Sequence record: OR352958.1
Origin: Escherichia phage AV128
Strand: one strand, 5' to 3'
Length of the DNA: 64,000 bases
Shown here: in pieces, positions 1 through 64,000 of the stretch
Layout of the letters: each line of letters opens with the position of its first letter
Position numbering within the stretch: the stretch's first letter is position 1
Position numbers and translations under genes: made by a program
The notes under the pieces: model-generated
Seen by the model: the letters and a program-made list of their open reading frames with translations, nothing else
Told to the model about the DNA's origin: nothing
The model's database searches: none

Positions 1-110
1 TGACTTTCCAATTATGTGTTAATATTTTATTCATATTATAGTTTGCTTGAGACAGCTATATCAAGTAAAATTGTGATTCCAGCTTAGTAGTGGATAAAGG
101 GTGATCTTTT

Positions 111-140
111 ATGGCCAGAAATAATCTGGCCATTTTTTTA
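111..140 (+). terminator. Rho-independent terminator
   Basis: Perfect 8-bp stem atggccag/ctggccat, 7-nt loop, followed by T6. Confidence 0.5.
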
Positions 141-159
141 ATTTAAATTCACAAAAAGT

Positions 160-187
160 TTGCCTTTCTGAAATTCTGCATTATAAT
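160..187 (+). promoter_or_regulatory. sigma70-like promoter (TTGCCT-16-TATAAT)
   Basis: -35 and -10 hexamers with 16-bp spacer, about 25 bp upstream of the 214 start. Confidence 0.45.
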
Positions 188-213
188 CATATTAACTCAA
201 AACCGGAGGTAAT

Positions 214-429
214 ATGAAACTCATCGACCGCGCCATCAAATCCATTGATAATCACTCCACAGCGATTGCTTTCGTAATGGGATTTTGTTTCACTGCTGCG
301 TTTGGCGACGTTCAAACATTCAAGTCTGTCATCTTGTGCTGGTCCATCTGGTCACTTATTTCTCTGGTTTTGATTCTTCCGATGACGTGGCTTGTTCTTA
401 CTTGTCTTGAATCTCAAGGTGAAGACTGA
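214..429 (+). CDS. small membrane protein (two hydrophobic segments, acidic C-terminus)
   Basis: GGAGG RBS 4 nt upstream of ATG; hydrophobic stretches in translation. Confidence 0.5.
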   Translation: MKLIDRAIKSIDNHSTAIAFVMGFCFTAAFGDVQTFKSVILCWSIWSLISLVLILPMTWLVLTCLESQGED

Positions 430-650
430 TGAGACTATCAATCAAAGAGCGGGTAAAGCGACCCAAAAGGAGTGAGCCAAAGGCCAAATACACATGCATC
501 GGCGGACCTTTTGACGGTCAAGCGATGTGGCTTTCAAAATCTAATCCATCGACGGTTGAGTTCAGCCTTCATGGAATGCGCGGCAGATACCTGCTAAATA
601 GAGAAACAAGTGGCAGCACATTTGTGGAGTGGAAAGAAAATGGCAAATGA
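429..650 (+). CDS. hypothetical protein
   Basis: ORF start overlaps previous stop (ATGA); same-strand block. Confidence 0.4.
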   Translation: MRLSIKERVKRPKRSEPKAKYTCIGGPFDGQAMWLSKSNPSTVEFSLHGMRGRYLLNRETSGSTFVEWKENGK

Positions 651-873
651 ATTGACTTTAACAGTACCAAAAGAAGTGATAGACAAGGCATGCGCGGATT
701 CAGTGAAAGAATTGGCTGGAGTTCTTGGAATTGAAAATGAATTCAGCGTTCAGGTGCAATTCCTTAAGGATACTCTTCAAATCAAAGAGAACAAAGAAGC
801 TGGCGGCGGTGCGCCTTTAGCTTTGGCAATAATCTATGCGGGATTAATTTTGAAGTCTGGAGGTGAACTGTGA
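640..873 (+). CDS. hypothetical protein (C-terminal hydrophobic segment)
   Basis: Internal ATG at 640 chosen over GTG at 610; start uncertain. Confidence 0.4.
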   Translation: MANELTLTVPKEVIDKACADSVKELAGVLGIENEFSVQVQFLKDTLQIKENKEAGGGAPLALAIIYAGLILKSGGEL

Positions 874-1025
874 ATCGTTGGTGCAGTTGGAAGCTGAAAC
901 GTCTCGCCTGGGCCAATGCCGCCAATTCTGCTGGCTCAATCGCTGCTGGTGTTGGGTCGATATGGGATGGTGAAGGCCGTTGGGCCTCGCTGTGTGGCAC
1001 GCGCCTATTCTTTCGTGTAAAATAA
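870..1025 (+). CDS. possible small Trp-rich protein (GTG start)
   Basis: GGAGG 4 nt upstream of GTG; 51 codons; below ORF-track size cutoff. Confidence 0.2.
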   Translation: MNRWCSWKLKRLAWANAANSAGSIAAGVGSIWDGEGRWASLCGTRLFFRVK

Positions 1026-1068
1026 TATTCACCCTTCCCATATCGGGAAGGGAATTAAAGAGGTTATC

Positions 1069-1410
1069 ATGAACAATACTTTATCACAACTGCTAATCTG
1101 GACAATCGCTGCTATCATTGGCACCGTTATTATGATGTCAAGCGCAAAGGCTGAAACGGATATTTGCGCCAGACTTATTTCTGAGAATGGCGAGATTTAT
1201 TATGGAAACTCAAAAGGTGATTACATATCACCTGAAGTTTGCGCTCAGAAGAAAGCAGAAATGCAAAAGCAATATCATGAAGATCAATCTATATCTCAAG
1301 CCGCTCTGATTGAATTAAGTATATCAGCCATCATCTTTCTAATCGTTTTTATGCTCATTATTAAACCAAATAATGACAGCAACCGTCATATTCCTCTCAA
1401 AAGAAATTAA
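1069..1410 (+). CDS. exported membrane-anchored protein (signal peptide, C-terminal TM helix)
   Basis: N-terminal hydrophobic signal ending AKA-ET, two Cys in mature part, C-terminal TM; AGAGG RBS. Confidence 0.55.
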   Translation: MNNTLSQLLIWTIAAIIGTVIMMSSAKAETDICARLISENGEIYYGNSKGDYISPEVCAQKKAEMQKQYHEDQSISQAALIELSISAIIFLIVFMLIIKPNNDSNRHIPLKRN

Positions 1411-1448
1411 GGTTATAATACGGTTGTCGACAAAACGAGGACCGTAAA

Positions 1449-3446
1449 ATGCCAAGGCTAATATTCAAAAACAACTTTGAGGTCGCGCTGGCTCAACCAA
1501 CGACGACTTCAGACACCACAATCACAATTCGCTCAGGGTCAGGCTTTCCGACCTTGGGCGCAAACGAGCGTGTAGTGGCGACAATCGTCGACGCTGCAAC
1601 AGGCCTCCAATTTGAAATCGTCACAGTAACAGCCGTGGTTGGAAACGTCCTGACCGTGCAGCGTGCACAGGAAGGTACTGCAGCGCGTGCATGGAGCGTC
1701 GGAGATTTTTTATCCATAAGGGTGACGGCTGCCATATTGACAAGCACAGTAAGGAATTTTGGAGAATTACCTTCTGGAATAAACTTAAATGCCCTTACTG
1801 GTTCTTGGTTCGGTCAATACCAGCAGTCTTCTAATTCTGCGGCTTCGCAAGTTCTGAATTATCCTGTAGCCCAATCAGGCAGCCTTGAGGTTATTTGCTC
1901 GGCAAACAACTCTGGTGACCAATCTTGCACGCAAATATACAGCACGAATCCTGACAACAAGCAGTACAAAAGAACTTATAATTCAGAAACAAGCACATGG
2001 TCTACTTGGGCTAAAATATATAACTCTTCCGACGTGATTCCAGTCTCCAATGGAGGGACTGGTGTTTCAGACACAGGATCAATAAGAAGAGCAATACTGG
2101 TTCAAGGTGTAGTTTGTAACGATCAGACGGGGCCGCAGTCGTATAACAGCTATCGTTCACCCAACAGCACCTACACTTTCAAGGTTGACAACTCAGGCCA
2201 GGTGGCCTCAATCAATACGGGTACTGAAGAGGTTGTCCCGTTCGCCGTAAGCGCTGGCGGTACAGGGGCAACTAACGCTTACGACGCTCGCATCTCATTA
2301 GGTGTGGGAAGATTCAGCGAGCAAACCAACGAGACTAAAGTTCTAGCACCCAACTTTAGCACTTACATTTACGTGAACGACACCGACTGGGGATGCTTCA
2401 GCCCTACCGTTGGCGGTCGTATTGCGTTGAGTGTGGCGAGTGGTGGTACAGGGGCAACTAACGCTGCTCAAGCACGTACTAACCTCGGCATTGGTTCCGC
2501 AGCAACATTCAACACTGTACCGTTAGCTAACGGTGGTACAGGGGCAACCTCCGACGCTGCTGCTCGCGTCAACTTGAAGGTGGATAAGCTCGTTCAAAGT
2601 TCAACTGACACTAAACTTTTAGATGGTTCAGGAGAGCATACTTTCTTTATTACAGATGGGGATTGGGGGTATTTCAATAATTCTGACTCTTCTCGAATTG
2701 CTCTACCGGTAATTAGCGGAGGTACGGGAGGGAAAACCCCAGCAGAAGGTTCTGAAAACTTAGGGGCAATGCACTGTTGGTACGGTTCCTCAGTCTACTA
2801 CGGTGGTGGTGATTTACCAACTGGTATTGGATTCTACAGCGGGGACACGTCACCTTTTCCGGGAGGTAATGGGGCACCCTTCATATATGCGGAGATAATG
2901 ACTATTGCTGAAGGTGGTCGTGGAGGTAACTGGTCCCAAATAGGGTTCTCTACTATCACATATGAAGCCCCTCGCTACAGACAAAGGACTGCTGACCCTG
3001 CTTTAATTACTAACTGGAGAGATTTCTTGATTCGTGATCTCAACACTACAGTTGACAGTAACGGTTTCATTAAAATCGCATCCCCTATCGTGAAAATCAA
3101 AGGTGACGGTGGTGCTGAGTACAACGACGAGTCTGAAGGTTGTACAGTGGAACGCATCTCGAAAGGTGTCTACCGGATTTCAGGCTGCCTCGGCTTAAAC
3201 TCTGACGCATCGTGGGGCGGCACTGACGGCGGCTTCGAGATACCACTCGACCGAAACAAGCAACCTCGTATTTGGCTGGACTATAAAGTGAATGAAGATG
3301 GATCAATTGATATTTTCACGTATCACAGAACGCACAGCAACGCACCAGTATTTGCAAGGAATAACCTTGAAGGTTATGCAGACGGAGACCCAATAGACAT
3401 ACCAAAGGATGCATTTATCTCTGTGAGGGTGCAAATGCCAAAGTAA
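1449..3446 (+). CDS. tail fibre protein with phage tail-fibre repeats
   Basis: Four copies of xGGTGATNAxxARxNLG-type motif typical of the phage tail fibre repeat family; 665 aa. Confidence 0.8.
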   Translation: MPRLIFKNNFEVALAQPTTTSDTTITIRSGSGFPTLGANERVVATIVDAATGLQFEIVTVTAVVGNVLTVQRAQEGTAARAWSVGDFLSIRVTAAILTSTVRNFGELPSGINLNALTGSWFGQYQQSSNSAASQVLNYPVAQSGSLEVICSANNSGDQSCTQIYSTNPDNKQYKRTYNSETSTWSTWAKIYNSSDVIPVSNGGTGVSDTGSIRRAILVQGVVCNDQTGPQSYNSYRSPNSTYTFKVDNSGQVASINTGTEEVVPFAVSAGGTGATNAYDARISLGVGRFSEQTNETKVLAPNFSTYIYVNDTDWGCFSPTVGGRIALSVASGGTGATNAAQARTNLGIGSAATFNTVPLANGGTGATSDAAARVNLKVDKLVQSSTDTKLLDGSGEHTFFITDGDWGYFNNSDSSRIALPVISGGTGGKTPAEGSENLGAMHCWYGSSVYYGGGDLPTGIGFYSGDTSPFPGGNGAPFIYAEIMTIAEGGRGGNWSQIGFSTITYEAPRYRQRTADPALITNWRDFLIRDLNTTVDSNGFIKIASPIVKIKGDGGAEYNDESEGCTVERISKGVYRISGCLGLNSDASWGGTDGGFEIPLDRNKQPRIWLDYKVNEDGSIDIFTYHRTHSNAPVFARNNLEGYADGDPIDIPKDAFISVRVQMPK

Positions 3447-3453
3447 TTAAATC

Positions 3454-3480
3454 AAGGCGCTGAAAAGCGCCTTTACTTTA
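3454..3480 (+). terminator. Rho-independent terminator after tail fibre gene
   Basis: Stem aaggcgc/gcgcctt, loop tgaaaa, T-rich tail. Confidence 0.5.
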
Positions 3481-3499
3481 TGCTATATTAAGTTATACT
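3472..3499 (+). promoter_or_regulatory. sigma70-like promoter (TTTACT-16-TATACT)
   Basis: Hexamers and spacing read directly; upstream of 3530 gene. Confidence 0.4.
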
Positions 3500-3529
3500 C
3501 ATTATACGTTAACAAGTGAGGTGGATGAA

Positions 3530-3811
3530 ATGAAATTTGAAGACATCGACAAGGCCCAAAAAGCAAAGGCGCTGCCTAAATATGTCATCTGTGGTATTGA
3601 CCCTGAAGATAACCGCTTGGTTTTCTTAAAGCAAGTTGATAGCAATGAATCTGGCGACGCAGCTAATTGGTGCATCCCTTTGTTTGAGACAGCAGAAGAA
3701 GCCCAGAAGGTATTGTCAGAAAGCAATTTACCTAAACACTACAGTGTCGTTTCACAAGATGACATGGCAAAATTAGTGTTTAATTTTTATGGATATGGGA
3801 GAAGATTCTAA
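3530..3811 (+). CDS. hypothetical protein
   Basis: ATG at 3530 with GAGGTGG RBS; track start 3521 is GTG. Confidence 0.45.
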   Translation: MKFEDIDKAQKAKALPKYVICGIDPEDNRLVFLKQVDSNESGDAANWCIPLFETAEEAQKVLSESNLPKHYSVVSQDDMAKLVFNFYGYGRRF

Positions 3812-4020
3812 TGGAAATTAAATTATTGTCTGATTTCGTAAAAAGTATTGAAGCCAAAGGCATGACAATCAAGGCTAAGAAAGGCGGCATTGTCTGCATT
3901 GACAAACAACAAAGCAATCAAGGCATATCACTTGATGATATCAAAACTATGCAAAAGCTTAATAAGAAAGGCGACTTGCACAAGTTCTTGAAGGATATTG
4001 GAGCGGTGGACAATGGATAA
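3811..4020 (+). CDS. hypothetical protein
   Basis: GGGAG RBS; ATG overlaps previous stop. Confidence 0.45.
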   Translation: MEIKLLSDFVKSIEAKGMTIKAKKGGIVCIDKQQSNQGISLDDIKTMQKLNKKGDLHKFLKDIGAVDNG

Positions 4021-4111
4021 AGAGTCACGACGCTTTGCATTTTGGGGCACGGTATGTATTGCCGCGCTGTTTGGAATCGCTTATGCAATTGTTTACGCTG
4101 CAGCGGCATAG
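4013..4111 (+). CDS. possible 32-aa hydrophobic peptide
   Basis: Short ORF MDKESRRFAFWGTVCIAALFGIAYAIVYAAAA filling gap; weak RBS. Confidence 0.2.
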   Translation: MDKESRRFAFWGTVCIAALFGIAYAIVYAAAA

Positions 4112-4113
4112 TT

Positions 4114-4509
4114 ATGATCATCGATATTGAAAAGGCACTCAAGCGTGAATTGACGCCAGGTGCGACCCCTGGCGAAGAAGCCTACTACCGACCGAAAGCG
4201 CAGCGCACCAATGAGATTCCGGTTGTTAAGCGGACAGTGAATAAGAACGGTCAAAGGTCGCGACCGCGCTCTATCCGGTCCGGTGAAAGGCTGAAAACGA
4301 TTCGCCAGTGTCTACAACGACTCGAAATCATGGGTTGTCGCGCTTATATCGACCCTGATGGAAAGGTTTTGGTGAGAATTGGCAATAGTACACATCTGCA
4401 AGACGGATTGCCCTGCGGCGAATCCAGACCCATAGCCAAGACCGACCGTGTGGCTACTGGCCGCGAAATTGAGGAAAGCTGGTTGGGTGCTTTCTTATTA
4501 AAATATTGA
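4114..4509 (+). CDS. hypothetical protein
   Basis: ATG at 4114 directly after small ORF; track ORF 4042 starts earlier, start uncertain. Confidence 0.4.
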   Translation: MIIDIEKALKRELTPGATPGEEAYYRPKAQRTNEIPVVKRTVNKNGQRSRPRSIRSGERLKTIRQCLQRLEIMGCRAYIDPDGKVLVRIGNSTHLQDGLPCGESRPIAKTDRVATGREIEESWLGAFLLKY

Positions 4510-4516
4510 GGTTAAC

Positions 4517-4765
4517 ATGAATAAAAATGAATCAGTAGCATTCTTGCAATGGCTGGAAGGCGTGGTGGAGTATCGCGCGACAAGCGACCGTTTCATCTTT
4601 CAAGGCAAAAGCTTCAAGCGCAAAGGACAAGCCCAGAAAGCAGCGCGTAAGTACTGGAAGGAAGTTTATTCAGAATTTTTCTCTCAAATGGGAATCATCG
4701 GTGCAACCGTATCCGGCGACCCTGCGCAGTTGGTATCGATTGATGAATCCAATCGTTACAATTAA
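4517..4765 (+). CDS. hypothetical protein
   Basis: GAGG RBS 6 nt upstream of ATG. Confidence 0.45.
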   Translation: MNKNESVAFLQWLEGVVEYRATSDRFIFQGKSFKRKGQAQKAARKYWKEVYSEFFSQMGIIGATVSGDPAQLVSIDESNRYN

Positions 4766-4838
4766 TAAACCGATTTGAATGCCGCGCTATGCGGCTTTAT
4801 TATAGTTATTGTTAATCACCCTCATGAAAGGTAATGAT

Positions 4839-5219
4839 ATGTCAAATAAGAATGATTCTATTCACAACACATATACTAAAGGCAGCGGAATGGCCTTTGG
4901 TGGAAGCATCAAAATTAACGTGCCATCTTGCGATTATGATGGATTGGAAGTCGGCAACCGCGACTTAACATGGGTTTTACGTCGCCAATCCGATTTAGAA
5001 GAGAAGCTGGAAAATATTGAGCGTTCTCTTGAAAGTCTTCGCGACCAGCTTTTTGGTTGTCCTGAAGATGAGTCAAAACCTGAATCACATGCAGCCAATC
5101 GCGGTTTGATTGATAATATGCTTGCTATTACCGCTCGATCAATTGGTAAAACTGTGTCCATTGAATCATTGATCAGCCAGATTGCGGATGGCTTTGGTGA
5201 TGCCCATAAGAGTGAATAG
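4839..5219 (+). CDS. hypothetical protein (coiled-coil region)
   Basis: ATG at 4839 with AAAGGT RBS; track start 4809 is TTG. Confidence 0.45.
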   Translation: MSNKNDSIHNTYTKGSGMAFGGSIKINVPSCDYDGLEVGNRDLTWVLRRQSDLEEKLENIERSLESLRDQLFGCPEDESKPESHAANRGLIDNMLAITARSIGKTVSIESLISQIADGFGDAHKSE

Positions 5220-5292
5220 TGGGTGTTGCTGATTTAACCGTGAATCGTGGGTCGCTGTGGCGGCCCTTTCTTTTGCCTGCCGCGCAGGAGTG

Positions 5293-5399
5293 TACTGCAA
5301 ATTTACTGTGGGCACAAAATAGTACGGTACTGTCTAGGACTTTTTCTTTGAAAAGTTAGTGGACCAAATGTGTCGTATTTTGATTAGTGTACTGCAAAT
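5293..5399 (+). repeat. two direct copies of GTGTACTGCAAATTT (variant of the ATAGTGCAAAT motif) 96 bp apart
   Basis: Exact 15-mer at 5291 and 5387 in a non-coding stretch. Confidence 0.6.
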
Positions 5400-5489
5400 T
5401 TCATCAAGTACCAAAACGCACCAAAAGACCCATGCCCTAAAAACCACACGAACGCAATAATCAATCGCCGTTACAGTTTCCAGCGTTAC

Positions 5490-5760
5490 AATTAGAAAGC
5501 GAATGATTCGATGCATAATAATATGAAACATAATGATTCGAAAGCGAATGATTGCGTGTAGGATAATATCGGTGGGGATTATTATATATGTCGGTAATTT
5601 CGCATGCGTACTATTTTCGGGCGAAGGGTCGGCATATTCCTCGTTTTAGTTCGGAACGAAGGGAAAGTTTTGCGCCTTTATAAAACAACGACTTACGCGA
5701 CCCGCCTTAACGGTCCGATATAGGTGTCTATATAAAACAAGGACTTGCGCGATGTTCTCC
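5490..5760 (+). repeat. cluster of short direct repeats in non-coding DNA
   Basis: AAAGCGAATGATT twice, TATAAAACAAsGACTTrCGCGA twice, several CGAAGGG copies. Confidence 0.5.
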
Positions 5761-5916
5761 ATTTAACGTAATACCTGTTATGCGAACTAAGGAGCATCTC
5801 GAAGAAGATTATGCGACGACGAAGGGAAGGATAAAGGAGTTTTCGCGTAGGAGCGCACCGAGATAGGGACGAAGAAAAGCCGCGACTAAGCGCGGCCTAT
5901 TAGTAACGGAAGGGTA

Positions 5917-6207
5917 TTATAAGGAGACGATTTTAAAATAAGTCACTTCGCCGCCGAGTTGCGGTACAGCGATATATTCGCCGCCGATTTCGGTAATCGT
6001 ATAGACGAAGCCGTTAATCGTTACGCGGCAGGATACGATGTCCTCGTCGCGATACTTGTAAAGGTCGAGGAAGTTGATCGGCTCATAAATAGACTCGATA
6101 GTTGCGTCGACGTTAGAGAGATAAACGCTCTCTAAGGTTTCGCCAAATACGTTAGAGTTTTCGGAAGTCTCGACGCGAGCGGAACGGATAGCGGCTAAAG
6201 TAATCAT
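5917..6207 (-). CDS. small protein, paralog family member A
   Basis: AGGAG RBS; shares VY..NVD.TIE and NG...EIG motifs with 6493-6795 and 7020-7304 products. Confidence 0.55.
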   Translation of the reverse strand: MITLAAIRSARVETSENSNVFGETLESVYLSNVDATIESIYEPINFLDLYKYRDEDIVSCRVTINGFVYTITEIGGEYIAVPQLGGEVTYFKIVSL

Positions 6208-6274
6208 AATAATCTCCTAGTTGGTCGGGCGGGTAGCGACCTATTCGCTACCTCATCCCCTCTCGATATAAAAC

Positions 6275-6303
6275 ATTATAGTCTTAGTGTACGAAGAAGT
6301 AAA
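6275..6303 (-). promoter_or_regulatory. sigma70-like promoter (TTTACT-17-TATAAT) for paralog A
   Basis: Hexamers on minus strand; flanking sequence conserved with the other two paralog promoters. Confidence 0.5.
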
Positions 6304-6322
6304 GCACTTTTCGTTATTTTTT

Positions 6323-6475
6323 CTATTTATTTAAAGCGCGTCTCCCAAGTTCGACGACCCAAGCGGCGGCATCTTCCGCCTTATTAAATTCGTATAGATG
6401 CTTCTTATCTTCGAAGACGTAAAATAAAATACGTCCGAACTTATTAGCCTTCGCGCTTAACTCGATAGTTTTCAT
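6323..6475 (-). CDS. small hypothetical protein (50 aa)
   Basis: AAGGAG RBS 6 nt upstream; below ORF-track cutoff. Confidence 0.4.
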   Translation of the reverse strand: MKTIELSAKANKFGRILFYVFEDKKHLYEFNKAEDAAAWVVELGRRALNK

Positions 6476-6492
6476 CTTCTACTCCTTTTTCG

Positions 6493-6795
6493 TTATTTTG
6501 CGATAAAATATTTATAAGCCTTATCGCCTTCTACGTCGATATACTCGACGATAATTAACGCTTCGCCGCGCGGCGTAACCGTCTCGATAAGGGTAACGGC
6601 TTCGTCGTCGGTCTTCGCGAAGCGGATGGCACTACGTTCGGCGTACTTAATATCGTCGAAGGAAAGGCCGACGAAAGCGACCGCGCGGACCTTAATGATG
6701 GTGGATTCTAGTTCCGCGTTAACGGCGGCGATAAGAGAACGAACGGTTAAACGGTCTTCGTCGTAAGTAATGATAGAAGAGATTAAAGTGGTCAT
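6493..6795 (-). CDS. small protein, paralog family member B
   Basis: ATG at 6795 with GGGAG RBS; track ORF extends to 6852. Confidence 0.55.
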   Translation of the reverse strand: MTTLISSIITYDEDRLTVRSLIAAVNAELESTIIKVRAVAFVGLSFDDIKYAERSAIRFAKTDDEAVTLIETVTPRGEALIIVEYIDVEGDKAYKYFIAK

Positions 6796-6851
6796 AATAA
6801 AACTCCCGATGCTAGTAGAAGGAAGGGCCATCGCCCGTCTCGATATAAACA

Positions 6852-6879
6852 AGTATACGCGAGTGTACGAAGAAGTAAA
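6852..6879 (-). promoter_or_regulatory. sigma70-like promoter (TTTACT-16-TATACT) for paralog B
   Basis: Near-copy of the 6275-6303 promoter element. Confidence 0.5.
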
Positions 6880-6923
6880 GAAAAAAGATAAAATAATTTA
6901 TCTCATTTTTATCGAAAAAGTGC

Positions 6924-6951
6924 TTTACTTTTTTCTACACTATATTATAAT
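6924..6951 (+). promoter_or_regulatory. sigma70-like promoter (TTTACT-16-TATAAT) for paralog C
   Basis: GTGCTTTACTT...TATAAT conserved with the two minus-strand copies; divergent from 6852-6879. Confidence 0.5.
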
Positions 6952-7019
6952 GTACTCATATCGGGACGGGATGAGTTAACGAATAGGTCGTTAACGCCTC
7001 TCCCAACTAGGAGTTTAAA

Positions 7020-7304
7020 ATGGCTATTCTTAACGTTTCTTCTATTCGTAACGCTATCGTCGAGAACTACGGCGTAAAACAAATTTTATCCGAAGTCTAC
7101 GCCGCGAACGTAGACCAAACTATCGAGGCGGGTGGGGTAACGGTCGCCGAGGCGTTTAAACTTTACGCGGCGTTACCGGAATCGGACCGCGAAGCCTTCG
7201 AAGTAAACGTTAACGGATATTTCTTCGAAGCGGTCGAAATCGGTAATATCTTACTCGTTATGGGCGAAGAAGAATTTGAGACCTTCTCCCTCGTCGAAGC
7301 GTAA
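7020..7304 (+). CDS. small protein, paralog family member C
   Basis: AGGAG RBS; protein motifs shared with paralogs A and B. Confidence 0.55.
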   Translation: MAILNVSSIRNAIVENYGVKQILSEVYAANVDQTIEAGGVTVAEAFKLYAALPESDREAFEVNVNGYFFEAVEIGNILLVMGEEEFETFSLVEA

Positions 7305-7384
7305 GAGAGGATTTTTAGAGCGTCGTGCGCGGCGCTTTAATAAAATTCTTTCGCGCCTAGCGCCCTAACAAATAGGAGTTTATT

Positions 7385-8011
7385 ATGGTTAGCTTAAATC
7401 GCTTTTCTACTAGCGGCGACGTTATCGCAACTAAGACCGCCGACCTCGTTGCATTCTATAATGCAAATTCCGGCTCAAAACCGATTAAGAAGTTTGCGGA
7501 CCGCCGGACCGCCGAGACTCGCGTAATCGCGTTAATCGAGTCCTTAAACGCGCTCGATGAGCCGTCCAACGAGTCGCCCATCCCTGACGCGAAGCCGCGC
7601 GAGGAAGTGTCCAGCGATGTAAAAACGCATAAGGCGCGTGCGGTCGTTAAAAAGGCCGAGCCGACCCAGGAAGAACTCGATGCGATGAGCGATGAAGAGT
7701 ATGAAGCCTTCGTTAAGAGCGGCTTAAACGATAGTGCAAATTGCGTAGTGCAAAATGGAACTCCTTCCCATCGCCGTTCGAATAGCGAAGGTATTGCAAA
7801 AAGTTGGGATAACAAGGAAGTGGCGCAAAAGCGTCTCACCCGTAACGGCGTTATTGTCGAGGGTGTAGGAGAGTTCAAATCGGTCCGCGTAGCGTTTGCT
7901 GCGCTGGGCTTACCAGATAGCAAGCACATTCGCTTCCGCATGAAGCTTAAAGAAGCTGGACGCTTGAACTTCGAGTTCGGCAACAAGTCCTACACCTTCC
8001 AGATCATCTAA
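7385..8011 (+). CDS. hypothetical protein
   Basis: AGGAG RBS; contains two motif copies (7731, 7746) near its 3' end. Confidence 0.5.
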   Translation: MVSLNRFSTSGDVIATKTADLVAFYNANSGSKPIKKFADRRTAETRVIALIESLNALDEPSNESPIPDAKPREEVSSDVKTHKARAVVKKAEPTQEELDAMSDEEYEAFVKSGLNDSANCVVQNGTPSHRRSNSEGIAKSWDNKEVAQKRLTRNGVIVEGVGEFKSVRVAFAALGLPDSKHIRFRMKLKEAGRLNFEFGNKSYTFQII

Positions 8012-8017
8012 TCGAAT

Positions 8018-8041
8018 GGCGGCCCTTCGGGGTCGCTTTTC
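8018..8041 (+). terminator. Rho-independent terminator
   Basis: Stem gcggccc/gggtcgc with ttcg loop and TTTT tail, 7 nt after stop. Confidence 0.5.
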
Positions 8042-8061
8042 ATAGTGCAAATTGGTGGCTT

Positions 8062-8325
8062 ATGAACACGCTTATTCTCATCGCTACGTTGTCCATCGGA
8101 AGTGGTCGCGCCTTATCCCTTTATGACCATAGTGCAAATTGCGCTTACCCAACGCGCGTTGCGGCGATAGTTAATAGTGCAAATCGAATGCTATTTGAGA
8201 CTTGTTGGCGGGTAGATAACGAGAAAGGGCGCATCGTCTTAGGTTATAGTGCAAATCTGCTGGTGGAGTCGTTCGATTGGACGGCGGAAGGTCGTAAATT
8301 GTTACGTAAAGTGACTAAAAGATGA
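8062..8325 (+). CDS. doubtful ORF inside motif array
   Basis: GGTGG RBS and bracketing terminators, but three SAN tripeptides are translations of the DNA motif. Confidence 0.2.
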   Translation: MNTLILIATLSIGSGRALSLYDHSANCAYPTRVAAIVNSANRMLFETCWRVDNEKGRIVLGYSANLLVESFDWTAEGRKLLRKVTKR

Positions 8326-8384
8326 CTTATAATAATACACTTTCTAACGCGTTTATGGTTGTAGCCTTCCCCGTCGTATTACCG

Positions 8385-8426
8385 ATGGCCCTAGAAGTTG
8401 AGAAAATGTGTTCTAGGGCCATTTTA
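8385..8426 (+). terminator. strong Rho-independent terminator
   Basis: Perfect 12-bp stem atggccctagaa/ttctagggccat, 14-nt loop, T-rich tail. Confidence 0.6.
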
Positions 8427-8439
8427 TAGTGCAAATTGG

Positions 8440-8913
8440 CTAGTGGCGGGAGAATTGCTCACCCTCTTTGGCTGCCTCTCCAAAATCCTTGTAGAAATCG
8501 TCCATGGAACGGCCCATTTTACTATTGCCATTTTCATCAATCATCGTGATGCCGTAGATGATATTCAGTTCACGGATAGCATTAAGCTTGGCTGATGCCG
8601 CGACTTCTGGATCACGCACAAGCTTCACTAAATTGTGGATGGAACTCTTTACGCTCCACAATTCCTTCAATGGCATCTCTTCCATACGCTTTTTGTAGCG
8701 CATCTTGTAGTACGGATTGCGCTGCGTGCAGAGGATTCGCTGGCCAGTGTAGTTATCGGTCGCAACCTCCATGCCAAATACTAGTGCAAAAGCTGCGCGC
8801 ATGTCATGGCCCTGAATAACAAGGTCAATGAACTCATCGAATAAAGCCTGATTGTGCTCTGCAAATCGCGGGTCTTCAAAGTCCTCAGGCATCGCTACAT
8901 AATCTTGACTCAT
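8440..8913 (-). CDS. hypothetical protein (about 157 aa)
   Basis: Long ORF downstream of a strong minus-strand promoter; no Shine-Dalgarno; start 8913 or 8928. Confidence 0.45.
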   Translation of the reverse strand: MSQDYVAMPEDFEDPRFAEHNQALFDEFIDLVIQGHDMRAAFALVFGMEVATDNYTGQRILCTQRNPYYKMRYKKRMEEMPLKELWSVKSSIHNLVKLVRDPEVAASAKLNAIRELNIIYGITMIDENGNSKMGRSMDDFYKDFGEAAKEGEQFSRH

Positions 8914-8948
8914 AGTGCAAAATCCCATAGTGCAAATTAATAGTGTGA

Positions 8949-8977
8949 ATTATACAATGATTGAACATTATATTCAA
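8949..8977 (-). promoter_or_regulatory. sigma70-like promoter (TTGAAT-17-TATAAT)
   Basis: Near-consensus hexamers on minus strand about 35 bp upstream of the 8913 start. Confidence 0.5.
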
Positions 8978-9140
8978 GTGCAGATTGATGTTCAAATTGG
9001 CTGTAAACGTACACAAACCATAGTGCTGAATGAATATCGGACCGTGGTGCGTGGTGTACTGTTTGATACGTATAAAAGAAATCCATCCCTTTCGCCGCTT
9101 GTTATGCAAATCAATGACTTAGCCGCTGCTGGATGGTTGA

Positions 9141-9430
9141 AGCGTATCATGAAGTATCATCCGTATTGCCGCAAGTCTTTGTTTTTACTTATATCTTACG
9201 GATGATACGTATAAATATAAGTTTAGTATAAGTATGAGGATGTAGAAAAAAATTAATTTAAATTAATTCAAAATGGAGTTAATTGTTTTTTTTCAAAGTT
9301 GTATAAAGTATAGCGGCGACGCGTATCATCCGTATCATCCGTAAGATGTACCACTGAACCCAGTCGCGGCGCACCATAGAAGTGTGTGGAGTGAACTACG
9401 GATAGGTCCAAATCTTACGTCATTATACGC
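9141..9430 (+). repeat. iteron-flanked AT-rich element A
   Basis: TACGGATGATACG at 9197; AT-rich core 9241-9300; inverted CGTATCATCCGTATCATCCGTA at 9322; homologous to 61620-61900. Confidence 0.65.
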
Positions 9431-9539
9431 TTAAATTCTATGCGTAAGGTTAGCCAGCTAACTATATCTCCTTTTTAATTTCAAGCGGCAATCCCATAGA
9501 CGGCGCAGCCTACAGGCCCACACACCACGGTACACGCTC

Positions 9540-9720
9540 CAATTCCTAGTGATTCCCTCTACAATCCCACAGCACCACAGTACAATATTCTTCCAAATAC
9601 GCACACATATTCAAGACACACAAATCACGTCACAATCCTCGTTTCACACCATCCTCTAATAGATTTACACAAATCAATCGCTTTATCCGATAATAAAGCC
9701 TCACAAACAACAGGCAAACA
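9540..9720 (+). other. G-depleted CA-rich non-coding tract
   Basis: About 14 G in 180 nt on plus strand by hand count; CACA-type runs; no ORF. Confidence 0.6.
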
Positions 9721-9738
9721 AAAAGGGCCAATCGGCCC
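9714..9738 (-). terminator. Rho-independent terminator ending the minus-strand early block
   Basis: Stem agggcc/ggccct with aatc loop; U-run on minus strand. Confidence 0.6.
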
Positions 9739-9756
9739 TCTTAACATTAGTCAAAA

Positions 9757-10209
9757 TTAAAATATAAAATTCTTCACTCCTAGCCTTTTAAATTCTTTCC
9801 TTAACATTATATTAAACTTCTTCAATTTAGTTTTATTCATCCTTAGCGGATTGTAGGTGAACACCTTTTCTATTACTTCCTCGCTCATTTTTGAGCGCAT
9901 ATTAGTTGCGTAATAGTTCTTGAACGTATAAATAAGGTAATTTGCTTCAAGCTTAAGTTCAATTACTTCCTCCGATTCATCAAGCTCAAGCAATCCTCTT
10001 TGCGTAAGAATATCTCTTAATATATCCTGACATTTCTTGCAATCACCTTTGCCTAAAAGCGAGTCGATATAATCGCCGCTGACGCGCTCATCACCGAAAT
10101 ATGTTGCGCGACCGCAAAGGCTTTGCACTTCTCCTTCGTCAAAGTAATGCGCACGATGGCCCCACTTCGGTATGGCCCAACCAGCGGCGATAAGCCGTTT
10201 GCCCATCAC
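9757..10209 (-). CDS. hypothetical protein (Cys-containing)
   Basis: ORF in tightly packed co-oriented early block. Confidence 0.4.
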   Translation of the reverse strand: MMGKRLIAAGWAIPKWGHRAHYFDEGEVQSLCGRATYFGDERVSGDYIDSLLGKGDCKKCQDILRDILTQRGLLELDESEEVIELKLEANYLIYTFKNYYATNMRSKMSEEVIEKVFTYNPLRMNKTKLKKFNIMLRKEFKRLGVKNFIF

Positions 10210-10631
10210 CCCTCCTTAACGACCCGATAAGCAATAATGTCACTGCCTTTGAGTGCTCCTATATGACCCCAGTGAAGATGGTCAGAAAGTCTCGACAGTA
10301 CTTTATCACCTCCATTGCGCAGCTTGTATTCAACAATCTCGCCAGGCACCGGATTCTTTCCACCAAGCCACACGGTCCACGCACCATCCTTCGGCGCACT
10401 TTCCTCTTCGATTCGCGTGGCAACAACGTCGTGCAACTGCTTAACGAGCGCCGACGCATCACGGACCTGTGAGCGTAATGCAACCAACTCGCGTTGCGCT
10501 TCACTGTATTTCGCTTCCAGCGCGGCGTAGTCCTCATATGCAACAAAACGTCCTTTGTGACTTTCTGGAACAGGAGTGATGTCGAAATCTTCTGTCGCCA
10601 CATCGTATGTCAGGTCGTAACGTTGTACCAT
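10206..10631 (-). CDS. hypothetical protein
   Basis: ORF in co-oriented early block, stop-start overlap. Confidence 0.4.
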   Translation of the reverse strand: MVQRYDLTYDVATEDFDITPVPESHKGRFVAYEDYAALEAKYSEAQRELVALRSQVRDASALVKQLHDVVATRIEEESAPKDGAWTVWLGGKNPVPGEIVEYKLRNGGDKVLSRLSDHLHWGHIGALKGSDIIAYRVVKEG

Positions 10632-10634
10632 GAT

Positions 10635-11027
10635 TTAATCCTGTTTGTATTGAATAGTTAATTTGACGTAAGCCTTTCCGATTACTTTTGCGCGTTTATA
10701 TTCGATTGCGCGAAGGAGTTCGAAACGCATCCAAGTGGTGCGACAAGGTTGACCGTCGACAATCTCATAGATGATGCCGTCGCTATCATCACTTGTCGGG
10801 AATGCATAAATGCTTCCAGAAGAATTGACCATTTTGACAACGGTGTATTCTTCGCCTGCCGTTTTCATAAGGTCAATTTGCAAGTCACGATGGGCCAGTT
10901 CAGCAGCGATGTCAGACTTGCTGTAAAGTCCTTCGTGAGTCATGGCATAGATGTGGCGCGTATAATAGCCGCCCTCGTCGAGTTGCTCGATGTCACGTTG
11001 CCCGACTGCGTATTGTTTATCGGTCAT
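10635..11027 (-). CDS. hypothetical protein
   Basis: ORF in co-oriented early block. Confidence 0.4.
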   Translation of the reverse strand: MTDKQYAVGQRDIEQLDEGGYYTRHIYAMTHEGLYSKSDIAAELAHRDLQIDLMKTAGEEYTVVKMVNSSGSIYAFPTSDDSDGIIYEIVDGQPCRTTWMRFELLRAIEYKRAKVIGKAYVKLTIQYKQD

Positions 11028-11431
11028 AATTTCACCTTCTCATAAACGGTTGCCACTGCACCTTCGCCTTTGTTGATGTGCAGTTTAATGATCACGTGCA
11101 TAACGGCGCGTAAGGGGTTGTCATGCCAGCCGCTGCGCTTGAATGATGCGATGTCCATACTGTCCAACGCGACGTAAGCCGAGTAGTCACGGTTTGGTCT
11201 CTGGTTGCCGCAGTTGCGAACGACGCTGACATCATTGGCAAGCATCACGGGCCAAGCTGCTGTGATGTCGTTGCAATAGTCTCGCGGATAAGGGAAACGG
11301 CCTTGCGGGTCGACTAGCCCGTGCACATACTCGTTGATGATTGCATCGCTTAACTTGAACAGTGAGTCATCGCCGCCGTAAAGCTCGCCGCGCACCAGTT
11401 CTTCTAAACGTTCTTTATGTTGATTCATCAT
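11024..11431 (-). CDS. hypothetical protein
   Basis: ORF in co-oriented early block, stop-start overlap. Confidence 0.4.
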   Translation of the reverse strand: MMNQHKERLEELVRGELYGGDDSLFKLSDAIINEYVHGLVDPQGRFPYPRDYCNDITAAWPVMLANDVSVVRNCGNQRPNRDYSAYVALDSMDIASFKRSGWHDNPLRAVMHVIIKLHINKGEGAVATVYEKVKL

Positions 11432-11758
11432 TTATTCCTTGACTGGATAAAATTTAGGATTGTTCTTGTAGAATGCCTTGAGCCACGCCTTTGCTTCGGC
11501 AATGCTGCTGAACTCTTCCTTGGAGAGTCCGGTGCGGTCCTCGCCTGCGACCTTGAAATGAATGCGCACCTTGAGCCGAAGGTTGGTTGCTCTCGCGTAG
11601 TGGCCTTCATAGCCGTGATGGTCGAGGCTTACGATGGCGGCAAGCAGCTCGCAATCTTCTTTATCGGGATTACCGTTGTAACAAGTCGGCCAGCCGCGAC
11701 GTTGGAATGACCTGTATTGGCCTGTTGGCTCAGGGTCCACATACCATTTCAATTTCAT
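11432..11758 (-). CDS. hypothetical protein
   Basis: ORF in co-oriented early block. Confidence 0.4.
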   Translation of the reverse strand: MKLKWYVDPEPTGQYRSFQRRGWPTCYNGNPDKEDCELLAAIVSLDHHGYEGHYARATNLRLKVRIHFKVAGEDRTGLSKEEFSSIAEAKAWLKAFYKNNPKFYPVKE

Positions 11759-12096
11759 TTAACCTTCTCCAATTGGAATCTTGCTTCTGGAAAGCCTGCG
11801 ACAAACATGTCACGGCCATCGACATCACGCTTCACGAACCAACGCATGCCGTTGACAACCGTGAAGACAATTTGCCTTCCATCAATAATAAGTCCTTTTG
11901 CCTCATAAAGCAAATAAGTCTGACCGACTTTGAAGCTTAACATATCCTTGCTTGTGCTGGTGCACTTGAGCCGCCATTGGGTGAGATTGGATTCGCTCGC
12001 CTCAATGTCAACAACCTTACCGCGCAGCGGCGATGTGCGCTGAAGCTCTTTCATTTGCTCGTCGAACGTGAGCTCACGGCCTTCTTGCTCTTCCAT
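11755..12096 (-). CDS. hypothetical protein
   Basis: ORF in co-oriented early block. Confidence 0.4.
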   Translation of the reverse strand: MEEQEGRELTFDEQMKELQRTSPLRGKVVDIEASESNLTQWRLKCTSTSKDMLSFKVGQTYLLYEAKGLIIDGRQIVFTVVNGMRWFVKRDVDGRDMFVAGFPEARFQLEKVK

Positions 12097-12422
12097 TATT
12101 CAACCTTCTCCTTCAAATGCTCATGCTTCTCCCCGATGTGAGCGACAGGTTGACGGCTTCCGTAATAGAATGCCAACGCAACGTCGTAGGATGGATGGGT
12201 GTTGGATAAGCAGATGTCATCACACCAAAGCTCCATGGTGCGCGACTTAAGCGTCATCATATTAGTATACCACTCGATGGTGTAGTGGTCGTTAAGGTTG
12301 CCGACGATATAGAAGTTGCGACAAAAGTGCGCAGCATCATCCGACTTCTCGCGGCTATAGCTTCTGATTGCGCCAGCCTTTACCGCCATTTCCAATACTG
12401 CTTCGAGTTGTTCGATTTTCAT
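12096..12422 (-). CDS. hypothetical protein
   Basis: ORF in co-oriented early block. Confidence 0.4.
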   Translation of the reverse strand: MKIEQLEAVLEMAVKAGAIRSYSREKSDDAAHFCRNFYIVGNLNDHYTIEWYTNMMTLKSRTMELWCDDICLSNTHPSYDVALAFYYGSRQPVAHIGEKHEHLKEKVE

Positions 12423-12655
12423 TTCTTTGCTCCGAGTTCAATTTGATAGCCGATTGACAATTCATTTTCGCCGATGTTGAATGCATCAACGGGCTGCGAC
12501 ATCACCGCCTTTAAATATACCTTCTTGCGCCGCTTCGCCTTGTACAAGCAACGGTTGCCGCTGCGGTTGTAAATGTTAAGCCAGGTGCGCTTACTAATCT
12601 TATATGGCACATGCGGCTTAATGAATAATAAACGGGCCTTAAGATTTGATGCCAT
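12419..12655 (-). CDS. small basic protein
   Basis: ATG at 12655 with GGAGG RBS; track start 12697 is TTG. Confidence 0.4.
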   Translation of the reverse strand: MASNLKARLLFIKPHVPYKISKRTWLNIYNRSGNRCLYKAKRRKKVYLKAVMSQPVDAFNIGENELSIGYQIELGAKK

Positions 12656-12660
12656 AATAT

Positions 12661-12969
12661 TCACTTCCCTCCAAACGTTGCAACACGGATTCCGCAACGT
12701 TCAAATGTCAACATAGGGTTAAGGCCGTCGGCACAAGTGATGAATAAATCATCAACAACAAGCTCATACCCTCCGACGTAAAGTATAAACTTATCATCGG
12801 TGTTATTTAACAAAAGGATTGCGGCGATGCCGCCTTGATTATTACTAAATCCTATTGCATTCTCTCCGCTGACTTGCGCCTCATTAAACTCTTTGATAGC
12901 ACCACAGTTCACGCCTTCTTGCAAAGCGTTCAAAATCTTTTTCTTCAACGCTTCGGTACTCATAATCAT
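12661..12969 (-). CDS. hypothetical protein
   Basis: ORF in co-oriented early block. Confidence 0.4.
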   Translation of the reverse strand: MIMSTEALKKKILNALQEGVNCGAIKEFNEAQVSGENAIGFSNNQGGIAAILLLNNTDDKFILYVGGYELVVDDLFITCADGLNPMLTFERCGIRVATFGGK

Positions 12970-13211
12970 TCCTCCTCAGAAAATATGGCGCACAATCCAT
13001 CTAATTTTTTATCCTCAGAGAGAAAGTAATAGAACAAGCCGCTTGAAGACTTCTCGATGTTCAAACAGCCAGCTCCTGGTGATAGCGGGTCCATATAGTA
13101 ATGCGAAACGCCATCATCACCCTCTACTGATTCCACTACATAGGTCTCACCAAAAGATGGCTTGAATTCAGAATTAATCTTGCTGTAAATACAAACTGTT
13201 CTAATACTCAT
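12966..13211 (-). CDS. hypothetical protein
   Basis: ORF in co-oriented early block. Confidence 0.4.
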   Translation of the reverse strand: MSIRTVCIYSKINSEFKPSFGETYVVESVEGDDGVSHYYMDPLSPGAGCLNIEKSSSGLFYYFLSEDKKLDGLCAIFSEEE

Positions 13212-13510
13212 AGCTCACCCTCTTTAAAAACAAAGCCGCTGATAACAGATTGATAGTAGGTCACGCCGCGCACCTCTACAGCCTTGCACCGATGAGCCTG
13301 ACCCTTGTATTCTATCCACCAGACTTCCATGTCAGGCAAGTTGTTGCGACGCGCCAACCAGCCGTGAAACAGCTTGTGTGTTTCGCCGACCTTAAAAGGT
13401 TTCAGCGTACCGTAAGAATCAACCTTGAATGCGCAGACAACATCTTTGCTGTCTTTGTGTACAGCGTCATGAAATAATCCGCTTCTGCCAAACCTTTCGT
13501 CGTAACTCAT
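13208..13510 (-). CDS. hypothetical protein
   Basis: ATG at 13510 with AGGAG RBS; track ORF extends to 13570. Confidence 0.4.
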   Translation of the reverse strand: MSYDERFGRSGLFHDAVHKDSKDVVCAFKVDSYGTLKPFKVGETHKLFHGWLARRNNLPDMEVWWIEYKGQAHRCKAVEVRGVTYYQSVISGFVFKEGEL

Positions 13511-13588
13511 AATCATTTCTCCTTTGCTTGATGAACTAAGTATAATACAGGCAAATAAAAAGGCAAGCATTTAGCTCACCTTTTTGAA

Positions 13589-13849
13589 TTAAATATTCTT
13601 CGCCTCTTCGTGAAGGCCGACCGACCTTAGTTTGCGCCGCAAGTAAGCTTTCTTTTCGCTCTCCCGCCCTTTCGGAGTAACGCGCCAGCGTAATGTGTTC
13701 TCCAGATTCTTGCGTCGGTTGTGCTCGTCGAGTAGCTCTACCAGTGCCTTTGCATCGTCTAGTGTTAACGCCACGGGCCGCGACCCATTAACGGCTTGCC
13801 GAAGCTTCCGCGCGGCAACGGCTAACTTAGTCATCGGACCCTTGTTCAC
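13589..13849 (-). CDS. small basic protein
   Basis: ORF in co-oriented early block. Confidence 0.4.
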   Translation of the reverse strand: MNKGPMTKLAVAARKLRQAVNGSRPVALTLDDAKALVELLDEHNRRKNLENTLRWRVTPKGRESEKKAYLRRKLRSVGLHEEAKNI

Positions 13850-14229
13850 GGCAACTCCTTATTCATAGGCGTGATAGACAACACCTTCACTTCAGTTATG
13901 TCACGGTTGTATTCGCGCTTCATTTGTAGAATCTGAGATTGGATGCGCGCAATAAAGTGCGGCGTGACTCCTTCCTTAACGTTAATCCAAGCCGCAAGCT
14001 GAATTGAGTCGATGTCGCTTCTCAATGTTGTTGGACAGTAAATCGTACTTGGTGCGCCGTAAGAACGTTGCACTTCATAAGCAGAAGCTTTGAATGACAC
14101 CAAGAACATTCTTTCTTCAAGTTGGCTTTCGCTATTAGGATTCTTATCACAGTTAGTCAAGTGCTGCACAAACTCTTCGTGTGGAAGGTGCATTACATTG
14201 TGGCAGTAAGGGCAACGCTTCATTCTCAT
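13846..14229 (-). CDS. hypothetical protein (N-terminal CPYC...H...H...C, zinc-finger-like)
   Basis: Cys/His cluster in translation; early block. Confidence 0.4.
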   Translation of the reverse strand: MRMKRCPYCHNVMHLPHEEFVQHLTNCDKNPNSESQLEERMFLVSFKASAYEVQRSYGAPSTIYCPTTLRSDIDSIQLAAWINVKEGVTPHFIARIQSQILQMKREYNRDITEVKVLSITPMNKELP

Positions 14230-14444
14230 TTTGCATACTCCATAGCATATTGCTGCAATTTATAAGCAGCCTTTCGTAATTGTTGGTGACGTTCAAATAA
14301 AGTCTCACGCTTTTCAGCAGGGCAATCAGCGCGAAGCATCGTGATGGCAAGCTTTGACATTGCGTTCAATACAAATTGAAAGCGCGACACCATACGCAAC
14401 TCGTTGCGCTTGTTAAAAGACAGCTTACCCAGCGCGGCATTCAT
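14226..14444 (-). CDS. hypothetical protein
   Basis: Internal ATG chosen to avoid 22-nt overlap; start uncertain. Confidence 0.35.
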   Translation of the reverse strand: MNAALGKLSFNKRNELRMVSRFQFVLNAMSKLAITMLRADCPAEKRETLFERHQQLRKAAYKLQQYAMEYAK

Positions 14445-14758
14445 AATTGCACCTCGACACACGATTCACTAGCCTTGAAGCTCCAACCTTCCAGACCGAC
14501 TTCGCCGCAACAGCGTGCCTTTGCCCATCCAGTCATCAACCATTGGCGGTGCTTCTCGAAATACGTTGGCCTTTCTGAATAACAATGAACAAGGCCGTTA
14601 TCGTCAATGGCCACGTAACGCGTCCAAGGTGCAACGGGTACAACTACGTCGGGGTGACCCTCTGGCCAAGGCTTGATGTGTACAGCTGTGTTCAAGTCTA
14701 CGTTTAACACGCTTCCTAACCGCTCGTCTTGTTCCTTGTCGATGCCTAAGTAAATCAT
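14441..14758 (-). CDS. hypothetical protein
   Basis: ORF in co-oriented early block. Confidence 0.4.
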   Translation of the reverse strand: MIYLGIDKEQDERLGSVLNVDLNTAVHIKPWPEGHPDVVVPVAPWTRYVAIDDNGLVHCYSERPTYFEKHRQWLMTGWAKARCCGEVGLEGWSFKASESCVEVQL

Positions 14759-14843
14759 AATTCACCTCACTTGTTCGTCTTGATGAAAAGAGTATAAGTA
14801 TTGATAAAAGAAAAGGCAAGCATTTAGCTCACCTTTTTGATAT

Positions 14844-15176
14844 TCATTTTACATAGTGGAGTAGGTCAATCTCTATCTCGTGCCTTGTCCTTGTTATCTT
14901 TGTATCACCCGTCCTGTGGGAGAATTGATAGAAGAAAGAGTCTTTGTGAGCACCTCGTTCAAACGTCATGCTGGCAATTCTGCACCCGCATATTGCATCA
15001 AGCTTTGCTCCGTTAGACAAAAGGTTGAATGTCAAGACGGTGTTATCCATCCTTGCGTTTTGTTTGATGCAAGACTTTAAGAACACATAAGAGTCAGCAA
15101 ATGATTTGTGCCTTTTACAAATCTCTTTCACCTTCTCACGCTCATGCGCGGCGAGTATCTGATCACGGGTCATCAC
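14844..15176 (-). CDS. hypothetical protein
   Basis: ORF in co-oriented early block. Confidence 0.4.
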   Translation of the reverse strand: MMTRDQILAAHEREKVKEICKRHKSFADSYVFLKSCIKQNARMDNTVLTFNLLSNGAKLDAICGCRIASMTFERGAHKDSFFYQFSHRTGDTKITRTRHEIEIDLLHYVK

Positions 15177-15412
15177 TGCACCTCTGTTATTCCGGTAATT
15201 CGAACGATGACTGTGTCATCCAAATTGAACTGCTGCCGCGCGACGCGTTTGATGTCGTCCTTAAGGTCCGCAATCAACTCCCTTGTCAACACTGTACGCT
15301 CTGAAACGTCGTATTGAACGTCAAAGGTATACTCGCCATAAAATACCGCGCCATTGGGAAGTTGCACGACATAGAATGCCATATACATCGCGTTAATATA
15401 ATCTTCCATCAT
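15173..15412 (-). CDS. hypothetical protein
   Basis: Trimmed from track ORF 15173-15523 to avoid overlap; start uncertain. Confidence 0.35.
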   Translation of the reverse strand: MMEDYINAMYMAFYVVQLPNGAVFYGEYTFDVQYDVSERTVLTRELIADLKDDIKRVARQQFNLDDTVIVRITGITEVQ

Positions 15413-15756
15413 GCATTCTCCACGGGTCGACGGATGAGTTTGCGTAACCCTTCGGGCCACACCTTCTTGATCACAGCTTTCGCTGGGCTGGATGAAAGCT
15501 TCTTCAGTTTCAATAGAACACACCCCTCATCATCGTTCGGTTGTACCTGGATAACGACGCGCGCTTGTCGGTCGATGACCATGACATCGCCAATGCGAAT
15601 GTCTTTTACCAACACGCCCATCTCTTTCGTGCCGGATACGCCAATCACATGGTCGCATCGAACGCGCGGCGGTAGCAGCGTGCCACCGGAAGCCATCTCA
15701 CGCACGCGCTTCTTAATTTCTGCGCCATACAACACTTCGTCTTTAACATGAGCCAT
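15409..15756 (-). CDS. hypothetical protein
   Basis: Internal ATG at 15756 with AAGG upstream; start uncertain. Confidence 0.35.
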   Translation of the reverse strand: MAHVKDEVLYGAEIKKRVREMASGGTLLPPRVRCDHVIGVSGTKEMGVLVKDIRIGDVMVIDRQARVVIQVQPNDDEGCVLLKLKKLSSSPAKAVIKKVWPEGLRKLIRRPVENA

Positions 15757-16234
15757 GGTCGAGTACCTTATAGAATTTAGTGGTGAATCGCTCGTCGCCA
15801 TAGTAGCGATATTTGCCGCCGCCAGTGTTATCAAACCTTACCCATTGAATTAAAGTCTGATCAGCGTCGTGCGACACGTGAATCACTCGGCCATTGACAG
15901 GAATTGCACCCTCTTCCGCGTCCTTGCTTATGATTGAGTCGCCTTTCTTTATGTCAAATATGTCAATTGGCTTAAGGCGCGGCTTTTTATCAACATAAGT
16001 TTTAATAGGAACTCTTACGCAACGTGATTGATGGCAAATGGGTCTTGTTGCACCTTTGACGTTGCGCTTCAGTAATTCATCAATGGCATAGTCAACGTCA
16101 TCACTTTCAAACTCCTTCATGATAAAGTCTCTCACCCTTACACGAAGGTTAACATCTGCCTCTGCACGTCTCAATGCGTGTAAAATTTCTTCACACTCTT
16201 CTTTGTTTAACATTAAAGGGCGATGTATGATCAT
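15743..16234 (-). CDS. hypothetical protein
   Basis: ORF in co-oriented early block. Confidence 0.4.
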   Translation of the reverse strand: MIIHRPLMLNKEECEEILHALRRAEADVNLRVRVRDFIMKEFESDDVDYAIDELLKRNVKGATRPICHQSRCVRVPIKTYVDKKPRLKPIDIFDIKKGDSIISKDAEEGAIPVNGRVIHVSHDADQTLIQWVRFDNTGGGKYRYYGDERFTTKFYKVLDHGSC

Positions 16235-16388
16235 AATTAACCTCTGATTTGTGACACAAAACGTTTATAATGCTCTTTGGCCAGGACGCGTGCGCGCTCT
16301 TTCGTATGGCCGCTGGCTTCAAGTACGCGGCGAAGCTGCTTGATTGCGTCTGCCTTACTGATTTTGTTATCGCTAAATTGATATTTAT

Positions 16389-16610
16389 TCATGCTTCACA
16401 AGCCGCCTTGATTTGACGTGGAGTTACAATGACGACTTCACCAACCAGTGATTTGTCATCTTCTTTAACTGTATCGATTCTGACGCGGTAATGATTGCGA
16501 CCGCGCGAATCAGTAAGGTATTGATCCAGCTCAAGGATGGTGCCTGCACGCATGTGCTGTCCTGACATCCAACGGATACGGTCGCCAGCCTTAAGGGTTT
16601 TCTTGCTCAT
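16389..16610 (-). CDS. hypothetical protein
   Basis: Track ORF trimmed to internal ATG to avoid 158-nt overlap; start uncertain. Confidence 0.3.
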   Translation of the reverse strand: MSKKTLKAGDRIRWMSGQHMRAGTILELDQYLTDSRGRNHYRVRIDTVKEDDKSLVGEVVIVTPRQIKAACEA

Positions 16611-16617
16611 CTTCAAC

Positions 16618-16896
16618 TCACTTATAATATTTAAACATTGCCGCGCAAAAGTCTTGCATGGCATTCTTAATTTGCTTCTTGAACAACGGATCATGCATCG
16701 TCTCAACATTCGTCTTGATCCGAACGTGACCGATAACATCAAACGCAGTTGCTGGCATCGGCTCATAGATTTCATGATCGTTCAAGATTATATCTAGCCT
16801 TGACTCAGAAATCACGGGATAATTCTTTCCAGCAGTAAATTGGTCATCAATAGATGATGTGCACTTGACAAAGAACACTTTGTATGTAGTAATCAT
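16618..16896 (-). CDS. hypothetical protein
   Basis: ORF in co-oriented early block. Confidence 0.4.
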   Translation of the reverse strand: MITTYKVFFVKCTSSIDDQFTAGKNYPVISESRLDIILNDHEIYEPMPATAFDVIGHVRIKTNVETMHDPLFKKQIKNAMQDFCAAMFKYYK

Positions 16897-17102
16897 AGCG
16901 AGTCCTTCGGGCCGCAGTAGCGCCCGTCCAGGTAGCGGTCATATTGGATTAAAGCGAATGTTTTTAAAGAAAGGTTACGGCGCTTAAACAGATTGCCAGT
17001 TGCTGGATTCTGCTCGTGCGCCGTTGGATAAAGGCGTGACAGGTAGTGGATGAGGACTTGTAAAGCCCTACGTTGATTTGTTATTCTCCCCTGTGTATTC
17101 AT
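16893..17102 (-). CDS. hypothetical protein
   Basis: ORF in co-oriented early block. Confidence 0.3.
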   Translation of the reverse strand: MNTQGRITNQRRALQVLIHYLSRLYPTAHEQNPATGNLFKRRNLSLKTFALIQYDRYLDGRYCGPKDSL

Positions 17103-17292
17103 GGCTGAATCTACCCTCTGTCAATATCCGGTCGTGGATAACTATACCAGTGCAGCGCAGGCGGTTGGCATTGCTTCGCGCCTTTGCTGCTTGATGAGGA
17201 TTGAACAAGCCAAACAAACTAGCCTTAAAAGCAAACTGGTAATATTTGATTAAGGTACTAAGTGCTAACTCAATCCTGTCTAAATTAATCAT
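17068..17292 (-). CDS. hypothetical protein
   Basis: ORF in co-oriented early block; overlaps neighbour by 35 nt. Confidence 0.3.
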   Translation of the reverse strand: MINLDRIELALSTLIKYYQFAFKASLFGLFNPHQAAKARSNANRLRCTGIVIHDRILTEGRFSHEYTGENNKST

Positions 17293-17331
17293 AATATCAC
17301 CTCGTCAGAAAAGCAAATATTTTGATGATAA

Positions 17332-17979
17332 TTATCCTGTGGCCTGCATATTGCGTACATACTTCTGCTCTAATGAATAGATGAAGTCGGCGACAGTCAA
17401 TCCCTTCGTGTGCCATTCATACATGGTGAAGCCTGTATTCAGGAAATAGCCGCGCACCTTGTCCATCGCTTCAGCTTCCTCCATTGAAGCCATCAGCGCG
17501 GCGACGTTGTCATAAGAAGGCACAAATCCCTTCTTGCGTAGCGCATTGCGCAAATCTTTAGTTCTGAAGCCAATCTTGCAAGGGTCATCACGACCAGTGG
17601 ATGATGCAACCTTTGGAAGAGCAAGGAACTCTTTAAGGAACATTGCAATGTTCAAGTCGCCTGCGTCATCAAGCTTCTGGATTCGGTTGCGACCGCGCCC
17701 CTTGAATTCACTCGCACGAGGGTGAGCGCCAAAACAGTGCGCCCCTTCCAGTTTAGGGTCGATGATCATTACATCTTTACCAATGCGAAGCTCTACGTAG
17801 TAAAGATAAGACTCATCGACAAGCTTTGTGCGCTTGCAAGTGATTGAGTCCTTATCATAACCAAAGCCGCGCAACACTGTTGAAATCATCCGGTTCATTT
17901 CTTCGCCGTGAACATCACTCTCTTTGTTCAGTTCACCAAGATGTTGAAAGAATTTAGCGATGTTGATTGCTTTATTCAT
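17332..17979 (-). CDS. hypothetical protein (215 aa)
   Basis: ORF immediately downstream of the helicase gene. Confidence 0.45.
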   Translation of the reverse strand: MNKAINIAKFFQHLGELNKESDVHGEEMNRMISTVLRGFGYDKDSITCKRTKLVDESYLYYVELRIGKDVMIIDPKLEGAHCFGAHPRASEFKGRGRNRIQKLDDAGDLNIAMFLKEFLALPKVASSTGRDDPCKIGFRTKDLRNALRKKGFVPSYDNVAALMASMEEAEAMDKVRGYFLNTGFTMYEWHTKGLTVADFIYSLEQKYVRNMQATG

Positions 17980-19649
17980 CAGAATTCATCCTTATCTCTT
18001 CCCAAAGAACGTTTACGCTCAATAACCTTCTTCAAGAATTCAATATCTTCAGGGTCAGACTCATCGCGGATAAGATACGCTAAGATGGTCATCAAATCAG
18101 AAATGTATTCACCTGCTTCATTCTTAATCAGCGGCGTAAAGTAACCACGCTGGTTGCGATAGGTTGCAGGCTCAAATCCAAGCTTCGACATGTGCGGCGC
18201 AAGGGTACGTGAGAAAGGCGACTTGCCACACTTAGCTCTGAATCCCATAGCGATTGCACCACTGGTAATGTGCCAGCGTCCGCTGTGATGTCGGTCATAA
18301 GGCGCGGTGATGACGACTTCAACAAGGTCGTTGTCGACCATCTCATCACGGATAACGCCGCGAGCACGTTCCATTTCGTTCTTGCTGAACTCAGTAAGCA
18401 TGCGAGACGTTTCACCAACAAAAGCGTTGTAACCTGCTTCGCCGTGTTTCTCCATCCACGCAGCACACTCAGCCATCAACTGCCAAACGTCTTCTTTCAA
18501 AGTGGAAAGGTCAGCTTGGAAGTCTTTAGACCAGTTCGGTTGCCCGTCCTTGTCAGCGAGTTGGCCAACAAAGATAGGGTAAACACGACGGTTGCCCGTA
18601 TCGTCACGCTGCATGCCTGCGTATTCGTTTCCGTCCATGATAGCAATCCACTGGCGTGGTTTAACCTGCGTATCTTCAAATTTGAAGTCCAGGTCATCTT
18701 CCGTCTTAGTCAGGAATGCTTTCATGTTTTCGATGTCAGCCTTTTTAAAGCCTGTCATCTCGCCAACGTTCGCGATAATTGAGCGACCAGTAATAGCTCG
18801 CAAGAACGGGTTGAAGTTCTGCGCGGCCAAGTTCAACGGAATCGGTGTTGCGTGGCGGTCGTTCATAATGGCTTCGCAAAGTAGCTTGCTAAAATAACTC
18901 TTCCCTGCGTTCTGGCCGCCGATGAGCGCAATGGAGATTGGCGCTTGACAGCCAGGGTTGGTCAGGCGGTTATAGAGCGATAGCCAAAAATACACACCGA
19001 TTTGTCGGTTTAACTCTGTATCGAACGGTCGGAATAGCTCGATAAGGTATTTCTCAATGCGCGCAGTACCGTCCCATTCAGGCAGCTTCTTGTAGAAGAA
19101 GTCCATCAGGTCGTCACGCTGATAACGCATGGCCCATTCCTTATAGGACTGAGCTACCTGACGTGAGTTTGGGTTGGACAGTCCTGCTGCGTCGACAGCG
19201 GCAACTATCTCTGTGACTTCCAACGTCCGGTCGGTGAATGTTTCGCCGCGATGGTCGACTAAGCGCCCACGAAAAGTATCTTTGTGAGGGAATGGAACAA
19301 CGCCGCTTCCCTTATCAAACAACGCGTCGAAAACCGCATAACGGTTCATGTCACTCGTCCGGTCCGCCTGAAGAACAAAATCATCTTTCGTCGGTTTGTA
19401 GTGAGGGAACTTGATTACCTGAAGTGAGGCGAGCAAACGTGCTCTTTCAACCAAGTCTTCTTCACCGTAGCATTCCATGCGCTCTGCATCTTTCTCAACA
19501 GCCTTGTGCTGGAGGCTGATTTTAGCTCTGGTGCCTTGCTGCTCTGCCGCTTGCATTTCTTCTGAAACACCAGCGTCTTGAATTTCGTCAAAGATTGCAC
19601 CAAATTCATCACCTGTATCCTCTGGAAGATTGTCATGTTCAATTGACAT
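17979..19649 (-). CDS. replicative helicase with Walker A P-loop (possibly D5/P4-type SF3)
   Basis: IALIGGQNAGKSYF Walker A; 556 aa; SF3 family assignment is a guess. Confidence 0.6.
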   Translation of the reverse strand: MSIEHDNLPEDTGDEFGAIFDEIQDAGVSEEMQAAEQQGTRAKISLQHKAVEKDAERMECYGEEDLVERARLLASLQVIKFPHYKPTKDDFVLQADRTSDMNRYAVFDALFDKGSGVVPFPHKDTFRGRLVDHRGETFTDRTLEVTEIVAAVDAAGLSNPNSRQVAQSYKEWAMRYQRDDLMDFFYKKLPEWDGTARIEKYLIELFRPFDTELNRQIGVYFWLSLYNRLTNPGCQAPISIALIGGQNAGKSYFSKLLCEAIMNDRHATPIPLNLAAQNFNPFLRAITGRSIIANVGEMTGFKKADIENMKAFLTKTEDDLDFKFEDTQVKPRQWIAIMDGNEYAGMQRDDTGNRRVYPIFVGQLADKDGQPNWSKDFQADLSTLKEDVWQLMAECAAWMEKHGEAGYNAFVGETSRMLTEFSKNEMERARGVIRDEMVDNDLVEVVITAPYDRHHSGRWHITSGAIAMGFRAKCGKSPFSRTLAPHMSKLGFEPATYRNQRGYFTPLIKNEAGEYISDLMTILAYLIRDESDPEDIEFLKKVIERKRSLGRDKDEF

Positions 19650-19785
19650 TTAATCCTCCTGATACGGCTTTGTTATATTGTTGCATGGATATATCCTTTC
19701 AGGGTGCGGTAAATAAACGCCAGAAATCTGGCGTTGTATATTAATATAGTAAAACTCAATTTAAAGCAATATAACTGGTGAACTA

Positions 19786-20076
19786 TCAGCAAGGAAATTG
19801 GTTGGCGTATGCCTTTCTCAATTTGTTTACTGATTGAACAGCATGAAGGTATTGGCAATCGGTGAAGATGCGGCGCAAATGATCCATAGAAGACAGGTCA
19901 TCGTTAGTAACCACCAGAATCTCTTCCGAAGGACAGCCAGCTTCTTTGACAATCTCATTGAGATTTGCGCCACTAATTTCTTCAACACGTTTCACCTCAT
20001 CGATACCGTAAACATCAACGGCAACTTCGATGTCGTCATCGCTGATATTTTCACCATAAAGAATTACAATATTCAT
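19786..20076 (-). CDS. hypothetical acidic protein
   Basis: Internal ATG at 20076 with GGGGTGAG RBS; hairpin acgccag/ctggcgt at 19714-19731 downstream. Confidence 0.35.
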   Translation of the reverse strand: MNIVILYGENISDDDIEVAVDVYGIDEVKRVEEISGANLNEIVKEAGCPSEEILVVTNDDLSSMDHLRRIFTDCQYLHAVQSVNKLRKAYANQFPC

Positions 20077-20196
20077 CCACTCACCCCTGCCAAATAATAT
20101 GCCATATCCAATACATATAATAGCCCCAGGATGATGACAAGGGAAATGATTAATGTGTATTTTCTTTACGGCTTTCATAAGTATCTATACCTAAAT

Positions 20197-20463
20197 TTAC
20201 TGTTGAGGATCACCAATGGAGTCTGTTGCATCCCATTCAACGCGTGCTGTGCGCTCTGCTGGTGGGCAACCTTCGCCAGCGTAAAGCTCCACAACGCCTT
20301 CATGAGAGCAGCACTGGCACTCTACAAGGTCGCCATCTTCCCAGGCACCTTCCTCCGCGTTGCGATGCTGCCGCACCTTGATAACATCGCTCGCACAGTT
20401 AGGACAAGTCGAGAGATTGCTGGTAACGTTCCAGATGAACTCGTTACGGAAAGCGCCCATGCT
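20197..20463 (-). CDS. small Cys-rich protein (CPNC...CQCC, zinc-ribbon-like)
   Basis: Cys cluster in translation; internal ATG chosen. Confidence 0.35.
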   Translation of the reverse strand, partial: SMGAFRNEFIWNVTSNLSTCPNCASDVIKVRQHRNAEEGAWEDGDLVECQCCSHEGVVELYAGEGCPPAERTARVEWDATDSIGDPQQ

Positions 20464-20752
20464 ACACCTCTTGATCTCTTTGCTGTTGAATCGCGGCTGA
20501 AGCTTCGTCAAAATTGACTGGCTCAACGGTGAACGTTGCACTGACTGTAAGGTCTTTAATAGTCAGCAGCGTGTTGAATCGCTCGGCCTGAAGATTCATA
20601 GCTACATGCGTGGATACGTTAAGGATTGCACCAACAACTTCCTCCACCGCGTAGCCTGCAAACAAAGGAAGAATCTGGTTGACAAGCTTAAGCTCGTTTT
20701 CAACACGAAGCTTTTGCGCTTCTTCAACGGTCATCATTTTTGGTTCGTTCAT
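20462..20752 (-). CDS. hypothetical acidic protein
   Basis: ORF in co-oriented early block. Confidence 0.4.
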   Translation of the reverse strand: MNEPKMMTVEEAQKLRVENELKLVNQILPLFAGYAVEEVVGAILNVSTHVAMNLQAERFNTLLTIKDLTVSATFTVEPVNFDEASAAIQQQRDQEV

Positions 20753-20754
20753 CT

Positions 20755-20901
20755 TTATTCCTTAACAAATTCAGAGTAGTGTTTGGCCGCAGCCGCTTGA
20801 TGGTGAGCCATGACGCCTTGAAGGGTCGGAAGCTCTGCTGGTTTAGGTTCTAACGACTTTAACAGACATTCAACCTCGATGTTCAATTCTTCGCTTTGCA
20901 T
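20755..20901 (-). CDS. small hypothetical protein (48 aa)
   Basis: GAGGTGA RBS; fills gap; below track cutoff. Confidence 0.35.
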   Translation of the reverse strand: MQSEELNIEVECLLKSLEPKPAELPTLQGVMAHHQAAAAKHYSEFVKE

Positions 20902-20959
20902 AAATCACCTCTGCTTCAGTTCATAAAATGATTATAGTTGCTATGAAAATAAAAGCAAA

Positions 20960-22042
20960 CTATTTTATGCCACCTGCACGACGATTTATCATGTCAAGTT
21001 GATTCTCAATATAAGGCATGACGATTGCTTCAACAAAAGCAGTCCAACCTTTCTTGCCTTCCCCTTTACGGTGACAGTCGTGGGCGCAACCGAACACAAA
21101 CTCATGCTCTGCACCAGGGATAGGGCCGCGAAAGTACGCGCCATACGGGTCGCCGTTGGTGTGCTCTTCACCCCAAGGACAGATTATGCGGCACTTGCCT
21201 GACATGTTCTCGATGACGTCGCCATCAGACCCTTCACCCATCTTGTTGCGCGCAAGAATTTGCTGGGCTATCTTATACCAAACAGCATCGTACTTGTATT
21301 CATCGACGTCAATTTGAATCTCACGCTTTTGCGGCATTACAACGTGAAAGCCGAACGCCTGACAGATGTCTTCGATGGTGTAGCGCAAGGAGTAGTCTGC
21401 ATGGACAAGTCGGCAGCGAAACGGGTCGCCGTTCTCATCGACATATTTATAGGGGCCGTCGTGAGTCACACGCTTATTGTTGATGCACCCAGGAACACGG
21501 CCCACGCGCGTTACGTCTTTAATCGTGTTGTCGCCGCCCTTCTTGAGTACCATGTTAACGAAAGACCCAAGGAACGCTTTGAACTGAATAAGATGGTCAA
21601 TCGGTTCTTTAAAGAAGTACCACAGCTGGTGGTTGTTCGGTGATGTCTCGACGATGACAGTCGGCTTCAGTCGCTCGAAAAAGAATTCCAAATCTAAATC
21701 GCCTTTGGACCCTTTACCGTGGCCGATGTCGTCGACCATCATCGCCATACCGTGACCAAAGGCCGACTCTGTACGCCAGTATCGCATCTCACCCGTCTTT
21801 GGGTTGGGAGACTTACGCATTGAACTGATGCACGCATAGCCGTTTTGGTGCTGCATGAGCGGCTTGCCCAACTTCCAAGGCTTAGGCCAGAAGCTGCTGT
21901 TGATCTTCTTGCCGCGCTCGTCGGTCTGTACCGTTGCTTCAGGAGCAAACACCGTCATGACGCGCTCATCTTCTGGGATTCCTCTTTGGAGTTCTGTTAA
22001 AAACTCTTCAATTATTTTTGCTTCTTCTCTTAAACTAGCCAT
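20960..22042 (-). CDS. putative primase-polymerase (archaeo-eukaryotic primase-like) with C-terminal Cys/His cluster
   Basis: hhhDD-like MAMMVDDIG and SxxNxHxxW-like ETSPNNHQLWYFF motifs; GAAGGAAAG RBS. Confidence 0.45.
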   Translation of the reverse strand: MASLREEAKIIEEFLTELQRGIPEDERVMTVFAPEATVQTDERGKKINSSFWPKPWKLGKPLMQHQNGYACISSMRKSPNPKTGEMRYWRTESAFGHGMAMMVDDIGHGKGSKGDLDLEFFFERLKPTVIVETSPNNHQLWYFFKEPIDHLIQFKAFLGSFVNMVLKKGGDNTIKDVTRVGRVPGCINNKRVTHDGPYKYVDENGDPFRCRLVHADYSLRYTIEDICQAFGFHVVMPQKREIQIDVDEYKYDAVWYKIAQQILARNKMGEGSDGDVIENMSGKCRIICPWGEEHTNGDPYGAYFRGPIPGAEHEFVFGCAHDCHRKGEGKKGWTAFVEAIVMPYIENQLDMINRRAGGIK

Positions 22043-22202
22043 CTTTCTTTCCTTCGGTGATCAATACCTGCAGTATAATATTGAGTGATACAAAGTCAAC
22101 AATATTTACCATTTAGTTCACAATTTCGATTTACTTTGCTTTATACTATATCTGCAATTATACTATCAGAAAATATTTCCGCACTAACAAAGGTCGCCTG
22201 AA

Positions 22203-22529
22203 ATGAACGAAAAAGAGACGAAGCAACGCGAACGTGCAACACACGTCGGAATCGTTGAGTCCTTCCTTAATACAAGATTGAATTCAAGCCTAACAATCAT
22301 GCGATTCCTGGGTCAACCAGACAGAATCAAATTTATTTTTGCCGCAAATCCGGTATCGCTGTACATCCCTGTTGAATCCATGGCGTACTTAGTGCGCGAC
22401 GAGAAAGGATGGAAGATACCAAACACAACTGTTTTCTTCAGCCATGTTGATGGTGAGATGTTTGAACGAAAAGAAGATTGCCATTTTATTCCAGTATATC
22501 TGGACCTTGAAAGCGTAGTGGAGTTATAA
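22203..22529 (+). CDS. hypothetical protein
   Basis: First plus-strand ORF after divergent region 22043-22202. Confidence 0.45.
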   Translation: MNEKETKQRERATHVGIVESFLNTRLNSSLTIMRFLGQPDRIKFIFAANPVSLYIPVESMAYLVRDEKGWKIPNTTVFFSHVDGEMFERKEDCHFIPVYLDLESVVEL

Positions 22530-23713
22530 TGAACATTCCAGAATTTAATGATGAGCCAGTGATTCAGTTTAACGCGCAACAAATCGATGCCATCGAGAAG
22601 GCCGTTGCATGGTACAAGCGATTGCAGGACGGTAAAACGACGAAGCGTGTGTTTTTCATTGCTGGCTATGCAGGGACTGGTAAAACCTCTATTGCTCGCG
22701 AGATTGTGCGCCGCTGTGTCGGTGAGTACGGCGCTATCTATATTGCGCCGACCGGAAAGGCTGCAAGCCGATTAAAGCAAAAAGGCTGTCGTGGCGCTAA
22801 GACCCTTCACCAGTTCATCTATAACGTGCGCGGCGTAAATGACGACAATGAGCCAATCTTTTCGAGAAAGTCAAAGCTGGATGAAAGGCCGCACCTTGTT
22901 GTACTCGATGAAGCGTCGATGGTTGGCGAGTGGGACACAGAGCGTCTTCTTGATCACCGCATCCCTGTGCTGGCATTAGGCGACATTGGACAAGTCCCTC
23001 CGGTAAAAGCCGCCGCCTACTTTACTGAAGAAGCTGTTGACGTTCTGTTAACAGAAATCATGCGGCAGGGGAAAGAGTCCAACATCATCCGTGCCTCCTT
23101 CTTCGTGCGCCAAGGCAACCGCCTTCCTCCGCGTGAATACGATGACGTCAAAGTATTGGCAGAATCGCCGCGCGTTACTGCGTTGAAGAAATTCATGGGC
23201 GAAGATGATCAAATTATTTGCTCCTATAATAGCACCAAAGACAAATGGAATTCATTATTACGGCAAGTGAGCGGACGTATAACGCCAATGCCAGGAATCG
23301 GCGAGAAGGTTATTTGCACCTTCAACCAACACGGCCCAGGATTCTGTAATGGCGAGCAAGGGATTGTTATTAGCTATGAGCCAGTGCCGGACTTTGAAAG
23401 GGACGAAGACGAGTCCAATGAAATCATGTATGTCAATTTGCGCTCGCTTACCGATGGCAAAGATATAAAGGTTAAGATTAATCCTCTTTCCTTCTCTACT
23501 GATCAGGAAGTGCGCAAAGAGGCCCAACGCGCTGTTGGAGGCATGGACTATGGCTATGTCATCACGGTGCACAAATCGCAAGGCAGCGAGTGGGACAATG
23601 TGTGCGTGCTGGAAGAAATCCTGCGCGGCGTTCCGTACTCCAAGATGATGTACACCGCTATCACCCGTGCTAAGAAGAATCTGACCGTGTACCGTGATTT
23701 GAAAGCGCGTTAA
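22529..23713 (+). CDS. Dda/RecD-like SF1 DNA helicase
   Basis: Walker A GYAGTGKT, Walker B VLDEASM, C-terminal TVHKSQGSEWD motif. Confidence 0.75.
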   Translation: MNIPEFNDEPVIQFNAQQIDAIEKAVAWYKRLQDGKTTKRVFFIAGYAGTGKTSIAREIVRRCVGEYGAIYIAPTGKAASRLKQKGCRGAKTLHQFIYNVRGVNDDNEPIFSRKSKLDERPHLVVLDEASMVGEWDTERLLDHRIPVLALGDIGQVPPVKAAAYFTEEAVDVLLTEIMRQGKESNIIRASFFVRQGNRLPPREYDDVKVLAESPRVTALKKFMGEDDQIICSYNSTKDKWNSLLRQVSGRITPMPGIGEKVICTFNQHGPGFCNGEQGIVISYEPVPDFERDEDESNEIMYVNLRSLTDGKDIKVKINPLSFSTDQEVRKEAQRAVGGMDYGYVITVHKSQGSEWDNVCVLEEILRGVPYSKMMYTAITRAKKNLTVYRDLKAR

Positions 23714-23872
23714 TGTTGACGTAAATTTACGAAAAATAAAACTGAAAATCAGTTTAATTAAAGTGGCATTGCCGCCATAGTTTTTAGTTGCTACTGGCGG
23801 CGACTGAAGGCATAATTAAGTTATCCCAAACGGGGAATATAAAATAAACTAATTTATTTAAGGACTGTGAAT

Positions 23873-24712
23873 ATGGCCGAAGCAATCAAAGTATTATCTA
23901 AAGAAGAAAAACAAGCAGCCGCAGCAGAACGTCGTCGCGTGGCTGAAGAAAAACGCCTGGCTAAAAAGAAAGAAGCCGAAGAAAAACGCCAGAAGCGTGA
24001 GCAGGAAAAACAAGCCAAGCGTGAAGAAGCCGCGCTGAAGCGCAAACAGGCTGCTGATGAGAAGGCTCAGAAGCGTGCTGAAGAAGCAGCTAAGAAAGCT
24101 AAAGAGCGTGCAGAAAAGGCTGCTGCTAAGAAAGCAGAGCGTGAAGCCGCTAAAGCAGCAAAAGAAATCGAAAAGGCAAAGGCCAAAGAAGAAGCCAAGC
24201 GCCTGAAAGCTGAACAAGCTGCTGCTAAGAAAGCAGAGCGTGATCAAGCCCGTGCTGCAGCAAAGGCCGAAAAAGAGAAGGCTAAAGAAGAAGCGAAAGC
24301 GAAACGCAAGGCAGAGCGTGAAGCTGCTAAGATCGCGGCGAAAGAAGCTGCAGAACAGCAAAAAGAACAGCGTAAGAAAGAAGCTGAAGAACGTCGCAAA
24401 GCCATCGCAGAGCGCAAGGCTGCCAAAAAGGCAAACGGTCAGCGCCGTGCAAAAGCTACTCACTTCATCTACACTGGCAACGGCCTGAGCCAGCCGCAGG
24501 AGCACTCCACCCGTGGGCGCGTTCTGGCGGCGATCAAAGAAGGCGAAGTTGGCGTGGCGCAGTCTATCGATGAGCTGGGCGAGAAAGTTAAAGATCAACT
24601 GTTTGGCGCTTCCGTTCGCTCCTACCTGAGCAAGCTGGAAGAGATGGGCCACATCGAGTTTGTCGATGTTGAATCCAACGACGATGCCGAAGACGGTGAT
24701 CAAGCGGAATAA
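23873..24712 (+). CDS. Lys/Glu/Ala-rich coiled-coil protein with globular C-terminal domain
   Basis: About 200 aa of KEA low-complexity repeats; about 100-bp tandem duplication in DNA; AAGGA RBS; track start 23867 is GTG. Confidence 0.6.
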   Translation: MAEAIKVLSKEEKQAAAAERRRVAEEKRLAKKKEAEEKRQKREQEKQAKREEAALKRKQAADEKAQKRAEEAAKKAKERAEKAAAKKAEREAAKAAKEIEKAKAKEEAKRLKAEQAAAKKAERDQARAAAKAEKEKAKEEAKAKRKAEREAAKIAAKEAAEQQKEQRKKEAEERRKAIAERKAAKKANGQRRAKATHFIYTGNGLSQPQEHSTRGRVLAAIKEGEVGVAQSIDELGEKVKDQLFGASVRSYLSKLEEMGHIEFVDVESNDDAEDGDQAE

Positions 24713-24740
24713 CCTGTAGGACGGTTATATAGCGGTAATT

Positions 24741-24768
24741 GACCCACACTTGTTGTGGGTCTTTTTTC
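24741..24768 (+). terminator. Rho-independent terminator
   Basis: Stem gacccaca/gtgggtc, loop cttgtt, T6 tail. Confidence 0.65.
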
Positions 24769-24793
24769 GTCTGTACTAAATAGAAATGACTTG

Positions 24794-24822
24794 TTGCTGT
24801 AAAATAATTTAGCTATTATACT
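24794..24822 (+). promoter_or_regulatory. sigma70-like promoter (TTGCTG-17-TATACT)
   Basis: Hexamers and spacing read directly upstream of the enzyme cluster. Confidence 0.45.
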
Positions 24823-24846
24823 TCTCATATCACCCACAAAGGACAA

Positions 24847-25842
24847 ATGAACATGAAACAACCTGTAATGATTATCGGCGGCGGTTTGGCAGGACTTATT
24901 ACCGCGTGTCACTTCCCGAACTCTATTGTGTACGAAGCAGGGGAACGAGCGCAACAGCACAAGGCGCTGCTACGCTTTCGCGGCGAAGAAGTAAGCCGTA
25001 TTACCGGAATCCCTTTTAAGGCCGTGACAGTTGACAAGGCTGTGTATTTTCGCGGCAACTACTACCACGACCATTGCCCAATCAACCTTGCCAATATGTA
25101 TTCCATGAAGGTCACCAATCAGTTTGGCAGCCGTTCAATCATGAAGCTTAAAACTGCAACGCGTTATATTGCGCCTGATGACTTTTATGATCAGCTTGTC
25201 GACAAACTGGGTGACCGCATATTCTTTAATACTCCGGTAGATACTCTTTGCGGCTATAGCGAGACGCCAATCATCAACACGTCGCCGCTGCCAGTCATGA
25301 TGAAGCTGGCTGGGATTGATCAAAAGCTTGATTTCTCATTCGATAAAGCAAACATTCGTGTTTACCGCTTTAAGATTAAACGTAAGTGTGATTTGTATCA
25401 GACAATTTACTTCCCTGACTACTCCGTCAGAACTTATCGCGCATCAATTACTGGTGACACGCTTATCATTGAAACAATTCCTTTGGTCAGCGTGAGTGAA
25501 GCTGCAGTTGAAGCCGCTGGCGGCATCACTCGTTACCGTGACATGAAGCTGCGCGCAGAAGTCGACGAAGTGTTGACAGCCTTTGGCCTCTCATGGAGTG
25601 ACATTGCTCTTGAAGAAGTTGAAAAGGTCGACCAGAAATATGGCAAGATTGTCGACATTCCGAAAGACTTGCGACACGCCCTACTCCTGCAGCTGACTAT
25701 GGATTTGAACGTGTTCAGTGTCGGTCGATTTGCTACCTGGCGCAACATTTTGCTTGATGACGTTGCCCATGACCTTGTTGAAGTTGAAAAACTCATCAAA
25801 GCAAATAACTATCAAAAATTTGCTTATATTGCTAATAAATAA
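24847..25842 (+). CDS. FAD/NAD(P)-binding oxidoreductase
   Basis: N-terminal Rossmann dinucleotide motif MIIGGGLAGL; 331 aa; start 24847 or 24853. Confidence 0.6.
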   Translation: MNMKQPVMIIGGGLAGLITACHFPNSIVYEAGERAQQHKALLRFRGEEVSRITGIPFKAVTVDKAVYFRGNYYHDHCPINLANMYSMKVTNQFGSRSIMKLKTATRYIAPDDFYDQLVDKLGDRIFFNTPVDTLCGYSETPIINTSPLPVMMKLAGIDQKLDFSFDKANIRVYRFKIKRKCDLYQTIYFPDYSVRTYRASITGDTLIIETIPLVSVSEAAVEAAGGITRYRDMKLRAEVDEVLTAFGLSWSDIALEEVEKVDQKYGKIVDIPKDLRHALLLQLTMDLNVFSVGRFATWRNILLDDVAHDLVEVEKLIKANNYQKFAYIANK

Positions 25843-25850
25843 TTTGCTTT

Positions 25851-25887
25851 CTGCTTCAATGGGCGTATACTTTAATCATTGAAGCAG
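25851..25887 (+). other. intergenic hairpin (11-bp perfect stem) without U-tail
   Basis: ctgcttcaatg / cattgaagcag with 15-nt loop between the FAD gene and the next gene. Confidence 0.3.
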
Positions 25888-25907
25888 AACTCATAGAGGA
25901 AACGAAA

Positions 25908-26354
25908 ATGAAACGAATCACTGGAATCGCGCTTGCCGCTACTGCTATTCTCGGCACCATGTATATGGAAGCGACTGAAGCTGCCATCCGCACTTCCGAT
26001 TCAGTCGCTGTTTACGATTGCGAAGCGATGGACGGTAAGACCGCAGCAACGACTGGTGCGAAGATTACCACTTACATCGGTGTGAATGAGCAAGAAGGTC
26101 TGAATATTCAGATTCAGGGATTCACAGGGAAAGGTGCCAACCGTACTCCGTGGATGCAACGTTTCACTTTCGTCCAGCCTCGTTCAACTGGCGGCTTTAT
26201 CAATCTGATTGGTGAAAACCGTTCTGGTGCAGAAATCTTTACATCAATGAGTTCTAATAATGAACCAAAGAAAAGTTTTCAGTTGCTTTATAACGCACAA
26301 TTCGTTTATCATTGCACCTTCTCTGGTGATCAGCAACTAGTGAATTACCGTTAA
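25908..26354 (+). CDS. secreted protein (signal peptide, two Cys)
   Basis: N-terminal MKRITGIALAATAILGTMYMEATEA signal-like segment; GAGGAA RBS. Confidence 0.55.
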   Translation: MKRITGIALAATAILGTMYMEATEAAIRTSDSVAVYDCEAMDGKTAATTGAKITTYIGVNEQEGLNIQIQGFTGKGANRTPWMQRFTFVQPRSTGGFINLIGENRSGAEIFTSMSSNNEPKKSFQLLYNAQFVYHCTFSGDQQLVNYR

Positions 26355-26367
26355 TAGGACAATTAAA

Positions 26368-27171
26368 ATGAAAGTTGAATTAATTCGATACACCCAAGAT
26401 GCACTTGACCTTTTGCTGGAAACAAAGAACACGCGCATGACTGGTAAGCCTGTCTCTGAGATGACGGAATCAGAGAAGCAAGAGCATTGGCGCTACATGC
26501 TTGATACAATCAAGTCTCCTTTTGACTTTGTGGACTATATCTTTGATATCACAGCTGTATCAAAGAACATGACCCATCAGATGGTACGCACACGCACAGG
26601 CGCATATCAAGAACGCACCAGCCGCGCTCAGGAGTCGTCTGCATTTGATGCGATTCGTCCTGCTAAATTCACTTACCCAGAGGATGATCCAAAGGGATGG
26701 ACTCGCCATGACGAGAAGGCCGCTGAACTGGCAGAGAAGTGGGATGATGCGATGGCGACTATCGATGCTTTGTATCAAGAGCTTCGCGCGGCTGGCGCAG
26801 AGATTCAAGATGCACGTGCCGTATTGCCTTCTAATATGCAAACGCATATCATGGCAAAGTTCAACTTGCGCACGCTGCAGCAGATGGCGTCAAACCGCTT
26901 GTGCACGCGCACGCAAGGAGAGTATCAAGAAGTATTCCGCGCAATGGTTGCGGAAGTCCTCAAGGTGCACCCTTGGGCGAATCCATTACTGCAGCCGCAA
27001 TGCATTGGTATGGGTAAGTGCGCATTTCCTCGTCACGGTAAAGCCCATTGCCCTTGGTATCGTGATTGGATGGATACCACGGCACAGCAAGAAGAGTTGC
27101 GCATCCAGTTTTGGAGTGCGATGCCAATCACCAACAATCCAGTTGCTAAAGATGGAGTATCAAAAGGATGA
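26368..27171 (+). CDS. thyX: ThyX-like flavin-dependent thymidylate synthase homolog (divergent)
   Basis: Segment VRTRTGAYQERTSR resembles ThyX RHR-x7-S-x-R motif with H replaced by T; ARAVLPSN...NLRTL block also ThyX-like. Confidence 0.6.
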   Translation: MKVELIRYTQDALDLLLETKNTRMTGKPVSEMTESEKQEHWRYMLDTIKSPFDFVDYIFDITAVSKNMTHQMVRTRTGAYQERTSRAQESSAFDAIRPAKFTYPEDDPKGWTRHDEKAAELAEKWDDAMATIDALYQELRAAGAEIQDARAVLPSNMQTHIMAKFNLRTLQQMASNRLCTRTQGEYQEVFRAMVAEVLKVHPWANPLLQPQCIGMGKCAFPRHGKAHCPWYRDWMDTTAQQEELRIQFWSAMPITNNPVAKDGVSKG

Positions 27172-28040
27172 GCATTAAAAACAGCGAAATCTTAAACGTA
27201 TTCGACCTTGACGGAACGCTGTTTGATGACCGTTGGCGCTTAGACCGCATCAAGGTGGCAGGTCCGTTGTCAGACTATGATGATTATCACAGCGGTATTG
27301 GTTATGATCAGTTCTATCCTCACATTGCATCAGCAGTAGAGTCGGCATCTCTTCGCGGTGAGGCGGTTGAATATTGGACTGCAAGGCCAGAAAAATACAG
27401 ACAAGTGACTTTTGAACGTCTGGACAATGTTTTTCCTTTTGATGAATTTACAATCAAGATGAGAGACTATGGCGACAAACGTCCATCAACTATTATGAAA
27501 TCTGCATGGCTATCGCACGCATTGCGGCACGGCGATTATCGAATCATCAATGTATTCGACGACCGACAAGACGTACTCGCGCGGATGCAAGATGAAGCAT
27601 TGTATTATAATTCCGTTGCTCAAAATAAAATCTCTTTTACATTTAATCTTTGCAAGGCAGGTGAAGTGGTGCAACAATTAGCAATTGATCCAAGCGCAAC
27701 AGGGCAAGAAGAGACTAAGGCTGTGGAAGTTGAACAATCTCCGGCAACTGCCGCCGATATTCTTGATGCAATGGCAGCAACCTTCCGTGAGCGCAACGCT
27801 GTCTATGGCGATAACGCTGTGATGGTAGGTCAGGTTATGCAAGTGCTTTTCCCTAATGGCGTGACGTTGAAAACGCCGGAAGACTACCACATGTGGCATC
27901 TGTTCGAACTTAAGATTGTCAAGCTTACACGCTTCGCAATCAGCGGCCTGAAGCACGAAGACTCTATACACGATGATGGTGTTTACAGCGCCATGTGTGA
28001 ACGTCTTGTTAACACCCATAATATTAATTTCAATAAATAG
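27168..28040 (+). CDS. HAD-superfamily phosphatase-like protein with extra C-terminal domain
   Basis: VFDLDGTL motif I and VFDDRQDV motif IV-like; C-terminal 120 aa unassigned. Confidence 0.55.
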   Translation: MSIKNSEILNVFDLDGTLFDDRWRLDRIKVAGPLSDYDDYHSGIGYDQFYPHIASAVESASLRGEAVEYWTARPEKYRQVTFERLDNVFPFDEFTIKMRDYGDKRPSTIMKSAWLSHALRHGDYRIINVFDDRQDVLARMQDEALYYNSVAQNKISFTFNLCKAGEVVQQLAIDPSATGQEETKAVEVEQSPATAADILDAMAATFRERNAVYGDNAVMVGQVMQVLFPNGVTLKTPEDYHMWHLFELKIVKLTRFAISGLKHEDSIHDDGVYSAMCERLVNTHNINFNK

Positions 28041-28069
28041 TTTACTTGTGCGTTTCGATGAGTTATATT
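28041..28069 (+). promoter_or_regulatory. sigma70-like promoter (TTTACT-17-TATATT) with conserved leader TCATCGAAACGAA
   Basis: Hexamers read directly; homologous to promoter at 35032-35060. Confidence 0.45.
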
Positions 28070-28105
28070 TATCTCATCGAAACGAAGTCCAAAAAGGATA
28101 AATAA

Positions 28106-28789
28106 ATGAAAAAAGTAATTGTTGTAACTGGCTGCAATTCCGGTCTTGGTAAATCCATTTTTGACACCCTTGGCGCTTACGGTCATGAAGTTGTCGGTAT
28201 TGATTTGGAGAACGGCTATGACATCCGTAACGCGAAACAGATGAAAGAGCTTCTCTCTCAATACGACGTAGAAGGCTTGATCAACTGCGCTGGCGTCAAC
28301 TCCAACAACTGGTTCGAAGATGTTAACTACGAAGAGTTCAATCGCGTTATGCACACCAACGCCTTCTCTTTCGTCAACACGACTCAGGCCGCGCTGAAAA
28401 GTCTTATTGACAACAAAGGTTTTGTGATCAACATCGTTTCCAACGCTGCGCATATTCCTATGACGTCCAGCTTGTGTTATAATGCTTCCAAGGCTGCTGC
28501 GCTCATGATTAGCAAGCAGATGGCTCACGAGCTTACGCCTAAATACGGGATCACGGTATTCTCTATTAGTCCTAACAAGCTACGTGGTACTGGCATGTCC
28601 AAACAGATTGAAGATGCTGTTTGCGCGACTCGCGGCTGGACTCCTGAGTATGCTGCTGAATACCAGAAAAAGGCGTTGATGAATGGATTGGAGACTGAGC
28701 CGCAAGTAATTGCTGACTTCATTCGACATATCTTAATTACGGGCGCATGGCGCTTTATGTCTGGCACTGATATTCCATTTGGTAAATAA
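28106..28789 (+). CDS. short-chain dehydrogenase/reductase (SDR) family oxidoreductase
   Basis: VTGCNSGLGKS cofactor-binding motif and YNASK catalytic motif. Confidence 0.7.
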   Translation: MKKVIVVTGCNSGLGKSIFDTLGAYGHEVVGIDLENGYDIRNAKQMKELLSQYDVEGLINCAGVNSNNWFEDVNYEEFNRVMHTNAFSFVNTTQAALKSLIDNKGFVINIVSNAAHIPMTSSLCYNASKAAALMISKQMAHELTPKYGITVFSISPNKLRGTGMSKQIEDAVCATRGWTPEYAAEYQKKALMNGLETEPQVIADFIRHILITGAWRFMSGTDIPFGK

Positions 28790-28885
28790 ATCACGAACAC
28801 TTGAAGTTATCACACCCGCTCCTGAAAAGAAACAGGACGAAGACAACACAGTAATCAATCAATAATATTTAATTAAGGAAACAAA

Positions 28886-29437
28886 ATGCCACATTTTAAA
28901 ATTGAACAAATCGCCCTGTCAATTCCAGATGCTCAGCGCGCACAGGATTTCTTGGCTAAAATTGGTCTGACAGAGTGGTTCCATGATCACGTTGTTGCTA
29001 CTGGTCGCGTATTTGAAGCTGATGAATTCAAAGGTCAGCGTGGATATTGCACCAATGAAGCTGACTTGCGCTTCAATTATCAAGCTGGAAACGGAACTGA
29101 TGGCGGCGCTGGTAAGCCTCTTGAGCTTGAAATCCTTGACTACACAAAGGGGTGTAACTGGATCAGCGAAAACATTGAAATGCTCGATGCGCACGACAAT
29201 CAGGTTAGCCATCTTGGTATGCACGTGACTGCCGCTGAACTTGCTGAATGGCGCAAGTTCTTTAAAGAAGAAGGCATTCAGGTTGCGCAGGAAGTTGTGA
29301 CCGGCTCTCACACCAACCCAAACATTGCTGGTCAGCGTCGTTACAACTATGTGATCTTTGATACGCGTGAAATCATTGGTGTTGACCTTAAGTTCATCGT
29401 GCGGTTGAATCAAGACGGTACTCCGTACACTGTATAA
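28886..29437 (+). CDS. possible glyoxalase/VOC-fold protein
   Basis: N-terminal pattern loosely resembling VOC fold; weak assignment. Confidence 0.35.
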   Translation: MPHFKIEQIALSIPDAQRAQDFLAKIGLTEWFHDHVVATGRVFEADEFKGQRGYCTNEADLRFNYQAGNGTDGGAGKPLELEILDYTKGCNWISENIEMLDAHDNQVSHLGMHVTAAELAEWRKFFKEEGIQVAQEVVTGSHTNPNIAGQRRYNYVIFDTREIIGVDLKFIVRLNQDGTPYTV

Positions 29438-29453
29438 CGAATCGTGAATCTGT

Positions 29454-29478
29454 GGCCGTCCTAATGGGCGGCCTTTTT
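29454..29478 (+). terminator. Rho-independent terminator
   Basis: Stem ggccgtcc/gggcggcc (one G-U), loop taat, T5 tail. Confidence 0.6.
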
Positions 29479-29491
29479 GTAGGAGGCCAAT

Positions 29492-30034
29492 GTGTTATTT
29501 CTCCCTTATGACTTCGAAACAACCGGATTAACCGTGCACCCGAAAGCGCCGCTTGGGATGCAGCCGCGCCCTATTGAATTTGCAGGCCTGTTGACGGACG
29601 GCAAAGAGATTCTTGAAACGTTCGAGTTCATAATTAATCCTGAAATTGTGATTGAAGAAATCATCACAAAGATTACCGGATTAACAAATGAAGACCTTGA
29701 GTGCAATCCACCATTCATCCATTTCGTTCCGCAACTAAAAGAAATATTCAAGAAGACGGATGCAACTATAGCGCACAACCATGCGTTTGATAAAAACATT
29801 CTTGACTATGCATTACAGCGCGAAGGTCTTACACTTGGTGATGTTAATTTTCCAGAAATAAACATTTGTACAGTAGAGCAAACCTTGCCTATTTTTGGCC
29901 GAAGAGTTAAGCTTCAAGAGCTGTATGAATTATATTTCGGAAAATATGAACAGAAACACCGTGCATTAGACGACGTAATATTGCTGCACAAAGTTTGCCA
30001 ACAAATTGGCGTATATGACATCTGGAGCAAATAA
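29492..30034 (+). CDS. DnaQ-like 3'-5' proofreading exonuclease (DEDDh)
   Basis: Exo motifs DFETTG, HNHAFD, HRALDD; GTG start with AGGAGG RBS. Confidence 0.75.
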   Translation: MLFLPYDFETTGLTVHPKAPLGMQPRPIEFAGLLTDGKEILETFEFIINPEIVIEEIITKITGLTNEDLECNPPFIHFVPQLKEIFKKTDATIAHNHAFDKNILDYALQREGLTLGDVNFPEINICTVEQTLPIFGRRVKLQELYELYFGKYEQKHRALDDVILLHKVCQQIGVYDIWSK

Positions 30035-30188
30035 TATGTGGATTCTATTAATATTGGCAATCGGTGGCACAACCATTTCGCCACATCCAATTGAGTTCAA
30101 ATCACAAAATGCTTGTGAAATTGCAAAGGAAAAGGTTGAACGTAATTCTTCAAGCTATACAAATGTAATTTGCGTATCAAAGGAATAA
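30035..30188 (+). CDS. small hydrophobic N-terminus protein (51 aa)
   Basis: ATG at 30035 with GGAG upstream; track ORF starts 30006. Confidence 0.3.
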
Positions 30189-30191
30189 CAT

Positions 30192-33089
30192 ATGTTTCCA
30201 CAATTGAGAGTTCGCAGCGGTTACACGTTCAAAGAAGTATATGGACGGCATCCTGAAATTATAGCACGGCTCAAAGAGTTGGGCTGCGAAGTCGCGGCAT
30301 TAGTTGATAACAATACATGGGGTCACGTCCGATGGGAAAAGGAATGTCAGAAGAATGATATCAAGCCTGTGTTCGGCATGGAGATTCCAATCATCGACCC
30401 TGATGCAGACCCGAAAAAGGGATTCAAACCGAAGGCTTGGATATTGGCTCTTGACCTGAAATCCTTTTACAATGCGACCACGCTTGCAACACAACGCGGC
30501 GGACTGACCCGTGCAGAGTTCGGGGCGCTCGATGGAGTCATTAAATTCTGTGGCGGTGCCGTGGAGTTGCTGCGACCAGAGGACTACGATTATATAGACG
30601 TCAACCCATCATCGTTCCTTTTGGCCAAGCGCCAGGTATTGGCTCACCGCAGCAACGGAAGGCCGCTTGTTTTAACCGGATACAACCACATGCCTTCACC
30701 TGCGCACGTTGACTTTGCTTATGCTTGGGAAGTTCGCGACACGGTTAAGCCGCACTGCATCGTTGACGCGGAAGACTTGCGCAAACAGCTTAAAGGAATC
30801 CTGACCGAAGATGAGTTGAATCAAGCAACGGCCAATGCGGTTGACATTGCAAACGGAATCGTGGGACTTGACCTGAAGCTGCGCAAGGCACCGATTATCC
30901 ACCTTGCTGGTGACATGGTAAAACTTGCTCGCGAGGGGATGGAGTACCGCCTTAAGGCAGGTCACATCAAAGAATGGACTCAGGAATATGAGGACCGATT
31001 CAACGAAGAGATTCACCAGATTCAGCTGAAAGATTTCGACTCATACTTTCTGGTGGTAGCGGACCTTGTTCGATTCGCAAAAACAAAAATGCTCGTCGGA
31101 CCCGCTCGCGGCTCATCGGCTGGTTCACTGGTTTGTTATTGCCTCGGCATCACGGAAGTCGACCCAATCCCGTATAAGCTGCTATTTGCCCGATTCATCG
31201 ACGTAAGCCGCGCCGACCTTCCTGATATTGATATTGACTTTGAGGATACCAAACGCTATATGGTGTTTGATTACCTTAAAGAAAAATACGGCGAAATGAA
31301 CGTTGCAAAGCTTGGCAACATCAACACGCTTAAGGCCAACTCAGTAATGGCTCAGGTTGGTAAGAAGTTCAACATTGGCTATCACGAAACGGCCAACATT
31401 AAAAACGCATTGCTTGAATACTCATCCGGTGACGCCCGTTATGGTCACGGCCTGGAGGATACCTTTGCAACAACGACCACGGGTCAAGAGTTCGTGGCGA
31501 AATATCCTGATGCCGCGCGTTGCATGGGCGACCTTGAGATTCACCCGTCCCACACAGGGGTGCACGCAGCGGGAATCATTGTGTGTAATGACCCAATCTC
31601 TGATTACTGTACTGTAACTGCAGAAGGGATTGCGCAAATCGATAAGCCTGACAGCGAATACCTTAACCTTTTGAAGCTTGATGCACTGGGCCTTCGTACT
31701 CTCGGCATTATTTCTGATACAGGCGTTATTGATGCTGAAACGCTTTACGGAATCAAGCTTGATGATCAAAGCGTACTTGACATTCTTAACGAAAACAAGA
31801 TGTCAGGCATCTTCCAGTTTGAAGGTGACGCTGTACGCTCAGTAACAAACTTTGTGCACGTCGACAACTTTAACAAAATCGACAACCTGACAGCTTTGGG
31901 TCGACCTGGCCCGTTGTCATCCGGTATGGCCCAGAAATACATTGAACGCGCGGCAGGGCGTGCGCCGATTGAATACGACGTGCCGCAGCTTGAGCCGTAC
32001 TTAAAAGAGACTTACGGAGTGTTTCTTTACCAAGAGCAAATCATGGCCGTGGTTAAAGAGATTGGTTCATTTGACTGGGCGAAAACGTCCGCTGTACGTA
32101 AGGCAATGTCAGGCCGTAAGGGTGAGGAATACTTCAACAAGCTTGGCGAGGACTTCGTTGCAGGCGCAATAAATAACGGCGTACCGGAAGCGGATGCAAG
32201 AAAGCTTTGGCAAGCAATGGCTACGTTCGGGTCATGGGGCTTTAACAAGTCGCACTCCGTGTCATACGCGGTCGTGACCTACTGGACATTGTGGCTTAAG
32301 CGACACTACCCGTTGGAATTTGCCGCTGCCTGCTTACGCGCTGCTAAGGACGAAGACCAGACGATTGCGATATTACGTGAACTTGCGAAGGAAGGCGTGG
32401 ATTACGTTCCAATCGACCCTGATCACTCTTCAATGAACTGGACAATCGCGAACGGAAAGCTAATCGGCGGCATTATGAACGCGAAAGGGTACGGAATGGT
32501 GAAGGCGATGAAGTACATCGAAGCGCGTGAAGCCGGAACCTTAACGCAGAAGCAAAAGGACGCATTGGCCAATGCTGAAGTAAAATATGGCGACCTTACA
32601 GAGATGCACACAAAGTTCGGCTGGGCGTATAATGACCCGTATCTGATTGGTGTGACGTCCGGCGCTTCAATACGCCAGATGAAGGAAGTCGGTGATGACG
32701 AGCGCGCAATAGTAATCGGCAAGTTGACAAAGAAAGTGCTTGCGGACGAGAACGAAGCAACACGCATCCGTAAACGACTTGAGCGCGGCATCTATACAAA
32801 GCACGGCAAGCTTAAAAAGGGTCTTCAAGCTGATGGCCGCTACGCAGAGTTTGACCAGTACGGGAACAAGCTTGAGACTCAGTTCATCGACCTTATGTGC
32901 AAAGACGACTCGACCGACTCGCCAATGCGCTTCAGGATTCGTCCAGAGAAGTTCCAGAAGTACGGGAAGTACATCGCTGAAAACGTCGGGAACGGCGCAT
33001 TCTTCCTGATGAAAGGTCGTAAGCTTGAAGGCATTGACATGTTCATCGTTGACGTGATCAAACAGGTGTATCCAGATGGCAACAAATAA
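30192..33089 (+). CDS. dnaE: DNA polymerase III alpha-like replicase (DnaE family, PHP domain), short form
   Basis: Blocks GPARGSSAGSLVCY, PDIDIDF, RPGPLSSGM, FGSWGFNKSHSVSYA match conserved DnaE motifs; 965 aa. Confidence 0.9.
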   Translation: MFPQLRVRSGYTFKEVYGRHPEIIARLKELGCEVAALVDNNTWGHVRWEKECQKNDIKPVFGMEIPIIDPDADPKKGFKPKAWILALDLKSFYNATTLATQRGGLTRAEFGALDGVIKFCGGAVELLRPEDYDYIDVNPSSFLLAKRQVLAHRSNGRPLVLTGYNHMPSPAHVDFAYAWEVRDTVKPHCIVDAEDLRKQLKGILTEDELNQATANAVDIANGIVGLDLKLRKAPIIHLAGDMVKLAREGMEYRLKAGHIKEWTQEYEDRFNEEIHQIQLKDFDSYFLVVADLVRFAKTKMLVGPARGSSAGSLVCYCLGITEVDPIPYKLLFARFIDVSRADLPDIDIDFEDTKRYMVFDYLKEKYGEMNVAKLGNINTLKANSVMAQVGKKFNIGYHETANIKNALLEYSSGDARYGHGLEDTFATTTTGQEFVAKYPDAARCMGDLEIHPSHTGVHAAGIIVCNDPISDYCTVTAEGIAQIDKPDSEYLNLLKLDALGLRTLGIISDTGVIDAETLYGIKLDDQSVLDILNENKMSGIFQFEGDAVRSVTNFVHVDNFNKIDNLTALGRPGPLSSGMAQKYIERAAGRAPIEYDVPQLEPYLKETYGVFLYQEQIMAVVKEIGSFDWAKTSAVRKAMSGRKGEEYFNKLGEDFVAGAINNGVPEADARKLWQAMATFGSWGFNKSHSVSYAVVTYWTLWLKRHYPLEFAAACLRAAKDEDQTIAILRELAKEGVDYVPIDPDHSSMNWTIANGKLIGGIMNAKGYGMVKAMKYIEAREAGTLTQKQKDALANAEVKYGDLTEMHTKFGWAYNDPYLIGVTSGASIRQMKEVGDDERAIVIGKLTKKVLADENEATRIRKRLERGIYTKHGKLKKGLQADGRYAEFDQYGNKLETQFIDLMCKDDSTDSPMRFRIRPEKFQKYGKYIAENVGNGAFFLMKGRKLEGIDMFIVDVIKQVYPDGNK

Positions 33090-33498
33090 CCGTGAGCAGA
33101 AATACATATTCGTGCCTTTGAAGAAGCATTCAGAATCGGTATTGAAGCTTCAACGAATCGAGTCGATGACTGGTGATGGCGTGCCGGACGTAATCGGCAC
33201 CAACCGGAAAGGGCGCGGCTTTTGGCTTGAAATGAAGTTCTTTGAATCGTGGCCTGCAAGGGCCACCACTGCACCTTTCAGAAATGCATTTGAGAAAGGT
33301 CAATGCAGCTTTCTTTCTTCTTGGAATGATTGGAGATACCCATCATTCGTTTTGCTTAAGGTTGATTCTGAGAAGATGTTTTATTTAGTCCACCCTTCGA
33401 TTGAATTAAAGCGTTATAATACTGCAGACGTTCAACGTGAGATAATCGTGAAGGGAACTATTCATCACATCATCAAGTATTTAGAGGAATTGTCATGA
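33076..33498 (+). CDS. PD-(D/E)XK nuclease (VRR-NUC-like)
   Basis: GVPDVIG...GFWLEMKF resembles PD...E.K catalytic core; next to SNF2 helicase. Confidence 0.5.
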   Translation: MATNNREQKYIFVPLKKHSESVLKLQRIESMTGDGVPDVIGTNRKGRGFWLEMKFFESWPARATTAPFRNAFEKGQCSFLSSWNDWRYPSFVLLKVDSEKMFYLVHPSIELKRYNTADVQREIIVKGTIHHIIKYLEELS

Positions 33499-35018
33499 AA
33501 ACACAAGGGATGCGCCACCAATTATTGGCGCTTGATAAAGCAGGCCGCAGAAAATACTTTGCTTATTTTATGGAGCAGGGCCTTGGCAAAACCTGGACTG
33601 CTTTGGCAGAGTTTGAAAAGCACTTCACCGCTGGCGCGTTTGATGCCATGGTTGTTATCGCTCCAAACGGTGTACACTCAAACTGGATTCGTCGTGAAGC
33701 GCCAGAGCACCTTTCCATCAAGTGGATTGGGCATTACTGGCGCGGCAATGACAAGATGAAGACTAAAAAGGGCAAGGCGCTTTGGGAGAAGATGTTTGCT
33801 GATCACTACCCTGAAGGCGAAGTGCCTGCGCGCATCTTCTCATTCAACATTGACACCGTCAACACACCAGTCGGTTATCAACACATTGAGTCGGTCTTGA
33901 AGAAATACCGCTGTTTGATGATCATTGATGAATCGACGCGTATCAAAAATAACACAGCCAAACGCTCCATCAAGGTTGTAGAATTGGGACGGCTGGCAAA
34001 GGCCCGTCGAATCCTTTCTGGTACGCCGCTGCCACGCTCGCCTGCTGATATTTACATGCAATATCACTTCCTTGAGGCCGGCTTGCTTGGCACCAAATCG
34101 TTCCGTGCATTCAACTCTGAATTCACAGTGCTACTTGAAGCGCACGACCCAGAGATGCAGGCCATTCTCAAGAAAATCGGCGGCAACGGTTATGGCATTC
34201 CGCAAGTGCCGCGCAAAGACCAGTTTGGCCGACCGATGTACAAAAACCTTGACAAGCTTATCCGGCTGATGGAGCCGCACTATTTCCGCGCGACAAAAGC
34301 GGAATACCTGCCGGACCTTCCAGAGAAGGTGTACAAGTTTATCGACTTCGAGTTGTCGCCTAAGCAGCGCGATGTCTATGATGAACTCAAGAATGAGTAC
34401 AACTATCTGATGGAGTATAAAGGAGAAGAAGAAAACGTTAAGTTTGAGATGATCGCATCTCGCACTAAGATGAAGCAGGTGACATCAGGCTTTGTTAAGG
34501 TGTATGATGAGATGGTCTACATGGAAGATAACCCACGATTCACGGCCTTTAAGGATTATGTGGAAGGGGTGTTGGAAGATGACCCAGAGCGCAAATTCAT
34601 TGTGTGGGCCATCTTTAAGGAAGAGATGAACCAGATTAAGGATTGGCTTGAGTCTGAAGGCGTGGTCACTGGTGTATATAACGGTGAAACATCAAAAGAG
34701 CAGCGCGAGTTCTTGATTGATGACTTCCAGAAGAACACAGTTGAGAACGGTGGAACGCAAGTCTTAGTTTGTCACGCTGCAGCGGCAGGCATCGGAATCA
34801 CGCTTACCGCCGCCGACTTGGCAATCTATTATTCTTGCAACTATGACAACGAGCTGCGCAAGCAATCCGAAGACCGAAATCACCGCATCGGCACCAAATC
34901 AAGTGTGTTGTATGTTGATTTTATTGGTGTTGATACCATCGATGAAGAAATTCAGCGATCACTAAGCATGAAATCTATGCTTGCTGATCACATCCTCGAC
35001 GGCAAAAAGATGAATTAA
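33495..35018 (+). CDS. SNF2-family helicase/ATPase
   Basis: Motif I QGLGKT, motif II IIDESTRIKN, motif III SGTPL, motif VI QSEDRNHRIG. Confidence 0.8.
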   Translation: MKTQGMRHQLLALDKAGRRKYFAYFMEQGLGKTWTALAEFEKHFTAGAFDAMVVIAPNGVHSNWIRREAPEHLSIKWIGHYWRGNDKMKTKKGKALWEKMFADHYPEGEVPARIFSFNIDTVNTPVGYQHIESVLKKYRCLMIIDESTRIKNNTAKRSIKVVELGRLAKARRILSGTPLPRSPADIYMQYHFLEAGLLGTKSFRAFNSEFTVLLEAHDPEMQAILKKIGGNGYGIPQVPRKDQFGRPMYKNLDKLIRLMEPHYFRATKAEYLPDLPEKVYKFIDFELSPKQRDVYDELKNEYNYLMEYKGEEENVKFEMIASRTKMKQVTSGFVKVYDEMVYMEDNPRFTAFKDYVEGVLEDDPERKFIVWAIFKEEMNQIKDWLESEGVVTGVYNGETSKEQREFLIDDFQKNTVENGGTQVLVCHAAAAGIGITLTAADLAIYYSCNYDNELRKQSEDRNHRIGTKSSVLYVDFIGVDTIDEEIQRSLSMKSMLADHILDGKKMN

Positions 35019-35031
35019 TATCAAAAATAAT

Positions 35032-35060
35032 TTGACTTGTCATGGAAGATGAGTCATAAT
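35032..35060 (+). promoter_or_regulatory. sigma70-like promoter (TTGACT-17-CATAAT) with conserved leader TCATCGAAACGAA
   Basis: Homologous to 28041-28069. Confidence 0.45.
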
Positions 35061-35092
35061 TACTTCATCGAAACGAAACAGAGGAATACAAA

Positions 35093-35317
35093 ATGGTACG
35101 CATCCTTGAACGTTACAAAAATGAAGCTACTGGCGCAATCGCTTTCAAACGTCTTTTGGTCAAAGAAATTGACGGAATGTTTCGCGTTGTTAAAGAGTTT
35201 GATTATGGCAACGGTGCTGGGGTGAATACCGTCATCATGCCTGGAATCAAGGCATATAAAACCTTAAAAGGCGCTGAGAAGGCTTTGGCGGCTTGGAACC
35301 TGAACGTTATCAAATGA
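35093..35317 (+). CDS. hypothetical protein
   Basis: ORF downstream of promoter; AGAGGAA RBS. Confidence 0.4.
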   Translation: MVRILERYKNEATGAIAFKRLLVKEIDGMFRVVKEFDYGNGAGVNTVIMPGIKAYKTLKGAEKALAAWNLNVIK

Positions 35318-35351
35318 CCCGTGTTGAAGGGCTAATGCAAGAAGGTAAAAT

Positions 35352-35909
35352 ATGAGCAATATTAATTGGGAAGATGATTTGCCGCAGGTTGCTCCTGAGA
35401 GCATTCAAGAGCGCCTTGCGCGCTTAGTATCTGAACTGGCAGAACGCCAAGAAGCTTTGACAGAGCTTGAAGATGAAGCTGATATGCAAAAGCAGCGTAT
35501 CAGTGAAATCAAAACTGTTTTGCTTCCTGGCGTTATGGATGAGCTTGGCGTGTCCGAAATCAAGCTTGAGGACAAGACCAAAATCAAGGTCGAGTCCAAG
35601 GTGAATGCTTCAATCAAGAAAGAAAACGAATTAAAAGTTTTCGATTGGCTTGTAAACAACGGTTACGGCGGCCTGATCAAGTCCAGCGTCACGGCTGAGT
35701 TTGGTCGCGAAGAAATCGAACAGGCGCAAGAGATTGTTGCCGCGCTGCGTGAAGATGGTGTTGAAGCCACATTGAAACAAGGCGTTCATTCTGCTACACT
35801 GAAGTCATTTGTAAAAGAACAGCTGGAAGCAGGCAATCCAGTTAGTGAAGATATTAGCGTTTTTGAATACAAAGAAGCTAAAATAACCTTGCCTAAAAGC
35901 AAAAAGTAA
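35352..35909 (+). CDS. hypothetical protein with N-terminal coiled coil
   Basis: AAGGTAA RBS; heptad-like N-terminus. Confidence 0.45.
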   Translation: MSNINWEDDLPQVAPESIQERLARLVSELAERQEALTELEDEADMQKQRISEIKTVLLPGVMDELGVSEIKLEDKTKIKVESKVNASIKKENELKVFDWLVNNGYGGLIKSSVTAEFGREEIEQAQEIVAALREDGVEATLKQGVHSATLKSFVKEQLEAGNPVSEDISVFEYKEAKITLPKSKK

Positions 35910-35968
35910 TTTAACCTTTATCTTGAAATCAGGTTGCCACGAAACTTGATACTATAGGAAAATATCAA

Positions 35969-36829
35969 ATGTCTAAGAAAGAAACTACCGAAGTTGCAGC
36001 GAAAAACACCCAGATGTCCGCTATGGCTGATTTTGTCGACATGACCGATTTTGGCGCTGGTTTTGAAGGTGCCGATGCCGATGCGTATGCCATTCCTTTT
36101 ATCGTCGTCCTGCAGAAGATGTCTCCTATGGTCGACGAAGATGATCCAAAACACGTTCCTGGTGCAAAAGCTGGCATGCTTTACAACACCGTAACGGGTG
36201 AGTTGTACGACGGAAAGAAAGGCGTTCAGATCATTCCTTGCGCATTCAAACGCACCTTCATCCTTTGGGGCGGTCGCGAATCCGATGATAAAGGCTTCAA
36301 AGGTGAATTTACTAAAGAGCATGTTGACGCAGAAGTCGCGGCAGGCCGCGCTGTTGAAATCAACGGTAAGGTCTTTGTGCCGGACGAAAATGGCAAGGTG
36401 CACGAGAAGAAATCACCTTACTACGCTGATACGCGCAACCACTTTGTGATCCTTTTGAACGAAGAAACAGGCGAATTTGGCAGCGCCATGCTTTCCCTGA
36501 CTTCTTCAATGATCAAGCCGTCTCGCATGCTGATGACCGCGCTTCAGCAGAAGAAAGTTCAGACTCCACAAGGTCTGAAAACGCCGCCGACCTTTATGAA
36601 CATTGTTCGCATGGGCACTGCATCTCAGTCCAAAGACGGCAACACCTGGTCAGTTCTTAAGTTTGAGCTGGAAGGTCTGGTGCAGGATAAAGGTCTGTAC
36701 GAAGTCGCTAAAGCATTCCACAACGACGTAGTTGGCGGCAACGTTAACATTGACCGCAGCAAGCAGGAAGAAGCAAGCGGTGCCGCTGGTCCTGTCAATG
36801 AAACTCCTACCGACGCAGAAGAGTTTTAA
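35969..36829 (+). CDS. possible ssDNA-binding protein (acidic C-terminal tail ending in Phe)
   Basis: C-terminus TPTDAEEF resembles SSB acidic tails; function by analogy only. Confidence 0.35.
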   Translation: MSKKETTEVAAKNTQMSAMADFVDMTDFGAGFEGADADAYAIPFIVVLQKMSPMVDEDDPKHVPGAKAGMLYNTVTGELYDGKKGVQIIPCAFKRTFILWGGRESDDKGFKGEFTKEHVDAEVAAGRAVEINGKVFVPDENGKVHEKKSPYYADTRNHFVILLNEETGEFGSAMLSLTSSMIKPSRMLMTALQQKKVQTPQGLKTPPTFMNIVRMGTASQSKDGNTWSVLKFELEGLVQDKGLYEVAKAFHNDVVGGNVNIDRSKQEEASGAAGPVNETPTDAEEF

Positions 36830-36848
36830 TCGACAATCAAATCAACAA

Positions 36849-36874
36849 GGCTGCCGATTGGCAGCCTTTTATTT
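36849..36874 (+). terminator. Rho-independent terminator
   Basis: Perfect stem ggctgcc/ggcagcc, loop gatt, T-rich tail. Confidence 0.6.
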
Positions 36875-36886
36875 ATCTGGTGCATC

Positions 36887-37405
36887 ATGATAGAAAGAAT
36901 TGTACCGCTCTTGAAGATTCTGGCCCTTGTTGGCGCGTTTGCCGCTGGATCATACGTTGAAGACCTGCAGCAAACCAACGCATCACTGGCCAAGGATAAT
37001 CAATATCTGACATCGCTTAATGAGCGTAAGGACAAGATAAATGCACTCGAAGAGCAAATTGCATCTTTACAGGTTGAATCGGCATCGGCATATGAGAAAG
37101 GTCGCCAGGAAGCGCAACAGGTTGCTGATGACACTATTGCTCGTTACAAGTCTGGGAATATCAAGTTGCGCGCGCAACTCAGCTGCTCCCGTGAGTTACT
37201 CAGGAGTATGCCCGACTCTGCGACCACTGGACGCCTCTCTATCCCAGAAGGAAACTGTGGACTATCAGAAGAGGATGTCAGATTTCTTGTTCAGTTCGCC
37301 GCAGAAACAAATCGATTAAAAGAGAAAGTTAATAGCTTGATTGATACTTATAATCAGGCTAAAATAAAAATCGATCAATTCAATGCATCAAAGGAAAATA
37401 AATGA
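36887..37405 (+). CDS. Rz: i-spanin (Rz-like inner-membrane spanin)
   Basis: N-terminal TM helix, long coiled coil, embedded lipoprotein ORF in +1 frame. Confidence 0.6.
   Translation: MIERIVPLLKILALVGAFAAGSYVEDLQQTNASLAKDNQYLTSLNERKDKINALEEQIASLQVESASAYEKGRQEAQQVADDTIARYKSGNIKLRAQLSCSRELLRSMPDSATTGRLSIPEGNCGLSEEDVRFLVQFAAETNRLKEKVNSLIDTYNQAKIKIDQFNASKENK
37092..37319 (+). CDS. Rz1: o-spanin (Rz1-like outer-membrane lipoprotein) embedded in i-spanin
   Basis: Basic n-region, hydrophobic core, lipobox ISSC, Pro-rich mature part; wholly inside 36887-37405. Confidence 0.55.
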   Translation: MRKVARKRNRLLMTLLLVTSLGISSCARNSAAPVSYSGVCPTLRPLDASLSQKETVDYQKRMSDFLFSSPQKQID

Positions 37406-38025
37406 AACAGATTTATGCAAACATTCGCCAGTGGGCTTCTGACCGTAACATCATCCAAGGTTGCGACCTTAAGGACCAATACCCGAAGCTTATCAGCGAG
37501 TTCGGGGAGTTAACCGACCACGTTGATCAACTCCATGACCTTGTGTTCTTCGACCCTGAAATTGGATATACAGAGCAAGCCATCTGTGACTTGCAGGCAG
37601 CAATTAAGGACGACATCGGCGATTGCCTTGTTGTGTTGACCATCCTGGCAGCGCAAAACGGTACTGAAATCGAAAACATTAATGGCGGCGGTTGCGCTGA
37701 TAAAGGTGCTCACCCTCATTCATTTATCCTTCGCCTGGCAAAGACCCTTGGACGACTTGGTGATGCAATCGCTAAGAATCAGACCATGGATATTGACGTG
37801 ACCATCATGGCCGCAGTCGATTACCTTTCCGGCGTAGCGCATGATTATGGCCTTCGCTTATCCGACTGTGCGCAAGCGGCCTACGAAGACATCAAGGACC
37901 GCAAAGGTGTCATGTACAACGGAACGTTCATCAAATCTACTGATCCAGCTTATGAGCACTCCTGCAAAATGGTAAAGAAGCTGGAACTTGAAGACCGTGT
38001 GATCAGAGAAGTTACAGGACAATAA
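37402..38025 (+). CDS. MazG-like all-alpha nucleoside triphosphate pyrophosphohydrolase
   Basis: EFGELTDHV and DDIGDCLVVL resemble MazG/HisE metal-binding motifs. Confidence 0.5.
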   Translation: MKQIYANIRQWASDRNIIQGCDLKDQYPKLISEFGELTDHVDQLHDLVFFDPEIGYTEQAICDLQAAIKDDIGDCLVVLTILAAQNGTEIENINGGGCADKGAHPHSFILRLAKTLGRLGDAIAKNQTMDIDVTIMAAVDYLSGVAHDYGLRLSDCAQAAYEDIKDRKGVMYNGTFIKSTDPAYEHSCKMVKKLELEDRVIREVTGQ

Positions 38026-38027
38026 TT

Positions 38028-38990
38028 ATGACAGCATTAAAACCAATGAAGGGTTGCCAACGTAAGCAGATTATCGAGCGCGGCGAGGACGTGCCGCTGC
38101 CTTGCGGACTGTCATTCAAGGTCGATGGCATACGTGCAATGGCGTATGACAAATTGCCAATGGGCACTTCCGGCATGCCGTTGCGCAATGTTCAAATCAA
38201 AAAAGAGTTCCTCTTCTTGGGTGAATTAATTCACGGACTTGATGGAGAGCTAATCGACGGCAATCCGAATGACAAGAACGTCATGCAACAGGCCTATACT
38301 GCATGCATGAATACTGATGCAATCACTAACTTTACATGGTGGGTGTTTGATGACTTCAGCGACCCTGATTTGCCTTTTGAAAAGCGTTATGCAAACTATC
38401 GAGCTAGAGTTGCTGAGGTCAATCAGCATCTCATCAACCATGGTCGACGCCCATTCCTTCGCGCTCTCGAATATCGAAACATCGAAAATATGGAACAGTA
38501 CGCGGCGATGCAAATCGAAGCAGACCAGCTTGGATATGAAGGCTTGTATGGCAAGTCTTGGACGGGCAAATACAAGCATGGCCGCGCAACGCCAAAGTCA
38601 CGTGATGTATGGAAGGACAAGCCGTGGACGGATGAAGAAGGATTGATCATAGACTTCGTTGAGATGATGGAGAACAACAACGAAGCATTCATTGACGAAT
38701 TGGGTCGCACCAAGCGTTCAAAAGAGGCTGAAGGTTTAGTTGCGAAAGGATACCTTGGCTCATTCGTAGTCGTCAATCCAAAATATGTGGATGAGAAAGG
38801 TGAAATGATTCCTTTCCGCGTCTCCGCTGGTTCGATGCCTATGGCAGAGAGAAAAATGCTTTGGGAGAATCGCGAGAACTATCGCGATAAATACCTGACA
38901 TACAAATTCTTTAACTTTGGCATCGTTGACGTGCCGCGCTCTGCTTTGTATAAATGCTTCCGTGATATTACCGATATGGAGTATTTTTAA
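38028..38990 (+). CDS. ATP-dependent DNA ligase
   Basis: Motif I KVDGIR (KxDGxR adenylation site); EGLIID and later Lys-rich blocks; 320 aa. Confidence 0.65.
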   Translation: MTALKPMKGCQRKQIIERGEDVPLPCGLSFKVDGIRAMAYDKLPMGTSGMPLRNVQIKKEFLFLGELIHGLDGELIDGNPNDKNVMQQAYTACMNTDAITNFTWWVFDDFSDPDLPFEKRYANYRARVAEVNQHLINHGRRPFLRALEYRNIENMEQYAAMQIEADQLGYEGLYGKSWTGKYKHGRATPKSRDVWKDKPWTDEEGLIIDFVEMMENNNEAFIDELGRTKRSKEAEGLVAKGYLGSFVVVNPKYVDEKGEMIPFRVSAGSMPMAERKMLWENRENYRDKYLTYKFFNFGIVDVPRSALYKCFRDITDMEYF

Positions 38991-39166
38991 GACACTAGAT
39001 AAATAATTGGTGCGGATAATCTATCGCGTTGTTTTATAGAATTTAATATACAGTGTATACATAAAGCCGGAAATCTCCGGCTTTTCTTTTATTTACCTTT
39101 CGCCTTATTTACTTTCAAAACCTTCGGCCTATACTATTAATATTCGTAATCAAAAGGTGAATTATA

Positions 39167-39709
39167 ATGAAATCGAAAACTTTAAAGATTGTTTTGATCA
39201 CCATCATGGCTATGCTGACAGTCTTGTTCTTCACCAAAAGTGCAGCGGCTGAAAGTATGTTTACGCCGCCAAATAGTAATGCCAAAGTGTTAACGAGATA
39301 TTTTAACAACGGCCAATCGTTCGAATTTTGCTGGAACAAATATGATGTGATAAAGGAAAGGTTTGATAAGGAAAAGATGTGCGTAATGAATGATCGCGGT
39401 CGCCAAGTCGTTTCGTTTGTGTTCGGAATGTCAATTGCAAAAGTTGATGCCGCTGAAATCGTTGTCAGGTATAATACATTGGACAGCGGCCTTGTCGACA
39501 AGACATACCCTGTTGCAGTAGACAGCAGGACAGGCGGCGCACTCATACTCACTCCAGAAGATAAATCAGATGTCGTTAACATGCTCATCAACAGCAAAGA
39601 CGTAATCGTGTTTTATCATGTTGAAGGCGTATCAGACTACCAAATGGCCTACTATCCACTGCCCTTAAGAGATGCTTCAGGTAATGTTAAGACACAGGAT
39701 GTGCGTTGA
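39167..39709 (+). CDS. secreted protein (signal peptide)
   Basis: N-terminal MKSKTLKIVLITIMAMLTVLFFTKSAAAES signal-like segment. Confidence 0.5.
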   Translation: MKSKTLKIVLITIMAMLTVLFFTKSAAAESMFTPPNSNAKVLTRYFNNGQSFEFCWNKYDVIKERFDKEKMCVMNDRGRQVVSFVFGMSIAKVDAAEIVVRYNTLDSGLVDKTYPVAVDSRTGGALILTPEDKSDVVNMLINSKDVIVFYHVEGVSDYQMAYYPLPLRDASGNVKTQDVR

Positions 39710-39723
39710 CATGGGTGGTAGTT

Positions 39724-39936
39724 ATGCAGAAAGATTTGGAAGAAAACAAAAGGCTGAAAAAGGCTTTGACGTCTCAAATCTTGTCCCTGTTGGTAAAGCT
39801 TATTGGGGAGTCAATCAGCAACAAGGTGGCACGGGCCGCGATTGTTGGCGTGATTGGCATGGCGGGGTATTACTTCGACTTGCCAGACATTGATACAAGT
39901 TCCGCGCCGCCCGTCCAGGTTGAAGCCGTAAAATAA
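39724..39936 (+). CDS. small single-pass membrane protein (holin candidate)
   Basis: ATG 39724 with GGTGG RBS; one TM segment AAIVGVIGMAGYYF; track start 39706 is TTG. Confidence 0.3.
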   Translation: MQKDLEENKRLKKALTSQILSLLVKLIGESISNKVARAAIVGVIGMAGYYFDLPDIDTSSAPPVQVEAVK

Positions 39937-39962
39937 ACAAAGGCCCATATGGGCCTTTTTCT
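39934..39962. terminator. bidirectional Rho-independent terminator between convergent blocks
   Basis: Stem aggccc/gggcct with atat loop, A-run upstream and T-run downstream. Confidence 0.7.
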
Positions 39963-40606
39963 TACATAACTGCTAGTGCATCCTTGTAACGCTTCCGTCG
40001 CAAATCTCCATGGTTAGCCGTATTCGGCGCGGCCCCGTTAATCCGCTTCACAGTCGAATCAAATGCGCCAGCATCAGCAATTGGAATGCAACCGCTGTTC
40101 TTGAAGAACCATGCCGCGCTGTCAGCGATGTATTTCGGCTCAGTCAAAATGTCAGGGTTATTCAGTGCATCATACCCTGATTGCTTTGAATACTCTGCAT
40201 AGTTAGCCTTTCCAGTCAGCTGAATGGCACCACGGCCACGGTACTTCCAACCGTCTCCCGATGCTACCGAACCGTTGCCCATGCGGTTTGCATATGTATT
40301 ATTGGCGATTTCCATTGGTTTACGGGCAATCGACAATGCCAAGGAGTTGGGTGCACCGCCGAAACGACCGCTGGCGCTGTAACGGCTAGGCCATGTATTA
40401 GCAAGACCTTGAGCGGAATAATTCAAGTTTTCCACAAATGTCTTCAGACTGCCTGTTTCCACTCCTACGTTTGCAAGCAGCGCCGCGATGGCATTCTTGC
40501 TTTTGATTCCGTAGTGCTCACAAGCCTGCTTGAAAGGGTCCAACCACTTCTCTGCGACATCCATGCTGCATCCGGTCCCTTTAGATATTACGTTTGCATT
40601 AATCAT
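39962..40606 (-). CDS. endolysin, glycoside hydrolase family 19 (chitinase-like)
   Basis: YRGRGAIQLTGKANY and surrounding blocks typical of GH19 phage lysins; AAGGTGA RBS. Confidence 0.75.
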   Translation of the reverse strand: MINANVISKGTGCSMDVAEKWLDPFKQACEHYGIKSKNAIAALLANVGVETGSLKTFVENLNYSAQGLANTWPSRYSASGRFGGAPNSLALSIARKPMEIANNTYANRMGNGSVASGDGWKYRGRGAIQLTGKANYAEYSKQSGYDALNNPDILTEPKYIADSAAWFFKNSGCIPIADAGAFDSTVKRINGAAPNTANHGDLRRKRYKDALAVM

Positions 40607-40614
40607 AAATCACC

Positions 40615-42402
40615 TTATGCGCTTCTGTACCAGCCGTTCAAGACGACATATCGCGGCAGAGTTGAAACAGCCGTTGGAACGGACTGTCCTGCATTGCCAG
40701 TGTTACCGACCACATCGTGAGTGTGAGCGGGTAGGGTATAGCCATGGCTGTGATTGCCAGCATAATTTATATTCAACCCATGAGTGTGTGACCCAGAGGA
40801 TTGAATATTGTGGACGTGGTTGCCGTTAGTCGAGGTGTTGTATTTGTAGTTGTCCCAGTCGCCGCCCTTTCGACTACCGAAGTTGTTGTGCGTCCCATCA
40901 TAAACGCCGTACCGCGCATCGCTAGTATTGGCTTCACCCCAGCTGCTGTCATGGTGATGGTTGCCTGCCGTATCCATTCCATGCACGTGAGCACCGTTTT
41001 GGCTTGTATCACCTGTGTGGTTATGGTTGCCTGCGTCTCCAGTTGTATTGGACCATGGACCACTTTGTCGCGTGGTAATGTTCACGCTGTGATTGTGGAG
41101 AGGAAGCATTGCAGCGGTGAGAGTAACAGAGTCCGCGCCGCCAGTGGCAAGACCGTTTCGCGCCGCTCCAGATGTTCTGATAACCATGTTATCAGGCAGT
41201 CGTGTCCATACCTGACCGTAAGCGCCCAGTTTAGTATTTGGGTCTGTGCCGTTGGTCAGGAATCGAGTCTCACCTACTTCGAATACGTCACCCATAGTGA
41301 TCAACTTCGCAGCCAAAGCATCGAGTTGGCGCTTTGTAACAAACTGTTGCGGCTCAGTAGCGTCAACGCCGATTTGCGCCGCGCCAAACGCCTGAAGGAG
41401 ACGCCAAACAGTGCCGTCATAAATGATGGTGAATGGCAACAAGCCTACGATAGCGCCAGCTGGTAACTCGCCGCCGTCGAATCCAAGAACGGCAACTTTG
41501 TTTACACCAATGGTCACGGTGACAGGTCCGGTAGTAGTCACGTCATTGACGATGGTCAAACGACTACCCGCAGAAGGTGGCCATGAATACCCTGCTGGAA
41601 CGGTGAGGATTATATCTTGCGCGCCTTTACCAGATGCAAGGTTTGGAGTTCCGATTTGCACGTCTTGAACAGTGGCATTTTGAATCCAAGCACTCCAAGC
41701 ACCAGAAGTGTAAGAGCGAGTAAACAAATAGCCATTCATTGATGTATATTGCTGCAGCGCAAACGTTTGTGCATCGACCTGCCAAGCGCAAACCTGAAGG
41801 CGACCTGCAACCTTCGTCGCGCCAACCGCATTCGGAATATTAGAGCACAAAGCGGCAACGGCATCGGATTGAATGACGATAGTTGTGGAAGTCGTAATAT
41901 TATCGAAGTCCACAAAACTTGAAATCAATCCGCGAACGAAGTACGGGTTTTGCGCATCGCCGCCGGCAGGCATCGGAATGTATTTTCGCGCTTCGCTGGG
42001 CAGCGTTAATTCCTGCCAAGATTCCGTTTCTCCGTTAGCTGGTACGGCGCTTGTGTTGCCGTCGACCACGCTTTGAAAGATGCGCCACTCAGGCGCTGAA
42101 GGTGTTCCAGAGTTGCTGACAACAATGGCGTTTTTCGGGTATCCATCCGGCTTCAAGTCAGAAGAGAAATACTGTTGAGCGCCATGATCTTGAATAAACA
42201 TAAGGTTGTCTGTAATCAAATTCAGCAACCAGTTCATCGATTCGCGCTCAACAGCCTTCGCGGCGACGTTTCCGGCCTCCAGCGCAAGCGCATAGTCAGG
42301 GGTGTAGCCGCGCTGGAAGTTCACATAACCGCTTGGGCTTGCATCCGGCACCACGGATACATCACCGCTTTGCGCGAAAGGTCTGTTAATAAGTGTTGGC
42401 AT
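40615..42402 (-). CDS. tail fibre with His-x-His repeats in C-terminal domain
   Basis: C-terminal GNHNHTGD, GAHVHG, GNHHHD, GNHVHN, GSHTHG, GNHSHG, AHTHD repeats; ATG 42402 with GAGGAA RBS. Confidence 0.75.
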   Translation of the reverse strand: MPTLINRPFAQSGDVSVVPDASPSGYVNFQRGYTPDYALALEAGNVAAKAVERESMNWLLNLITDNLMFIQDHGAQQYFSSDLKPDGYPKNAIVVSNSGTPSAPEWRIFQSVVDGNTSAVPANGETESWQELTLPSEARKYIPMPAGGDAQNPYFVRGLISSFVDFDNITTSTTIVIQSDAVAALCSNIPNAVGATKVAGRLQVCAWQVDAQTFALQQYTSMNGYLFTRSYTSGAWSAWIQNATVQDVQIGTPNLASGKGAQDIILTVPAGYSWPPSAGSRLTIVNDVTTTGPVTVTIGVNKVAVLGFDGGELPAGAIVGLLPFTIIYDGTVWRLLQAFGAAQIGVDATEPQQFVTKRQLDALAAKLITMGDVFEVGETRFLTNGTDPNTKLGAYGQVWTRLPDNMVIRTSGAARNGLATGGADSVTLTAAMLPLHNHSVNITTRQSGPWSNTTGDAGNHNHTGDTSQNGAHVHGMDTAGNHHHDSSWGEANTSDARYGVYDGTHNNFGSRKGGDWDNYKYNTSTNGNHVHNIQSSGSHTHGLNINYAGNHSHGYTLPAHTHDVVGNTGNAGQSVPTAVSTLPRYVVLNGWYRSA

Positions 42403-42412
42403 TGCCGTTCCT

Positions 42413-45151
42413 CTACACGATGTATTTAATTTTTGATAAAAGGGTTGATGCCCAATCACCAGTTAAGTCAGTTATATTCATGCTTGAAACATAACCACCA
42501 GCAGCACTTCTTGGAAAGTTTACTGTCGCTACAACATCCCCATTCGAAGCTATCAATTGAACTCCAGTCGCCAGCGACCCTGGGTTTTTGATGTATATAG
42601 AAGTTGCAGTTTTCTTTGCAAAGTCTTCGCTTGTTGAAATCGCAAGCGCATTCATCGTATTACCAGAAACAAGCATCAAGCTTAAAATATCAAGTTCAAG
42701 AGTCGTACCAACTTCGGTCGGCAAGTCTTTCCCTGATATCAAGCCAATGCTTATTCCACCTGTCGAACCATCCCAAGTCGTTCCTGCAACAATCTCAGCG
42801 GCAAGGTCAACTTCGATACGTTGCAAATCACCTGCGCCTATGCTGTAGAATTTAGGGATATAGCCGCCCATACCATCCGGTACGGTTACGAAAAGTTTTT
42901 GACCGTTTACCGTGTTGTTTTTAACTATTGCGATAAATGACAAAGGACCAGTCAGGCTGCCAGTGTATTTAGTAGCAAGTACAGCGCGTGCATAACCGGA
43001 CGCTGGCACAGTTCCTATTGTAGCGGAAAGCTTGAATGATGGGAACTGGTTGGGCACACCGCTGATTGGCGTCACCGTTACCGTGTTAGCTCCGTCCTTG
43101 ACGATATTGCCAAAAGATGTACCGTCATTGGGCTGTGTGTATCGCCAGTAGTTAGTGATCGCAGCACGTGGGATTTCGCGACCAAAATCATCTCTTGAAG
43201 CTTTTGAGATTGAATAGTCGTTGACAAGCGCGCCATCGATAACTTGGTTAACACCTTTCAAAGCCTCAAGTTGTCTTATGACACCGTTAAAGTTGTTCAA
43301 CGGCCACTCGTTAATGCCGCCAACTCTGATGATCCCGTCAGTGTTAATCCATGCAACACCTTCCGTTTCGAATCCTACTCGCGTGTCTGTTATGTTGCTG
43401 ACAGTCAAATCAATATCAGATAAGTCTGCGACTTCTTGGTAAAGCTGCCAACGTATTCCGGCATTTGCTGGCAAGAATCCTTCATTCCTGTCGCCAACTA
43501 GCGTCTTAAAGTTGTCGGATAAGTTGTTGGCGAAATAAGGCCCGATGACATATTCCATGTAATAGTCAGCGGTCGGCGGCGGCGGTACGCCGTCCAATCG
43601 GCTAACGTTCCATGAGCGTCTGATGCCGTCAGTCTCTGCAATCAATGTTGCGTTTCCTGGGTACGGGTAGCCGCCGATTGAACCAGAGTACGCAAGTGAT
43701 GACCCAGGCTGCATAAATGACTCGCCCACCACGCCATTTCTTGTCGTCAACGGACCGTTTGCGCAAGAAATGTTGTTGAGCGTTCCTGCCGTAACAGACA
43801 AAATTGCTGTGCCATCTGCAGGCGGATTTTGAGTCCCATAGAAATAAGGCTCAGGCCCATTAGGATTCTGAACAGGGTCGCAAACACAAATTGAGTATCC
43901 AAAAAGAAGCGCATCAGACCCTTCAGGCAATTCGCGAGTCTGAGTTGATCCAGCGGCAGTTGCTTTCAACTCAATTGAAAAGCTTGTGTTTACCCCAGCT
44001 GTCGCGTTCGCAGTTTGTTCTACAATCCAGATTCTGTACCAATCGCCGCCGATTGCCTTGATGCCACCACGGTTTGATTCCCTTCTCACACCGTCGAACT
44101 TGCCTGTGATGAAATAACTCAAAGAAGAGTCAAGGTTGAACTGTCCAGTCACTGGGTCGAAAAGTTTTCCATTACTCGATGCATCACTGTTCTCTGTTAC
44201 GGAAACAGAAGCCACGTTTTCAGAAAGCACTTTTATGTAGAAGCTATAGCAAACGTTGACACCAGCCTGAGAAGGAAGCGCAATAGATTGGGCGCTTGGA
44301 TTACTGGCCAAAGAATACACAGGCTCGCCGCTGGAAGCGGTCTTGATGACCCGTACTGCGTTGGCGAAATTCTCTATGGCTTCTCCTGGGTAATCACCAC
44401 ACAGTTGGCCGTAATAGTCAGGGCCGCCATATTGGCGTGTATCACCGCCGACAATACCAGTGCCGGACCCGTTACCCCATGAATACCAGTCTGGGTGCGC
44501 CATTCGCGAAACGGTCCCTGCCACCCCACTTATGGTAAGTCCTGCGTTGTTGCCGTGACTCAAAAGAATTTGTTTATAATCGTGTTGAATCTCAGTTGAC
44601 CCCTGCCAGTCGTACAGAAGGAATGAACCGTTTGTTGATTCAGAAGAAGACACCGCGCCTTGAGTATTGTCTGTCACGTATGCATAGCGCGATGAAGAGT
44701 AATCCCAATCTTCTCCACGGTTAAAAATCCACTTAAGCATACGGTTGATGCTTTCGATGCGGCCATCACTTGTAAGCGTCAGATAACGAAGCTTTAGAAG
44801 GATGCGCGCTTCTTCAATGTTTTTCACAACCTTTCCGCCAGCACCAAAGAAGTTGCCGCCGATATTGTCCGTCCCTTCAAAGTTGTCGCGTGTTGGCCCG
44901 AATGCCCAGTTGTGCTCATAGTTACTTAAGTCAACAAAATCCCTTGGTATGCATAGGATGTCGCACCAAATATAGATGCCCATTGCATCGCAAGTATCAA
45001 TGTTGAATATGTTTTTGTACCAGTCAATCCAAAACTGATCTTGATATCGCTCATACCAGTCACTCTTCTTCTGAACTAAAGATGTGATGTTTGGCGCGTT
45101 GTTTTGCATCCACTTAAGGTTTTGCAACAGGTTTGTGTCAAACTTTTGCAT
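42413..45151 (-). CDS. large tail/baseplate structural protein (912 aa)
   Basis: Position between baseplate-like gene and fibre; GAGGAA RBS. Confidence 0.5.
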   Translation of the reverse strand: MQKFDTNLLQNLKWMQNNAPNITSLVQKKSDWYERYQDQFWIDWYKNIFNIDTCDAMGIYIWCDILCIPRDFVDLSNYEHNWAFGPTRDNFEGTDNIGGNFFGAGGKVVKNIEEARILLKLRYLTLTSDGRIESINRMLKWIFNRGEDWDYSSSRYAYVTDNTQGAVSSSESTNGSFLLYDWQGSTEIQHDYKQILLSHGNNAGLTISGVAGTVSRMAHPDWYSWGNGSGTGIVGGDTRQYGGPDYYGQLCGDYPGEAIENFANAVRVIKTASSGEPVYSLASNPSAQSIALPSQAGVNVCYSFYIKVLSENVASVSVTENSDASSNGKLFDPVTGQFNLDSSLSYFITGKFDGVRRESNRGGIKAIGGDWYRIWIVEQTANATAGVNTSFSIELKATAAGSTQTRELPEGSDALLFGYSICVCDPVQNPNGPEPYFYGTQNPPADGTAILSVTAGTLNNISCANGPLTTRNGVVGESFMQPGSSLAYSGSIGGYPYPGNATLIAETDGIRRSWNVSRLDGVPPPPTADYYMEYVIGPYFANNLSDNFKTLVGDRNEGFLPANAGIRWQLYQEVADLSDIDLTVSNITDTRVGFETEGVAWINTDGIIRVGGINEWPLNNFNGVIRQLEALKGVNQVIDGALVNDYSISKASRDDFGREIPRAAITNYWRYTQPNDGTSFGNIVKDGANTVTVTPISGVPNQFPSFKLSATIGTVPASGYARAVLATKYTGSLTGPLSFIAIVKNNTVNGQKLFVTVPDGMGGYIPKFYSIGAGDLQRIEVDLAAEIVAGTTWDGSTGGISIGLISGKDLPTEVGTTLELDILSLMLVSGNTMNALAISTSEDFAKKTATSIYIKNPGSLATGVQLIASNGDVVATVNFPRSAAGGYVSSMNITDLTGDWASTLLSKIKYIV

Positions 45152-45157
45152 AGTTCC

Positions 45158-46429
45158 TCACACAAATTTAACGTTTATGAAGCCGCGCATAGTGTTGGCC
45201 TTATCCCAAGGATTGGCAATCCACTCGCTGCCATAATCGGAAGGATAAGTTGGCGCTGCCTGTCCGCTTTTAACTGCTGCAATTTTGCAATCTTTGATAT
45301 AAAGTCCTGGATATTCGCAGGATACTGCTGAAGCAATTTCAAAAGAAGATTGAGATTGGCCTACTGTATATCCCTGCTCACCGTTAAAATTGCCATTTCC
45401 GTAATTTAGTACAGCAGCAATAATAGACTCTGCATCAGCGGTCGCCGTTCCTCTTGAAACGGTTATGTCAACATACAAATCATATATCACTGCAGTGTTA
45501 AATTTGACGAAATAAGACAACTGTGATTCTGCATCGACCACTTCGATTCCATCAGGCGAGTTTACCGGATTTCCTTGATTAGCAGCGCCAAAGTCCCAAG
45601 GTTGACCGCCCATCTTCGCCTTGAATATCGTCTCCGCAAACACCTGCTTGTCAAATGTTCCGCTTGCGCATACCCAAACACCGTTAGGCGTTGAGAACGT
45701 AATGCCGCGCACCGTTCCAGGCGCTCCTGTGTCATTCTCCACGACCATCACAGACTCTACACCGTCGACCGACATGGCGCGAGCGCGGATGGCACCAAGC
45801 GATGCAATGCCCTGCTGGTAAAGACGCTTAACGCGAGCGGCCTTTAATGCTCCGTCGCCCATGTATTGCGTGCCTGGCACGGTCGTCGTTGCTGATGTTG
45901 AATACGTTCTTGACCATCCGATGACGTCATAACCTTGCACCACTGTAAACTCTTCATCAGGCGCAACGGTAAATGAGCCATAATCTTTTGACGCAAGAGT
46001 CATGTTGCTTGTCTTGCCAGTCGAAGTGATTTGAACGTCTTCCAGCACATACCAGTATGTACCATTTGAATCAGTAAGAAGACTTCCAGCAGGAATTTCC
46101 AGCAGCGGCGTTCCCTCTGCAGTAACACCTTTCAACATTGTGCTTACATTCTTTGTGCGCTCGATGCCAAGAAGCGCCGCGATTGCATCAAGGTATACTC
46201 CATATGAGTAGTTAGGGTTGATGAGACTTCCCAATTCGGCATTATTCTTCATCACTGAAGTTCTTGCCAACGTCTCTGTTGCGATTAGCGTGCCTTGCGG
46301 CGTCGAAGCATCAACATCAAGCCCGACCCCTAAAGACTCAATCCATTCACCTTGAACATCAGCCAATAAATCTGCCGTGTCAATGGTGATCACACCAGTG
46401 CTTACTATGTAAGAATATTGTGCACTCAT
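45158..46429 (-). CDS. possible baseplate J-like protein
   Basis: Size (423 aa) and position after spike-like gene; no motif recognised. Confidence 0.4.
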   Translation of the reverse strand: MSAQYSYIVSTGVITIDTADLLADVQGEWIESLGVGLDVDASTPQGTLIATETLARTSVMKNNAELGSLINPNYSYGVYLDAIAALLGIERTKNVSTMLKGVTAEGTPLLEIPAGSLLTDSNGTYWYVLEDVQITSTGKTSNMTLASKDYGSFTVAPDEEFTVVQGYDVIGWSRTYSTSATTTVPGTQYMGDGALKAARVKRLYQQGIASLGAIRARAMSVDGVESVMVVENDTGAPGTVRGITFSTPNGVWVCASGTFDKQVFAETIFKAKMGGQPWDFGAANQGNPVNSPDGIEVVDAESQLSYFVKFNTAVIYDLYVDITVSRGTATADAESIIAAVLNYGNGNFNGEQGYTVGQSQSSFEIASAVSCEYPGLYIKDCKIAAVKSGQAAPTYPSDYGSEWIANPWDKANTMRGFINVKFV

Positions 46430-47151
46430 TCTATCATATTCCCAGTTCTGTTTCCAGGCCCGTTACCGATATGCCCGTGAGTGGATACATCAATGCCGCC
46501 GACCGTTGTGCCAGTCGGAAGCGTTGCCGTCGTTCCTTCTTTGCCTTCTATCCCACCATTGAATGTTGCCTTTCCATTTACTATCAATTGTTGATCGATA
46601 GTGGTTATCGGGGTCTTGACGTTTACTCCAGCAGACGCAGTTATGTTTATTGAGTCATCGCTTAGTGCAATTCTCACAGCGCCGCTGAGGGATTGAATTA
46701 CCATTGACCCTGCATCCTCTCCGCTTATGGTGTATTTTCGGAATACATCCGGTATGAACAGTCCATCAGCGAAAGTTTTTGCACGGCCATTGGTAGGCGC
46801 TGTCGGCTTCAATTCTTCAAGGAATGTCGACAACTCGCGGTCGCCAGCGAATATCCAGCCCAAGTCGCCTTCCTTCAAAGGGAAGTTGATCACGAATCCG
46901 CCGCCGCCGATTGCCAGTACCGGAATTGACACCAAAGGTTGACGCTCCACTGGCTTATCATCAAGACTTACGAAATGAATAACAGGTTTTATGACTGCTA
47001 AATTTTTCTTGCGGTCATAAGATATTACTTGCGCAGGAATCATGCCATCAGTGGTATACTTGCCACGGTCCAGCATTCCCTGAAGCGCGGCAAACATACT
47101 TGATTTGTCAGTTTGGTTGGGGCTTGTAAGTTGGGTTAACTTTTCTGCCAT
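46426..47151 (-). CDS. possible baseplate spike protein
   Basis: C-terminal VSTHGHIGNGPG His-x-His motif; AAGGAG RBS before ATG 47151. Confidence 0.45.
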   Translation of the reverse strand: MAEKLTQLTSPNQTDKSSMFAALQGMLDRGKYTTDGMIPAQVISYDRKKNLAVIKPVIHFVSLDDKPVERQPLVSIPVLAIGGGGFVINFPLKEGDLGWIFAGDRELSTFLEELKPTAPTNGRAKTFADGLFIPDVFRKYTISGEDAGSMVIQSLSGAVRIALSDDSINITASAGVNVKTPITTIDQQLIVNGKATFNGGIEGKEGTTATLPTGTTVGGIDVSTHGHIGNGPGNRTGNMIE

Positions 47152-47211
47152 CATAGACTCCTTATATCTGATTAACAAATTATAATCTATAAGGAGTCTA
47201 TAAGCAATATT

Positions 47212-47733
47212 TTAGCGATTTGACTTTGATTCTTTAATGGCAGCTTCGTTTGAGTAGGCTTCATTAAGTGATTTTGCTATTAGTCCATCAAACATAGCGA
47301 ATGCATCACGCAATGAATAATATTCTTCCAATTCTTTTAACGAAGCAAGACCATTGTTTATTAGGCTTGCAACCATCGGCTCAAGATAATTAGGCTCTAC
47401 GGTCGGGACGTCAGCCAAGAATCTATTTGGAATCTTAGTGCCTTTCCAATCACTGAGGAATCCAAAATTGTGCTTCTTTACCGCTTCCATTAGAACTTTC
47501 AATACAAGGTTGGGCGGCAAGTGATTTGGCACACTTTTCACTTCTTCACTGATGGCCTTCTCAGAGTTTAATCTGACTTTAGTTCCGTCATATTTAATAA
47601 CGTGACATTCACTTAATAATTCAAGTGGAGTTAATATGCTTATCGCATCAACCATTTCAAACGCGTCTATTGCGCTGAATTGATGAATTTCATAAGTTAC
47701 GCCAAACAAGTCGATTATTTTGTTCTTTCTCAT
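47212..47733 (-). CDS. hypothetical tail-module protein
   Basis: ORF in late block; ATG 47733 chosen, track start is TTG. Confidence 0.4.
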   Translation of the reverse strand: MRKNKIIDLFGVTYEIHQFSAIDAFEMVDAISILTPLELLSECHVIKYDGTKVRLNSEKAISEEVKSVPNHLPPNLVLKVLMEAVKKHNFGFLSDWKGTKIPNRFLADVPTVEPNYLEPMVASLINNGLASLKELEEYYSLRDAFAMFDGLIAKSLNEAYSNEAAIKESKSNR

Positions 47734-47734
47734 A

Positions 47735-48607
47735 TTATGCCGATGGTGCAACGCCGCCCGTCACCGTAAATATATCATCACGACTCGCTAAATCATATTC
47801 AAGTTGCATGATGACAAATGTGGTGTCGTTCAAGCTTGGGTTTAAGACTGATTTGAATTTAACACCTTGTGCAAGCTTCAAATCTGCGTTATACATACAA
47901 GTGAAGTCTGCACCCCACTCATTCCACATCGGTATTCCGACAAATTCCTCAATGACCGTTATCTGGTCTGGATTTAGAATTTTGTCTTTGTCCTTAACAA
48001 TTAACGTATCGTCATCAATGTATGCCGCGATTGAGTTGCGTTGATAGTTCTGGATCTCAAGCAGCAGCGCAGCAGCAACATATGTCGTTCTTCCTGGATT
48101 CACAAGGCGCTGATTGTTAATCGACGTGTCGCAAATAACAGTATCAATGTCCATTTGCTTTGCAGACCATTCCACAAACTCTTTGAAAGTCGGGTTGGAT
48201 GGTGCGGCTTGAGTTATGAACTTCGTTCTGTTTATTTGGTTGGTGTAACAAGTGATTCTGATAACAATATTCGGCGGCGGCGCGGTGATCTCAACTGTCG
48301 TCACCTGTCCCTTGTATACCAAGTTGCTGCTGATTACGCTCCCTTCTCTGTATCCAGCTTCAATAGTCACATTAACGTAGTTCGCCGCCAACTGGCCTTG
48401 ATCACGCAGACGTTTGTTGAATGCCGTGAAGTTGGAAAGCAGGTACTCTCTCAAGTACCCTGTTAATCCTGCGACTTCAATCGTGGCCTTATTCTGAACG
48501 GAAAGTGCTGCCTTTTTGATTCGGCATCTGAGCATCAATCCTTCATCAAGAACTTGGCTTGTGCCATCCGGCATAGATAAGGTGACCTTAAGGATTCTCT
48601 TTTTCAA
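47735..48607 (-). CDS. hypothetical tail-module protein (290 aa)
   Basis: Immediately downstream of tape measure gene; start uncertain (TTG or internal ATG 48574). Confidence 0.4.
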   Translation of the reverse strand: MKKRILKVTLSMPDGTSQVLDEGLMLRCRIKKAALSVQNKATIEVAGLTGYLREYLLSNFTAFNKRLRDQGQLAANYVNVTIEAGYREGSVISSNLVYKGQVTTVEITAPPPNIVIRITCYTNQINRTKFITQAAPSNPTFKEFVEWSAKQMDIDTVICDTSINNQRLVNPGRTTYVAAALLLEIQNYQRNSIAAYIDDDTLIVKDKDKILNPDQITVIEEFVGIPMWNEWGADFTCMYNADLKLAQGVKFKSVLNPSLNDTTFVIMQLEYDLASRDDIFTVTGGVAPSA

Positions 48608-48611
48608 ATTA

Positions 48612-50792
48612 TCACCACTTCAAAGGTGTAGCAGTAAGGTTGTTTATGTCGTTGATATCATCTTGTTCAAGCACACGCTTAGTCTCAATCGCCGTGCTTC
48701 TTGGGTCTTGAGCGCCGTTGACGTTGATGACAACGTTTTTCTGACCCATAGTAATATCACGCCCACCAGGTCGACTATTCGCGGAAAGGTCGCCGCCGTA
48801 TTTCTGGAATGCTTCAAGCTGGAATGCCGCAAGACGAGCATTCTTCATGGCTTCGGCCTGAATGTTCGGCCTTACACCTGGAGTTGAAGCCAGCTGCATG
48901 TTTTTAATATAATCCCTTTGCGTTCCAAGTTTAAGGTAAGTTTGAGCAAAGTCAATATCACCTTTGTTGACTTGTCCTTGCATCAGCTGCTCAACTGGCA
49001 CGTTGAGGTATCCTGCAATAGCTTCTTGCAGCTGTCTGTATTGCACCGTTTGGCGGGATTGGCCCTGTACTGGAGCGTAGCTGCCTTTTGGCGCTTCTAC
49101 TCCGCTACCGCTAAGCACTGGAGTAACTGGTGCACCTTGCGGCGCTCCCGTGGCGTATTCTCCATTTGCCTGTCGTTCGAGAGCGGCCATCACCTTGCCA
49201 GGGTATGCGCGGGTGTTCTTTCCCCATCCGCTGCGGTCATATCCGCCGTGATACATAGTCAGCGCAAGATTCCAATCGCCATTGGCAGCAGTTAAATATT
49301 CCTTGAGAAGTTGAGCGCCGCCCATAATGTTTTGTCTTGGGTCGTTACCGTCTGTGATGCCAAGTCCCTTGAAGTTGGAAGGCATTATTTGCATCAATCC
49401 GGTCGCGCCTGCTCCGCTTACGGCATTAGGGTTGAATCCAGATTCGACTTCTGTGACGGCCTTCATCATCGCAACAGGGATTCCATAACGCTTGGAGGCT
49501 TCCTCATAGATTGAGTCATATGCAGTCGGATTTCCTGACCCCAAGTTGTTACCTACGGTCGCACCAGTGCTTAGTGCTGGCGTGCCAGGCATTGCGGATT
49601 GGCCTGCGCTTCGTCCTATCTCACCAGCCCATGCAGCCCACGCTTGTCGCTCATCAATAACACCAGCAAAGGTTGAAACGGCGCTTGAAAACAGGTTTAT
49701 ATCGCGAGTGAAAAGTGCTTGCGCAGAACGTTGTTCAGCCGCGTTTTGCTCCTGGTTCCTCTGGCGTTTCACATCGCCGTCGGCCATCTGAGTGATCCAT
49801 CTATCAACGGCACGCTCGTGACGCTCGTTAACAGCCGCCTGTTTATCGAACGGGTGTTTCAAATCAGCGATGAAATTGTCGACAAATTCAGACCATCCAT
49901 CAGACATCCTTTGGAACATCATCTGGAATCCTTCGACTGTATCGGCAGTCTTGCTGACAAGCGTCGAGAATGCAGGCATCACGTTCTCACCGATTACCAG
50001 TTCAATGCGTCGCCAGTCTTCTTGAATTTGGCCCATGCTGTTTCGTATCGTTTCAAGCGCAGCCTGCTGTCTTTGCAGCTTCGCCGTTTCTTCGTCGCTT
50101 ATACGGGTGCTTTCTTTGACTGATTGATTTCGCTCACGAAGCGCACGGACTTCATCGGCGGTAAAACCTGCCAGAGCACCAATAGCACGAGCGGTTTGCT
50201 CATTCACACTTCTCAGCTTTGTGCCAATTTCATCAAGCAGCTGGTTTGTGTCTTTGATGCCGCCGTTACTGTTGAAAGGACTGGTCCCCATCTTGTTCAG
50301 CAGCAAGTTATCCTTGTTCATCACATCGGGGTTGGTGTATGCGTTGAATGCGAGATTAGAAGCCTTGCTGATTAAATCCCTTGACCCTTGCGCACCAAGA
50401 ACTCCGCCTGAACTTTCATTCAATTGTCGCTGTAATTGCTCTACGCCAATTGGTGAAAGACCTGCTTCAAATCCAAGCTTCCTTTGCGCTTCGTATTCTT
50501 TTCGAACATCAACGATAGATTTGACTACGACAGCCAATCCTGCGACAACAGGGACGAGCGCGGCAAAGCGATAAGTAAGCCGCGCAAGGATTCCGTCAAT
50601 AGACCCCAGTTCAGCTGTGAGAGGCTTCAACTCACCAAACACATCCTTGAATGCTCCAGTGAAGTCTTTGCCAGCGGACTTTGCCTTTTTGTTTGTCTGA
50701 TCAACCTTATCTTGCAATTGCTCAAGACGATTGATGGACTCTTTCAAGTCCACCGTGTATTGAAGAACAAATTTTTCTAATGAGTCAGACAC
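48612..50792 (-). CDS. tail tape measure protein with lytic transglycosylase (SLT) domain
   Basis: Long coiled-coil N-terminal half; C-terminal AVTEVESGFNPNAVSGAGATGLMQIM SLT motif; GTG start with AAGGGG RBS. Confidence 0.8.
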   Translation of the reverse strand: MSDSLEKFVLQYTVDLKESINRLEQLQDKVDQTNKKAKSAGKDFTGAFKDVFGELKPLTAELGSIDGILARLTYRFAALVPVVAGLAVVVKSIVDVRKEYEAQRKLGFEAGLSPIGVEQLQRQLNESSGGVLGAQGSRDLISKASNLAFNAYTNPDVMNKDNLLLNKMGTSPFNSNGGIKDTNQLLDEIGTKLRSVNEQTARAIGALAGFTADEVRALRERNQSVKESTRISDEETAKLQRQQAALETIRNSMGQIQEDWRRIELVIGENVMPAFSTLVSKTADTVEGFQMMFQRMSDGWSEFVDNFIADLKHPFDKQAAVNERHERAVDRWITQMADGDVKRQRNQEQNAAEQRSAQALFTRDINLFSSAVSTFAGVIDERQAWAAWAGEIGRSAGQSAMPGTPALSTGATVGNNLGSGNPTAYDSIYEEASKRYGIPVAMMKAVTEVESGFNPNAVSGAGATGLMQIMPSNFKGLGITDGNDPRQNIMGGAQLLKEYLTAANGDWNLALTMYHGGYDRSGWGKNTRAYPGKVMAALERQANGEYATGAPQGAPVTPVLSGSGVEAPKGSYAPVQGQSRQTVQYRQLQEAIAGYLNVPVEQLMQGQVNKGDIDFAQTYLKLGTQRDYIKNMQLASTPGVRPNIQAEAMKNARLAAFQLEAFQKYGGDLSANSRPGGRDITMGQKNVVINVNGAQDPRSTAIETKRVLEQDDINDINNLTATPLKW

Positions 50793-50795
50793 AGT

Positions 50796-51212
50796 TTACC
50801 CCTTGTTTGGAGTCTCGCCGCTGAGGAATGGCGCGATTAATCGCATCGATTCGCCAATAAATGCTGCAGCCATTTCGCCGCCAGCCTGTTCCCAGTATCC
50901 TTCACGTTCAGCGTGAGTCTCTGGGTTTATTCCGTTTTCCATCAACACCGCTTCGAAAACCAATTTCAAGTTTTCCCAGTCGCCAAGATGGTTGTCAATC
51001 AGTGCGCCAGTGCTCAGAGGAATTTCTTGCCCTACATCAAGTTCAACCTTTGCAAAGCTTAATACTTCCATTGTATATTCTGAACGAAATGCAGGGTCCT
51101 TTGACATTGCAAATTCGATGAATCGGCGCTGTATGTTCCAACCTTCCATCGCAGTCATTTTGCTGATTTTAATTTCTACTTTGCGACCAGTTTGTTTATT
51201 GGTGATCTTCAT
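50796..51212 (-). CDS. possible tail assembly chaperone
   Basis: Small acidic protein directly upstream of tape measure gene. Confidence 0.4.
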   Translation of the reverse strand: MKITNKQTGRKVEIKISKMTAMEGWNIQRRFIEFAMSKDPAFRSEYTMEVLSFAKVELDVGQEIPLSTGALIDNHLGDWENLKLVFEAVLMENGINPETHAEREGYWEQAGGEMAAAFIGESMRLIAPFLSGETPNKG

Positions 51213-51213
51213 T

Positions 51214-51774
51214 TTATATTCCTACTGTTGATTTTATTTTATTATATAACGAACTCACAGTTGTAGTCAAACTGACTGGCTCTTTAATAGCCACGCCATT
51301 TGACGATTCATCTGCGGACTGTTTAGGGTCAAAGCTTCCCTGAATACTAAATGACGTCTGTTCAAATGTTATTACAATTGAGACTCCATTCAGGTTTTCT
51401 TCTGACTGAGTTATTTCGACATCAGACATCGACATTTTGCTTGCAATTATGCTTCGAGAAGTTATTGAAAATGTAACTTCATCATTGTCGAATGTATTAA
51501 TTATGTTTTCAATAGTCGATTGGTCATTGCAAATTACGTTTAGCGCCATGTGCGCTGGCATTATTACTTTTGCCGCCTGTAAATTGCTTACTGAGGATGT
51601 GCTTGATACTTCCACCACCTGCATCGCCGTTCCAGCAAGTGGAAATTGAGTAGTTTCTGCTGGTGATGTTATTTCTGCAGACACTGGAGAAAGCTTTGTC
51701 CATACAGGAATCCCTGTTGACTCATTCGTTATGGTCAGAGATTGACCAGAGAGCAGAATCGAAACAAAGTCCAT
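51214..51774 (-). CDS. hypothetical tail-module protein
   Basis: ORF in late block. Confidence 0.4.
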   Translation of the reverse strand: MDFVSILLSGQSLTITNESTGIPVWTKLSPVSAEITSPAETTQFPLAGTAMQVVEVSSTSSVSNLQAAKVIMPAHMALNVICNDQSTIENIINTFDNDEVTFSITSRSIIASKMSMSDVEITQSEENLNGVSIVITFEQTSFSIQGSFDPKQSADESSNGVAIKEPVSLTTTVSSLYNKIKSTVGI

Positions 51775-52307
51775 CAGAACATCCCCTTGATGCCATTCAT
51801 CACCTTTGTTGCAACGCCAGTGACGCTGGCAGTAGTCTCTTTTATATAAGCGATGCCGCGCTCAATGACAGTGGAGTCGGCTGCTTGCGCTGTTTGAATA
51901 GACACATCCTGCTGTGTTAATATCTCATGGAAGACCAGTTGTATGGGTTGTGAGGTTATATTGTCAGCATCTTGGCTGAAATTGTTATTTTGCAGCACCA
52001 TACGTTCAAAGATTAGCCCACGAGAATTTATTGTGTATATAGTGGACCTGTTCTGCAACATCTTTGCGATTGCGTCGGACGCGCTTTTTGTCTGCGCTAT
52101 TACAGTCACAGTCAATATTCTAGGCATTTTGACTCTGCCATCGACAATATAGCTTCCATCTTCCCTTTGGTTCTTGAATATCTTTGCTTGGAGTCTTATT
52201 TTAACGTTAACAATCGCCCAACCAAGCGTTGACACTTCCCCAAGGTTGAAGCTTCTTATTGTGAAGCTTCTGTTGGAAAGACTATATGACAATAAATCGA
52301 TAGCCAT
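51774..52307 (-). CDS. hypothetical tail-module protein
   Basis: ORF in late block. Confidence 0.4.
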   Translation of the reverse strand: MAIDLLSYSLSNRSFTIRSFNLGEVSTLGWAIVNVKIRLQAKIFKNQREDGSYIVDGRVKMPRILTVTVIAQTKSASDAIAKMLQNRSTIYTINSRGLIFERMVLQNNNFSQDADNITSQPIQLVFHEILTQQDVSIQTAQAADSTVIERGIAYIKETTASVTGVATKVMNGIKGMF

Positions 52308-52804
52308 TAAATTGACCCCAATATGCTCTGCACCACGCCTTTTGCAATTTGCGATGTGCTCTGTGCGCCGCCGTAGCTGGCAAACACGAATGTGTATCTG
52401 TTTGTCTTACGACGACCGGACTGCTCAATGGAGTCGCCAAGCGGACCGCTGATGATGGTCCCGTTCGAAAATGCTACTCTGCCGCCATCAGGATATGTAA
52501 TAAGCATTGATGTGACATCCTGTATAGGAAGCCACTTGAATCCGCCTTTACGAGCGGAAAGCAAAAGCTTTAGGTTTATGTCATCTTCAGTGTTTGGGAT
52601 CACCGCAATGGATACGCGAACGACGGCGGCCTTGTCATAAATACAAATGCCGCCGTCGTAAGTAAGTTGATAGCCTACTGATTCAACTTCCTCAATAATT
52701 AGCGAATCCTGGTCATCAGACAAAGAACTGATATTCAGCCCAACAGGGAAAGATTGGAGAGCGACAATTCTAATGCTTGTGCCAAATCCACTAATATTGA
52801 CCAT
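52307..52804 (-). CDS. tail tube-like protein, paralog 2
   Basis: N-terminus MVNISGFGTSIRIVAL matches MINVSGFGASIRLVAS of 53755-54222. Confidence 0.45.
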   Translation of the reverse strand: MVNISGFGTSIRIVALQSFPVGLNISSLSDDQDSLIIEEVESVGYQLTYDGGICIYDKAAVVRVSIAVIPNTEDDINLKLLLSARKGGFKWLPIQDVTSMLITYPDGGRVAFSNGTIISGPLGDSIEQSGRRKTNRYTFVFASYGGAQSTSQIAKGVVQSILGSI

Positions 52805-52806
52805 GT

Positions 52807-53073
52807 TTACTCCGCAGATGCAGATTTAACTGCCGCAAGAATTTCATCCTTATAAGAAAGACCTTTAATGTCAATCTCATGTTCCTTTGCATAAGCCTTC
52901 AATTCAGAGACGCTCATTGAATCAAAATCAACTTTTGACTCTACTGTCTTCTCTTCTACCTGTTCTTTCTTCTCCGCAACAGGGTTTGAAGTCTTTTTGA
53001 ATAATTCCGATGCGTCTTCAAATTTTTCGCCAAATTTCATGACGCCATTAGCAAAATGAATTACTTGTGCCAT
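52807..53073 (-). CDS. small protein with Rho-N/HeH-like motif
   Basis: MSVSELKAYAKEHEIDIKGLSYKDEILAAV resembles helix-extension-helix motif. Confidence 0.4.
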   Translation of the reverse strand: MAQVIHFANGVMKFGEKFEDASELFKKTSNPVAEKKEQVEEKTVESKVDFDSMSVSELKAYAKEHEIDIKGLSYKDEILAAVKSASAE

Positions 53074-53429
53074 TATTGATTACTCACCTTTATACGTTCG
53101 CCATAAATAGTCACCACTTCAGCGGTGAATCCAAGAATACCGTTTTGGATGGTGACAGTCAATGAGTCGATTCCGGCAACGTCTGCTTTCTTCAGAATAG
53201 CATCTGCAATCGACTTTCTCGCACCGTCTTCATCAACGGGCGATTTGAAAACAGTGCCCAAATAATCGACTCCGTTTTCAACATCGTACAAGTCTTCACC
53301 AAGTCGCATTTGATGCGCCGCCTTGATAACTTGTACCATGGCCTTTTCTCCTGACAGAATATTCAAATTTCTTCCATCAGGCAGAAACAGGTCATTGTTA
53401 TCATTAACTTCAATCGTTAGAGTTGTCAA
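53073..53429 (-). CDS. possible baseplate wedge protein (gp25/GpW-like)
   Basis: DLFLPDGRNLNILSGEKAMVQVIKAAHQMRLGEDLYDVENGVDYLGTVF fits the family pattern. Confidence 0.45.
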   Translation of the reverse strand: MTTLTIEVNDNNDLFLPDGRNLNILSGEKAMVQVIKAAHQMRLGEDLYDVENGVDYLGTVFKSPVDEDGARKSIADAILKKADVAGIDSLTVTIQNGILGFTAEVVTIYGERIKVSNQ

Positions 53430-53755
53430 ATTGCAAACTCCGCTTCAGCAGTTTTCTGGAATTCAGCCAACTCAGATTCTGACATGTAATATAAATTACA
53501 GCCGCCAGAGTTAAAATGCTCATAATCGGGTACGCTGTCAAAAATAAAGTTGCCGTACCCAATCATGAGATATTTATAAGGCACCATTGGTATACCACCA
53601 AAACAACGTACCCCCTGAATCAACAATTCGCCATTGCGGTAAACATCTGCGCACATGTGCTCAATTGCGGCGAATATGTGCAGCTGCCAATAAGCACCGT
53701 CAACGTTAAAGCTGATATTCTGGTTAGGTACGCTGTCAAGTGGTATTTGATACAT
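53426..53755 (-). CDS. hypothetical tail-module protein
   Basis: ORF in late block. Confidence 0.4.
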   Translation of the reverse strand: MYQIPLDSVPNQNISFNVDGAYWQLHIFAAIEHMCADVYRNGELLIQGVRCFGGIPMVPYKYLMIGYGNFIFDSVPDYEHFNSGGCNLYYMSESELAEFQKTAEAEFAI

Positions 53756-54222
53756 TATAAAATCTCTTGGTTGCTCACGCCAGTTTTGACTACGTTCTCA
53801 AACTTAAAGCGATATTGACGTGTTTTTACACGACCCTGAGACTGGATGCCAGGAATCACTGAACCAGTCGTCAAAGTTCCCTTGTTCAGTGTGATTACCA
53901 TGCCAGAAGGGTAGGTCAGAATAAGGGTGATCACGTCTTTCGCAGAGTTCTTGCGCTTGCCTACACGGTTAGCCGCTGCCAGAACATCTAAGTTTACATC
54001 GCTTTCAGAAGTAGGGATGATGTTGACGCCTACTTCAAGAGGGTTGGCACGGTTCCAGACTACCAAGTCACCGTTCAATCCCATTGCCGCTTCAGAGATT
54101 TGAAGATCAGGCGCGTCAATCGGATCAGCATCATCTGCGAAATCAGAAAGAGTTACACCATTTGGAAAAGTGTTTGATGCCACTAAACGAATCGAAGCGC
54201 CAAAACCGGAAACGTTAATCAT
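53755..54222 (-). CDS. tail tube-like protein, paralog 1
   Basis: 155 aa directly downstream of the 512-aa sheath-like gene; paralog of 52307-52804. Confidence 0.45.
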   Translation of the reverse strand: MINVSGFGASIRLVASNTFPNGVTLSDFADDADPIDAPDLQISEAAMGLNGDLVVWNRANPLEVGVNIIPTSESDVNLDVLAAANRVGKRKNSAKDVITLILTYPSGMVITLNKGTLTTGSVIPGIQSQGRVKTRQYRFKFENVVKTGVSNQEIL

Positions 54223-54269
54223 TACAGATTCCTCTCAGAGAGATGGCCGCCAGTTACGGCGGCAATTAT

Positions 54270-55808
54270 TTAGATAAGAACGTCACGACCTTCAACGCGA
54301 CGCACAGCATCATCTTTAGAGTAGATTAGCGTGTATGTTGCATAGTATTCGGTGCGCCCATCGGAAGTGGTTTCAGTATCAAAATCTACAGTCAGCCAGT
54401 AACCGATAGTTTCAACCTGCCGCCAAGCAGTGTTGTCACCGGAAGTTTGCGTGATGTATTGTTTCTGAATCTCAGTCAGCGCCTTGCCAACAGAGATGGT
54501 GCCGTTAACCTTCGCATTGTCAACAGCAACTTGAATCATGGCTTGTACAGTCGCTTTACCTTCTTCGTTTGCAGGCACGCGACCAAGATTCAAGAACATG
54601 CTGAACAGCTGAGAAGTGATAGCAGATTTAAGCCACATCTCATTGGCATAAGTATTCATGTCAACTGCTGCGGTAGACCCGCCCATCAATACGCCGCGCT
54701 GGAAGAATGCCAAGGTTTGTCCGGCCTGCTGAGTTGCACCGATGTAGTTAGCACGGTTTTGATCAGCAGTATCTGCGCGAGAGTCAGTTGAAACAGTCAC
54801 GTTGCGAGTATCAAACTGATAATACATGTAGTTTTGAGTCGCATTCACAGTATTATAGTTCGTCGCCGCGAGGATTTCAGCAGGTGCTTGGTCGATGTAA
54901 TCGTTTGCAAGGTTAGTGGCGCGAATCATCATGCCAACGCCTGAGTACCCTTTCAGAGCGGTGTAGTATGACCCGATATTAGCGAACGAAGTCGAGAATA
55001 AATACATGTACATATTATTCTGCGAATGATTCCACGCTGCCACAGCGGTAATTTCTTCCAGAGTTCGGTCAGCCCCAGCAAAAAGGAATGAGCCGAAGTT
55101 GTTGGAGATTTCCACAGATGCTGCGATTGCTTCTACCGGACTTGAAACGCCCTGGCCTGCAACGGTTACGGTGCCAGTGGTGGTCCAACCCAATGCTTGA
55201 GACGGGTCGGTCGGTTGGCCTGTGACGTTGATAGACAGGTTGCCTGCGCCAGCGGTCGACGGCGCTGCTTCCAGCGTGAACTGCTGAGTATTAGCGTTCC
55301 AATACACTTCTGCATCAGCAAGTGCAGGCACCGACGTGCCACCTTCTGCTGCAAATTTAGTATTGATTGCCGTTTCCAGAAGTTCAGCCACATTCGCCAG
55401 ACTTGTTGCCGCTGAAAGGTTAATTGCGTCAGTCAGGTAGTCTGTGCCATCATAAGTGATGCTTAAAATAGCGCCAGTGAATGATTGAAATGTAGCAAGC
55501 ACTTTAGGCTCAGTATCACCGATGACCATTGCTGGAATCGCAGTTGAAACAATACGCGAGAAGCTGATTGAATCAGGCGAGTTTATTTGCTTGCTGATGA
55601 ATCCAAAATATAATGCTGCGCGCTTATATTCTTCGGAAGAATAACCGAAATATGATCCAACAGCATCAGCCGTTGAAAATTCTGCTACAATGCCCGGCGG
55701 CAGAACTGTATTAGAAGTCATGACGCGAAGCGACAGTTTGCGAACTGCAACAGCCGCGCCTGCTCCGACCCCTGATACAATTTTAATATAACGAGATTGA
55801 CTGATCAC
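54270..55808 (-). CDS. major tail protein, possibly tail sheath
   Basis: 512 aa, Ala/Thr/Ser/Gly-rich, upstream of tube-like gene; sheath assignment by size and order only. Confidence 0.4.
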   Translation of the reverse strand: MISQSRYIKIVSGVGAGAAVAVRKLSLRVMTSNTVLPPGIVAEFSTADAVGSYFGYSSEEYKRAALYFGFISKQINSPDSISFSRIVSTAIPAMVIGDTEPKVLATFQSFTGAILSITYDGTDYLTDAINLSAATSLANVAELLETAINTKFAAEGGTSVPALADAEVYWNANTQQFTLEAAPSTAGAGNLSINVTGQPTDPSQALGWTTTGTVTVAGQGVSSPVEAIAASVEISNNFGSFLFAGADRTLEEITAVAAWNHSQNNMYMYLFSTSFANIGSYYTALKGYSGVGMMIRATNLANDYIDQAPAEILAATNYNTVNATQNYMYYQFDTRNVTVSTDSRADTADQNRANYIGATQQAGQTLAFFQRGVLMGGSTAAVDMNTYANEMWLKSAITSQLFSMFLNLGRVPANEEGKATVQAMIQVAVDNAKVNGTISVGKALTEIQKQYITQTSGDNTAWRQVETIGYWLTVDFDTETTSDGRTEYYATYTLIYSKDDAVRRVEGRDVLI

Positions 55809-55820
55809 GTCGGTGTCCTC

Positions 55821-56306
55821 TTATTTAATGACTTGGCTGCTGACAGATTGCCACATGAGGCTAGTGTGAATCAAAGGCTTGTCGAATCCCTTCACACGTA
55901 CAGTATATCTGGCATTTGGTTGCCACGGTCCGTTTTTAATTGATTCGACAATCTTTGCTTCCATCGCAAGCCCAATTTGACCTAATGCCTGTCTAGCGTC
56001 TATTTTACCGGAAAAAATCTTTTTAGCAATTTTATTCTCTATTTCACTGCGCTCACTAACGAATAATTCATAGGCATATCTCATGAATGGTCTGGGTGGA
56101 ACTTCTACCCTGACTGGCCCTTGTCCAAAGTTCAAAACGGCTATGTGACCAAATTCATTAAGCCGCGCGACTTCTGACACCAACATTCCTTCTCCACCAG
56201 TTTCTGAAGGGTATCTGGTTGAATCAAACCATCCTGCCTCAACAGTAAGACCCTTCATAGATTGAAGTGCCTTAATCTGTTTTTCTATCATTTTTGATTT
56301 TGTCAT
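55821..56306 (-). CDS. hypothetical head-tail joining region protein
   Basis: Start trimmed to ATG 56306 abutting upstream stop. Confidence 0.4.
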   Translation of the reverse strand: MTKSKMIEKQIKALQSMKGLTVEAGWFDSTRYPSETGGEGMLVSEVARLNEFGHIAVLNFGQGPVRVEVPPRPFMRYAYELFVSERSEIENKIAKKIFSGKIDARQALGQIGLAMEAKIVESIKNGPWQPNARYTVRVKGFDKPLIHTSLMWQSVSSQVIK

Positions 56307-56307
56307 A

Positions 56308-56889
56308 TTACACCGGAACGTCACCCAAGTCATTATTAACAGCTCTTGCAACTGCAGGAGTATCAATTGAAATTGCGTTTCTGTGAAGTATTACTAAATC
56401 AAAAGAAGGGAATGATTCAAATTGCGACATGTCATCATAAAACTTTTCATTATTATTCATGTCGATTCGATACACTGAAGCTTGGTGCTTTTTGAACCAA
56501 TCTCTCAGATTAGCCTTATGAGTTATGAATCTTGCCAAATAAGTCAACACGTCATTAGCAGTAGGCTTTTCTGGATTGCCAGGAACTTCTGGAAATAAGC
56601 CGCTGATTTGAAAACGTGTAGCGTATATTTGATCTTCAATATCTTTGAATTTTCCGTTTACAAATTGAGACTCATCATTGACAAATTCACTTTTCCTCAT
56701 GGACCATCCAAACGGAACTGAGAATAAAAGGTTAAACCAAATTTGGTCACCAGTCGGAATACCCTGTTGAGTCGGTTGATACTTTTTCTGGACCGGAACA
56801 GCAGAAAGGTCTGCACGACTATACGCCGCCAGACCTTCTTCAATTCGCGTTGCCAGCATGTCAATCAGGTCGACATCTGTCATATACAC
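56308..56889 (-). CDS. hypothetical head-tail joining region protein
   Basis: ORF in late block. Confidence 0.4.
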   Translation of the reverse strand: MYMTDVDLIDMLATRIEEGLAAYSRADLSAVPVQKKYQPTQQGIPTGDQIWFNLLFSVPFGWSMRKSEFVNDESQFVNGKFKDIEDQIYATRFQISGLFPEVPGNPEKPTANDVLTYLARFITHKANLRDWFKKHQASVYRIDMNNNEKFYDDMSQFESFPSFDLVILHRNAISIDTPAVARAVNNDLGDVPV

Positions 56890-56890
56890 C

Positions 56891-57277
56891 TCAAGTAGAC
56901 ACTGGAAAGCTTTGTTTTACTTCCACGGCAAGGCAAGTCGTCCAACCATCTTGGTCAAACCATGTCGTTTCATCTTCCATTTTATACGTTTTCCCACCAA
57001 ACACAAAATAGTCGCCGGAAGCGTCGCGGTCAAGGTCAACAATGTCTTTGTCTACCCAGATTTTGACATAGTTCTTTTGAAGCTCTAACCCAAGCTCGAC
57101 GTATTGATTTCGAAGTACAGCCTGCACCGAAGCAAGCAGGGTGATTGGTTCTTCATAAGTGGTAACATAGTTGCGCATCTTATCAAGAGTACGCCCCTTG
57201 TACATGTAATATTGAATCGGTTGGCGACCGATGACCTTTGTCGCAACTCGATATAAGTTTACGCCAGGAATCCTCAC
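56891..57277 (-). CDS. hypothetical head-tail joining region protein
   Basis: ORF in late block. Confidence 0.4.
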   Translation of the reverse strand: MRIPGVNLYRVATKVIGRQPIQYYMYKGRTLDKMRNYVTTYEEPITLLASVQAVLRNQYVELGLELQKNYVKIWVDKDIVDLDRDASGDYFVFGGKTYKMEDETTWFDQDGWTTCLAVEVKQSFPVST

Positions 57278-57738
57278 CAGAACACCCCGCCAATTTTACG
57301 AAATCCTTCGCGCTCTGGAAGCCCACCGAATGACAAGCCGCCAACGGCCAGTGCTTGAAGAAGCGCCCACAACGCCATGCCATAAGGAGTGCTTGAAAGC
57401 CAGTATTCCCAACCATCACTCGCAGGCGGCGCTACCTTATTCACGGTGATGTCACCGATTGTTGCACCAGTCACGAAGCCGCCTTGTTCAACTCCGTCAC
57501 CAGAAGACACAGACACCTGTTGGTCTGCGGCTATGCATAAAAGATGAGCCGTCATATATTCCAATGCCAGCTCCAATTTACTGCCATTTAAAACACGACA
57601 AGGACTGTCTTGTGATTCAATAAATTCACATGCCATGTCATAGAATACTTGAAGCGTTGCGTCAGGGAATTTTACCTGATCAGCAAACTGTGGAAATTTT
57701 ATTCTGAACTTTTCGTAATCTAATGACATGGCATTCAC
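57274..57738 (-). CDS. hypothetical head-tail joining region protein
   Basis: ORF in late block. Confidence 0.4.
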   Translation of the reverse strand: MNAMSLDYEKFRIKFPQFADQVKFPDATLQVFYDMACEFIESQDSPCRVLNGSKLELALEYMTAHLLCIAADQQVSVSSGDGVEQGGFVTGATIGDITVNKVAPPASDGWEYWLSSTPYGMALWALLQALAVGGLSFGGLPEREGFRKIGGVFW

Positions 57739-57743
57739 CTTAT

Positions 57744-58208
57744 TTAAACGCGGAACAAATCATCTTCTTGTTCGCCGCTCAATTTAACCTTGATGCGCTT
57801 GTCAGCCGTCTCACGCGTCATAGGTGCGAACGGGTCATCTGACATGCCGCGCACTTCTTTAGCGACAGCTTTGTGATTGCCAACGATGTCGTGGTTAACC
57901 ACTTTAACCAGACCTTTTTCAAGGTGCTGCTTGAATACGTGATGATCTTTTAAATGTTCAAAATCAGCATCGCTTACAACGGTGACGATTCCTTCAGGAG
58001 TCCACAAAGGTGCACCATCAGCGCCTTTTGCCATTTCACCAAAGCCGGAAGTTGCCGAAGTAAGACCAGCACCGCCCTTGATCAGAATCTGTTTGCGAAT
58101 ATTTGGAAGAGCGCCTGAACCAGCTTTTGCATTCGGGTTTTCTTTCACTTCCGTATAGAAAGTGTAGTTGACTGACATAGACATAGTTGAAACGATGTAT
58201 TTTGGCAT
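57744..58208 (-). CDS. hypothetical head protein (154 aa)
   Basis: First ORF after capsid gene; 115-bp hairpin-containing gap upstream. Confidence 0.4.
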   Translation of the reverse strand: MPKYIVSTMSMSVNYTFYTEVKENPNAKAGSGALPNIRKQILIKGGAGLTSATSGFGEMAKGADGAPLWTPEGIVTVVSDADFEHLKDHHVFKQHLEKGLVKVVNHDIVGNHKAVAKEVRGMSDDPFAPMTRETADKRIKVKLSGEQEDDLFRV

Positions 58209-58323
58209 TTTGTAGTCCTATTTATATAAGCCTCAGATAAGCCCCTACAGCCCTTGAGGTCTATTGATATGGGGCGAAGCCTTTCGACCACGCCCCATGT
58301 GTTTTACTGTGTAATCACAGCAA

Positions 58324-59463
58324 TTAGATACCAGTCATACGGACGACTGCGAAAGGACGCTTGAGCAGAACGCCTGCTGTTGCGTTTGCGTAGTCTTCAA
58401 CGTAGCTCTTAGCACGTTTCTCAACGCCCAGAGTCATGAACTTAGTCTGAACCAGCTGGCTGAATACGGAACCATCGTCGCTTGAGCCATCAATTGAGGA
58501 ATCGATGTGATCAGCGTACAGATATGCCACGTTCAGGAAAGTCGGGTCACTGCCAAGTGCGCCGTTGAGTTCCGGTGCAGATTTGATCTTCATCTTCGGA
58601 TAAGTCTGGGTGATCCAGTCACGTACAGAAATACCGAAGTCAGTGGTGTTTGACAGCCAATCAATAGAGTTGGTCGGCAGCGCCAGAGTCATATCAACCT
58701 TCTCTGGATCAATCTGGTCCTGAGAGTTGACACGGATTTGACGAACCATCAAACGGATGTCTGCAGTCACCTGTTGGAAGGTCGCAGTGGCCCAGCCGGA
58801 AGTGGTGTTTGAAGTCATCGCTGCTGGCAGGTTTGGATCATTCAGGAAGCCGAACGTGCGGTTGTTCCCGTTGTACCAGCCATAGAAGCCGATTGCGTTA
58901 CGCATGATTTCCAGAGATACAGCAGCCTGCTGGCGCTTGGTCTCTGCGGAGTTCAGACGCATCGCAGACGCGCGACCTTCTTCCAGCATACCGACTGCCA
59001 TGCCCATTTCACCGCGAACGATGGAACGTCGCTCAAAGTTTACGTTCCAGCTTGCCAGAGGAATAGAGGTGAAATCACCATATTCAACTGCGGTGCCAGC
59101 TGGTTCAACGATGCCCTGAACGATTTCCGCATCTTCCCACTGACCAACGGTGTCAATGCCAACCAGCTCGTCGATTTTACGAGCAGCGGTCATGATTTTG
59201 ACGAAGCCAGGCAGCCACTGTTGCAGGAACTGCAGCGGGGTCGGGATTGATGGCGTGGTCTGCGGCGCAGTAAACGCGGCGTCACCTACGCGGAAAGCGC
59301 CTGCACGGTTTAAGTGCTCAATCTGATCACGCACAATCGCGGAATCAAACACAATACCGATACGAGCAAGCTGGGAAACAGCCGCGTCGGTGACGGATTG
59401 CATATCAAAAGGGCGCACCTTGCTCGCTGGGAGGCGAGAGTGTGTTTGGCTAATGCGAGTCAT
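58324..59463 (-). CDS. putative major capsid protein
   Basis: 379 aa, downstream of scaffold-like gene; by gene order and size. Confidence 0.55.
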
Positions 59464-59477
59464 TATTCACCTGCCTA

Positions 59478-60095
59478 TTAACGAGTCAATTGTACAATGG
59501 TATAAGTGGAAGACTGGACGCTTGGGCCGGAAAGGGCAATAGTCGTCGGGTCAATCACAATACCGCCTGGGATGGCAACCATGCCAGTTGGCAATGAGCC
59601 AGTATAGGCGATAATTGCACCAATAGGCAAGTTGTTCGGGTTGTTACCGCTGGAAATGCCTTTAGGTACATAAGCAAGCAGGTCGCCATAGTTAAGCGTC
59701 TGCGGACTGGTGCTTGGGTTGAATACTTCAACTACGAGGCCCGTGCACATATCGTAGAACTCGCCTTCGCTATATTGAGGCAGAACCATGCTGGCACCCA
59801 AAGGACCAGTAGAGTTGCCATACAGCGCGTAACGCTTGCTATTGCCGAGGATGCCGTAGTAGTTAGTGCCGCCCAGCTCAACTTCAAAGTCCTGCGCGCC
59901 CAAAGTTTTGGTTTGACCAGTACCCATTAAGGATACGTCAGTCTTAAAACCGAACACACGGCTGATGGCGTTTACGTTTGCGCCTTCGTTAGCGTTGGCA
60001 ATTCGGCCTGGCTTCCCACGCTGTGGGCCGTCGCGAACGATGTCGCCAGGAAAGCCAGTTGTATATTGACGGCCTACACTAGTTTGGAAAGTCAT
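59478..60095 (-). CDS. hypothetical head protein
   Basis: Between scaffold-like and capsid genes; start trimmed to ATG 60095. Confidence 0.4.
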   Translation of the reverse strand: MTFQTSVGRQYTTGFPGDIVRDGPQRGKPGRIANANEGANVNAISRVFGFKTDVSLMGTGQTKTLGAQDFEVELGGTNYYGILGNSKRYALYGNSTGPLGASMVLPQYSEGEFYDMCTGLVVEVFNPSTSPQTLNYGDLLAYVPKGISSGNNPNNLPIGAIIAYTGSLPTGMVAIPGGIVIDPTTIALSGPSVQSSTYTIVQLTR

Positions 60096-60097
60096 GT

Positions 60098-61516
60098 TTA
60101 TTCCCCTTTCAACCAAGCTTCAAATGCTTCGTCAGTTGCTGCAGAATCCGCAGCAGCCTTTTGTTTTGCGACTACACGCTGTTTTTGACCGTGTTCAACG
60201 CCGCGCAGATAATTATCCACCACGTCAAACTCAGCACCATCAACGCACTTCAAGCCTAACTTTTTAGCGCCATATTTCGCTACGGACTTGGAGTCCATAG
60301 TTGCATGATCAAAGGCACCAACAACTTTAGACAGGCGCTGGTAGAGGCTATTCTTACGAGCAGAATCAGCGTAGAAAGCAGCAACTGCTGAATCAGATGC
60401 CATTGAGTGTTCCCCTTTTGCTGGACCTGGCGACGCTTTCGCCGCTTTTGTCGGTTTGTCATCTTTTTCGACCGAAGCCCCCTTTACGTTGCTGTTTTGC
60501 AGGCCGCTAACCACATCTTCAGCTTTGTCGCAAGGTGATACATCTTCAGCCTTGACTTCAACTTCTTCGTCTTTGACTTCGGCTTCAACTTCTTCTTCAT
60601 CACCTACCGCGCCACCTTTCAGTTTTGCAATAAGTGCTTCGATTTGGCTGATCAGTTGCGGAAGCTCGCCGTCAGCGTGAGATTCAGTTTCAACTTCAAA
60701 CTTCTCTTCACCTTCTGGAGTCTCTTCAGCTTCTGCTTTAACTTCTGGATCAACCATCACTTCTTCATGTTCTTCGGTTGAATCCTTCTCTTCTGCTTTC
60801 ACTTCGACTTCGTCCTGATGAGCAGCTTCGGTGCTCTCTTCATTCAGAAATTGTTCGAGCGCAGGGATCAGTGATTTCAGCTGTTCAACAGCATTATCAC
60901 GCGCTTTACCTTTTAACGGTTTTGGCATGTCTAAATCCTCGTTGGATGGTGTTACAGTCGTCAAACAAAGATGGTCAAAGCAACGACCATCCAGCACCCG
61001 TGCACCTGGTACTCGACCAACGTCCACGAGAGCAATGTGGTTGCCGCGAAGAGTTGTCTGTACCACTTCATACGGCTGCCCGTCAAACTCTCCAGACTGT
61101 ATGATGAATTCACAGTCATAGCCCAAAGACAAGTCAACCTTTCCAGAATCGATGGCCTTCTTCAGACGGCGGCTAAAAACTTTGAGGTCGCCGCGCATCC
61201 ATGGCTTGTCATAATAAACATTGCCAGTTAGAACGCCATCAACACCATACTCTTCGGGTGCTGTGTTATCCTCATCACCTTCGAATCCAGAAAGCATTTC
61301 GTGATTGTCGATGAAAGGGATATTTTTGAATGAATCTATCGCTTCGGGGTCTTTCACCGCTGACTCTGGGCGATAAACTTTTACGATGCGATTCGGATCA
61401 CCATCAAGTCCAACCTGACCTGCAGAATAGTCAAAAATGCCAAATGACGAAATGGGACAACCCACAATCGTCAAGAATCCATTTTTGTCAATTTCGCGTG
61501 CCGTTTGCATTCGCAT
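60098..61516 (-). CDS. putative scaffolding/prohead core protein (acidic coiled-coil middle region)
   Basis: Glu/Lys-rich central region; TATAAT about 35 bp upstream. Confidence 0.45.
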   Translation of the reverse strand: MRMQTAREIDKNGFLTIVGCPISSFGIFDYSAGQVGLDGDPNRIVKVYRPESAVKDPEAIDSFKNIPFIDNHEMLSGFEGDEDNTAPEEYGVDGVLTGNVYYDKPWMRGDLKVFSRRLKKAIDSGKVDLSLGYDCEFIIQSGEFDGQPYEVVQTTLRGNHIALVDVGRVPGARVLDGRCFDHLCLTTVTPSNEDLDMPKPLKGKARDNAVEQLKSLIPALEQFLNEESTEAAHQDEVEVKAEEKDSTEEHEEVMVDPEVKAEAEETPEGEEKFEVETESHADGELPQLISQIEALIAKLKGGAVGDEEEVEAEVKDEEVEVKAEDVSPCDKAEDVVSGLQNSNVKGASVEKDDKPTKAAKASPGPAKGEHSMASDSAVAAFYADSARKNSLYQRLSKVVGAFDHATMDSKSVAKYGAKKLGLKCVDGAEFDVVDNYLRGVEHGQKQRVVAKQKAAADSAATDEAFEAWLKGE

Positions 61517-61619
61517 CCACCCTCAAATAAGTATTGTGTATTATATCTAATGAAAAAAACTTAGGCAAACAATAATTATGGTTTGAATATGTATAACAAC
61601 CGATATAGCCGCGCCTTAA

Positions 61620-61900
61620 TTAGTGTGATACGGATGATACGGATAAAATGAGGCGTATTTTTATCCGTATCGGTGTATAAGCCGCGCTATCACTGGTGTG
61701 CTACGGATGATACGGATGATACGGATACTTTTCATATATAAGAGTTTATAAAAAAAATAAAATTAAATTAGATATATAATTTTAAATTAATTTATTTGAA
61801 TTCCTATAAAGTATCGCGGCAACGCGTATCATCCGTATCATCCGTAAGATTCTTTTGAAAACAACTACTTACTTGATACGGATGATACGTCATTATACGC
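61620..61900 (+). repeat. iteron-flanked AT-rich element B (paralog of element A)
   Basis: GATACGGAT tandem units at 61627 and 61702, AT-rich core 61741-61800, inverted CGTATCATCCGTATCATCCGTA at 61825, GATACGGATGATACG at 61875. Confidence 0.65.
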
Positions 61901-61933
61901 GTAAAACCCTGCGGCAATCCATTGCCAGGCGAT

Positions 61934-62071
61934 TCAGTGAATATTAAAAAGCACTCCAGCAACTAAAACGCCAATCAGCATCGAGTCGTAAACAGCCCAT
62001 TTCCAAGAAAGCAAAGAGTTGCAATTAATATTTCGCACTTTAACGTAACGTGACTGAATAATCTTTTGCAT
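61934..62071 (-). CDS. small membrane peptide (45 aa, C-terminal hydrophobic segment)
   Basis: AAAGAGGAAG RBS 4 nt upstream; below track cutoff. Confidence 0.3.
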   Translation of the reverse strand: MQKIIQSRYVKVRNINCNSLLSWKWAVYDSMLIGVLVAGVLFNIH

Positions 62072-62081
62072 AACTTCCTCT

Positions 62082-63002
62082 TTAGTTCAACTTAATTGCG
62101 GTGATCTGTCCGTAAACGGTAGATGTCAATGCGTCTGTGCATTGATAGTTTAGATACACATTGCCAGGCGCGGCAAGAGTAATTATCTTTGTTGGAATAT
62201 TGCCGCCGAAACGACCTGCAGCCCGAATGCCAGCAGACATCGTGAATGCATCATCCGTAATATCTGAATTACTTGTTGACAATTTTACTGTAATTCCGGT
62301 ATTCGCTTGAACTCCTTCTGTTGCGACAGTCAACTGACTTGCTGTCACAAGCCATTTCCCTGCAGGCAGGTTTAATGTTGCCAGATTCACCAGAGTTGTC
62401 GGAGGATTGCTTACACTATTGCTTGTGTTTTGCACATTGCTTGCAGCAGCGTTAAGAACTCCAGAACCATCAATTGATAGTGTCGTTCCTACTTTTACGC
62501 CACCCAAGGTTGATGCTGATGCAATCGGTAATGAGTATTGAGTAACACTAATTGTACCGTCACCTGCAACACTTATGCCACTTCCTATCTTGACGCCGCC
62601 GAGAACAGAAGCCGTTGCCGCTGGTAACGTGTATTGGTTGCCGCTGGATTTGACTACCTTAACGGCGACAGCATTCTTGGACCCTCCAGACTCCATGCCT
62701 ATAATCACTGCTTCTCCAAAAGCGATGGTGATTGTAGATGCAGTTAAACCAGTCTGCACGTCTGTTATGTCCATTTTGGGAACTGAAAGTGTCAGATTCG
62801 GCTTGCTGGTAGAATCGCCATCATTACCGATCATAAAGAATTGGCCGACTGAATTGTATCCAGATGCCAATGGCGGACTCAATGGAACAATCAAATTTTT
62901 ATCGGATGTAAATTCTGAAACAATCGCCAAGCCGTTAGCATATACAGCAGGCAATACTGGCGTCTGTCCAGATAGAGGAAACGTGCTGATTGGTATCGTC
63001 AT
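62082..63002 (-). CDS. repeat-containing structural protein (fibre-like)
   Basis: Repeated ASxLGGVKxG...DGxxxV blocks; ATG 63002 with GAGGT RBS; track start is GTG. Confidence 0.45.
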   Translation of the reverse strand: MTIPISTFPLSGQTPVLPAVYANGLAIVSEFTSDKNLIVPLSPPLASGYNSVGQFFMIGNDGDSTSKPNLTLSVPKMDITDVQTGLTASTITIAFGEAVIIGMESGGSKNAVAVKVVKSSGNQYTLPAATASVLGGVKIGSGISVAGDGTISVTQYSLPIASASTLGGVKVGTTLSIDGSGVLNAAASNVQNTSNSVSNPPTTLVNLATLNLPAGKWLVTASQLTVATEGVQANTGITVKLSTSNSDITDDAFTMSAGIRAAGRFGGNIPTKIITLAAPGNVYLNYQCTDALTSTVYGQITAIKLN

Positions 63003-63009
63003 AATGACC

Positions 63010-63924
63010 TCAAATGATTGGTATTTTTCTGCACTTGCAGTGTATCGCCCATCCAGGAGGACCGATGTCACCCTTTTTGAACTTCAACTCTCCGCCCACT
63101 TCCCATAGACGCTTGTCATCAAGTTTGAATCTCATTCCGTCGACATGTTCATGAGAGATTCGCGGCTCCTTTCCTGCTCCTGAGTGCGCCCATTCAAATT
63201 CTTCAACTCCATTCTGGCGCATCCTTTCATCGCTTAGAACGCAATACAATTTGCTTGTCTGGTCTTTAGCGATTAAGTCGACTCTCTTTGCAGAGAAGTG
63301 TTTTACGTTTCGCAGCGCCGCCTGAATGCCTGACGTGCCTTGCTGGGCTGGGTCGGGCGAAGTCAGCGAAAGCATTACTGCTTCGTACACTCTGTTGTGA
63401 ATGTCCTCGCCAACCTTAGTCACTAGAGTCGTGTTAAACGTCTCGCTTGTTCTAAGAGTGTTCTCAACGAATTTGTTATATGTGGCCTTTGGCGCTTCTA
63501 TGCCTGCGGACTTAAGGCTTGCGAATGTAGCAGAAGTGGCACCCTTTTCGACCGATTTGATAAAATCAGCGGCAATCTTCGACCCAACACGTGCAAACGC
63601 CCTTGCCCATTTCAGCTGCAGACGTTTCATAAGAGTCTGGAATGTTGAATCAGCAGAGTCTTGCGCAAAGAACTTCTGCACCTGCTTCTTTTCAAGCCAC
63701 TCTGAAATTCCTGCCTGATAGTCATCAATCATCGCATAGCAAAGACCTTTCATCTCACGACGGTAGGCCATCGCAATAGCGTTTGATGGGATTATCGGAC
63801 TGCCGCGCCCGATTCTATCGGGTGAGCGGCGTTCACGTTTTTTCGAAGCTTTAAAAGCCATATCAACCTTGCTTCGGTGAATTAGTAGGATTATTGAGTG
63901 CTCCGTATGCTTGAGAGCAATCAC
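63010..63924 (-). CDS. Mu F-like minor head (head morphogenesis) protein
   Basis: C-terminal PPGWAIHCKCRKIP matches HxxCRC signature of Mu-F/SPP1 gp7-like proteins; GTG start. Confidence 0.65.
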   Translation of the reverse strand: MIALKHTEHSIILLIHRSKVDMAFKASKKRERRSPDRIGRGSPIIPSNAIAMAYRREMKGLCYAMIDDYQAGISEWLEKKQVQKFFAQDSADSTFQTLMKRLQLKWARAFARVGSKIAADFIKSVEKGATSATFASLKSAGIEAPKATYNKFVENTLRTSETFNTTLVTKVGEDIHNRVYEAVMLSLTSPDPAQQGTSGIQAALRNVKHFSAKRVDLIAKDQTSKLYCVLSDERMRQNGVEEFEWAHSGAGKEPRISHEHVDGMRFKLDDKRLWEVGGELKFKKGDIGPPGWAIHCKCRKIPII

Positions 63925-64000
63925 CCTTCAACCACTCCTTGAATGAGTTCACATCTAATTCGTGGATTGAGTCGAATCCGTTCCAACCGTTACCAAATGA

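Follow-up and report, generated by a model that had tools for sequence, protein, structure and literature searches.

Is a short open reading frame in a phage genome a gene, or is it left open because the DNA motif that runs through it happens to contain no stop codon? The question is raised by ORF87, an 87-codon frame in a 64,000-nucleotide stretch of Escherichia phage AV128 (sequence record OR352958.1), referred to here as the window. A sequence-only reading had noted that the frame lies between two terminators, is preceded by a plausible ribosome-binding site and yields a product in which three SAN tripeptides are direct translations of the motif. It left two explanations standing: either there is a real small gene here that tolerates the motif, or the segment 8042-8426 is a non-coding transcribed unit, possibly an RNA, that carries five motif copies.

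The window belongs to Wifcevirus, a genus of PB1-like myophages of E. coli, and 28 phage records of that genus (including WFH, WFC, Mansfield, FEC19, ECML-117 and Bas98-101) match its segment 6900-9800 at 91-97% identity. Members infect E. coli and Shigella; their genomes are about 68 kb long and carry a direct terminal repeat of some 3.7 kb (PMC6753283, PMC6563267). Around ORF87 (Table 1) the bracketing by terminators is present as claimed: both hairpins are far stabler than shuffled sequences, and a simple terminator scan of the window had neither 8018-8037 nor 8384-8423 among its calls. Each T-tract passes straight into a motif copy, that of the upstream hairpin into the copy at 8043 and that of the downstream hairpin into the copy at 8427. 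The three tripeptides (residues 24-26, 39-41 and 63-65) do correspond to AGT GCA AAT in the copies at 8130, 8175 and 8247. Two further statements hold in part. A ribosome-binding site can be recognized as GGTGG 3 nt before the ATG, but it is modest to weak, a caveat to any coding claim; in L008, a metagenome contig of 521 bp encoding a product with 57% identity to ORF87, a strong GGAGG precedes a GTG start by 5 nt. As for the five copies, those at 8043, 8130, 8175 and 8247 lie within 8042-8426, while the TAGTGCAAA core of the copy at 8427 begins one base beyond it.

Table 1. Features of the ORF87 locus and Chi clusters of related phages (window coordinates unless a relative is named)
Feature	Coordinates	Strand	Remarks
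Direct terminal repeat, approximate extent	5602..9274	.	mapped from the Mansfield 3,673-bp repeat; holds the entire array
208-aa gene	7385..8011	+	phrog_4730; N-terminal helical domain, two disordered linkers, conserved C-terminal bb-aa-bb domain
Motif copies 7732 and 7746	7732..7755	+	within a linker predicted to be disordered in the 208-aa product; read SAN and VVQN
Terminator hairpin 3' of the 208-aa gene	8018..8037	+	dG -18 kcal/mol, z -4.8, then UUUUCAU; terminator in WFH GenBank record
Intergenic motif copy	8043..8052	+	immediately 3' of the upstream terminator
ORF87, small beta-rich protein	8062..8325	+	ATG, 87 aa; hypothetical protein in relatives (CPT_Mansfield_003, WFH_00100)
Motif copy TAGTGCAAAT in ORF87	8130..8139	+	read (H)SAN(C); copy at same protein position in L008 and PA1
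Motif copy in ORF87	8175..8184	+	read (N)SAN; conserved in L008, PA1 and Kyle; synonymous T>C in Mansfield breaks the motif
Motif copy in ORF87	8247..8256	+	read (Y)SAN; TAGCGCAAAT in L008 (AGT>AGC, Ser); GCA>GCG synonymous in some Wifcevirus
Single Chi GCTGGTGG in ORF87	8259..8266	+	codons LLVE; same strand as motif; oriented for RecBCD entering from the nearest end; conserved in L008
Terminator hairpin 3' of ORF87	8384..8423	+	13-bp stem; dG -20.9 kcal/mol, z -5.6, then UUUUAUA; terminator in WFH record
Intergenic motif copy	8427..8436	+	between convergent ORF87 and small-terminase genes
Small terminase (TerS) gene	8440..8913	-	157-aa product, phrog_4783; homologue of E217 TerS (PDB 7UXE, E=9e-33); annotated in Mansfield
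Motif copy antisense in the TerS gene	8782..8791	+	read FAL on - strand
Motif copies 8913 and 8928	8913..8937	+	abut the TerS start codon and cover its ribosome-binding region
Nested inverted repeats	9190..9350	.	centre ~9270, the physical end position (end taken from repeat-start records)
Chi clusters in relatives	L009 (Kyle) 255-1972; L011 (PA1) 1465-3037; L016 2140-3837; L017 673-1625; L010 (MTx) 179-1276		co-oriented

The explanation of the frame as a by-product, open since the motif brings no stops into a non-coding unit or RNA spanning 8042-8426, has on its side the two flanking terminators, the lack of a PHROGs or Pfam family for the product and the omission of the ORF from several GenBank records (ECML-117, FEC19, EC150 and others). 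Comparative analysis points the other way. Among nine Wifcevirus sequences, eight of them distinct at the nucleotide level, the 30 variable sites of ORF87 are distributed 4/3/23 over codon positions 1/2/3 (binomial p=1.5e-6), and dN/dS lies between 0.03 and 0.17 for informative pairs (Nei-Gojobori). Comparison of the window with L008 gives a dN of 0.36 for a dS of ~2.1, while the same alignment read in two shifted frames returns a ratio of ~1. Both substitutions that break the motif inside ORF87 within the genus (8175 T>C and 8253 A>G) are synonymous, and the T>C change in the third copy of L008 likewise keeps the serine. A second frame in the segment behaves differently: the 35-aa ORF 8322-8429, which shares ATGA with the ORF87 stop codon and extends across the terminator hairpin, has no codon-position bias among relatives (variable sites 3/5/5) and is improbable as a gene, yet two genes are annotated here in some records.

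The protein also exists where the motif does not. Searches with tblastn against 2.3 Gb recovered ORF87 homologues of 29-34% identity, with E-values down to 3e-6, in phages of Serratia (MTx, Hera, MyoSmar), Pantoea (Kyle, PA1) and Erwinia, so that the family reaches Kylevirus and Myosmarvirus. The Serratia homologues retain a protein core C..CWR..G..E.F.W..G. For instance, MTx_014 has no SAN and its DNA no motif, yet it has in common with ORF87 the elements L.L, C, N, CWR, G.I and VEEFDWT..G.K.LRK; P0126 and P0132, equally devoid of SAN and motif, keep C, CWR, G, E.F.W and G. A profile search brought the family to 14 members, and the resulting 15-sequence alignment with ORF87 contains seven invariant columns (C27, C48, W49, R50, G56, E69 and G77). 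From this alignment, AF2 predicts with confidence a fold of five beta-strands followed by a C-terminal helix (pLDDT 88, pTM 0.79). At the RNA level, a search of Rfam 15 at E up to 1 gave two sub-threshold chance matches only, and folding of 8042-8383 against shuffles showed no excess stability (z=+1.15), only the two terminator hairpins standing out.

Codon-position bias, dN/dS with its frame-shift controls, motif-free homologues and the predicted fold all contradict the by-product explanation, as does the lack of an RNA-family match or structure signal, and we regard it as extremely improbable. Sequence comparison and modelling together indicate that ORF87 is a real, conserved, ordinary protein-coding phage gene. 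The alternative offered by the sequence-only reading, a motif tolerated in a real small gene, is the one that gains support, and it can be sharpened, the motif itself being conserved at synonymous sites.

The motif is a 10-base element, TAGTGCAAAT, which takes the form TAGT[G/A]C[A/G][A/G]A[T/A] across relatives. Searching the 64 kb for its core TAGTGCAAA gives 10 exact copies, every one of them on the + strand between 7732 and 8936, against an expectation of 0.71 copies and a maximum of 3 in dinucleotide-preserving shuffles. Outside this array the genome holds only isolated TAGTGC hexamers. The array covers about 1.2 kb: it begins in a linker of the 208-aa gene, crosses ORF87 and both terminators, runs antisense through the TerS gene and stops at the terminase start codon. 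Copies are spaced by 14, 297, 87, 45, 72, 180, 355, 131 and 15 bp, that is, irregularly and without helical phase. Two genes carry copies in sense, translated four times as SAN and once as VVQN; TerS carries the motif in antisense (FAL), and copies also occupy three intergenic places. A TAGTAC variant is found at 8708, in the codons for NPYY of TerS. Protein constraint cannot explain copies that are sense, antisense and intergenic at once.

Evidence for selection on the DNA comes from the window and L008, where 29 of the 30 motif bases in ORF87 are identical, versus 128 of 225 bases elsewhere in the gene. The sequence-only reading had proposed comparing the conservation of the frame with that of the motif in relatives, and took synonymous-site conservation of the frame, together with detection of the peptide, as evidence against a by-product. 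Computationally, both are conserved: the frame through its third-position bias, and the motif through 11 of 12 third codon positions kept between these two sequences, versus 25 of 73 (34%) elsewhere (p=6e-5). The difference persists when only codons with an unchanged amino acid serve as reference (11/12 versus 15/37, p=4e-4). Within Wifcevirus alone the trend is in the expected direction and is not significant, with 6 of 52 motif sites variable versus 199 of 926 other neutral-type sites (p=0.11). Conservation at synonymous sites means that two constraints overlap in the same bases of ORF87, and these comparisons indicate that the motif is under separate DNA-level selection and is written into the codons of the gene. 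Since the protein family is found without the motif, the gene is the older of the two and the motif was added later at tolerant positions; the three SAN tripeptides are thus a DNA element accommodated in a reading frame.

The neighbouring 208-aa gene shows a comparable tolerance. Residues 114-132 of its product, which hold both motif copies, have pLDDT <50 and are predicted to be disordered. In ECML-117 (L004), a 30-nt patch at 7717-7746 has been swapped for an unrelated sequence of equal length between near-identical flanks, replacing SANCVVQNGT by APVGADKIAS, which fits a picture in which copies are gained or lost wherever the protein tolerates it. Our literature search found no mention of the motif, and as a cis-element TAGT[G/A]C[A/G][A/G]A[T/A] appears to be undescribed. 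The array itself belongs to a familiar class, that of repeats acting in cis close to the packaging genes and genome ends of phages.

The position of the array in the phage chromosome can be derived from related records. The terminal repeat of Mansfield measures 3,673 bp by PhageTerm (PMC6753283), and that of WFC and WFH is about 3.7 kb (PMC6563267). The Mansfield record starts at position 2375 of our 6900-9800 query, and the small-terminase gene occupies 361-831 in the WFC, WFH, Ro157lw and SP13 records, all of which begin at the repeat. The physical left end therefore falls at ~9273/9274 of the window and the repeat at ~5602-9274, an extent transferred from Mansfield under the assumption of no indels. 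ORF87 and the motif array consequently lie inside the terminal repeat, and a gap of about 340 bp separates the array from the physical genome end. Nested inverted repeats, all in AT-rich DNA, are centred on this end, with 23-nt arms at 9190-9212/9328-9350, 14-nt arms at 9245-9258/9281-9294 and a palindrome at 9257-9272. Judged by this symmetry, the 9190-9350 region is probably where the terminase cleaves. The concatemer junction reconstructed for Kyle is likewise symmetric, within ~6 nt of the end, while the end of MTx has no comparable symmetry detectable with 9-mer seeds.

Other repeats were noticed around the opposite, inner boundary of the repeat (~5602). Just outside it, AATGATT(C/G) occurs three times at 5491-5569. 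Clusters of AATGATTA-type repeats are present in Kyle (L009 3419-3591), where they adjoin the inner repeat boundary (3603), and in PA1 (L011 5091-5199); these clusters and the AATGATT(C/G) repeats may represent a boundary signal. Further out, 200-300 bp beyond the terminal repeat, GTGTACTGCAAATTT, a relative of the motif with one mismatch, appears twice on the motif's strand (5290-5306 and 5387-5403).

The array is not confined to Wifcevirus. The arrangement of the 208-aa gene, ORF87 and a convergent TerS gene is shared by Wifcevirus, L016, L017, Kyle and PA1, and partly by the short L008 contig. In lineages whose proteins are only about 30-55% identical, the homologous 1 kb contains 11-17 same-strand copies of TAGT[G/A]C (9-14 of them TAGTGC), with 0-2 copies on the opposite strand, and this one-strand orientation is shared by six lineages. 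In Kyle, 14 of the 19 copies found genome-wide on the array strand fall at 477-1478 of the repeat. No TAGTGC array was found in Serratia phage MTx, in Pbunavirus Ab27 or in the more distant metagenomic contigs L018-L021. MTx carries instead, right after its TerS gene and in intergenic DNA (L010 951-1093), three direct repeats of 25-39 bp with the core AAAAAATAAGCATGCTTTGTA, at the counterpart of the centre of the Wifcevirus array. A scan of viral contigs for motif pairs returned, outside Wifcevirus, only chance matches and tandem coding repeats, and its eight multi-copy loci had no TerS, 208-aa or ORF87 homologue by tblastn. Phylogenetic profiling for genes present in Wifcevirus and Kyle and absent from MTx left a few uncharacterized ORFs with no Pfam domain.

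Taken as one statement, the coding nature of ORF87, the DNA-level selection on the motif, and the extent, orientation, terminal-repeat position and Kylevirus conservation of the array can be held with high confidence. The function of the array is a more tentative matter, and four roles were weighed.

By analogy with characterized phages, the most likely role, though one we would propose only tentatively, is that of packaging-recognition sites. The copies would be binding sites for the phage packaging machinery, most probably for the TerS encoded within the array; once bound, they would tag the concatemer and give the cutting at the symmetric site ~340 bp away its direction. This rating rests on a layout resembling that of lambda cosN-cosB-Nu1 and of P22 and P1, where pac lies in the TerS gene. 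Here the array, 7732-8936, spans the whole TerS gene inside the terminal repeat, close to a candidate cut site (~9274) centred in inverted repeats, and the motif-free MTx has a different triple repeat right after TerS. In P22 the pac site is inside the TerS gene, and in SPP1 TerS contacts the DNA at several points flanking the cut (PMC9611059). Only two features of TerS follow the motif, and both reflect a single clade split. Before NPYY, [Q/K/R]R in lineages with the motif is replaced by E-x in those lacking it, the E217 type among them; in the segment 'L-x-[VI]-x-G' / 'LRV.G', a non-basic residue corresponds to R in motif-free lineages. These residues are possible specificity determinants. 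Several observations weigh against recognition by TerS. The spacing of 14-355 bp is too irregular to resemble wrapping round one TerS ring, the TerS differences are few and amount essentially to one evolutionary split, and motif conservation within Wifcevirus falls short of significance, as given above. The solved E217 TerS, a decamer encoded at a distance from the large terminase, did not bind DNA to an appreciable extent in vitro (PMC9611059).

The main rival to packaging is a signal for end processing or recombination, which we consider unlikely but worth setting out. The motif, together with Chi, would signal to a helicase-nuclease or an end-binding factor, limiting degradation and promoting recombination between terminal repeats into concatemers. 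The motif TAGTGCAAAT is neither Chi nor a documented Chi variant, and no known enzyme recognises it. It lies, however, on the Chi strand and points to the end at ~9274 (the strand ending 3' at the entry end), which is the orientation active for RecBCD coming from the nearest end, and Wifcevirus retains one Chi inside ORF87. In Pantoea and Serratia relatives, co-oriented clusters of 4-10 Chi sites occupy the first 1.3-2 kb of the terminal repeat, where 0.03 sites are expected per kb per strand. This zone (the first 2 kb in Kyle) holds nine of the 13 Chi sites that Kyle has on that strand genome-wide, seven sites in PA1, seven in L016, four in L017 and four of five in MTx; Pbunavirus Ab27 and L018-L021 have no such cluster. 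In the Pantoea phages (Kylevirus), and likewise in L016 and L017, the same TAGTGC array is interspersed with the Chi clusters over the same 1-2 kb of the repeat. Terminal Chi clusters are documented in P1 and LLS-type lambdoid phages (PMC12315714), and no recombinase or RecBCD inhibitor is annotated within positions 1-50,000 of Bas99. The co-oriented clusters suggest, at the level of sequence, that the relatives use host RecBCD at their terminal repeats. Against a joint role stands MTx, which has a Chi cluster without the motif, so that motif and Chi are separable. A composite element made of the motif and a Chi-like TGGTGG was considered and rejected, adjacency being no more frequent than by chance (7 versus 4.6 expected, p=0.18).

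Two other roles fit the layout poorly. It is quite unlikely that the copies are operator or promoter-like sites through which a phage or host regulator would time the terminal-repeat genes, for instance by repressing the TerS gene. It is true that the copies at 8913 and 8928 overlie the start of TerS and its ribosome-binding region, a short way downstream of matches to sigma-70-like promoters (8995-8949, - strand), and that those at 8043 and 8427 abut terminator T-tracts; yet most copies are in coding sequence far from promoters, the position upstream of TerS is not kept in Kyle, PA1 or L016, no extended consensus with -35/-10 spacing emerges, and the rest of the genome offers such a regulator only the isolated hexamers mentioned above. 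Very unlikely, in turn, is an iteron-type replication origin within the terminal repeat. Wide and irregular spacing over three genes differs from the regular ~20-22 bp of iterons in non-coding DNA, and the skew changes at the place where gene orientation switches. The 208-aa protein has no Pfam or PDB sequence match and no Rep-like domain was found in it; moreover, its C-terminal domain is equally conserved in motif-free lineages.

Returning to packaging and its main rival, the motif could plausibly be an orientation-specific cis-element belonging to those PB1-like enterobacterial phages that have long terminal repeats. It would then be either the first defined TerS recognition array in this group or a new Chi-like end signal working alongside Chi, with 10-17 copies woven into the codons of three genes, the terminase gene among them. 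What makes the locus noteworthy is that ORF87, the neighbouring 208-aa gene and the TerS gene all carry a separately selected, strand-specific DNA element in the terminal repeat. For annotation, it follows that ORF87 merits keeping as a gene, including in the public Wifcevirus records that omit it. The locus also provides a clean case of overlapping codes, in which a protein under purifying selection owes three tripeptides to a DNA signal that is itself kept at synonymous sites. Should the array prove to be a packaging signal, it would give a handle on DNA recognition by PB1-like phages, among which are the Pseudomonas phages used most in therapy, and a defined cassette for the engineering of packaging or transduction.

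Several known systems help to situate the locus. As a protein, ORF87 belongs with CPT_Mansfield_003, WFH_00100, KYLE_2 and CPT_MTx_014. The Wifcevirus and Kylevirus members of this family share its place between the 208-aa gene and TerS, whereas the MTx member lacks the motif, is encoded outside the terminal repeat and carries a signal-like extension at its N-terminus.

As a DNA element, the array recalls T7, in which the short-repeat arrays SRL and SRR are said, after work by Dunn and Studier in 1983, to flank the terminal repetition and to be implicated in concatemer processing. Both phages have exact ends and around ten short direct repeats by the terminal repeat; those of T7 form compact non-coding arrays just outside a 160-bp repeat, whereas those described here are inside a 3.7-kb repeat and mostly genic. 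The terminal Chi sites of P1 and LLS-type phages offer another parallel, that of an oriented, octamer-scale signal concentrated close to a genome end, on the strand that the entering enzyme reads (PMC12315714). Here, in contrast, TAGTGCAAAT is not Chi, no enzyme is known to read it, and the Wifcevirus zone has a single Chi.

Closer to packaging, the pac site of P1 consists of hexamer repeats in pacA. P22 has a 22-bp pac in gene 3, and in SPP1 pacL and pacR lie around gene 1 (PMC9611059). As in these phages, an asymmetric cis recognition sequence would lie in or beside the codons of TerS, near the first terminase cut, here a candidate one. P22, P1 and SPP1 differ in packaging by the headful, whereas Wifcevirus has exact ends and a 3.7-kb direct repeat; its 10-17 copies are widely and irregularly spread over 1.2 kb and into two neighbouring genes, and binding by TerS is putative.

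In lambda, cosN is followed by the R-sites of cosB and then by Nu1. The same layout is given in PMC9611059. The Wifcevirus locus would follow a similar order, with a symmetric putative cut site (9190-9350), repeats on one side of it, and a TerS gene that comes next to or overlaps them. Lambda has three R sites in ~120 bp, an IHF site and cohesive ends, whereas here at least ten copies in one orientation accompany direct terminal repeats.

Follow-up and report, generated by a model that had tools for sequence, protein, structure and literature searches.

The window analysed here, a stretch of 64,000 nucleotides from Escherichia phage AV128 (OR352958.1), belongs to a Wifcevirus, a PB1-like myovirus of E. 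coli and Shigella with a genome of 66–72 kb. It carries two paralogous elements, A (~9140–9430) and B (~61600–61900), which lie in direct orientation 52,503 bp apart (Table 1). Element A adjoins the small terminase gene (terS), whose identification draws on the annotation of phage Mansfield, on the match of its product to the E217 TerS structure (PDB 7UXE; E 7e-33) and on phrog_4783. Element B stands between head genes of the minus strand, where it is preceded by a MuF-like head-morphogenesis gene, a gene for a 329-aa fibre-like protein and a 45-aa ORF, and followed by the genes for the prohead protease, a virion protein and the major capsid protein. The same window encodes a RepB-type primase and a VapE-like SF3 helicase.

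Table 1. Positions of elements A and B, their component parts and the associated genes in the window
Feature	Position	Strand	Remarks
Direct terminal repeat (DTR)	5424–9274	-	~3.85 kb; holds gp001 and the small terminase gene
Small terminase (TerS) gene	8440–8928	-	directly downstream of A in gene sense
Nested dyad outer arm GGACCGTGGTGCGTGG	9039–9054	+	partner 9518–9533, axis +11.5 bp from genome end
A, outer-left repeat pair GCGTATCATGAAGTATCATCCGTATTG	9142–9168	-	overlaps gp001 ATG (9148–9150)
A, class II motif GCGGC (cttGCGGCaat)	9168–9172	-	more minus-strand copies at 9122 and 9094
A, inner-left arm ATCTTACGGATGATACGTAT	9193–9212	+	17-nt exact inverted repeat with 9331–9347
A, AT-rich core	9213–9321	.	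9213–9312: 83% AT, dG -104.5
Physical genome end	9274/9275	.	...TTCAAAAT/GGAGTTAATTG...; left DTR boundary, packaging start
A, block shared with B TATAAAGTATAGCGGCGACG	9302–9347	+	46 bp; 44/46 identical to 61805–61850
A, GCGGC inside the 46-bp block	9313–9317		
A, inner-right arm CGTATCATCCGTATCATCCGTAAGAT	9322–9347		repeats on minus strand; part of 46-bp block
A, outer-right part	9366–9430	+	GCGGC 9366–9370, TACGGATAG 9397–9405, ATCTTACGTCATTATACGC 9412–9430
TACGGAT in A	9159-, 9197+, 9328-, 9337-, 9397+		
VapE-like SF3 initiator-helicase gene	17979–19649	-	PF05272, PF16793; candidate repeat-binding protein
RepB-type primase gene	20960–22042		upstream of helicase gene
Major capsid gene	58324–59463		after protease gene; PHROG 264
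Prohead protease gene	60098–61516	-	first gene downstream of B; PHROG 3778, E 1e-172
B, outer-left part	61601–61685	+	GCCGC at 61608 and 61681
B, outer-left repeats	61627–61644; 61661–61671		tandem GATACGGATGATACGGAT; inverted TTATCCGTATC
B, inner-left arm GCTACGGATGATACGGATGATACGGATAC	61700–61728	+	three tandem repeats; 22-nt exact inverted repeat with 61825–61846
B, AT-rich core	61729–61804	.	dyad axis near 61774; 61716–61815: 86% AT, dG -100
B, block shared with A	61805–61850	+	GCGGC 61816–61820; inner-right arm 61825–61850
B, outer-right part TTGATACGGATGATACGTCATTATACGCG	61872–61915	+	then GCGGC 61911–61915
TACGGAT in B	61629+, 61638+, 61663-, 61702+, 61711+, 61720+, 61831-, 61840-, 61877+		

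Two homologous dyad modules

A and B are homologous modules of dyad symmetry. Their relationship had been proposed in a sequence-only reading of the window, and pairwise alignment of the two regions confirms it: 9302–9347 and 61805–61850 agree at 44 of 46 bases (BLAST E 6e-16), all matches with E<0.01 obtained on searching A against the window are A itself or B, and TACGTCATTATACGC is the same in both copies (9416–9430 and 61886–61900). The repeats that the elements contain are likewise in excess of what shuffled sequence yields. The 9-mer GATACGGAT has eight exact occurrences in the window against 0.38 expected, a count reached by none of 100 shuffles, and all of them fall within the two elements; its 7-mer core, TACGGAT, occurs 18 times, 14 of them within A (5) and B (9), in both orientations. 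The tandem and inverted arrangement of the 9-bp unit that had been described for A is clear in B, which has seven exact copies, whereas A has only one.

In both elements the repeats form exact inverted arms, of 17 nt in A (9193–9209 and 9331–9347) and of 22 nt in B (61702–61723 and 61825–61846), on either side of an AT-rich core. The gap between the arms of A measures ~115 bp, and not the 60 bp first given for its core, which also contains an 18-bp perfect palindrome (AATTAATTTAAATTAATT, 9251–9268). The core of B is the most AT-rich 100-bp window of the 64 kb (86% AT) and that of A the second (83% AT), and they are also the two least stable, with free energies of -100 and -104.5 kcal/mol against a window mean of -138 (sd 8.2). 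Third in AT content comes 9741–9840 (80% AT), at the 3' end of an ORF array running toward A.

Several more familiar identities were considered for these sequences and set aside. A repetitive element of the host, named beforehand as a finding that would undermine the case, was rejected on the grounds that a search of 5,426 complete E. coli genomes gave no match to B. No known RNA family was detected in Rfam, where the single match was a sub-threshold one attributable to chance. DnaA boxes were also discarded, the best match by eye (TTATCCGTA) agreeing at 7 of 9 positions and being devoid of the CACA core.

The genome end at the centre of element A

The physical end of the genome and the start of packaging lie at the centre of A. 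Three GenBank records originating from two laboratories, those of phages Mansfield, WFH and WFC, begin at the same base, position 9274 of the window, and read downwards from it, which identifies A as the left boundary of the direct terminal repeat and as the packaging start. In the Mansfield and WFH records, the two ends correspond to 9274 and 5424 of the window, with identical boundary sequences, and the terminal repeat therefore corresponds to 5424–9274 on the minus strand. Positions 1–3673 of the Mansfield record are annotated as a DTR predicted by PhageTerm (PMC6753283), and WFH and WFC were deposited including terminal repeats of ~3.7 kb (PMC6563267). It is thus highly probable that A contains the packaging-initiation end, from which packaging presumably proceeds into terS, whose start (8928) lies 346 bp further down. 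The functions first listed for the element (origin, centromere-like or operator site, recombination site) had omitted this genome end, which is the firmest fact about it.

The end is placed 4.5 bp from the axis of the inner inverted repeat of A and is surrounded by nested inverted repeats with axes at -4.5, +11.5 and +11.5 bp, the latter two being contributed by the outer-left repeat pair, with its inverted partner at 9420–9430, and by the outermost arms listed in Table 1. The end sequence, AAAATGGAGTTAATT, shows no variation among five Wifceviruses, the divergent WFC being one of them, and is kept in a metagenomic sister lineage, L136. Only A contains the cut-site sequence AAAAT/GGAGTTAA, and none of the Wifcevirus records starts at B. 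The possibility that B represents the second DTR boundary was rejected, since the boundary at 5424 is accompanied by other repeats, unrelated to those of A and B and devoid of GATACGGAT. When the elements are compared with packaging sites, a virion DNA end within the site and a neighbouring small terminase gene are hence encountered at A, with no end known at B and no terminase gene adjoining it; packaging sites normally occur once per genome, and the module occurs twice, though its cut-site sequence is confined to A.

The terminal repeat and its boundaries contain further repeated sequences. Two tandem 34-bp repeats (ATT.GAAAGCGAATGATT...ATAATAT; 5491–5524 and 5536–5569), which lie 70–145 bp inside the right DTR boundary and are unrelated to the repeats of A and B, may constitute a packaging-termination signal. 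The motif CATAGTGCAAA recurs within the terminal repeat and just upstream of terS (7741, 8038, 8244, 8422 and 8908–8935); three copies of TTGCACTATG precede terS in sister lineage L136 (15190–15220), promoter P041 of Pbunavirus 14-1 contains CCCATAG..CCCCATAGTACAAT, and the motif is probably promoter-associated. Inside the terminal repeat, a 27-nt inverted repeat of 89% complementarity (6285–6311 and 6916–6942) and a 24-nt direct repeat (6257–6280 and 6834–6857) jointly bracket ~600 bp.

Conservation of the twin sites across genera

The search of related genomes suggested along with the first description of the elements located both of them in 28 of 28 Wifcevirus records. Among these records, identity ranges from 93 to 99.8% for B and from 85 to 99% for A, which in half of them is conserved only to ~9347, and the outer-right part of A differs between Wifcevirus subgroups. 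A 15-mer scan of IMG/VR returned mostly chance singletons, with multiple matches only in ECML-117, FEC19 and WFC.

Equivalent pairs are present in three other genera. In Serratia phage MTx (Myosmarvirus; TerS 35% identical), the DTR start given by PhageTerm falls within the A-type copy, upstream of terS, and an element homologous to this copy takes up the gap of 343 bp ahead of the protease gene; the MTx repeats are CACTTTTC and CGAAAAG, and the A-type copy has additional repeats of its own next to the cut. The two Pbunavirus copies share ~330 bp of homology, one being situated upstream of terS and the other in the 514-bp gap that precedes the protease gene, and the repeats of both copies are GGTAATTTGG. 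Pantoea phage PA1 (Kylevirus) has the same site pair, built on ATAACCGTT with a period of 9. The four genera thus use four different repeats (TACGGATGA, ATAACCGTT, GGTAATTT and CACTTTTC/CGAAAAG), which are alike in A and B within each genome. In the more distant Aeromonas phage Gekk3-15, an A-type site lies between the primase gene and terS, and a B-type site is absent at the syntenic position before the protease gene, indicating that the twin is not universal. In each of the five lineages examined, terS directly follows the A-type site.

The record of Pbunavirus PS44 starts at the point published for phage JG024 as a 'putative packaging site at 59,376' (PMC10913387), which falls inside the Pbunavirus A-type element. 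Consistent with this start, the records of Ab28 and BrSP1 end ~375 bp after the helicase gene, as compared to 371 bp from gene to end in PB1, and a 'single fixed termination' has been reported for Ab27–29 (PMC4482731). The PS44 record (GenBank KM434184) was used for its start position only. Its end (68299–68871) is a 573-bp copy of the internal segment 1939–2511, and not of the start of the record; this duplication looks like an assembly artefact rather than a terminal repeat, and PS44 was accordingly rejected as a DTR-containing record.

Beneath the divergence of the repeats, the eight elements of the four genera share the pentamer GCGGC, present in two to four copies per side in all of them and oriented, 5' to 3', outwards from the core. 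On the upstream side (in gene sense), the eight elements add up to 19 GCCGC and one GCGGC; downstream, they contain 21 GCGGC and no GCCGC. This polarity opposes the local G/C skew. The pentamer is common across the window (~2.4 per 500 bp; one more copy lies to the right of A, at 9485) and its density in the elements is only about twice the window average, so that the claim is limited to its polarity. A twin site before the head operon, with genus-specific repeats and a universal polar GCGGC, is conserved in four genera. A mirror-image strand skew also surrounds A in every genus (9039–9062 and 9480–9680 in the window; 58,600–58,800 and 59,200–59,500 in PB1; the MTx and Gekk3-15 junctions). The strand running 5' to 3' toward the A core is G/T-rich for 200–300 bp on each side, with Chi-like GTGGTG strings, and protection from RecBCD, R-loop formation and a strand preference of the helicase are among its possible meanings.

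The persistence of the pair at the same two positions in four genera, under diverged sequences, argues for selection on binding and not for mobility. The direct orientation of the copies and their near-identical 46-bp block had suggested a recombination site or deletion between the copies, and would suit recombination substrates or relics of mobile elements at large, be they recombinase sites, the remains of homing or direct repeats prone to deletion. No recombinase or transposase gene is found nearby, however, essential genes lie between the copies, and all 28 Wifcevirus records keep both copies and show no rearrangement at either of them, making this explanation very improbable. Nothing in the analysis supports a centromere-like site.

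Both copies immediately precede packaging or head genes in gene sense, which raises the alternative of a transcriptional control region (operator, enhancer and promoter) serving two late operons, gp001–terS and protease–scaffold–capsid, in which the repeats would bind a phage regulator and the genome end in A would be incidental. Intergenic AT-rich motifs were suggested by Garbe et al. (2010) as possible phage sigma factor recognition sequences (PMC3008698), a -10-like block (GCTATACTTT/GCGATACTTT) is common to A and B, and ONT-cappable-seq places start P040 of Pbunavirus 14-1 inside the A-type copy, right after the repeats. Nevertheless, no start was mapped to the corresponding part of the 14-1 B copy, whose -10 is degenerate, implying that the shared part is not simply a promoter, and the 14-1 protease promoter, P014, lies downstream of the module. 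A promoter scan detected no sigma-70-like promoter within the two elements of the window, WFC has not kept the TATAAAGTAT block in its A copy, and there are only two copies of the module for many late operons. Mirror symmetry and outward-pointing GCGGC are, moreover, not expected of a promoter. The operator role contemplated by the sequence-only reading is consequently weak, and we consider it improbable that transcriptional control explains the module.

A candidate initiator and the proposed dual role of element A

Among the proteins encoded in the window, the VapE-like helicase stands out as a candidate for binding the repeats. Its sequence matches SaPI1 Rep1 (PDB 7PDS) with an E-value of 4e-11, and a Foldseek search with its AF2 model (pLDDT 83.8) returns 7PDS as the best match, through all six chains (E 1e-16 to 3e-14) and over ~480 columns. 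The predicted structure is thus Rep1-like, its structural homology to SaPI1 Rep1 extending over the full length of the modelled helicase. The C-terminal unit of the model (residues 436–504) follows a helix-strand-helix-helix-strand-strand order with pLDDT values of 80–90, as in a predicted winged helix. Domain-wise alignment reveals that this C-terminal domain is poorly conserved between genera, a variability that makes it compatible with either class of motif, the 8–9-bp repeats or GCGGC.

The position of the helicase gene varies among relatives. In PB1 and MTx it directly precedes the A-type copy; in the window it lies ~8.7 kb from A, with small ORFs in between, and the SaPI-type disposition of an origin immediately downstream of rep is hence not observed. 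Gekk3-15 carries beside its A-type site a gene for a bifunctional primase/polymerase that yields no alignment with the helicase, and no helicase homologue was found within the 25-kb stretch of PA1 that was examined. Dozens of metagenomic contigs of 66–72 kb also encode the helicase. Among the small early ORFs of the window, a 35-bp repeat (AAAAGGCAAGCATTTAGCTCACCTTTTTGA) present at 13553–13587 and 14806–14840 with 94% identity looks like a duplicated terminator. Elsewhere in the window, an 89-nt tandem coding repeat (74% identical) at 24110–24297 encodes a Lys/Ala/Glu-rich segment.

The closest parallel to the module and its helicase is provided by the Rep-ori systems of SaPIs and PICIs (SaPI1 Rep1, SaPIbov1; Ubeda 2007/2012; Qiao 2022, PMC9371898). 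In SaPI origins, which lie immediately 3' of rep, 6–12 short iterons surround a central AT-rich region, each flank holding two or more of them in an orientation opposite to that of the other flank and loading one hexamer (PMC9371898). This iteron layout is reproduced by the TACGGAT repeats that flank the AT cores of A (5) and B (9), with units of 9 bp and not of 5–6 bp. The likeness extends to an SF3 initiator-helicase for which Rep1 is the best match, to its predicted C-terminal winged helix and the primase gene upstream of it, to the opposite orientations of short repeats around a central AT-rich region and, in PB1 and MTx, to a site immediately 3' of the helicase gene. The systems differ in that the host of the module is a virulent 68-kb myovirus instead of a satellite, in the presence of two copies, one of which is a genome end, in the combination of 8–9-bp repeats with a universal pentamer as opposed to SaPI iterons of 5–6 bp, and in the 8.7 kb that separate the Wifcevirus site from the helicase gene.

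Paired sites are also known in other replication systems. The ori and crr of satellite phage P4 are two distant cis sites, 4.5 kb apart and both required, which have a set of short repeats in common, present in both orientations, and to which the alpha protein, an SF3 primase-helicase, binds via its C-terminal DNA-binding domain. A and B, in contrast, lie 15.6 kb from each other by the shorter path around the genome, and neither of the P4 sites is known to serve for packaging. Phage SPP1 possesses two origins, oriL and oriR, both of which combine an AT-rich region with the same initiator-binding repeats and one of which is located in the late genes, but the SPP1 initiator belongs to a different family (G38P) and neither origin is known to coincide with pac. 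Strong mirror symmetry, an unwinding-prone core and the presence of two copies, as in P4 ori/crr and SPP1 oriL/oriR, are ordinary for origins and unusual for packaging sites.

The reading that we favour, with a probability of roughly 0.45, is that A and B are twin origin-type initiator sites for the helicase, copy A doubling as the terminase cut site. The module would be a replication-origin-type binding site of a self-loading SF3 initiator-helicase, whose C-terminal winged helix would read the repeats; one hexamer would load on each side, and the core would melt. The terminase would make the packaging-initiation cut at 9274/9275, 4.5 bp from the dyad axis of A, creating the left genome end and the left boundary of the 3.85-kb repeat that carries terS. 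Element B, which is devoid of GGAGTTAA and precedes the protease/capsid operon, would serve as another origin or as a partner site for initiator binding. Of the functions envisaged at the outset, a replication origin has the best support as the common function of A and B, given the iteron/AT-core dyad and the Rep1-like helicase encoded by the phage, and it is retained here as one part of this composite. We infer the identity of the repeat binder, the melting and firing of the core, the use of the bound module by the terminase and the role of B, and the binder could instead be a small uncharacterised phage protein. In sister lineage L136 the repeat core is similar, yet both TerS and the helicase have diverged (68% and 75% identity), and the two proteins co-occur in all relatives. 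Given that they co-occur and co-diverge, comparative genomics cannot separate them as binder.

The position of the cut almost on the dyad axis and the constant proximity of A to terS fit equally well a module dedicated to the terminase, in which a TerS ring would bind the 8–9-bp repeats on both sides and the large subunit would cut the centre of A. Element B would in that case be an uncut accessory site, serving as a synapsis partner of the T4 kind or in the regulation of the head operon by TerS. Such a platform is the main rival identity for the shared module, possible but less likely than an initiator site. It would account for a genome end 4.5 bp from the axis of A and at the equivalent place in MTx and Pbunavirus, for the location of A directly upstream of terS in the five lineages examined and for the extra A-specific repeats that abut the MTx cut, and the ~9–11 repeats of B approach the subunit number of the decamer formed by the E217 TerS homologue (7UXE). 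In P1 pac, SPP1 pacL-pacC-pacR and lambda cosN-cosB-Nu1, the cut takes place between repeated protein-binding motifs beside the small terminase gene, as it does in A, and P1 pac and SPP1 pacL/pacC/pacR offer precedents for repeats flanking a central cut. Those sites, however, are unique and are not known to be strongly AT-rich dyads; the module has an uncut twin, and its product is an exact long terminal repeat (with headful packaging in Pbunavirus).

Two distant sites for a small terminase have a precedent in T4, where the 'twin-ring pac synapsis' model of gp16 (Black) proposes that the small terminase bridges two distant homologous sites, in genes 16 and 19, before packaging starts (PMC9611059). 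A and B are likewise homologous sites at a distance, but the T4 sites are short, lie inside genes and have no repeat/AT-core layout, and the model is considered T4-specific. Packaging sites are normally unique and asymmetric, whereas the module is strongly dyad-symmetric and occurs twice; a very AT-rich unwinding core is unusual for a pac site, and B is better conserved and richer in repeats than A, yet no record or published end maps to it. In addition, the E217 TerS is reported to lack appreciable DNA binding in vitro (PMC9611059).

If the sites are initiator-bound, packaging initiation might also be coupled to the origin, a doubtful proposition in which the terminase would recognise the initiator-bound, melted core of A, or be recruited to it, and would cut the dyad axis, with B firing or pairing with A. 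Bound by the same protein, B would then be a second origin, or would pair with A to signal concatemer readiness.

In the PB1-like phages, no origin has been defined or experimentally mapped, and all that is known of the packaging signal is the mapped position of an end; the E217 terminase study considered that packaging might be T4-like and dispense with a pac site. Unexplained AT-rich boxes and intergenic motifs had been noted earlier in JG024 (PMC3008698), and the end positions were already known, but no description was found of the paired dyad layout, nor of the fact that it coincides with the genome end. Pbunavirus, which ranks among the genera most often employed in Pseudomonas phage therapy, belongs to this group, as do the Wifceviruses, which replicate very fast. 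The analysis of the twin sites provides base-level candidates for the origin and the packaging signal, coinciding at one locus, and a second and better-conserved copy among the head genes in four genera. The cutting of exact long terminal repeats, the reader of the genus-specific repeats and the coupling of replication to packaging become testable as a result, and for genome rebooting and engineering the sites mark where not to insert and which cis sites to keep. If packaging initiation is indeed coupled to the origin, Pbunavirus, Wifcevirus, Myosmarvirus and Kylevirus would have in common a combined ori/pac system that has not been described before, each genus using recognition repeats of its own.

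Follow-up and report, generated by a model that had tools for sequence, protein, structure and literature searches.

Why should a compact phage genome carry a stretch of some two hundred nucleotides from which G has almost vanished on one strand? The question is raised by a tract in Escherichia phage AV128 (sequence record OR352958.1), where an earlier note, made from the letters alone, had counted by hand about 14 G in roughly 180 nt at positions 9540–9720 of the 64,000-nt stretch analysed here (the window, to which all coordinates refer). Exact counting returns the same number: the 181 nt consist of A68 C57 T42 G14, a G share of 7.7% vs 22.8% across the window. Sliding 181-nt segments over the whole 64 kb contain 41.3 G on average (sd 7.5). 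The minimum, 13 G, lies inside this same tract; the runner-up elsewhere, at 21998 with 16 G, falls in an AT-rich region of divergent promoters. Segments with 14 G or fewer make up 0.08% of the total, with the low tail centred on the tract, and the binomial probability of such a count (G≤14 for n=181, p=0.228) is 6.7e-8. The skew that had been called unusual is therefore far outside the variance of this genome.

The tract extends from 9518 to 9724 on the plus strand (A78 C68 T44 G17 of 207 nt; 8.2% G; C/G 4.0), and its onset is abrupt, G dropping from 21.8% in 9275–9517 to 8.2% in 9518–9724. Within it, positions 9555–9654 (C38, G6) show the greatest C-minus-G excess of any 100-nt segment on either strand of the 64 kb, 32 as against 25 for the second best (sd 7.1). 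Dinucleotide odds ratios in the tract are near genome values; the G residues left over stand mostly in CG context.

The surroundings of the tract place it beside a genome terminus. The region is ~96% identical to the Wifcevirus myoviruses ECML-117, WFH, FEC19, and Bas101, and the window as a whole represents an ECML-117/WFH-like member of that genus with a direct terminal repeat (DTR) of ~3.7 kb. Repeats of about 3.7 kb have been reported for WFC and WFH (PMC6563267), of 3,673 bp for Mansfield by PhageTerm (PMC6753283), and of 3,533 bp for Ro157lw (PMC6454146). In the WFH record an exact 3,701-bp repeat is present at both ends and maps to 9274/9275 (the inner boundary, between ..AATTCAAAAT and GGAGTTAATT..) and to 5423/5424 (the other boundary). 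Mansfield, whose record was opened at the boundary given by PhageTerm, ends at 9274/9275 as well, and the 3533-bp DTR length of Ro157lw leads to the same point. Because these three mappings agree, the virion order in the orientation of the window is DTR (5424–9274), unique region from 9275, and DTR again. The tract lies 244–450 bp into the unique region, within an 828-bp gap (8929–9756) that holds no credible gene.

This gap has an elaborate anatomy. The inner DTR boundary sits at the centre of an imperfect palindrome of ~490 bp (9041–9531), whose collinear inverted alignment scores 23.5 vs 11.7 ± 1.7 in block shuffles and whose core is a 23-nt inverted repeat (9190–9212 / 9328–9350) around a 115-bp AT-rich centre (9213–9327). 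Four copies of TACGGATGATAC are found in the palindrome, with motifs at 9154–9165 and 9197–9208 in the left arm, which lies inside the DTR (9041–9274). The right arm, outside the DTR (9275–9517) and normal in G content, contains GTATCATCCGTA twice (9323–9343) and a 22-mer, CCCAGTCGCGGCGCACCATAGA (9359–9380); the outer arm of the palindrome on this side, CCACACACCACGGT (9518–9531), is where the tract begins. From the right arm the tract occupies the space up to a GC hairpin, GGGCC-AATC-GGCCC, at 9725–9738, which is adjoined by an A-run at the tract's right end. Read on the minus strand, the hairpin is followed by TTTTTGTTTG; it is annotated as a terminator in WFH and, as a canonical intrinsic terminator, ends the minus-strand block 22042→9757. 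The placement of the tract between a repeat-bearing element and the terminator of that block was thus correct in the earlier note. For plus-strand transcripts, in which it lacks a good U-run, the hairpin could at most cause a pause.

To the right, the last gene of the convergent block (150 aa, minus strand, 9757–10209) is G-poor at its 3' end up to ~9845. To the left, a minus-strand gene of 162 aa lies inside the DTR (8440–8928), with two strong sigma-70-like promoters (TTGAAT-17-TATAAT and TTGAAC-17-TATAAT, minus strand, 8949–8995). A paralogue of the palindromic element is found at ~61590–61960, with six copies of the TACGGATGATAC motif and likewise facing a convergent gene. It has neither the 22-mer nor the G-poor tract, which thus belong to the terminus copy alone. 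At the far boundary of the DTR (5423/5424), a shorter A/C-rich stretch of the same polarity (5401–5500, plus strand, 13% G) follows CGCACCA and the terminator of the rightward gene block. This terminus architecture as a whole has not been described previously for these phages.

Comparison of the gap in 13 further Wifcevirus genomes separates what is kept from what is free to change. The boundary, its motifs, and the core CCAG(T/G)CGCGGC are common to all genomes compared. Promoter-like sites also hold their positions in all four tract types defined below: a predicted rightward site (TTAATT, 17–18 nt, TATNAT-like; plus strand, 9279–9309, start near 9316) at +5..+38 from the boundary with modest scores of 6.7–9.8 bits, a leftward site whose −35 element lies across the DTR boundary, and the two leftward sites of the DTR gene 8928→8440. 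Beyond ~+200 nt, the sequences fall into at least four groups that are mutually unalignable. Type 1 comprises the window, WFH, Bas101, ECML-117, and FEC19; type 2 WFC, Bas100, CWP003, Ro157lw, EC150, Eco4M-7, TH32, and one metagenomic contig; type 3 Bas98 and Bas99; and type 4 RCIP0319. Every type is nonetheless G-depleted across 250–450 nt, at 1–8 G per 50 nt, with 27–36 G in the final 300 nt when the hairpin is counted in. In types 1 and 4, C is abundant as well (32–34%); in types 2 and 3, A is abundant and C stays at an ordinary level (22–25%). In type 2, G is at 5–10% and A at 42–46%, with C and T near normal. Within type 1, identity is 92% in the tract vs ~96% in the flanks. The adjacent gene encodes a 150-aa protein in types 1 and 3 and one of ~180 aa in types 2 and 4, and across the four Wifcevirus types no co-variation of tract type with this gene was found.

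The same layout, in the order boundary, CA-rich tract, hairpin, and convergent gene, recurs in two Serratia species of the genus Myosmarvirus, MyoSmar and MTx, the former with a reported nucleotide identity of 17.41% to ECML-117 (PMC6753285). The MyoSmar record has the orientation of the window. Its PhageTerm DTR boundary at 3559 has an AT-rich centre and a flanking TG-rich arm, and the identical 22-mer lies at +75..+96, vs +85..+106 in the AV128 window. In the ~180 nt after the 22-mer, A, C, G, and T stand at 39, 38, 11, and 12%, with a GC skew of −0.38 to −0.58 and an AT skew of +0.58; an A-run, a GC hairpin, and a convergent primase-helicase gene follow, and a promoter-like site (TTAAGT-16-TACAAT) lies directly upstream of the tract. 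The MTx record is opposite in orientation and has the same order of elements as MyoSmar, with a GC-rich stretch, gcacgcggcgag, where the exact 22-mer would be expected. Both Myosmarvirus tracts have 38% C and 10–11% G. The other DTR boundary is also alike in the two genera, with CGCACCA directly before the cut, the intrinsic terminator of a rightward block upstream, and an A/C-rich stretch just inside the repeat. Searches for more distant carriers added little. A search with the 17-mer CCAGKCGCGGCGCACCA returned 57 stretches, with the architecture in ECML-117, FEC19, and MyoSmar alone; blastn with the region of the 22-mer gave additional hits in Myosmarvirus alone; and the 162-aa DTR protein matched close relatives only in IMG/VR. 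Pbunavirus was set aside as a comparator because its genomes are reported to be circularly permuted and terminally redundant and so lack a fixed boundary.

The tract is therefore real, statistically extreme, and evolutionarily maintained as composition; its absence from relatives, which the earlier note had named as a possible refutation, was not seen in any relative examined, all of which have the G-poor composition. That note had offered, without ranking them, an unstructured RNA, a protein-binding platform, and an ssDNA-related site for packaging or replication initiation. The first agrees with the predicted fold of the plus-strand RNA, only −13.7 kcal/mol over 201 nt with an almost unpaired centroid, and the link to packaging gains from the position of the tract just outside the DTR boundary and the recurrence of this layout in Myosmarvirus. 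A sequence-specific platform fares poorly, since the tract has no internal repeat family and cannot be aligned between close relatives. Tandem Repeats Finder and a repeat search showed no tandem or dispersed array in 9518–9724. DnaA boxes (TTWTNCACA) number four in the whole window, vs 7.3 expected by chance, and none lies in 8929–9760; of four Chi sites in the 64 kb, none falls in the tract; and an Rfam search of 8000–11000 gave two chance-level matches (E 0.36 and 0.45), both outside the tract. Candidate sigma-70 promoters inside the tract (TCTACA-17-TACAAT and TTGCCT-16-TATTAT) were rejected, not being conserved between types. The hexamers CACAAT and CACCAC are shared by all six tract versions, where 0.07 six-way hexamers would be expected, a weak signal, with the expectation taken from mononucleotide shuffles only.

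What, then, might a composition without a sequence do? The reading that we tentatively favour, at clearly less than even probability, is that the tract serves as a Rho-loading (rut-type) insulator against untranslated rightward transcripts from the DTR, plus-strand transcription and Rho action both being inferred. Such transcripts, arising at the promoter-like site by the boundary (start near 9316) or by read-through from plus-strand DTR genes, would enter ~200 nt of ribosome-free, nearly G-less RNA. Rho would load on this RNA and free RNA polymerase at or before the hairpin at 9725–9738, which in the rightward direction would impose a pause without termination, and the 12-kb convergent minus-strand block would be spared antisense transcription. 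The same hairpin, as an intrinsic terminator, would stop transcripts arriving leftward, so that it and the tract would jointly insulate the DTR/terminus element from the unique region in both directions. At the far end of the DTR, the A/C-rich stretch could then provide a Rho-type backup to the terminator of the rightward block.

By the rules of RhoTermPredict (PMC6407284), a rut site is a window of ~78 nt with C/G above 1 and C spaced every 11–13 nt, and a pause site is a GC-rich hairpin with a loop of 4–8 nt within 150 nt downstream. The best such window in the tract, 9554–9631, has C28 and G5 (C/G 5.6) with C every 11–13 nt, and 93 nt after it stands AGGGCC-AATC-GGCCCT, with a fully GC stem (GGGCC/GGCCC) and a 4-nt loop. 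The RNA is predicted to be unstructured, and it is presumably untranslated, with no conserved ORF on either strand. The other five tract versions also qualify, with best-window C/G values of 2.7–11 (9–11 in MyoSmar and MTx). Comparable hairpins are present in RCIP0319, MyoSmar, and MTx, and an exact-stem search found none in types 2 and 3. These rules are permissive, yielding 23,930 predictions in E. coli; a C/G of at least 3 is found in just 37 of about 4,500 validated predictions in that organism (PMC6407284).

Several considerations lead us to favour the Rho-loading insulator. An excess of C over G, here the strongest in the 64 kb, unfoldable untranslated RNA, a downstream GC hairpin, and free turnover of sequence are all properties of rut sites; at least four unalignable G-poor versions are present in 14 Wifcevirus genomes, with recurrence in MyoSmar and MTx; and the plus-strand promoter-like site is kept in all four types, with one in MyoSmar too. 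A directional role at the level of transcription also fits the A/C-rich stretch of like polarity that both genera have at the far end of the DTR, behind the intrinsic terminator of the rightward block. Rut sites are exemplified by rutA and rutB of the Rho-dependent terminator tR1 of lambda. The AV128 tract resembles such sites in being untranslated, at least 80 nt long, richer in C than in G with regular C spacing, unstructured, and followed by a GC hairpin within 150 nt, and in being defined by composition with a sequence free to evolve. Unlike the usual rut sites, it is long (~200 nt, and up to ~450 nt in Bas98/99) and extreme (C/G 4–11), and its position is fixed beside the DTR boundary.

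Several observations weigh against a role in Rho loading. In types 2 and 3, two of the four Wifcevirus versions, the shortage of G goes with an abundance of A and not of C, which stands at 22–25%. Antisense RNA of the downstream block already has more C than G (skew −0.1 to −0.18), and a dedicated rut site is therefore not obviously needed. The lack of a tract in the 61.6–61.9 kb paralogue ties the tract to the terminus copy and not to the promoters of the element. A tract of nearly the same composition follows the terminal repeat of T7, where Rho is unlikely to be relevant to transcripts of T7 RNA polymerase. Plus-strand transcription across the AV128 tract is itself a prediction from modest promoter scores (6.7–9.8 bits) in AT-rich DNA, and a literature search found no transcriptomic data for Wifcevirus.

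The link to the terminus copy leads to an alternative at the level of DNA, which we regard as possible but clearly short of likely: the tract would be an accessory of the terminus that assists terminase assembly or cutting at 9274/9275, the step in which concatemers have their repeat duplicated, or a pause of ejection once the repeat has entered, like that at the injection stop region of T5. What would count is a duplex with one strand unable to fold back on itself, or flexible CA/TG steps, and not a particular sequence. Such a role would agree with the 244–450 bp that separate the tract from an experimentally supported DTR boundary, with the confinement of tract and 22-mer to the terminus copy and their absence from the paralogue at 61.6–61.9 kb, and with an order of boundary, 22-mer, tract, and hairpin that is common to Wifcevirus and MyoSmar despite 17% identity (MyoSmar vs ECML-117). 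Nevertheless, the tract offers neither a repeated motif nor a conserved sequence. The proteins that would bind it should be near-identical among these phages, whose flanks are ~90–96% identical, yet the tracts are unalignable. To our knowledge, no mechanism has been described by which depletion of G on one strand would aid cutting, packaging, or ejection.

Two other phages offer support for this DNA-level alternative. T7 is an unrelated podovirus that has its own RNA polymerase and a repeat of 160 bp; its nt 161–345, immediately after the repeat and with the same polarity, contain A71 C57 T37 G20 of 185 nt, close to the A68 C57 T42 G14 of the flagged AV128 segment. As here, the T7 tract is non-coding, strand-asymmetric, and on the unique side of the DTR boundary, and its length of 185 nt compares with 181–207 nt in AV128. 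We take this T7 tract to be the 'SRL' array of CCTAAAG-type short repeats (Dunn and Studier 1983), of unknown function. It differs from the AV128 tract in this 7-bp repeat array, whereas AV128 has no repeat unit and only weak shared hexamers, and in abutting the repeat, whereas the AV128 tract starts 244 bp off with the 243-bp palindrome arm between. The match in composition may also be coincidence, since the asymmetric tracts of SP6 and phiKMV differ in composition.

T5 provides the second comparison, in its Repeat Region 3 or injection stop signal (iss), located where the left terminal repeat gives way to the unique region (Davison, bioRxiv 10.1101/866236; NC_005859). There, a 1.2-kb untranslated repeat region straddles the repeat boundary, with a paralogous inverted repeat elsewhere in the genome. 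The likeness to AV128 extends to a long, untranslated, palindrome-rich region across the DTR/unique boundary (here 8929–9756), to the convergent genes that follow, to the paralogous inverted-repeat copy (here 61590–61960), and to a strongly strand-asymmetric run beside the boundary, which in T5 has a GC skew of +0.69. The T5 run differs, however, in being G-rich on the outward-reading strand, in lying inside the repeat, and in apparently consisting of the DRD direct repeats; T5 also has paired DnaA boxes, whereas 8929–9760 of AV128 has none. We know of no two-step injection in Wifcevirus. The comparators disagree among themselves, T5 being G-rich and inside the repeat, SP6 C/T-rich, and phiKMV A-poor. 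A general rule for DTR phages was accordingly rejected: T7 matches, and T5, SP6, phiKMV, and N4 differ in composition, side, or polarity.

A more ambitious form of this idea, and in our estimate a rather unlikely one, is that the tract, the boundary palindrome, and the 22-mer together constitute a required, composition-coded cis element for making or using the long DTR. At a similarly low level of confidence, such an element would act in repeat duplication, in cutting of the ends, or in a T5-like pause of DNA entry, and would be shared by Wifcevirus, Myosmarvirus, and perhaps T7.

A further alternative dispenses with function. Here the tract would be a spacer under weak constraint whose composition reflects local mutational asymmetry, through deamination of C and A on a single-stranded minus strand exposed either as the non-template strand in leftward read-through or by 5'–3' resection past the repeat during concatemer formation. 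The resulting pattern of a G+T-rich and an A+C-rich strand resembles the strand asymmetry of animal mitochondrial DNA. This explanation fits type 2, whose plus strand departs from the genome average almost solely by G→A, as C→T on the minus strand predicts. It also agrees with the rapid turnover of the tract, 92% identical within type 1 beside flanks of ~96% and unalignable between types, and with the weaker skew of the same sign in neighbouring minus-strand genes. We nonetheless consider it improbable. A mutational skew sits poorly with an onset as sharp as that at 9517/9518 (21.8% to 8.2% G), coincident with functional landmarks, and with a composition at which at least four sequence lineages, and a second genus, have arrived or stayed. 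Type 1 and Myosmarvirus are in addition C-enriched and T-depleted, for which a second bias would be needed, and leftward transcription, having passed a good intrinsic terminator, should be weaker in the tract than in the genes. Polarised substitutions show no asymmetry either (A>G 10, G>A 5, T>C 8, C>T 7), in an underpowered spectrum whose type-1 set was contaminated by a type-2 metagenomic contig.

Less probable still is a functional non-coding RNA of ~420 nt, from ~9316 to 9738, with a structured 5' palindrome arm and a long unpaired A/C-rich tail that would serve a host RNA-binding protein as sponge or landing site, or would prime replication or form an R-loop. The promoter-like site of conserved position, the terminal hairpin, the inability of the tail to pair with itself, and the occurrence of CACAAT and CACCAC in six tract versions would suit such an RNA. 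But the RNA has no Rfam match, its whole fold is no better than that of shuffles (z −1.1), and its 5' part is unconserved between types save for short motifs; the plus-strand hairpin, having no U-run, is not expected to define a 3' end, and G-poor RNA is a poor R-loop former.

The weakest candidates, minus-strand small protein genes of the kind annotated across the tract as ORFs of 33–68 aa in Bas98–Bas101, MyoSmar (gene 007), and MTx (gene 103), are very unlikely, because the ORFs differ by tract type, begin with GTG or TTG, encode low-complexity hydrophobic strings, and, where annotated, cross the terminator hairpin or the DTR boundary, while those of AV128 (33–48 aa only) are missing from the other tract types and, among type-1 relatives, carry nearly all their substitutions at non-synonymous positions and are frameshifted in FEC19 in two cases. 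A coding tract was therefore rejected, and the earlier claim that no ORF is present holds in practice, the short ORFs being unconserved. The small ORFs that several GenBank records place there are probably spurious.

How long direct terminal repeats are generated is not understood (PMC6454146, citing Casjens and Gilcrease), and the tract sits in a defined, deeply conserved non-coding architecture at the inner boundary of such a repeat. The parts of this architecture are a palindrome with the cut at its centre, a 22-mer that Wifcevirus and MyoSmar share without a mismatch, a G-poor tract kept in composition only, and a terminator. A genome synthesis and reboot system exists for one member of the genus, vB_Eco4M-7 (PMC11074155). 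If the tract is a Rho-loading insulator, it would be a clean natural case of an element selected for composition alone and would show a phage that depends on host RNA polymerase isolating the genes of its terminal repeat from the remainder of its genome. If its role lies instead at the level of DNA, it would offer a testable handle on the generation of the repeat and on the puzzle of the post-repeat tract in T7; and if tract, palindrome, and 22-mer form a required cis element, the question of how such repeats are made would gain a defined, mutable DNA element.

The inner boundary of the direct terminal repeat (DTR), at 9274|9275, forms the centre of an imperfect palindrome of ~490 bp (9041-9531), with a core inverted repeat of 23 nt (9190-9212 / 9328-9350), an AT-rich centre of 115 bp, and four copies of TACGGATGATAC. 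The boundary is overlapped by promoter-like sites that face each other, so the leftward one is interrupted in the terminal copy of the virion. The deposited sequence of a relative, ECO71P1 (OP172789.1), has its first base at window position ~9209, 65 bp inside the DTR boundary of WFH, Mansfield, and Ro157lw; this record start may be arbitrary or have been inferred differently.

A second, paralogous copy of the palindromic element lies between minus-strand genes at 61590-61960. It contains six copies of TACGGATGATAC, which has 11 matches in the window versus 0.19 expected by chance. The paralogue lacks both the 22-mer CCCAGTCGCGGCGCACCATAGA and a G-poor tract, the latter found as non-coding A/C-rich sequence just outside the inner DTR boundary (9518-9724). 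Their absence suggests that the part common to both copies has a regulatory role (as an operator, promoter, or origin-like element) and that the 22-mer and G-poor tract, unique to the boundary copy, are terminus-specific. The 22-mer (9359-9380) is matched without mismatch between Wifcevirus genomes with the window's version of the tract (type 1) and Serratia phage MyoSmar (L015 3634-3655), at nearly equal distance from the DTR boundary. In MyoSmar, the other palindrome arm additionally carries an inverted near-copy at 3349-3372. The 22-mer is a candidate for the element that determines terminus recognition.

The other DTR boundary (5423|5424; region 5410-5500) has CGCACCA directly before the cut in Wifcevirus, MyoSmar, and the Serratia phage MTx. 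An A/C-rich stretch (13% G) follows the boundary; the rightward block has its terminator at about 5240-5275.

Small CDSs annotated as 'hypothetical protein' in the Bas98-101, MyoSmar, and MTx records span the G-poor tract, the terminator, or the DTR boundary (comparison records L002 3558-3847; L005 2450-2997; L006 2940-3329; L015 3497-3862; L079 1101-1295). They are not conserved from one tract type to another and probably reflect errors of annotation.

The second-lowest G window in the sequence falls within the divergent promoter region at 22043-22202, between the minus-strand block (22042->9757) and the plus-strand block (22203->), where AT richness is the ordinary cause. The whole-window T minimum (at 24258, with 11 T in 181 nt) is due to a plus-strand ORF (23867-24712) whose 281-aa product is extremely K/E/A-rich, low-complexity, and coiled-coil-like.

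Skewed sequence near repeat boundaries is also seen in other phages. T5 has a G-rich, strongly C-depleted run (L080 2501-2700, equivalent to NC_005859 10000-10199; GC skew +0.69) just within the inner end of the left terminal repeat, in the annotated injection stop region; this run appears to match the DRD direct repeats. T7 is A/C-rich and G-poor at nt 161-345. Non-coding, strand-asymmetric tracts adjoining DTR boundaries may be commoner than recognised.

Follow-up and report, generated by a model that had tools for sequence, protein, structure and literature searches.

A helicase-adjacent gene of PB1-like phages encodes a long charge-segregated helix joined to a winged-helix-like domain

KfrA of the IncP plasmids combines an N-terminal winged-HTH DNA-binding domain with a long alanine-rich tail that forms a heptad coiled coil. 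Among phages, phi29 p6 and SPO1 TF1 are highly abundant, non-enzymatic proteins of the replication or early programme that coat the phage genome, TF1 with a preference for hydroxymethyl-uracil DNA; p6 has a small alpha/beta fold and TF1 an HU-like one, and a long helix is absent from both. Nearest in descent to the protein described here is PHROG 4765, represented by PB1 ORF66 and its counterparts 14-1 gp67, Pa193_084 and KPP12 ORF65. The gene was found in a 64-kb stretch of DNA from Escherichia phage AV128 (the window), which belongs to Wifcevirus and is 99.9% identical to Escherichia phage HermannAdler_Bas98.

The product of this gene and PB1 ORF66 are true homologues, with 53% identity over the C-terminal domain. 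They share a three-part architecture, a downstream terminator and a place between a Dda-like helicase gene and a UGM-like gene, and they differ in the sequence, length and net charge of the helix (+9 in PB1 versus +25 here) and in the acidic tail, which is longer in PB1 (39 aa). The linker histones H1/H5 also consist of a small winged-helix-type domain and a long lysine/alanine-rich, net-basic extension, and they are abundant, as the phage protein is predicted to be. However, in the phage protein the two parts come in the opposite order, the extension is a proline-free, glutamate-rich, charge-segregated alpha-helix as against a disordered K/A/P tail, and the domain is neutral and without the canonical beta-hairpin wing; there was no match to the Pfam Linker_histone family, and Foldseek comparison with H1 domains gave E values of 3.6-9.8 and TM scores of 0.28-0.35. 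The initial annotation had likened the repeats to histone H1-like segments and considered a DNA-condensing protein, and because the C-terminal domain has a winged-helix-like fold this was apt as regards architecture; DNA binding itself we infer. KfrA resembles it in being a mobile-element protein with a small wHTH-type domain, an Ala-rich helix of great length and a role, proposed in the case of the phage protein, in architecture or scaffolding, but the domain here is C-terminal, KfrA_N gave no Pfam match at E <= 10 with the whole protein or at E <= 1 with 35 family members and, to our knowledge, the hendecad charge-segregated pattern has not been described for KfrA. The folds of p6 and TF1 are unrelated to this one, and any analogy with them would be functional.

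Gene, transcription unit and family

The coding sequence (23873-24712, + strand) corresponds to Bas98_0054 and specifies a protein of 279 aa (31.1 kDa, pI 9.6) that is identical in sequence to vB_Eco4M-7_83, there labelled 'TolA protein', and that is matched by the PHROG 4765 profile across residues 1-279 (E = 2.4e-84). Comparison with five Wifcevirus relatives identified 137 differences, almost all of them at third codon positions of the + frame; 131 are synonymous in that frame, with 0-2 amino-acid changes against 23-30 synonymous changes per relative; these counts demonstrate purifying selection on the whole protein. In a sixth relative, the UNVERIFIED TH32 record, an upstream indel precludes reading the ORF directly. 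On the minus strand, the 269-aa antisense ORF (23894-24703) is a compositional artefact and not a gene: the same substitutions are mostly non-synonymous in that frame, which gains an internal stop in one relative. The preference of the initial annotation for the plus-strand ORF is thus upheld.

That annotation was also right that the gene is transcribed as its own unit, a monocistronic one, and the elements expected of such a unit were located around the coding sequence. A sigma-70-like promoter candidate (23788-23816, + strand; TTGCTA-17 nt-CATAAT) matches the consensus at 9 of 12 positions, and a -10-like element also lies upstream of the orthologue in PB1 and in a metagenomic relative. The RBS AAGGA (23860-23864, + strand) is positioned 8 nt before the ATG, and the phage Mansfield record has an annotated RBS at the corresponding site. 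Downstream, a strong intrinsic terminator (24741-24771, + strand; given also as 24741-24761) has the form GACCCACA-CTTGT-TGTGGGTC followed by TTTTTT, with an 8-bp stem; it is annotated as a terminator in the WFC, WFH and Mansfield records, and the PB1 orthologue is followed by an equivalent terminator with an 11-bp stem. Between the helicase stop codon and the promoter candidate, two perfect palindromes can be read from the sequence (23720-23755, + strand), CGTAAATTTACG at 23720-23731 and AAACTGA-AAA-TCAGTTT at 23739-23755. Both are free of variable sites among six relatives and may be operator or terminator elements. The idea that they represent a dispersed regulatory motif was rejected, given that neither recurs exactly anywhere else in the 64-kb window.

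The gene lies just downstream of a Dda-like helicase gene, either adjacent to it or with one to three small ORFs between, in the PolIII-alpha replication module, which also holds a SNF2-family translocase. This synteny with the helicase is found in Wifcevirus, PB1, 14-1 and distant metagenomic phages. A tblastn search with the C-terminal domain identified 356 phage records, the domain sits at the C-terminus in 37 of 37 representative matches, and the family is confined to PB1-like phages. The arrangement is that of PHROG 4765, namely a conserved C-terminal domain of ~75 aa after a charged helical region, encoded beside a Dda-like helicase, and database labels for the orthologues read 'hypothetical', 'TolA' or 'structural protein'. 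The gene is a core gene of the whole PB1-like lineage; PB1-like phages (Pbunavirus) are among the commonest in Pseudomonas therapy, and Wifcevirus phages have been reported to be unusually fast replicators. Relatives of the phage studied carry hypermodified thymine. A role as an accessory of the thymidine-hypermodification cluster is weakened by the distant phage L015, since it keeps the gene by the helicase without the UGM-like, ThyX and SDR genes.

The charged helix and the winged-helix-like domain

Residues 1-190 are composed mainly of alanine (30%), lysine (24%), glutamate (21%), arginine (11%) and glutamine (6%). Across residues 13-190 these five account for 94%, with just seven Leu, Ile or Val residues, and residues 191-279 are distinct and non-repetitive, in agreement with the initial description of a KEA-rich helical N-terminal part of ~200 residues and a globular C-terminal domain. 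In the AF2 monomer model (pLDDT 80-95), residues 10-185 (23900-24427, + strand) form a continuous single alpha-helix of 176 residues and ~26 nm, with a net charge of about +24 to +25. The charges follow a hendecad (11/3) pattern that gathers K/R along one side of the helix and E/D along the opposite side: the charge-sign periodicity at 3.67 residues has a power of 17.9, compared with a shuffle 95th percentile of 5.6 (0 of 300 shuffles reach it), and the K/R and E/D resultants are 184 degrees apart. The same periodicity is present in all nine family members tested (power 12-23; shuffle 95th percentile ~5.5; 0 of 300 shuffles), and the stripe keeps a conserved phase with respect to the C-terminal domain (R = 0.79, n = 31), these sequences being related by descent. 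The helix ranges from ~34 to ~260 residues across the family and carries a net positive charge in 28 of 35 members; in most of them it is nearly a polyampholyte, at only +4 to +12, so the strong basicity seen here is no family constant.

The coiled coil suggested at the outset is contradicted by the distribution of hydrophobic residues. LIVMFYW never exceed 6% at the heptad a/d positions in any register (4% overall), the power at period 7 is below 1, and a heptad coiled coil was therefore rejected. An ER/K single alpha-helix (SAH) was rejected as well, on the periodicity of 3.67 and on the number of E to K (i+4) pairs, 13 compared with 14.3 +/- 2.7 in shuffles. SAH domains are likewise long, highly charged helices, predicted to be monomeric and almost devoid of hydrophobic residues, but they are stabilised by i to i+4 E-K pairs and have charge blocks of ~6-9 residues, whereas here like charges stack on one face at the 3.67 periodicity. 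The hendecad charge-segregated helix constitutes a distinct sequence-structure motif and is a candidate self-assembling or polyanion-binding module.

The helix is followed by the conserved basic junction GQRRAKATH (residues 186-196, 24428-24460, + strand), in which the RR is nearly invariant in family alignments. Residues 197-264 (24461-24664, + strand) form a winged-helix-like domain with the order beta-H1-beta-H2-H3-beta, in which a three-helix bundle and a small beta-sheet show structural likeness to solved winged-helix domains. The canonical C-terminal beta-hairpin 'wing' is absent: a single strand (261-264) comes after H3, and the sheet draws its third strand (197-200) from the N-terminal end of the domain. 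The core is neutral, with a charge of 0 and a pI of ~7.1. All of the exposed H3 residues (R249, S250, S253, K254, E256 and E257) are invariant or nearly so, and from the invariance of R249, S250, S253 and K254 we infer that the protein may bind DNA through helix 3. The protein ends in a disordered acidic tail (residues 265-279, 24665-24709, + strand; ~8 D/E in 15-17 residues), and acidic tails recur in the family. Sequence searches for a known domain (Pfam, phmmer and hmmsearch against the PDB, BFVD) gave nothing significant; weak NA37/YejK and HU-like matches (E 0.006-0.15) were treated as chance.

Predicted abundance, presence in virions and possible role

The Fop of the gene, 0.747, ranks first among 38 ORFs, with the major head protein at 0.723 and the tail sheath at 0.642; the C-terminal domain alone reaches 0.772, and 25 of 25 Arg codons are CGT or CGC. 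On codon usage, its predicted expression is the strongest of all ORFs in the window. MS of CsCl-purified vB_Eco4M-7 virions revealed the identical protein, sixth of 33 with 7 peptides and a score of 1197.6, and the protein was also detected by MS in ECML-117 (PMC7048862). The sequence can yield seven tryptic peptides of 7-35 aa, and the MS count is also seven. The virion preparations also held clearly non-structural proteins, namely a glyoxalase-family protein, a reductase and traces of helicase (PMC7048862), and carry-over of an abundant soluble protein is therefore possible. In a Pbunavirus 'ghost' preparation, from which the DNA had been removed by LiCl and DNase, the neighbouring helicase is listed and the homologue is not (PMC6521218).

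The gene is real and lies beside a helicase, its codon optimisation is extreme, and its product has a winged-helix-like fold, shares an 11/3 charge segregation with its whole family and is present in purified virions. It is suggested, tentatively and at somewhat less than an even chance, that this product is abundant and non-enzymatic and binds the phage genome in an architectural role, as a functional analogue of the phage 'histone-like' proteins. The winged-helix-like domain and the adjacent conserved RR-x-K arm would anchor the protein on nucleic acid, and the 176-residue helix would face the DNA backbone with a straight, ~26-nm K/R stripe. The opposite E/D stripe and the acidic tail would prevent aggregation; a further possibility is that they pair with the basic stripe of an adjacent molecule, in a 'charge-zipper' lateral association, or with partner proteins. 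Expression as a separate unit of the replication module, with a promoter and terminator of its own, would supply capsid-protein-like amounts, part of which would end in the virion with the DNA. Such a role, if true, would bear on how hypermodified DNA is organised, replicated and packaged, on nuclease evasion and on the substrate of the SNF2-like translocase. Counting against the architectural reading are the neutral winged-helix core, unlike the globular domains of linker histones, the basic helix, which in this form is not typical of the family, and the possible carry-over in MS; counting for it, besides the observations above, are the absence of any SSB or other DNA-coating protein from the Bas98 genome annotation and the SNF2-family translocase in the same module.

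The neutrality of the domain, the acidic tails common in the family and the strict synteny with the helicase raise the alternative that the protein serves the phage replisome as a protein-protein adaptor or spacer. The charged helix would then be a rigid tether with no direct DNA contact, and the winged-helix domain (as in RPA32C, Scc1 and ScpB) and the acidic tail (as in SSB-type proteins) would bind partners such as the adjacent Dda-like helicase, the primase or PolIII-alpha. Furthermore, the exposed H3 face is invariant across phages whose hosts differ greatly in DNA composition and therefore suits a conserved protein partner. Three observations nevertheless make an adaptor unlikely: first, codon optimisation beyond that of the major head protein, together with high MS scores, points to far more copies than it would need; second, the helix is no fixed ruler, given its variation from ~34 to ~260 residues; and third, the conserved basic stripe would be left without an obvious role.

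Somewhat less likely again is that the protein is chiefly virion-internal, carried within the head and delivered into the cell together with the genome, where it might shield the incoming DNA from host nucleases, or circularise or pilot it, with no major role in replication. This is consistent with its detection in CsCl-purified virions of two Wifcevirus phages, with the label 'putative structural protein' given to orthologues in KPP12, PaGU11, XcP1, TropicalSun and others, and with its being missing from DNA-free Pbunavirus ghosts (PMC6521218). However, the gene is located in the replication module behind a sigma-70-like promoter candidate, outside the late structural module, contamination is possible given the non-structural enzymes in the MS data, and the accessible text of the E217 and Pa193 cryo-EM studies makes no mention of the homologue. 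A scaffolding protein was set aside, as the gene is in the replication module and scaffolding in Pbunavirus is assigned to another gene. An extended form of the architectural reading, a shade more doubtful than an ejection protein, envisages a new class of phage chromatin: a winged-helix anchor and a 26-nm 'Janus' helix, its basic face on the DNA and its acidic face zipped to the basic face of the next molecule, would build a cooperative coat on the (hypermodified) genome that would be packaged, co-injected as a nuclease shield and remodelled by the SNF2-family translocase of the same module.

In Pbunavirus 14-1, 11 promoters share a CTGGG core and require phage factors for activity (PMC10914365). 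This requirement, the label 'transcription initiation factor' on an orthologue in one record and the two perfect palindromes just upstream of the gene would fit a sequence-specific transcription factor, a MotA-like activator that steers host RNA polymerase to these phage-specific (non-sigma-70) promoters or regulates its own gene through the palindromes. This is improbable: regulators seldom surpass capsid proteins in codon optimisation or abound in virion preparations, the palindromes occur once each in the window and thus form no regulon-like motif, a 176-residue charged helix is without precedent in such factors, and the published candidate for promoter redirection is 14-1 gp12.

Far less credible is a TolA-like envelope-spanning protein, as implied by the 'TolA protein' labels of FEC19, ECML-117, vB_Eco4M-7 and other records and, in the initial annotation, by the proposal of a membrane-spanning protein. 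Composition alone speaks for it, and the database label arose because the K/E/A-rich helix resembles domain II of E. coli TolA. TolA has a transmembrane anchor, a C-terminal TolA domain and, in domain II, a charge periodicity of ~7.2 residues (7.2, with a power of 0.1 at 3.67), whereas the phage protein has no transmembrane segment (maximum Kyte-Doolittle 19-residue mean, KD19, 0.61 versus 2.45 in E. coli TolA), matches no Pfam TolA family at E <= 10, has no C-terminal TolA domain III and carries a winged-helix fold at its C-terminus; blastp to E. coli TolA gave E = 0.18, and no match with composition correction. Membership of the TolA family is refuted by hydropathy, domain search, periodicity and blastp alike, and the 'TolA protein' annotation should be retired. 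The weakest reading, that the + ORF is spurious, a by-product of the antisense 269-aa ORF or of low-complexity sequence, can be dismissed: a long open frame does exist on the minus strand, but the synonymous bias (131/137), the MS peptides and the homologues in 356 phage records refute it.

The repeat within the helix-coding sequence

An in-frame, diverged duplication (24110-24297, + strand) comprises two copies of 89 nt with 74% identity, starting at 24110 and 24209. The start-to-start spacing is 99 nt, which equals 33 codons or three hendecads. The two copies share an exact 26-nt core, GCTGCTGCTAAGAAAGCAGAGCGTGA, at 24119-24144 and 24218-24243, which beats all 200 codon shuffles (score 26 versus a shuffle maximum of 20), and the 89-nt pair is the sole long repeat in the gene. 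Of the tandem duplication of ~100 bp noted initially, the two copies and their exact core hold, but their identity is just 74% and Tandem Repeats Finder identified no ~100-bp array. The further suggestion that repeat number may vary between isolates is not borne out: no repeat-number polymorphism was present among 28 isolates, with 28 of 28 related phage records aligning over 1198-1202 of the 1201 query bases, and the ORF is 840 nt in each of the five relatives readable. A further motif, GCAGAGCGTGA, has three copies in the gene compared with 1.2 expected in the window. Iterons or an origin within the gene are unsupported, since the repeat cores show ordinary synonymous variation (1 and 2 variable sites) and the exact 26-mer is lost in two relatives. 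Homologues also contain internal repeats, at spacings in multiples of 33 nt, and for this reason the internal repeats are better explained by duplication in 33-nt (hendecad) units.

Gene identity, transcription unit and neighbours

The plus-strand ORF at 23873-24712 is Bas98_0054, a 'hypothetical protein' in the record of Escherichia phage HermannAdler_Bas98, which is 99.9% identical to the window over the 1.2 kb around the gene; 27 further Wifcevirus records are 95-98% identical over the same stretch, and in the records of FEC19, ECML-117 and vB_Eco4M-7 the gene is labelled 'TolA protein'. Its 279-aa product matched no Pfam family and belongs to PHROG 4765 (E = 2.4e-84; function unknown), a family that is already catalogued and uncharacterised. 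Five relatives each differ from the window at 23-32 nt over the ORF, and 131 of these 137 differences are synonymous in the plus frame, nearly all at codon position 3, whereas in the minus frame most would be amino-acid changes and one relative would gain a stop. This pattern, together with the detection by mass spectrometry of peptides from an identical protein, which establishes translation, excludes an antisense artefact, which the initial annotation had judged unlikely. Its description of a separately transcribed gene with a strong terminator is likewise upheld: a sigma-70-like promoter-like site lies at 23788-23816, AAGGA precedes the ATG by 8 nt, and a GC-rich hairpin with an 8-bp stem, followed by T6 (24741-24771), is annotated as a terminator in three GenBank records, a strong terminator also being kept after the PB1 orthologue. 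Two perfect palindromes (23720-23755), CGTAAATTTACG and AAACTGA-AAA-TCAGTTT, lie after the stop codon of the helicase gene and ahead of the promoter-like site; each occurs once in the window, shows no change across six relatives and is a candidate operator or terminator element.

Upstream of the gene are a RepB-type primase, a VapE-like primase-helicase and a Dda-like helicase; downstream are a UDP-galactopyranose-mutase-like (UGM-like) protein (PHROG 4828), a proofreading exonuclease, PolIII-alpha and, just after the latter within the replication module, an SNF2-family translocase (33495-35018; SNF2-rel_dom, E = 8.6e-22, and Helicase_C). The downstream cluster at 24847-28789 includes a 148-aa ORF of no family, a PNKP-like (PNKP-HAD-like) protein, an SDR and a flavin-dependent ThyX (26368-27171; Pfam Thy1, E = 2.9e-30) that the Bas98 record labels 'thymidylate synthase', an assignment that matters if the enzyme is a dUMP hydroxymethylase in a base-modification pathway. 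A sugar-like hypermodified thymidine in TG context has been reported in Pbunavirus relatives (preprint 10.1101/2025.03.31.646159), and the cluster may encode the corresponding pathway of Wifcevirus.

A charge-striped helix and its repeat

The low-complexity composition claimed for the N-terminal part was borne out, K/E/A/R/Q making up 94% of residues 13-190 and L/I/V only seven positions. An AlphaFold2 monomer model predicts a single unbroken helix of about 26 nm for residues 10-185 (pLDDT 80-95). The proposed coiled coil did not survive: hydrophobic residues make up 4% of the helix and, in every heptad register, at most 6% of the a/d positions, which rules out a heptad coiled coil. An ER/K single alpha-helix is also ruled out, since the count of E to K (i+4) pairs, 13, is no higher than the 14.3 +/- 2.7 expected. 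Charge sign instead repeats sharply every 3.67 residues (11/3), with a power of 17.9 that none of 300 shuffles reached (95th percentile 5.6), and all eight other family members tested, PB1 ORF66 included, peak at 3.67-3.70 with a power of 12-23 (0/300 shuffles). In the 11-residue register, K/R occupy positions 0, 3, 7 and 10 and E/D positions 2, 5, 8 and 9; the two resultants are separated by 184 degrees, so the helix has an unbroken basic side and an unbroken acidic side, separated by alanine. The helix carries a net charge of +25. Relative to the C-terminal domain, the stripe keeps a similar phase in 24 of 31 members (R = 0.79), a consistency rather than independent proof, given that the members are related by descent.

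The suggested resemblance to TolA is one of composition only. In domain II of E. coli TolA, charge repeats with a period of 7.2 and shows no power at 3.67, blastp against E. coli TolA found no significant similarity, and the transmembrane anchor of TolA is absent, which excludes a TolA-like function and removes the suggestion that the protein spans a membrane.

A tandem duplication of about 100 bp had also been proposed. The repeat is real but modest: an exact 26-nt core (24119-24144 and 24218-24243), longer than any in 200 codon shuffles, sits within an 89-nt pair of 74% identity at 99 nt spacing, and TRF detected no array of about 100 bp. Nor does the repeat number vary among the isolates compared, since 28 of 28 relatives cover 1198-1202 of the 1201 bases around the gene and the ORF is 840 nt in all five readable relatives; in a sixth, TH32, an upstream indel prevented a direct reading. 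Synonymous changes disrupt the 26-mer in two relatives, so it is not being preserved as a DNA sequence. Given that repeats in homologues are spaced at multiples of 33 nt, and that 99 nt equals three hendecads, the 'duplication' is the footprint of periodic helix growth.

The C-terminal domain and its family

The globular C-terminal domain that had been proposed is supported by an AlphaFold2 monomer model built with a 35-sequence alignment (pLDDT 88, core about 95; topology beta-H1-beta-H2-H3-beta). Foldseek gave no significant match in the PDB (best E = 0.48) and only family members in a viral library; as modelled, the domain belongs to the winged-helix class and has no close relative of solved structure, the usual C-terminal hairpin wing being absent and an N-terminal strand completing the sheet. 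The hydrophobic residues of helix 3 point to the core in the model, and all its exposed residues (R249, S250, S253, K254, E256, E257) vary little or not at all between genera. The same holds for an RR motif where helix and domain join and for S206-x-P-Q-x-x-S-x-R-G ahead of the first helix. Such conservation is the signature of a binding surface, whose putative ligand would be DNA or protein; the domain itself is neutral (charge 0, pI 7.1).

With the last 91 residues as query, tblastn returned 356 phage records: 293 from Pseudomonas phages, essentially Pbunavirus/PB1-like, and the remainder from the Wifcevirus set and phages of Serratia, Burkholderia (BcepF1), Xanthomonas, Pantoea, Erwinia and Aeromonas. 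A domain profile matched only 37 clusters among 1.84 billion representative proteins, the domain being C-terminal in every match. It follows an N-terminal part of about 15 to 262 residues, a K/R/E/A-rich helix in nearly all members, and usually precedes an acidic tail. In PB1, 14-1, Pa193 and metagenomic contigs of 70-75 kb, the gene follows the helicase, sometimes after one to three small ORFs. One distant contig lacks the UGM-like, ThyX and SDR genes, yet the gene still adjoins the helicase, so the conserved link is with replication and not with base modification. Many metagenomic members (P0004, P0005, P0006, P0008, P0012, P0019 and P0026; e.g. L002, 10001-10834) begin with a stretch rich in histidine, MSHGHHHH..GHTHG, which is absent from the Wifcevirus and PB1 proteins and could serve to bind metal. 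The most distant members (P0038, P0040, P0042) keep the winged-helix domain, the charged helix being replaced by a different and more hydrophobic N-terminal region with the motif LLxTYxxxTGKxVxRFxSRAxAExR and no Pfam match.

Abundance and possible roles

The optimal-codon fraction of the gene for E. coli, 0.747, is the highest among 38 large ORFs of the window (median 0.52), above the major head protein (0.723) and tail sheath (0.642). Taken by itself, the C-terminal domain, which is free of repeats, scores 0.772, and arginine is encoded only by CGT or CGC (25 codons in all). A published analysis of virions purified on CsCl identified vB_Eco4M-7_83, which has the same sequence, by 7 peptides (25.8% coverage) and with the 6th-highest score of 33 proteins; it likewise picked up the orthologue in ECML-117 (PMC7048862). 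Trypsin can release no more than seven peptides of 7-35 residues from this sequence, four of them from the C-terminal part, so this detection is close to saturating.

Tentatively, the best explanation is that the product is an abundant architectural protein binding the phage genome. This reading draws on the capsid-level predicted expression, the position in the replication module, the winged-helix-type domain with its invariant exposed helix and basic junction, the long helix with its conserved basic stripe, the acidic tail and the presence in DNA-containing particles. The acidic face and tail would plausibly limit aggregation or give side-by-side association. The Bas98 annotation holds no SSB or other DNA-coating protein anywhere. 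The Pbunavirus orthologue of the SNF2-family translocase has been likened to Ino80/CHD1L remodelers (Banzai paper), and the translocase might act on a DNA-coating protein such as this one.

Linker histone H1 and plasmid KfrA likewise combine a winged helix with a long Lys/Ala-rich extension, and in its putative role the protein would resemble phi29 p6 and SPO1 TF1. On the tests run, the protein falls outside all of these families: there is no Pfam match, fold scores are weak, the domain order is reversed and the periodicity differs.

The winged helix may instead be a protein-binding module of a replisome adaptor or tether, although this is unlikely. Somewhat less likely still is a dedicated virion-internal or ejection protein, which overlaps in part with the architectural role. 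Pbunavirus 'ghost' particles, from which DNA was removed with LiCl and DNase, contained the neighbouring helicase and lacked the homologue (PMC6521218). CsCl-purified particles of vB_Eco4M-7 / ECML-117 also contain a glyoxalase-family protein, the unknown proteins _70 and _71, a 3-oxoacyl reductase and traces of DNA helicase (PMC7048862), all encoded outside the structural module and representing either carry-over of abundant soluble proteins or an unusual packaged set; with non-structural enzymes in such preparations, carry-over of a very abundant soluble protein is possible. A MotA-like transcription factor acting on the phage-specific promoters known in 14-1 is improbable.

The gene is of moderate interest because it belongs to the core set of phages used in therapy, is highly expressed by its codon usage and encodes a helix motif that is unusual and open to test. 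The third-highest optimal-codon usage in the window (0.668) belongs to a Pam3_Gp34-like protein (35969-36829; PHROG 2402, unknown function), which, judged by its codons, may be another very abundant uncharacterised protein.
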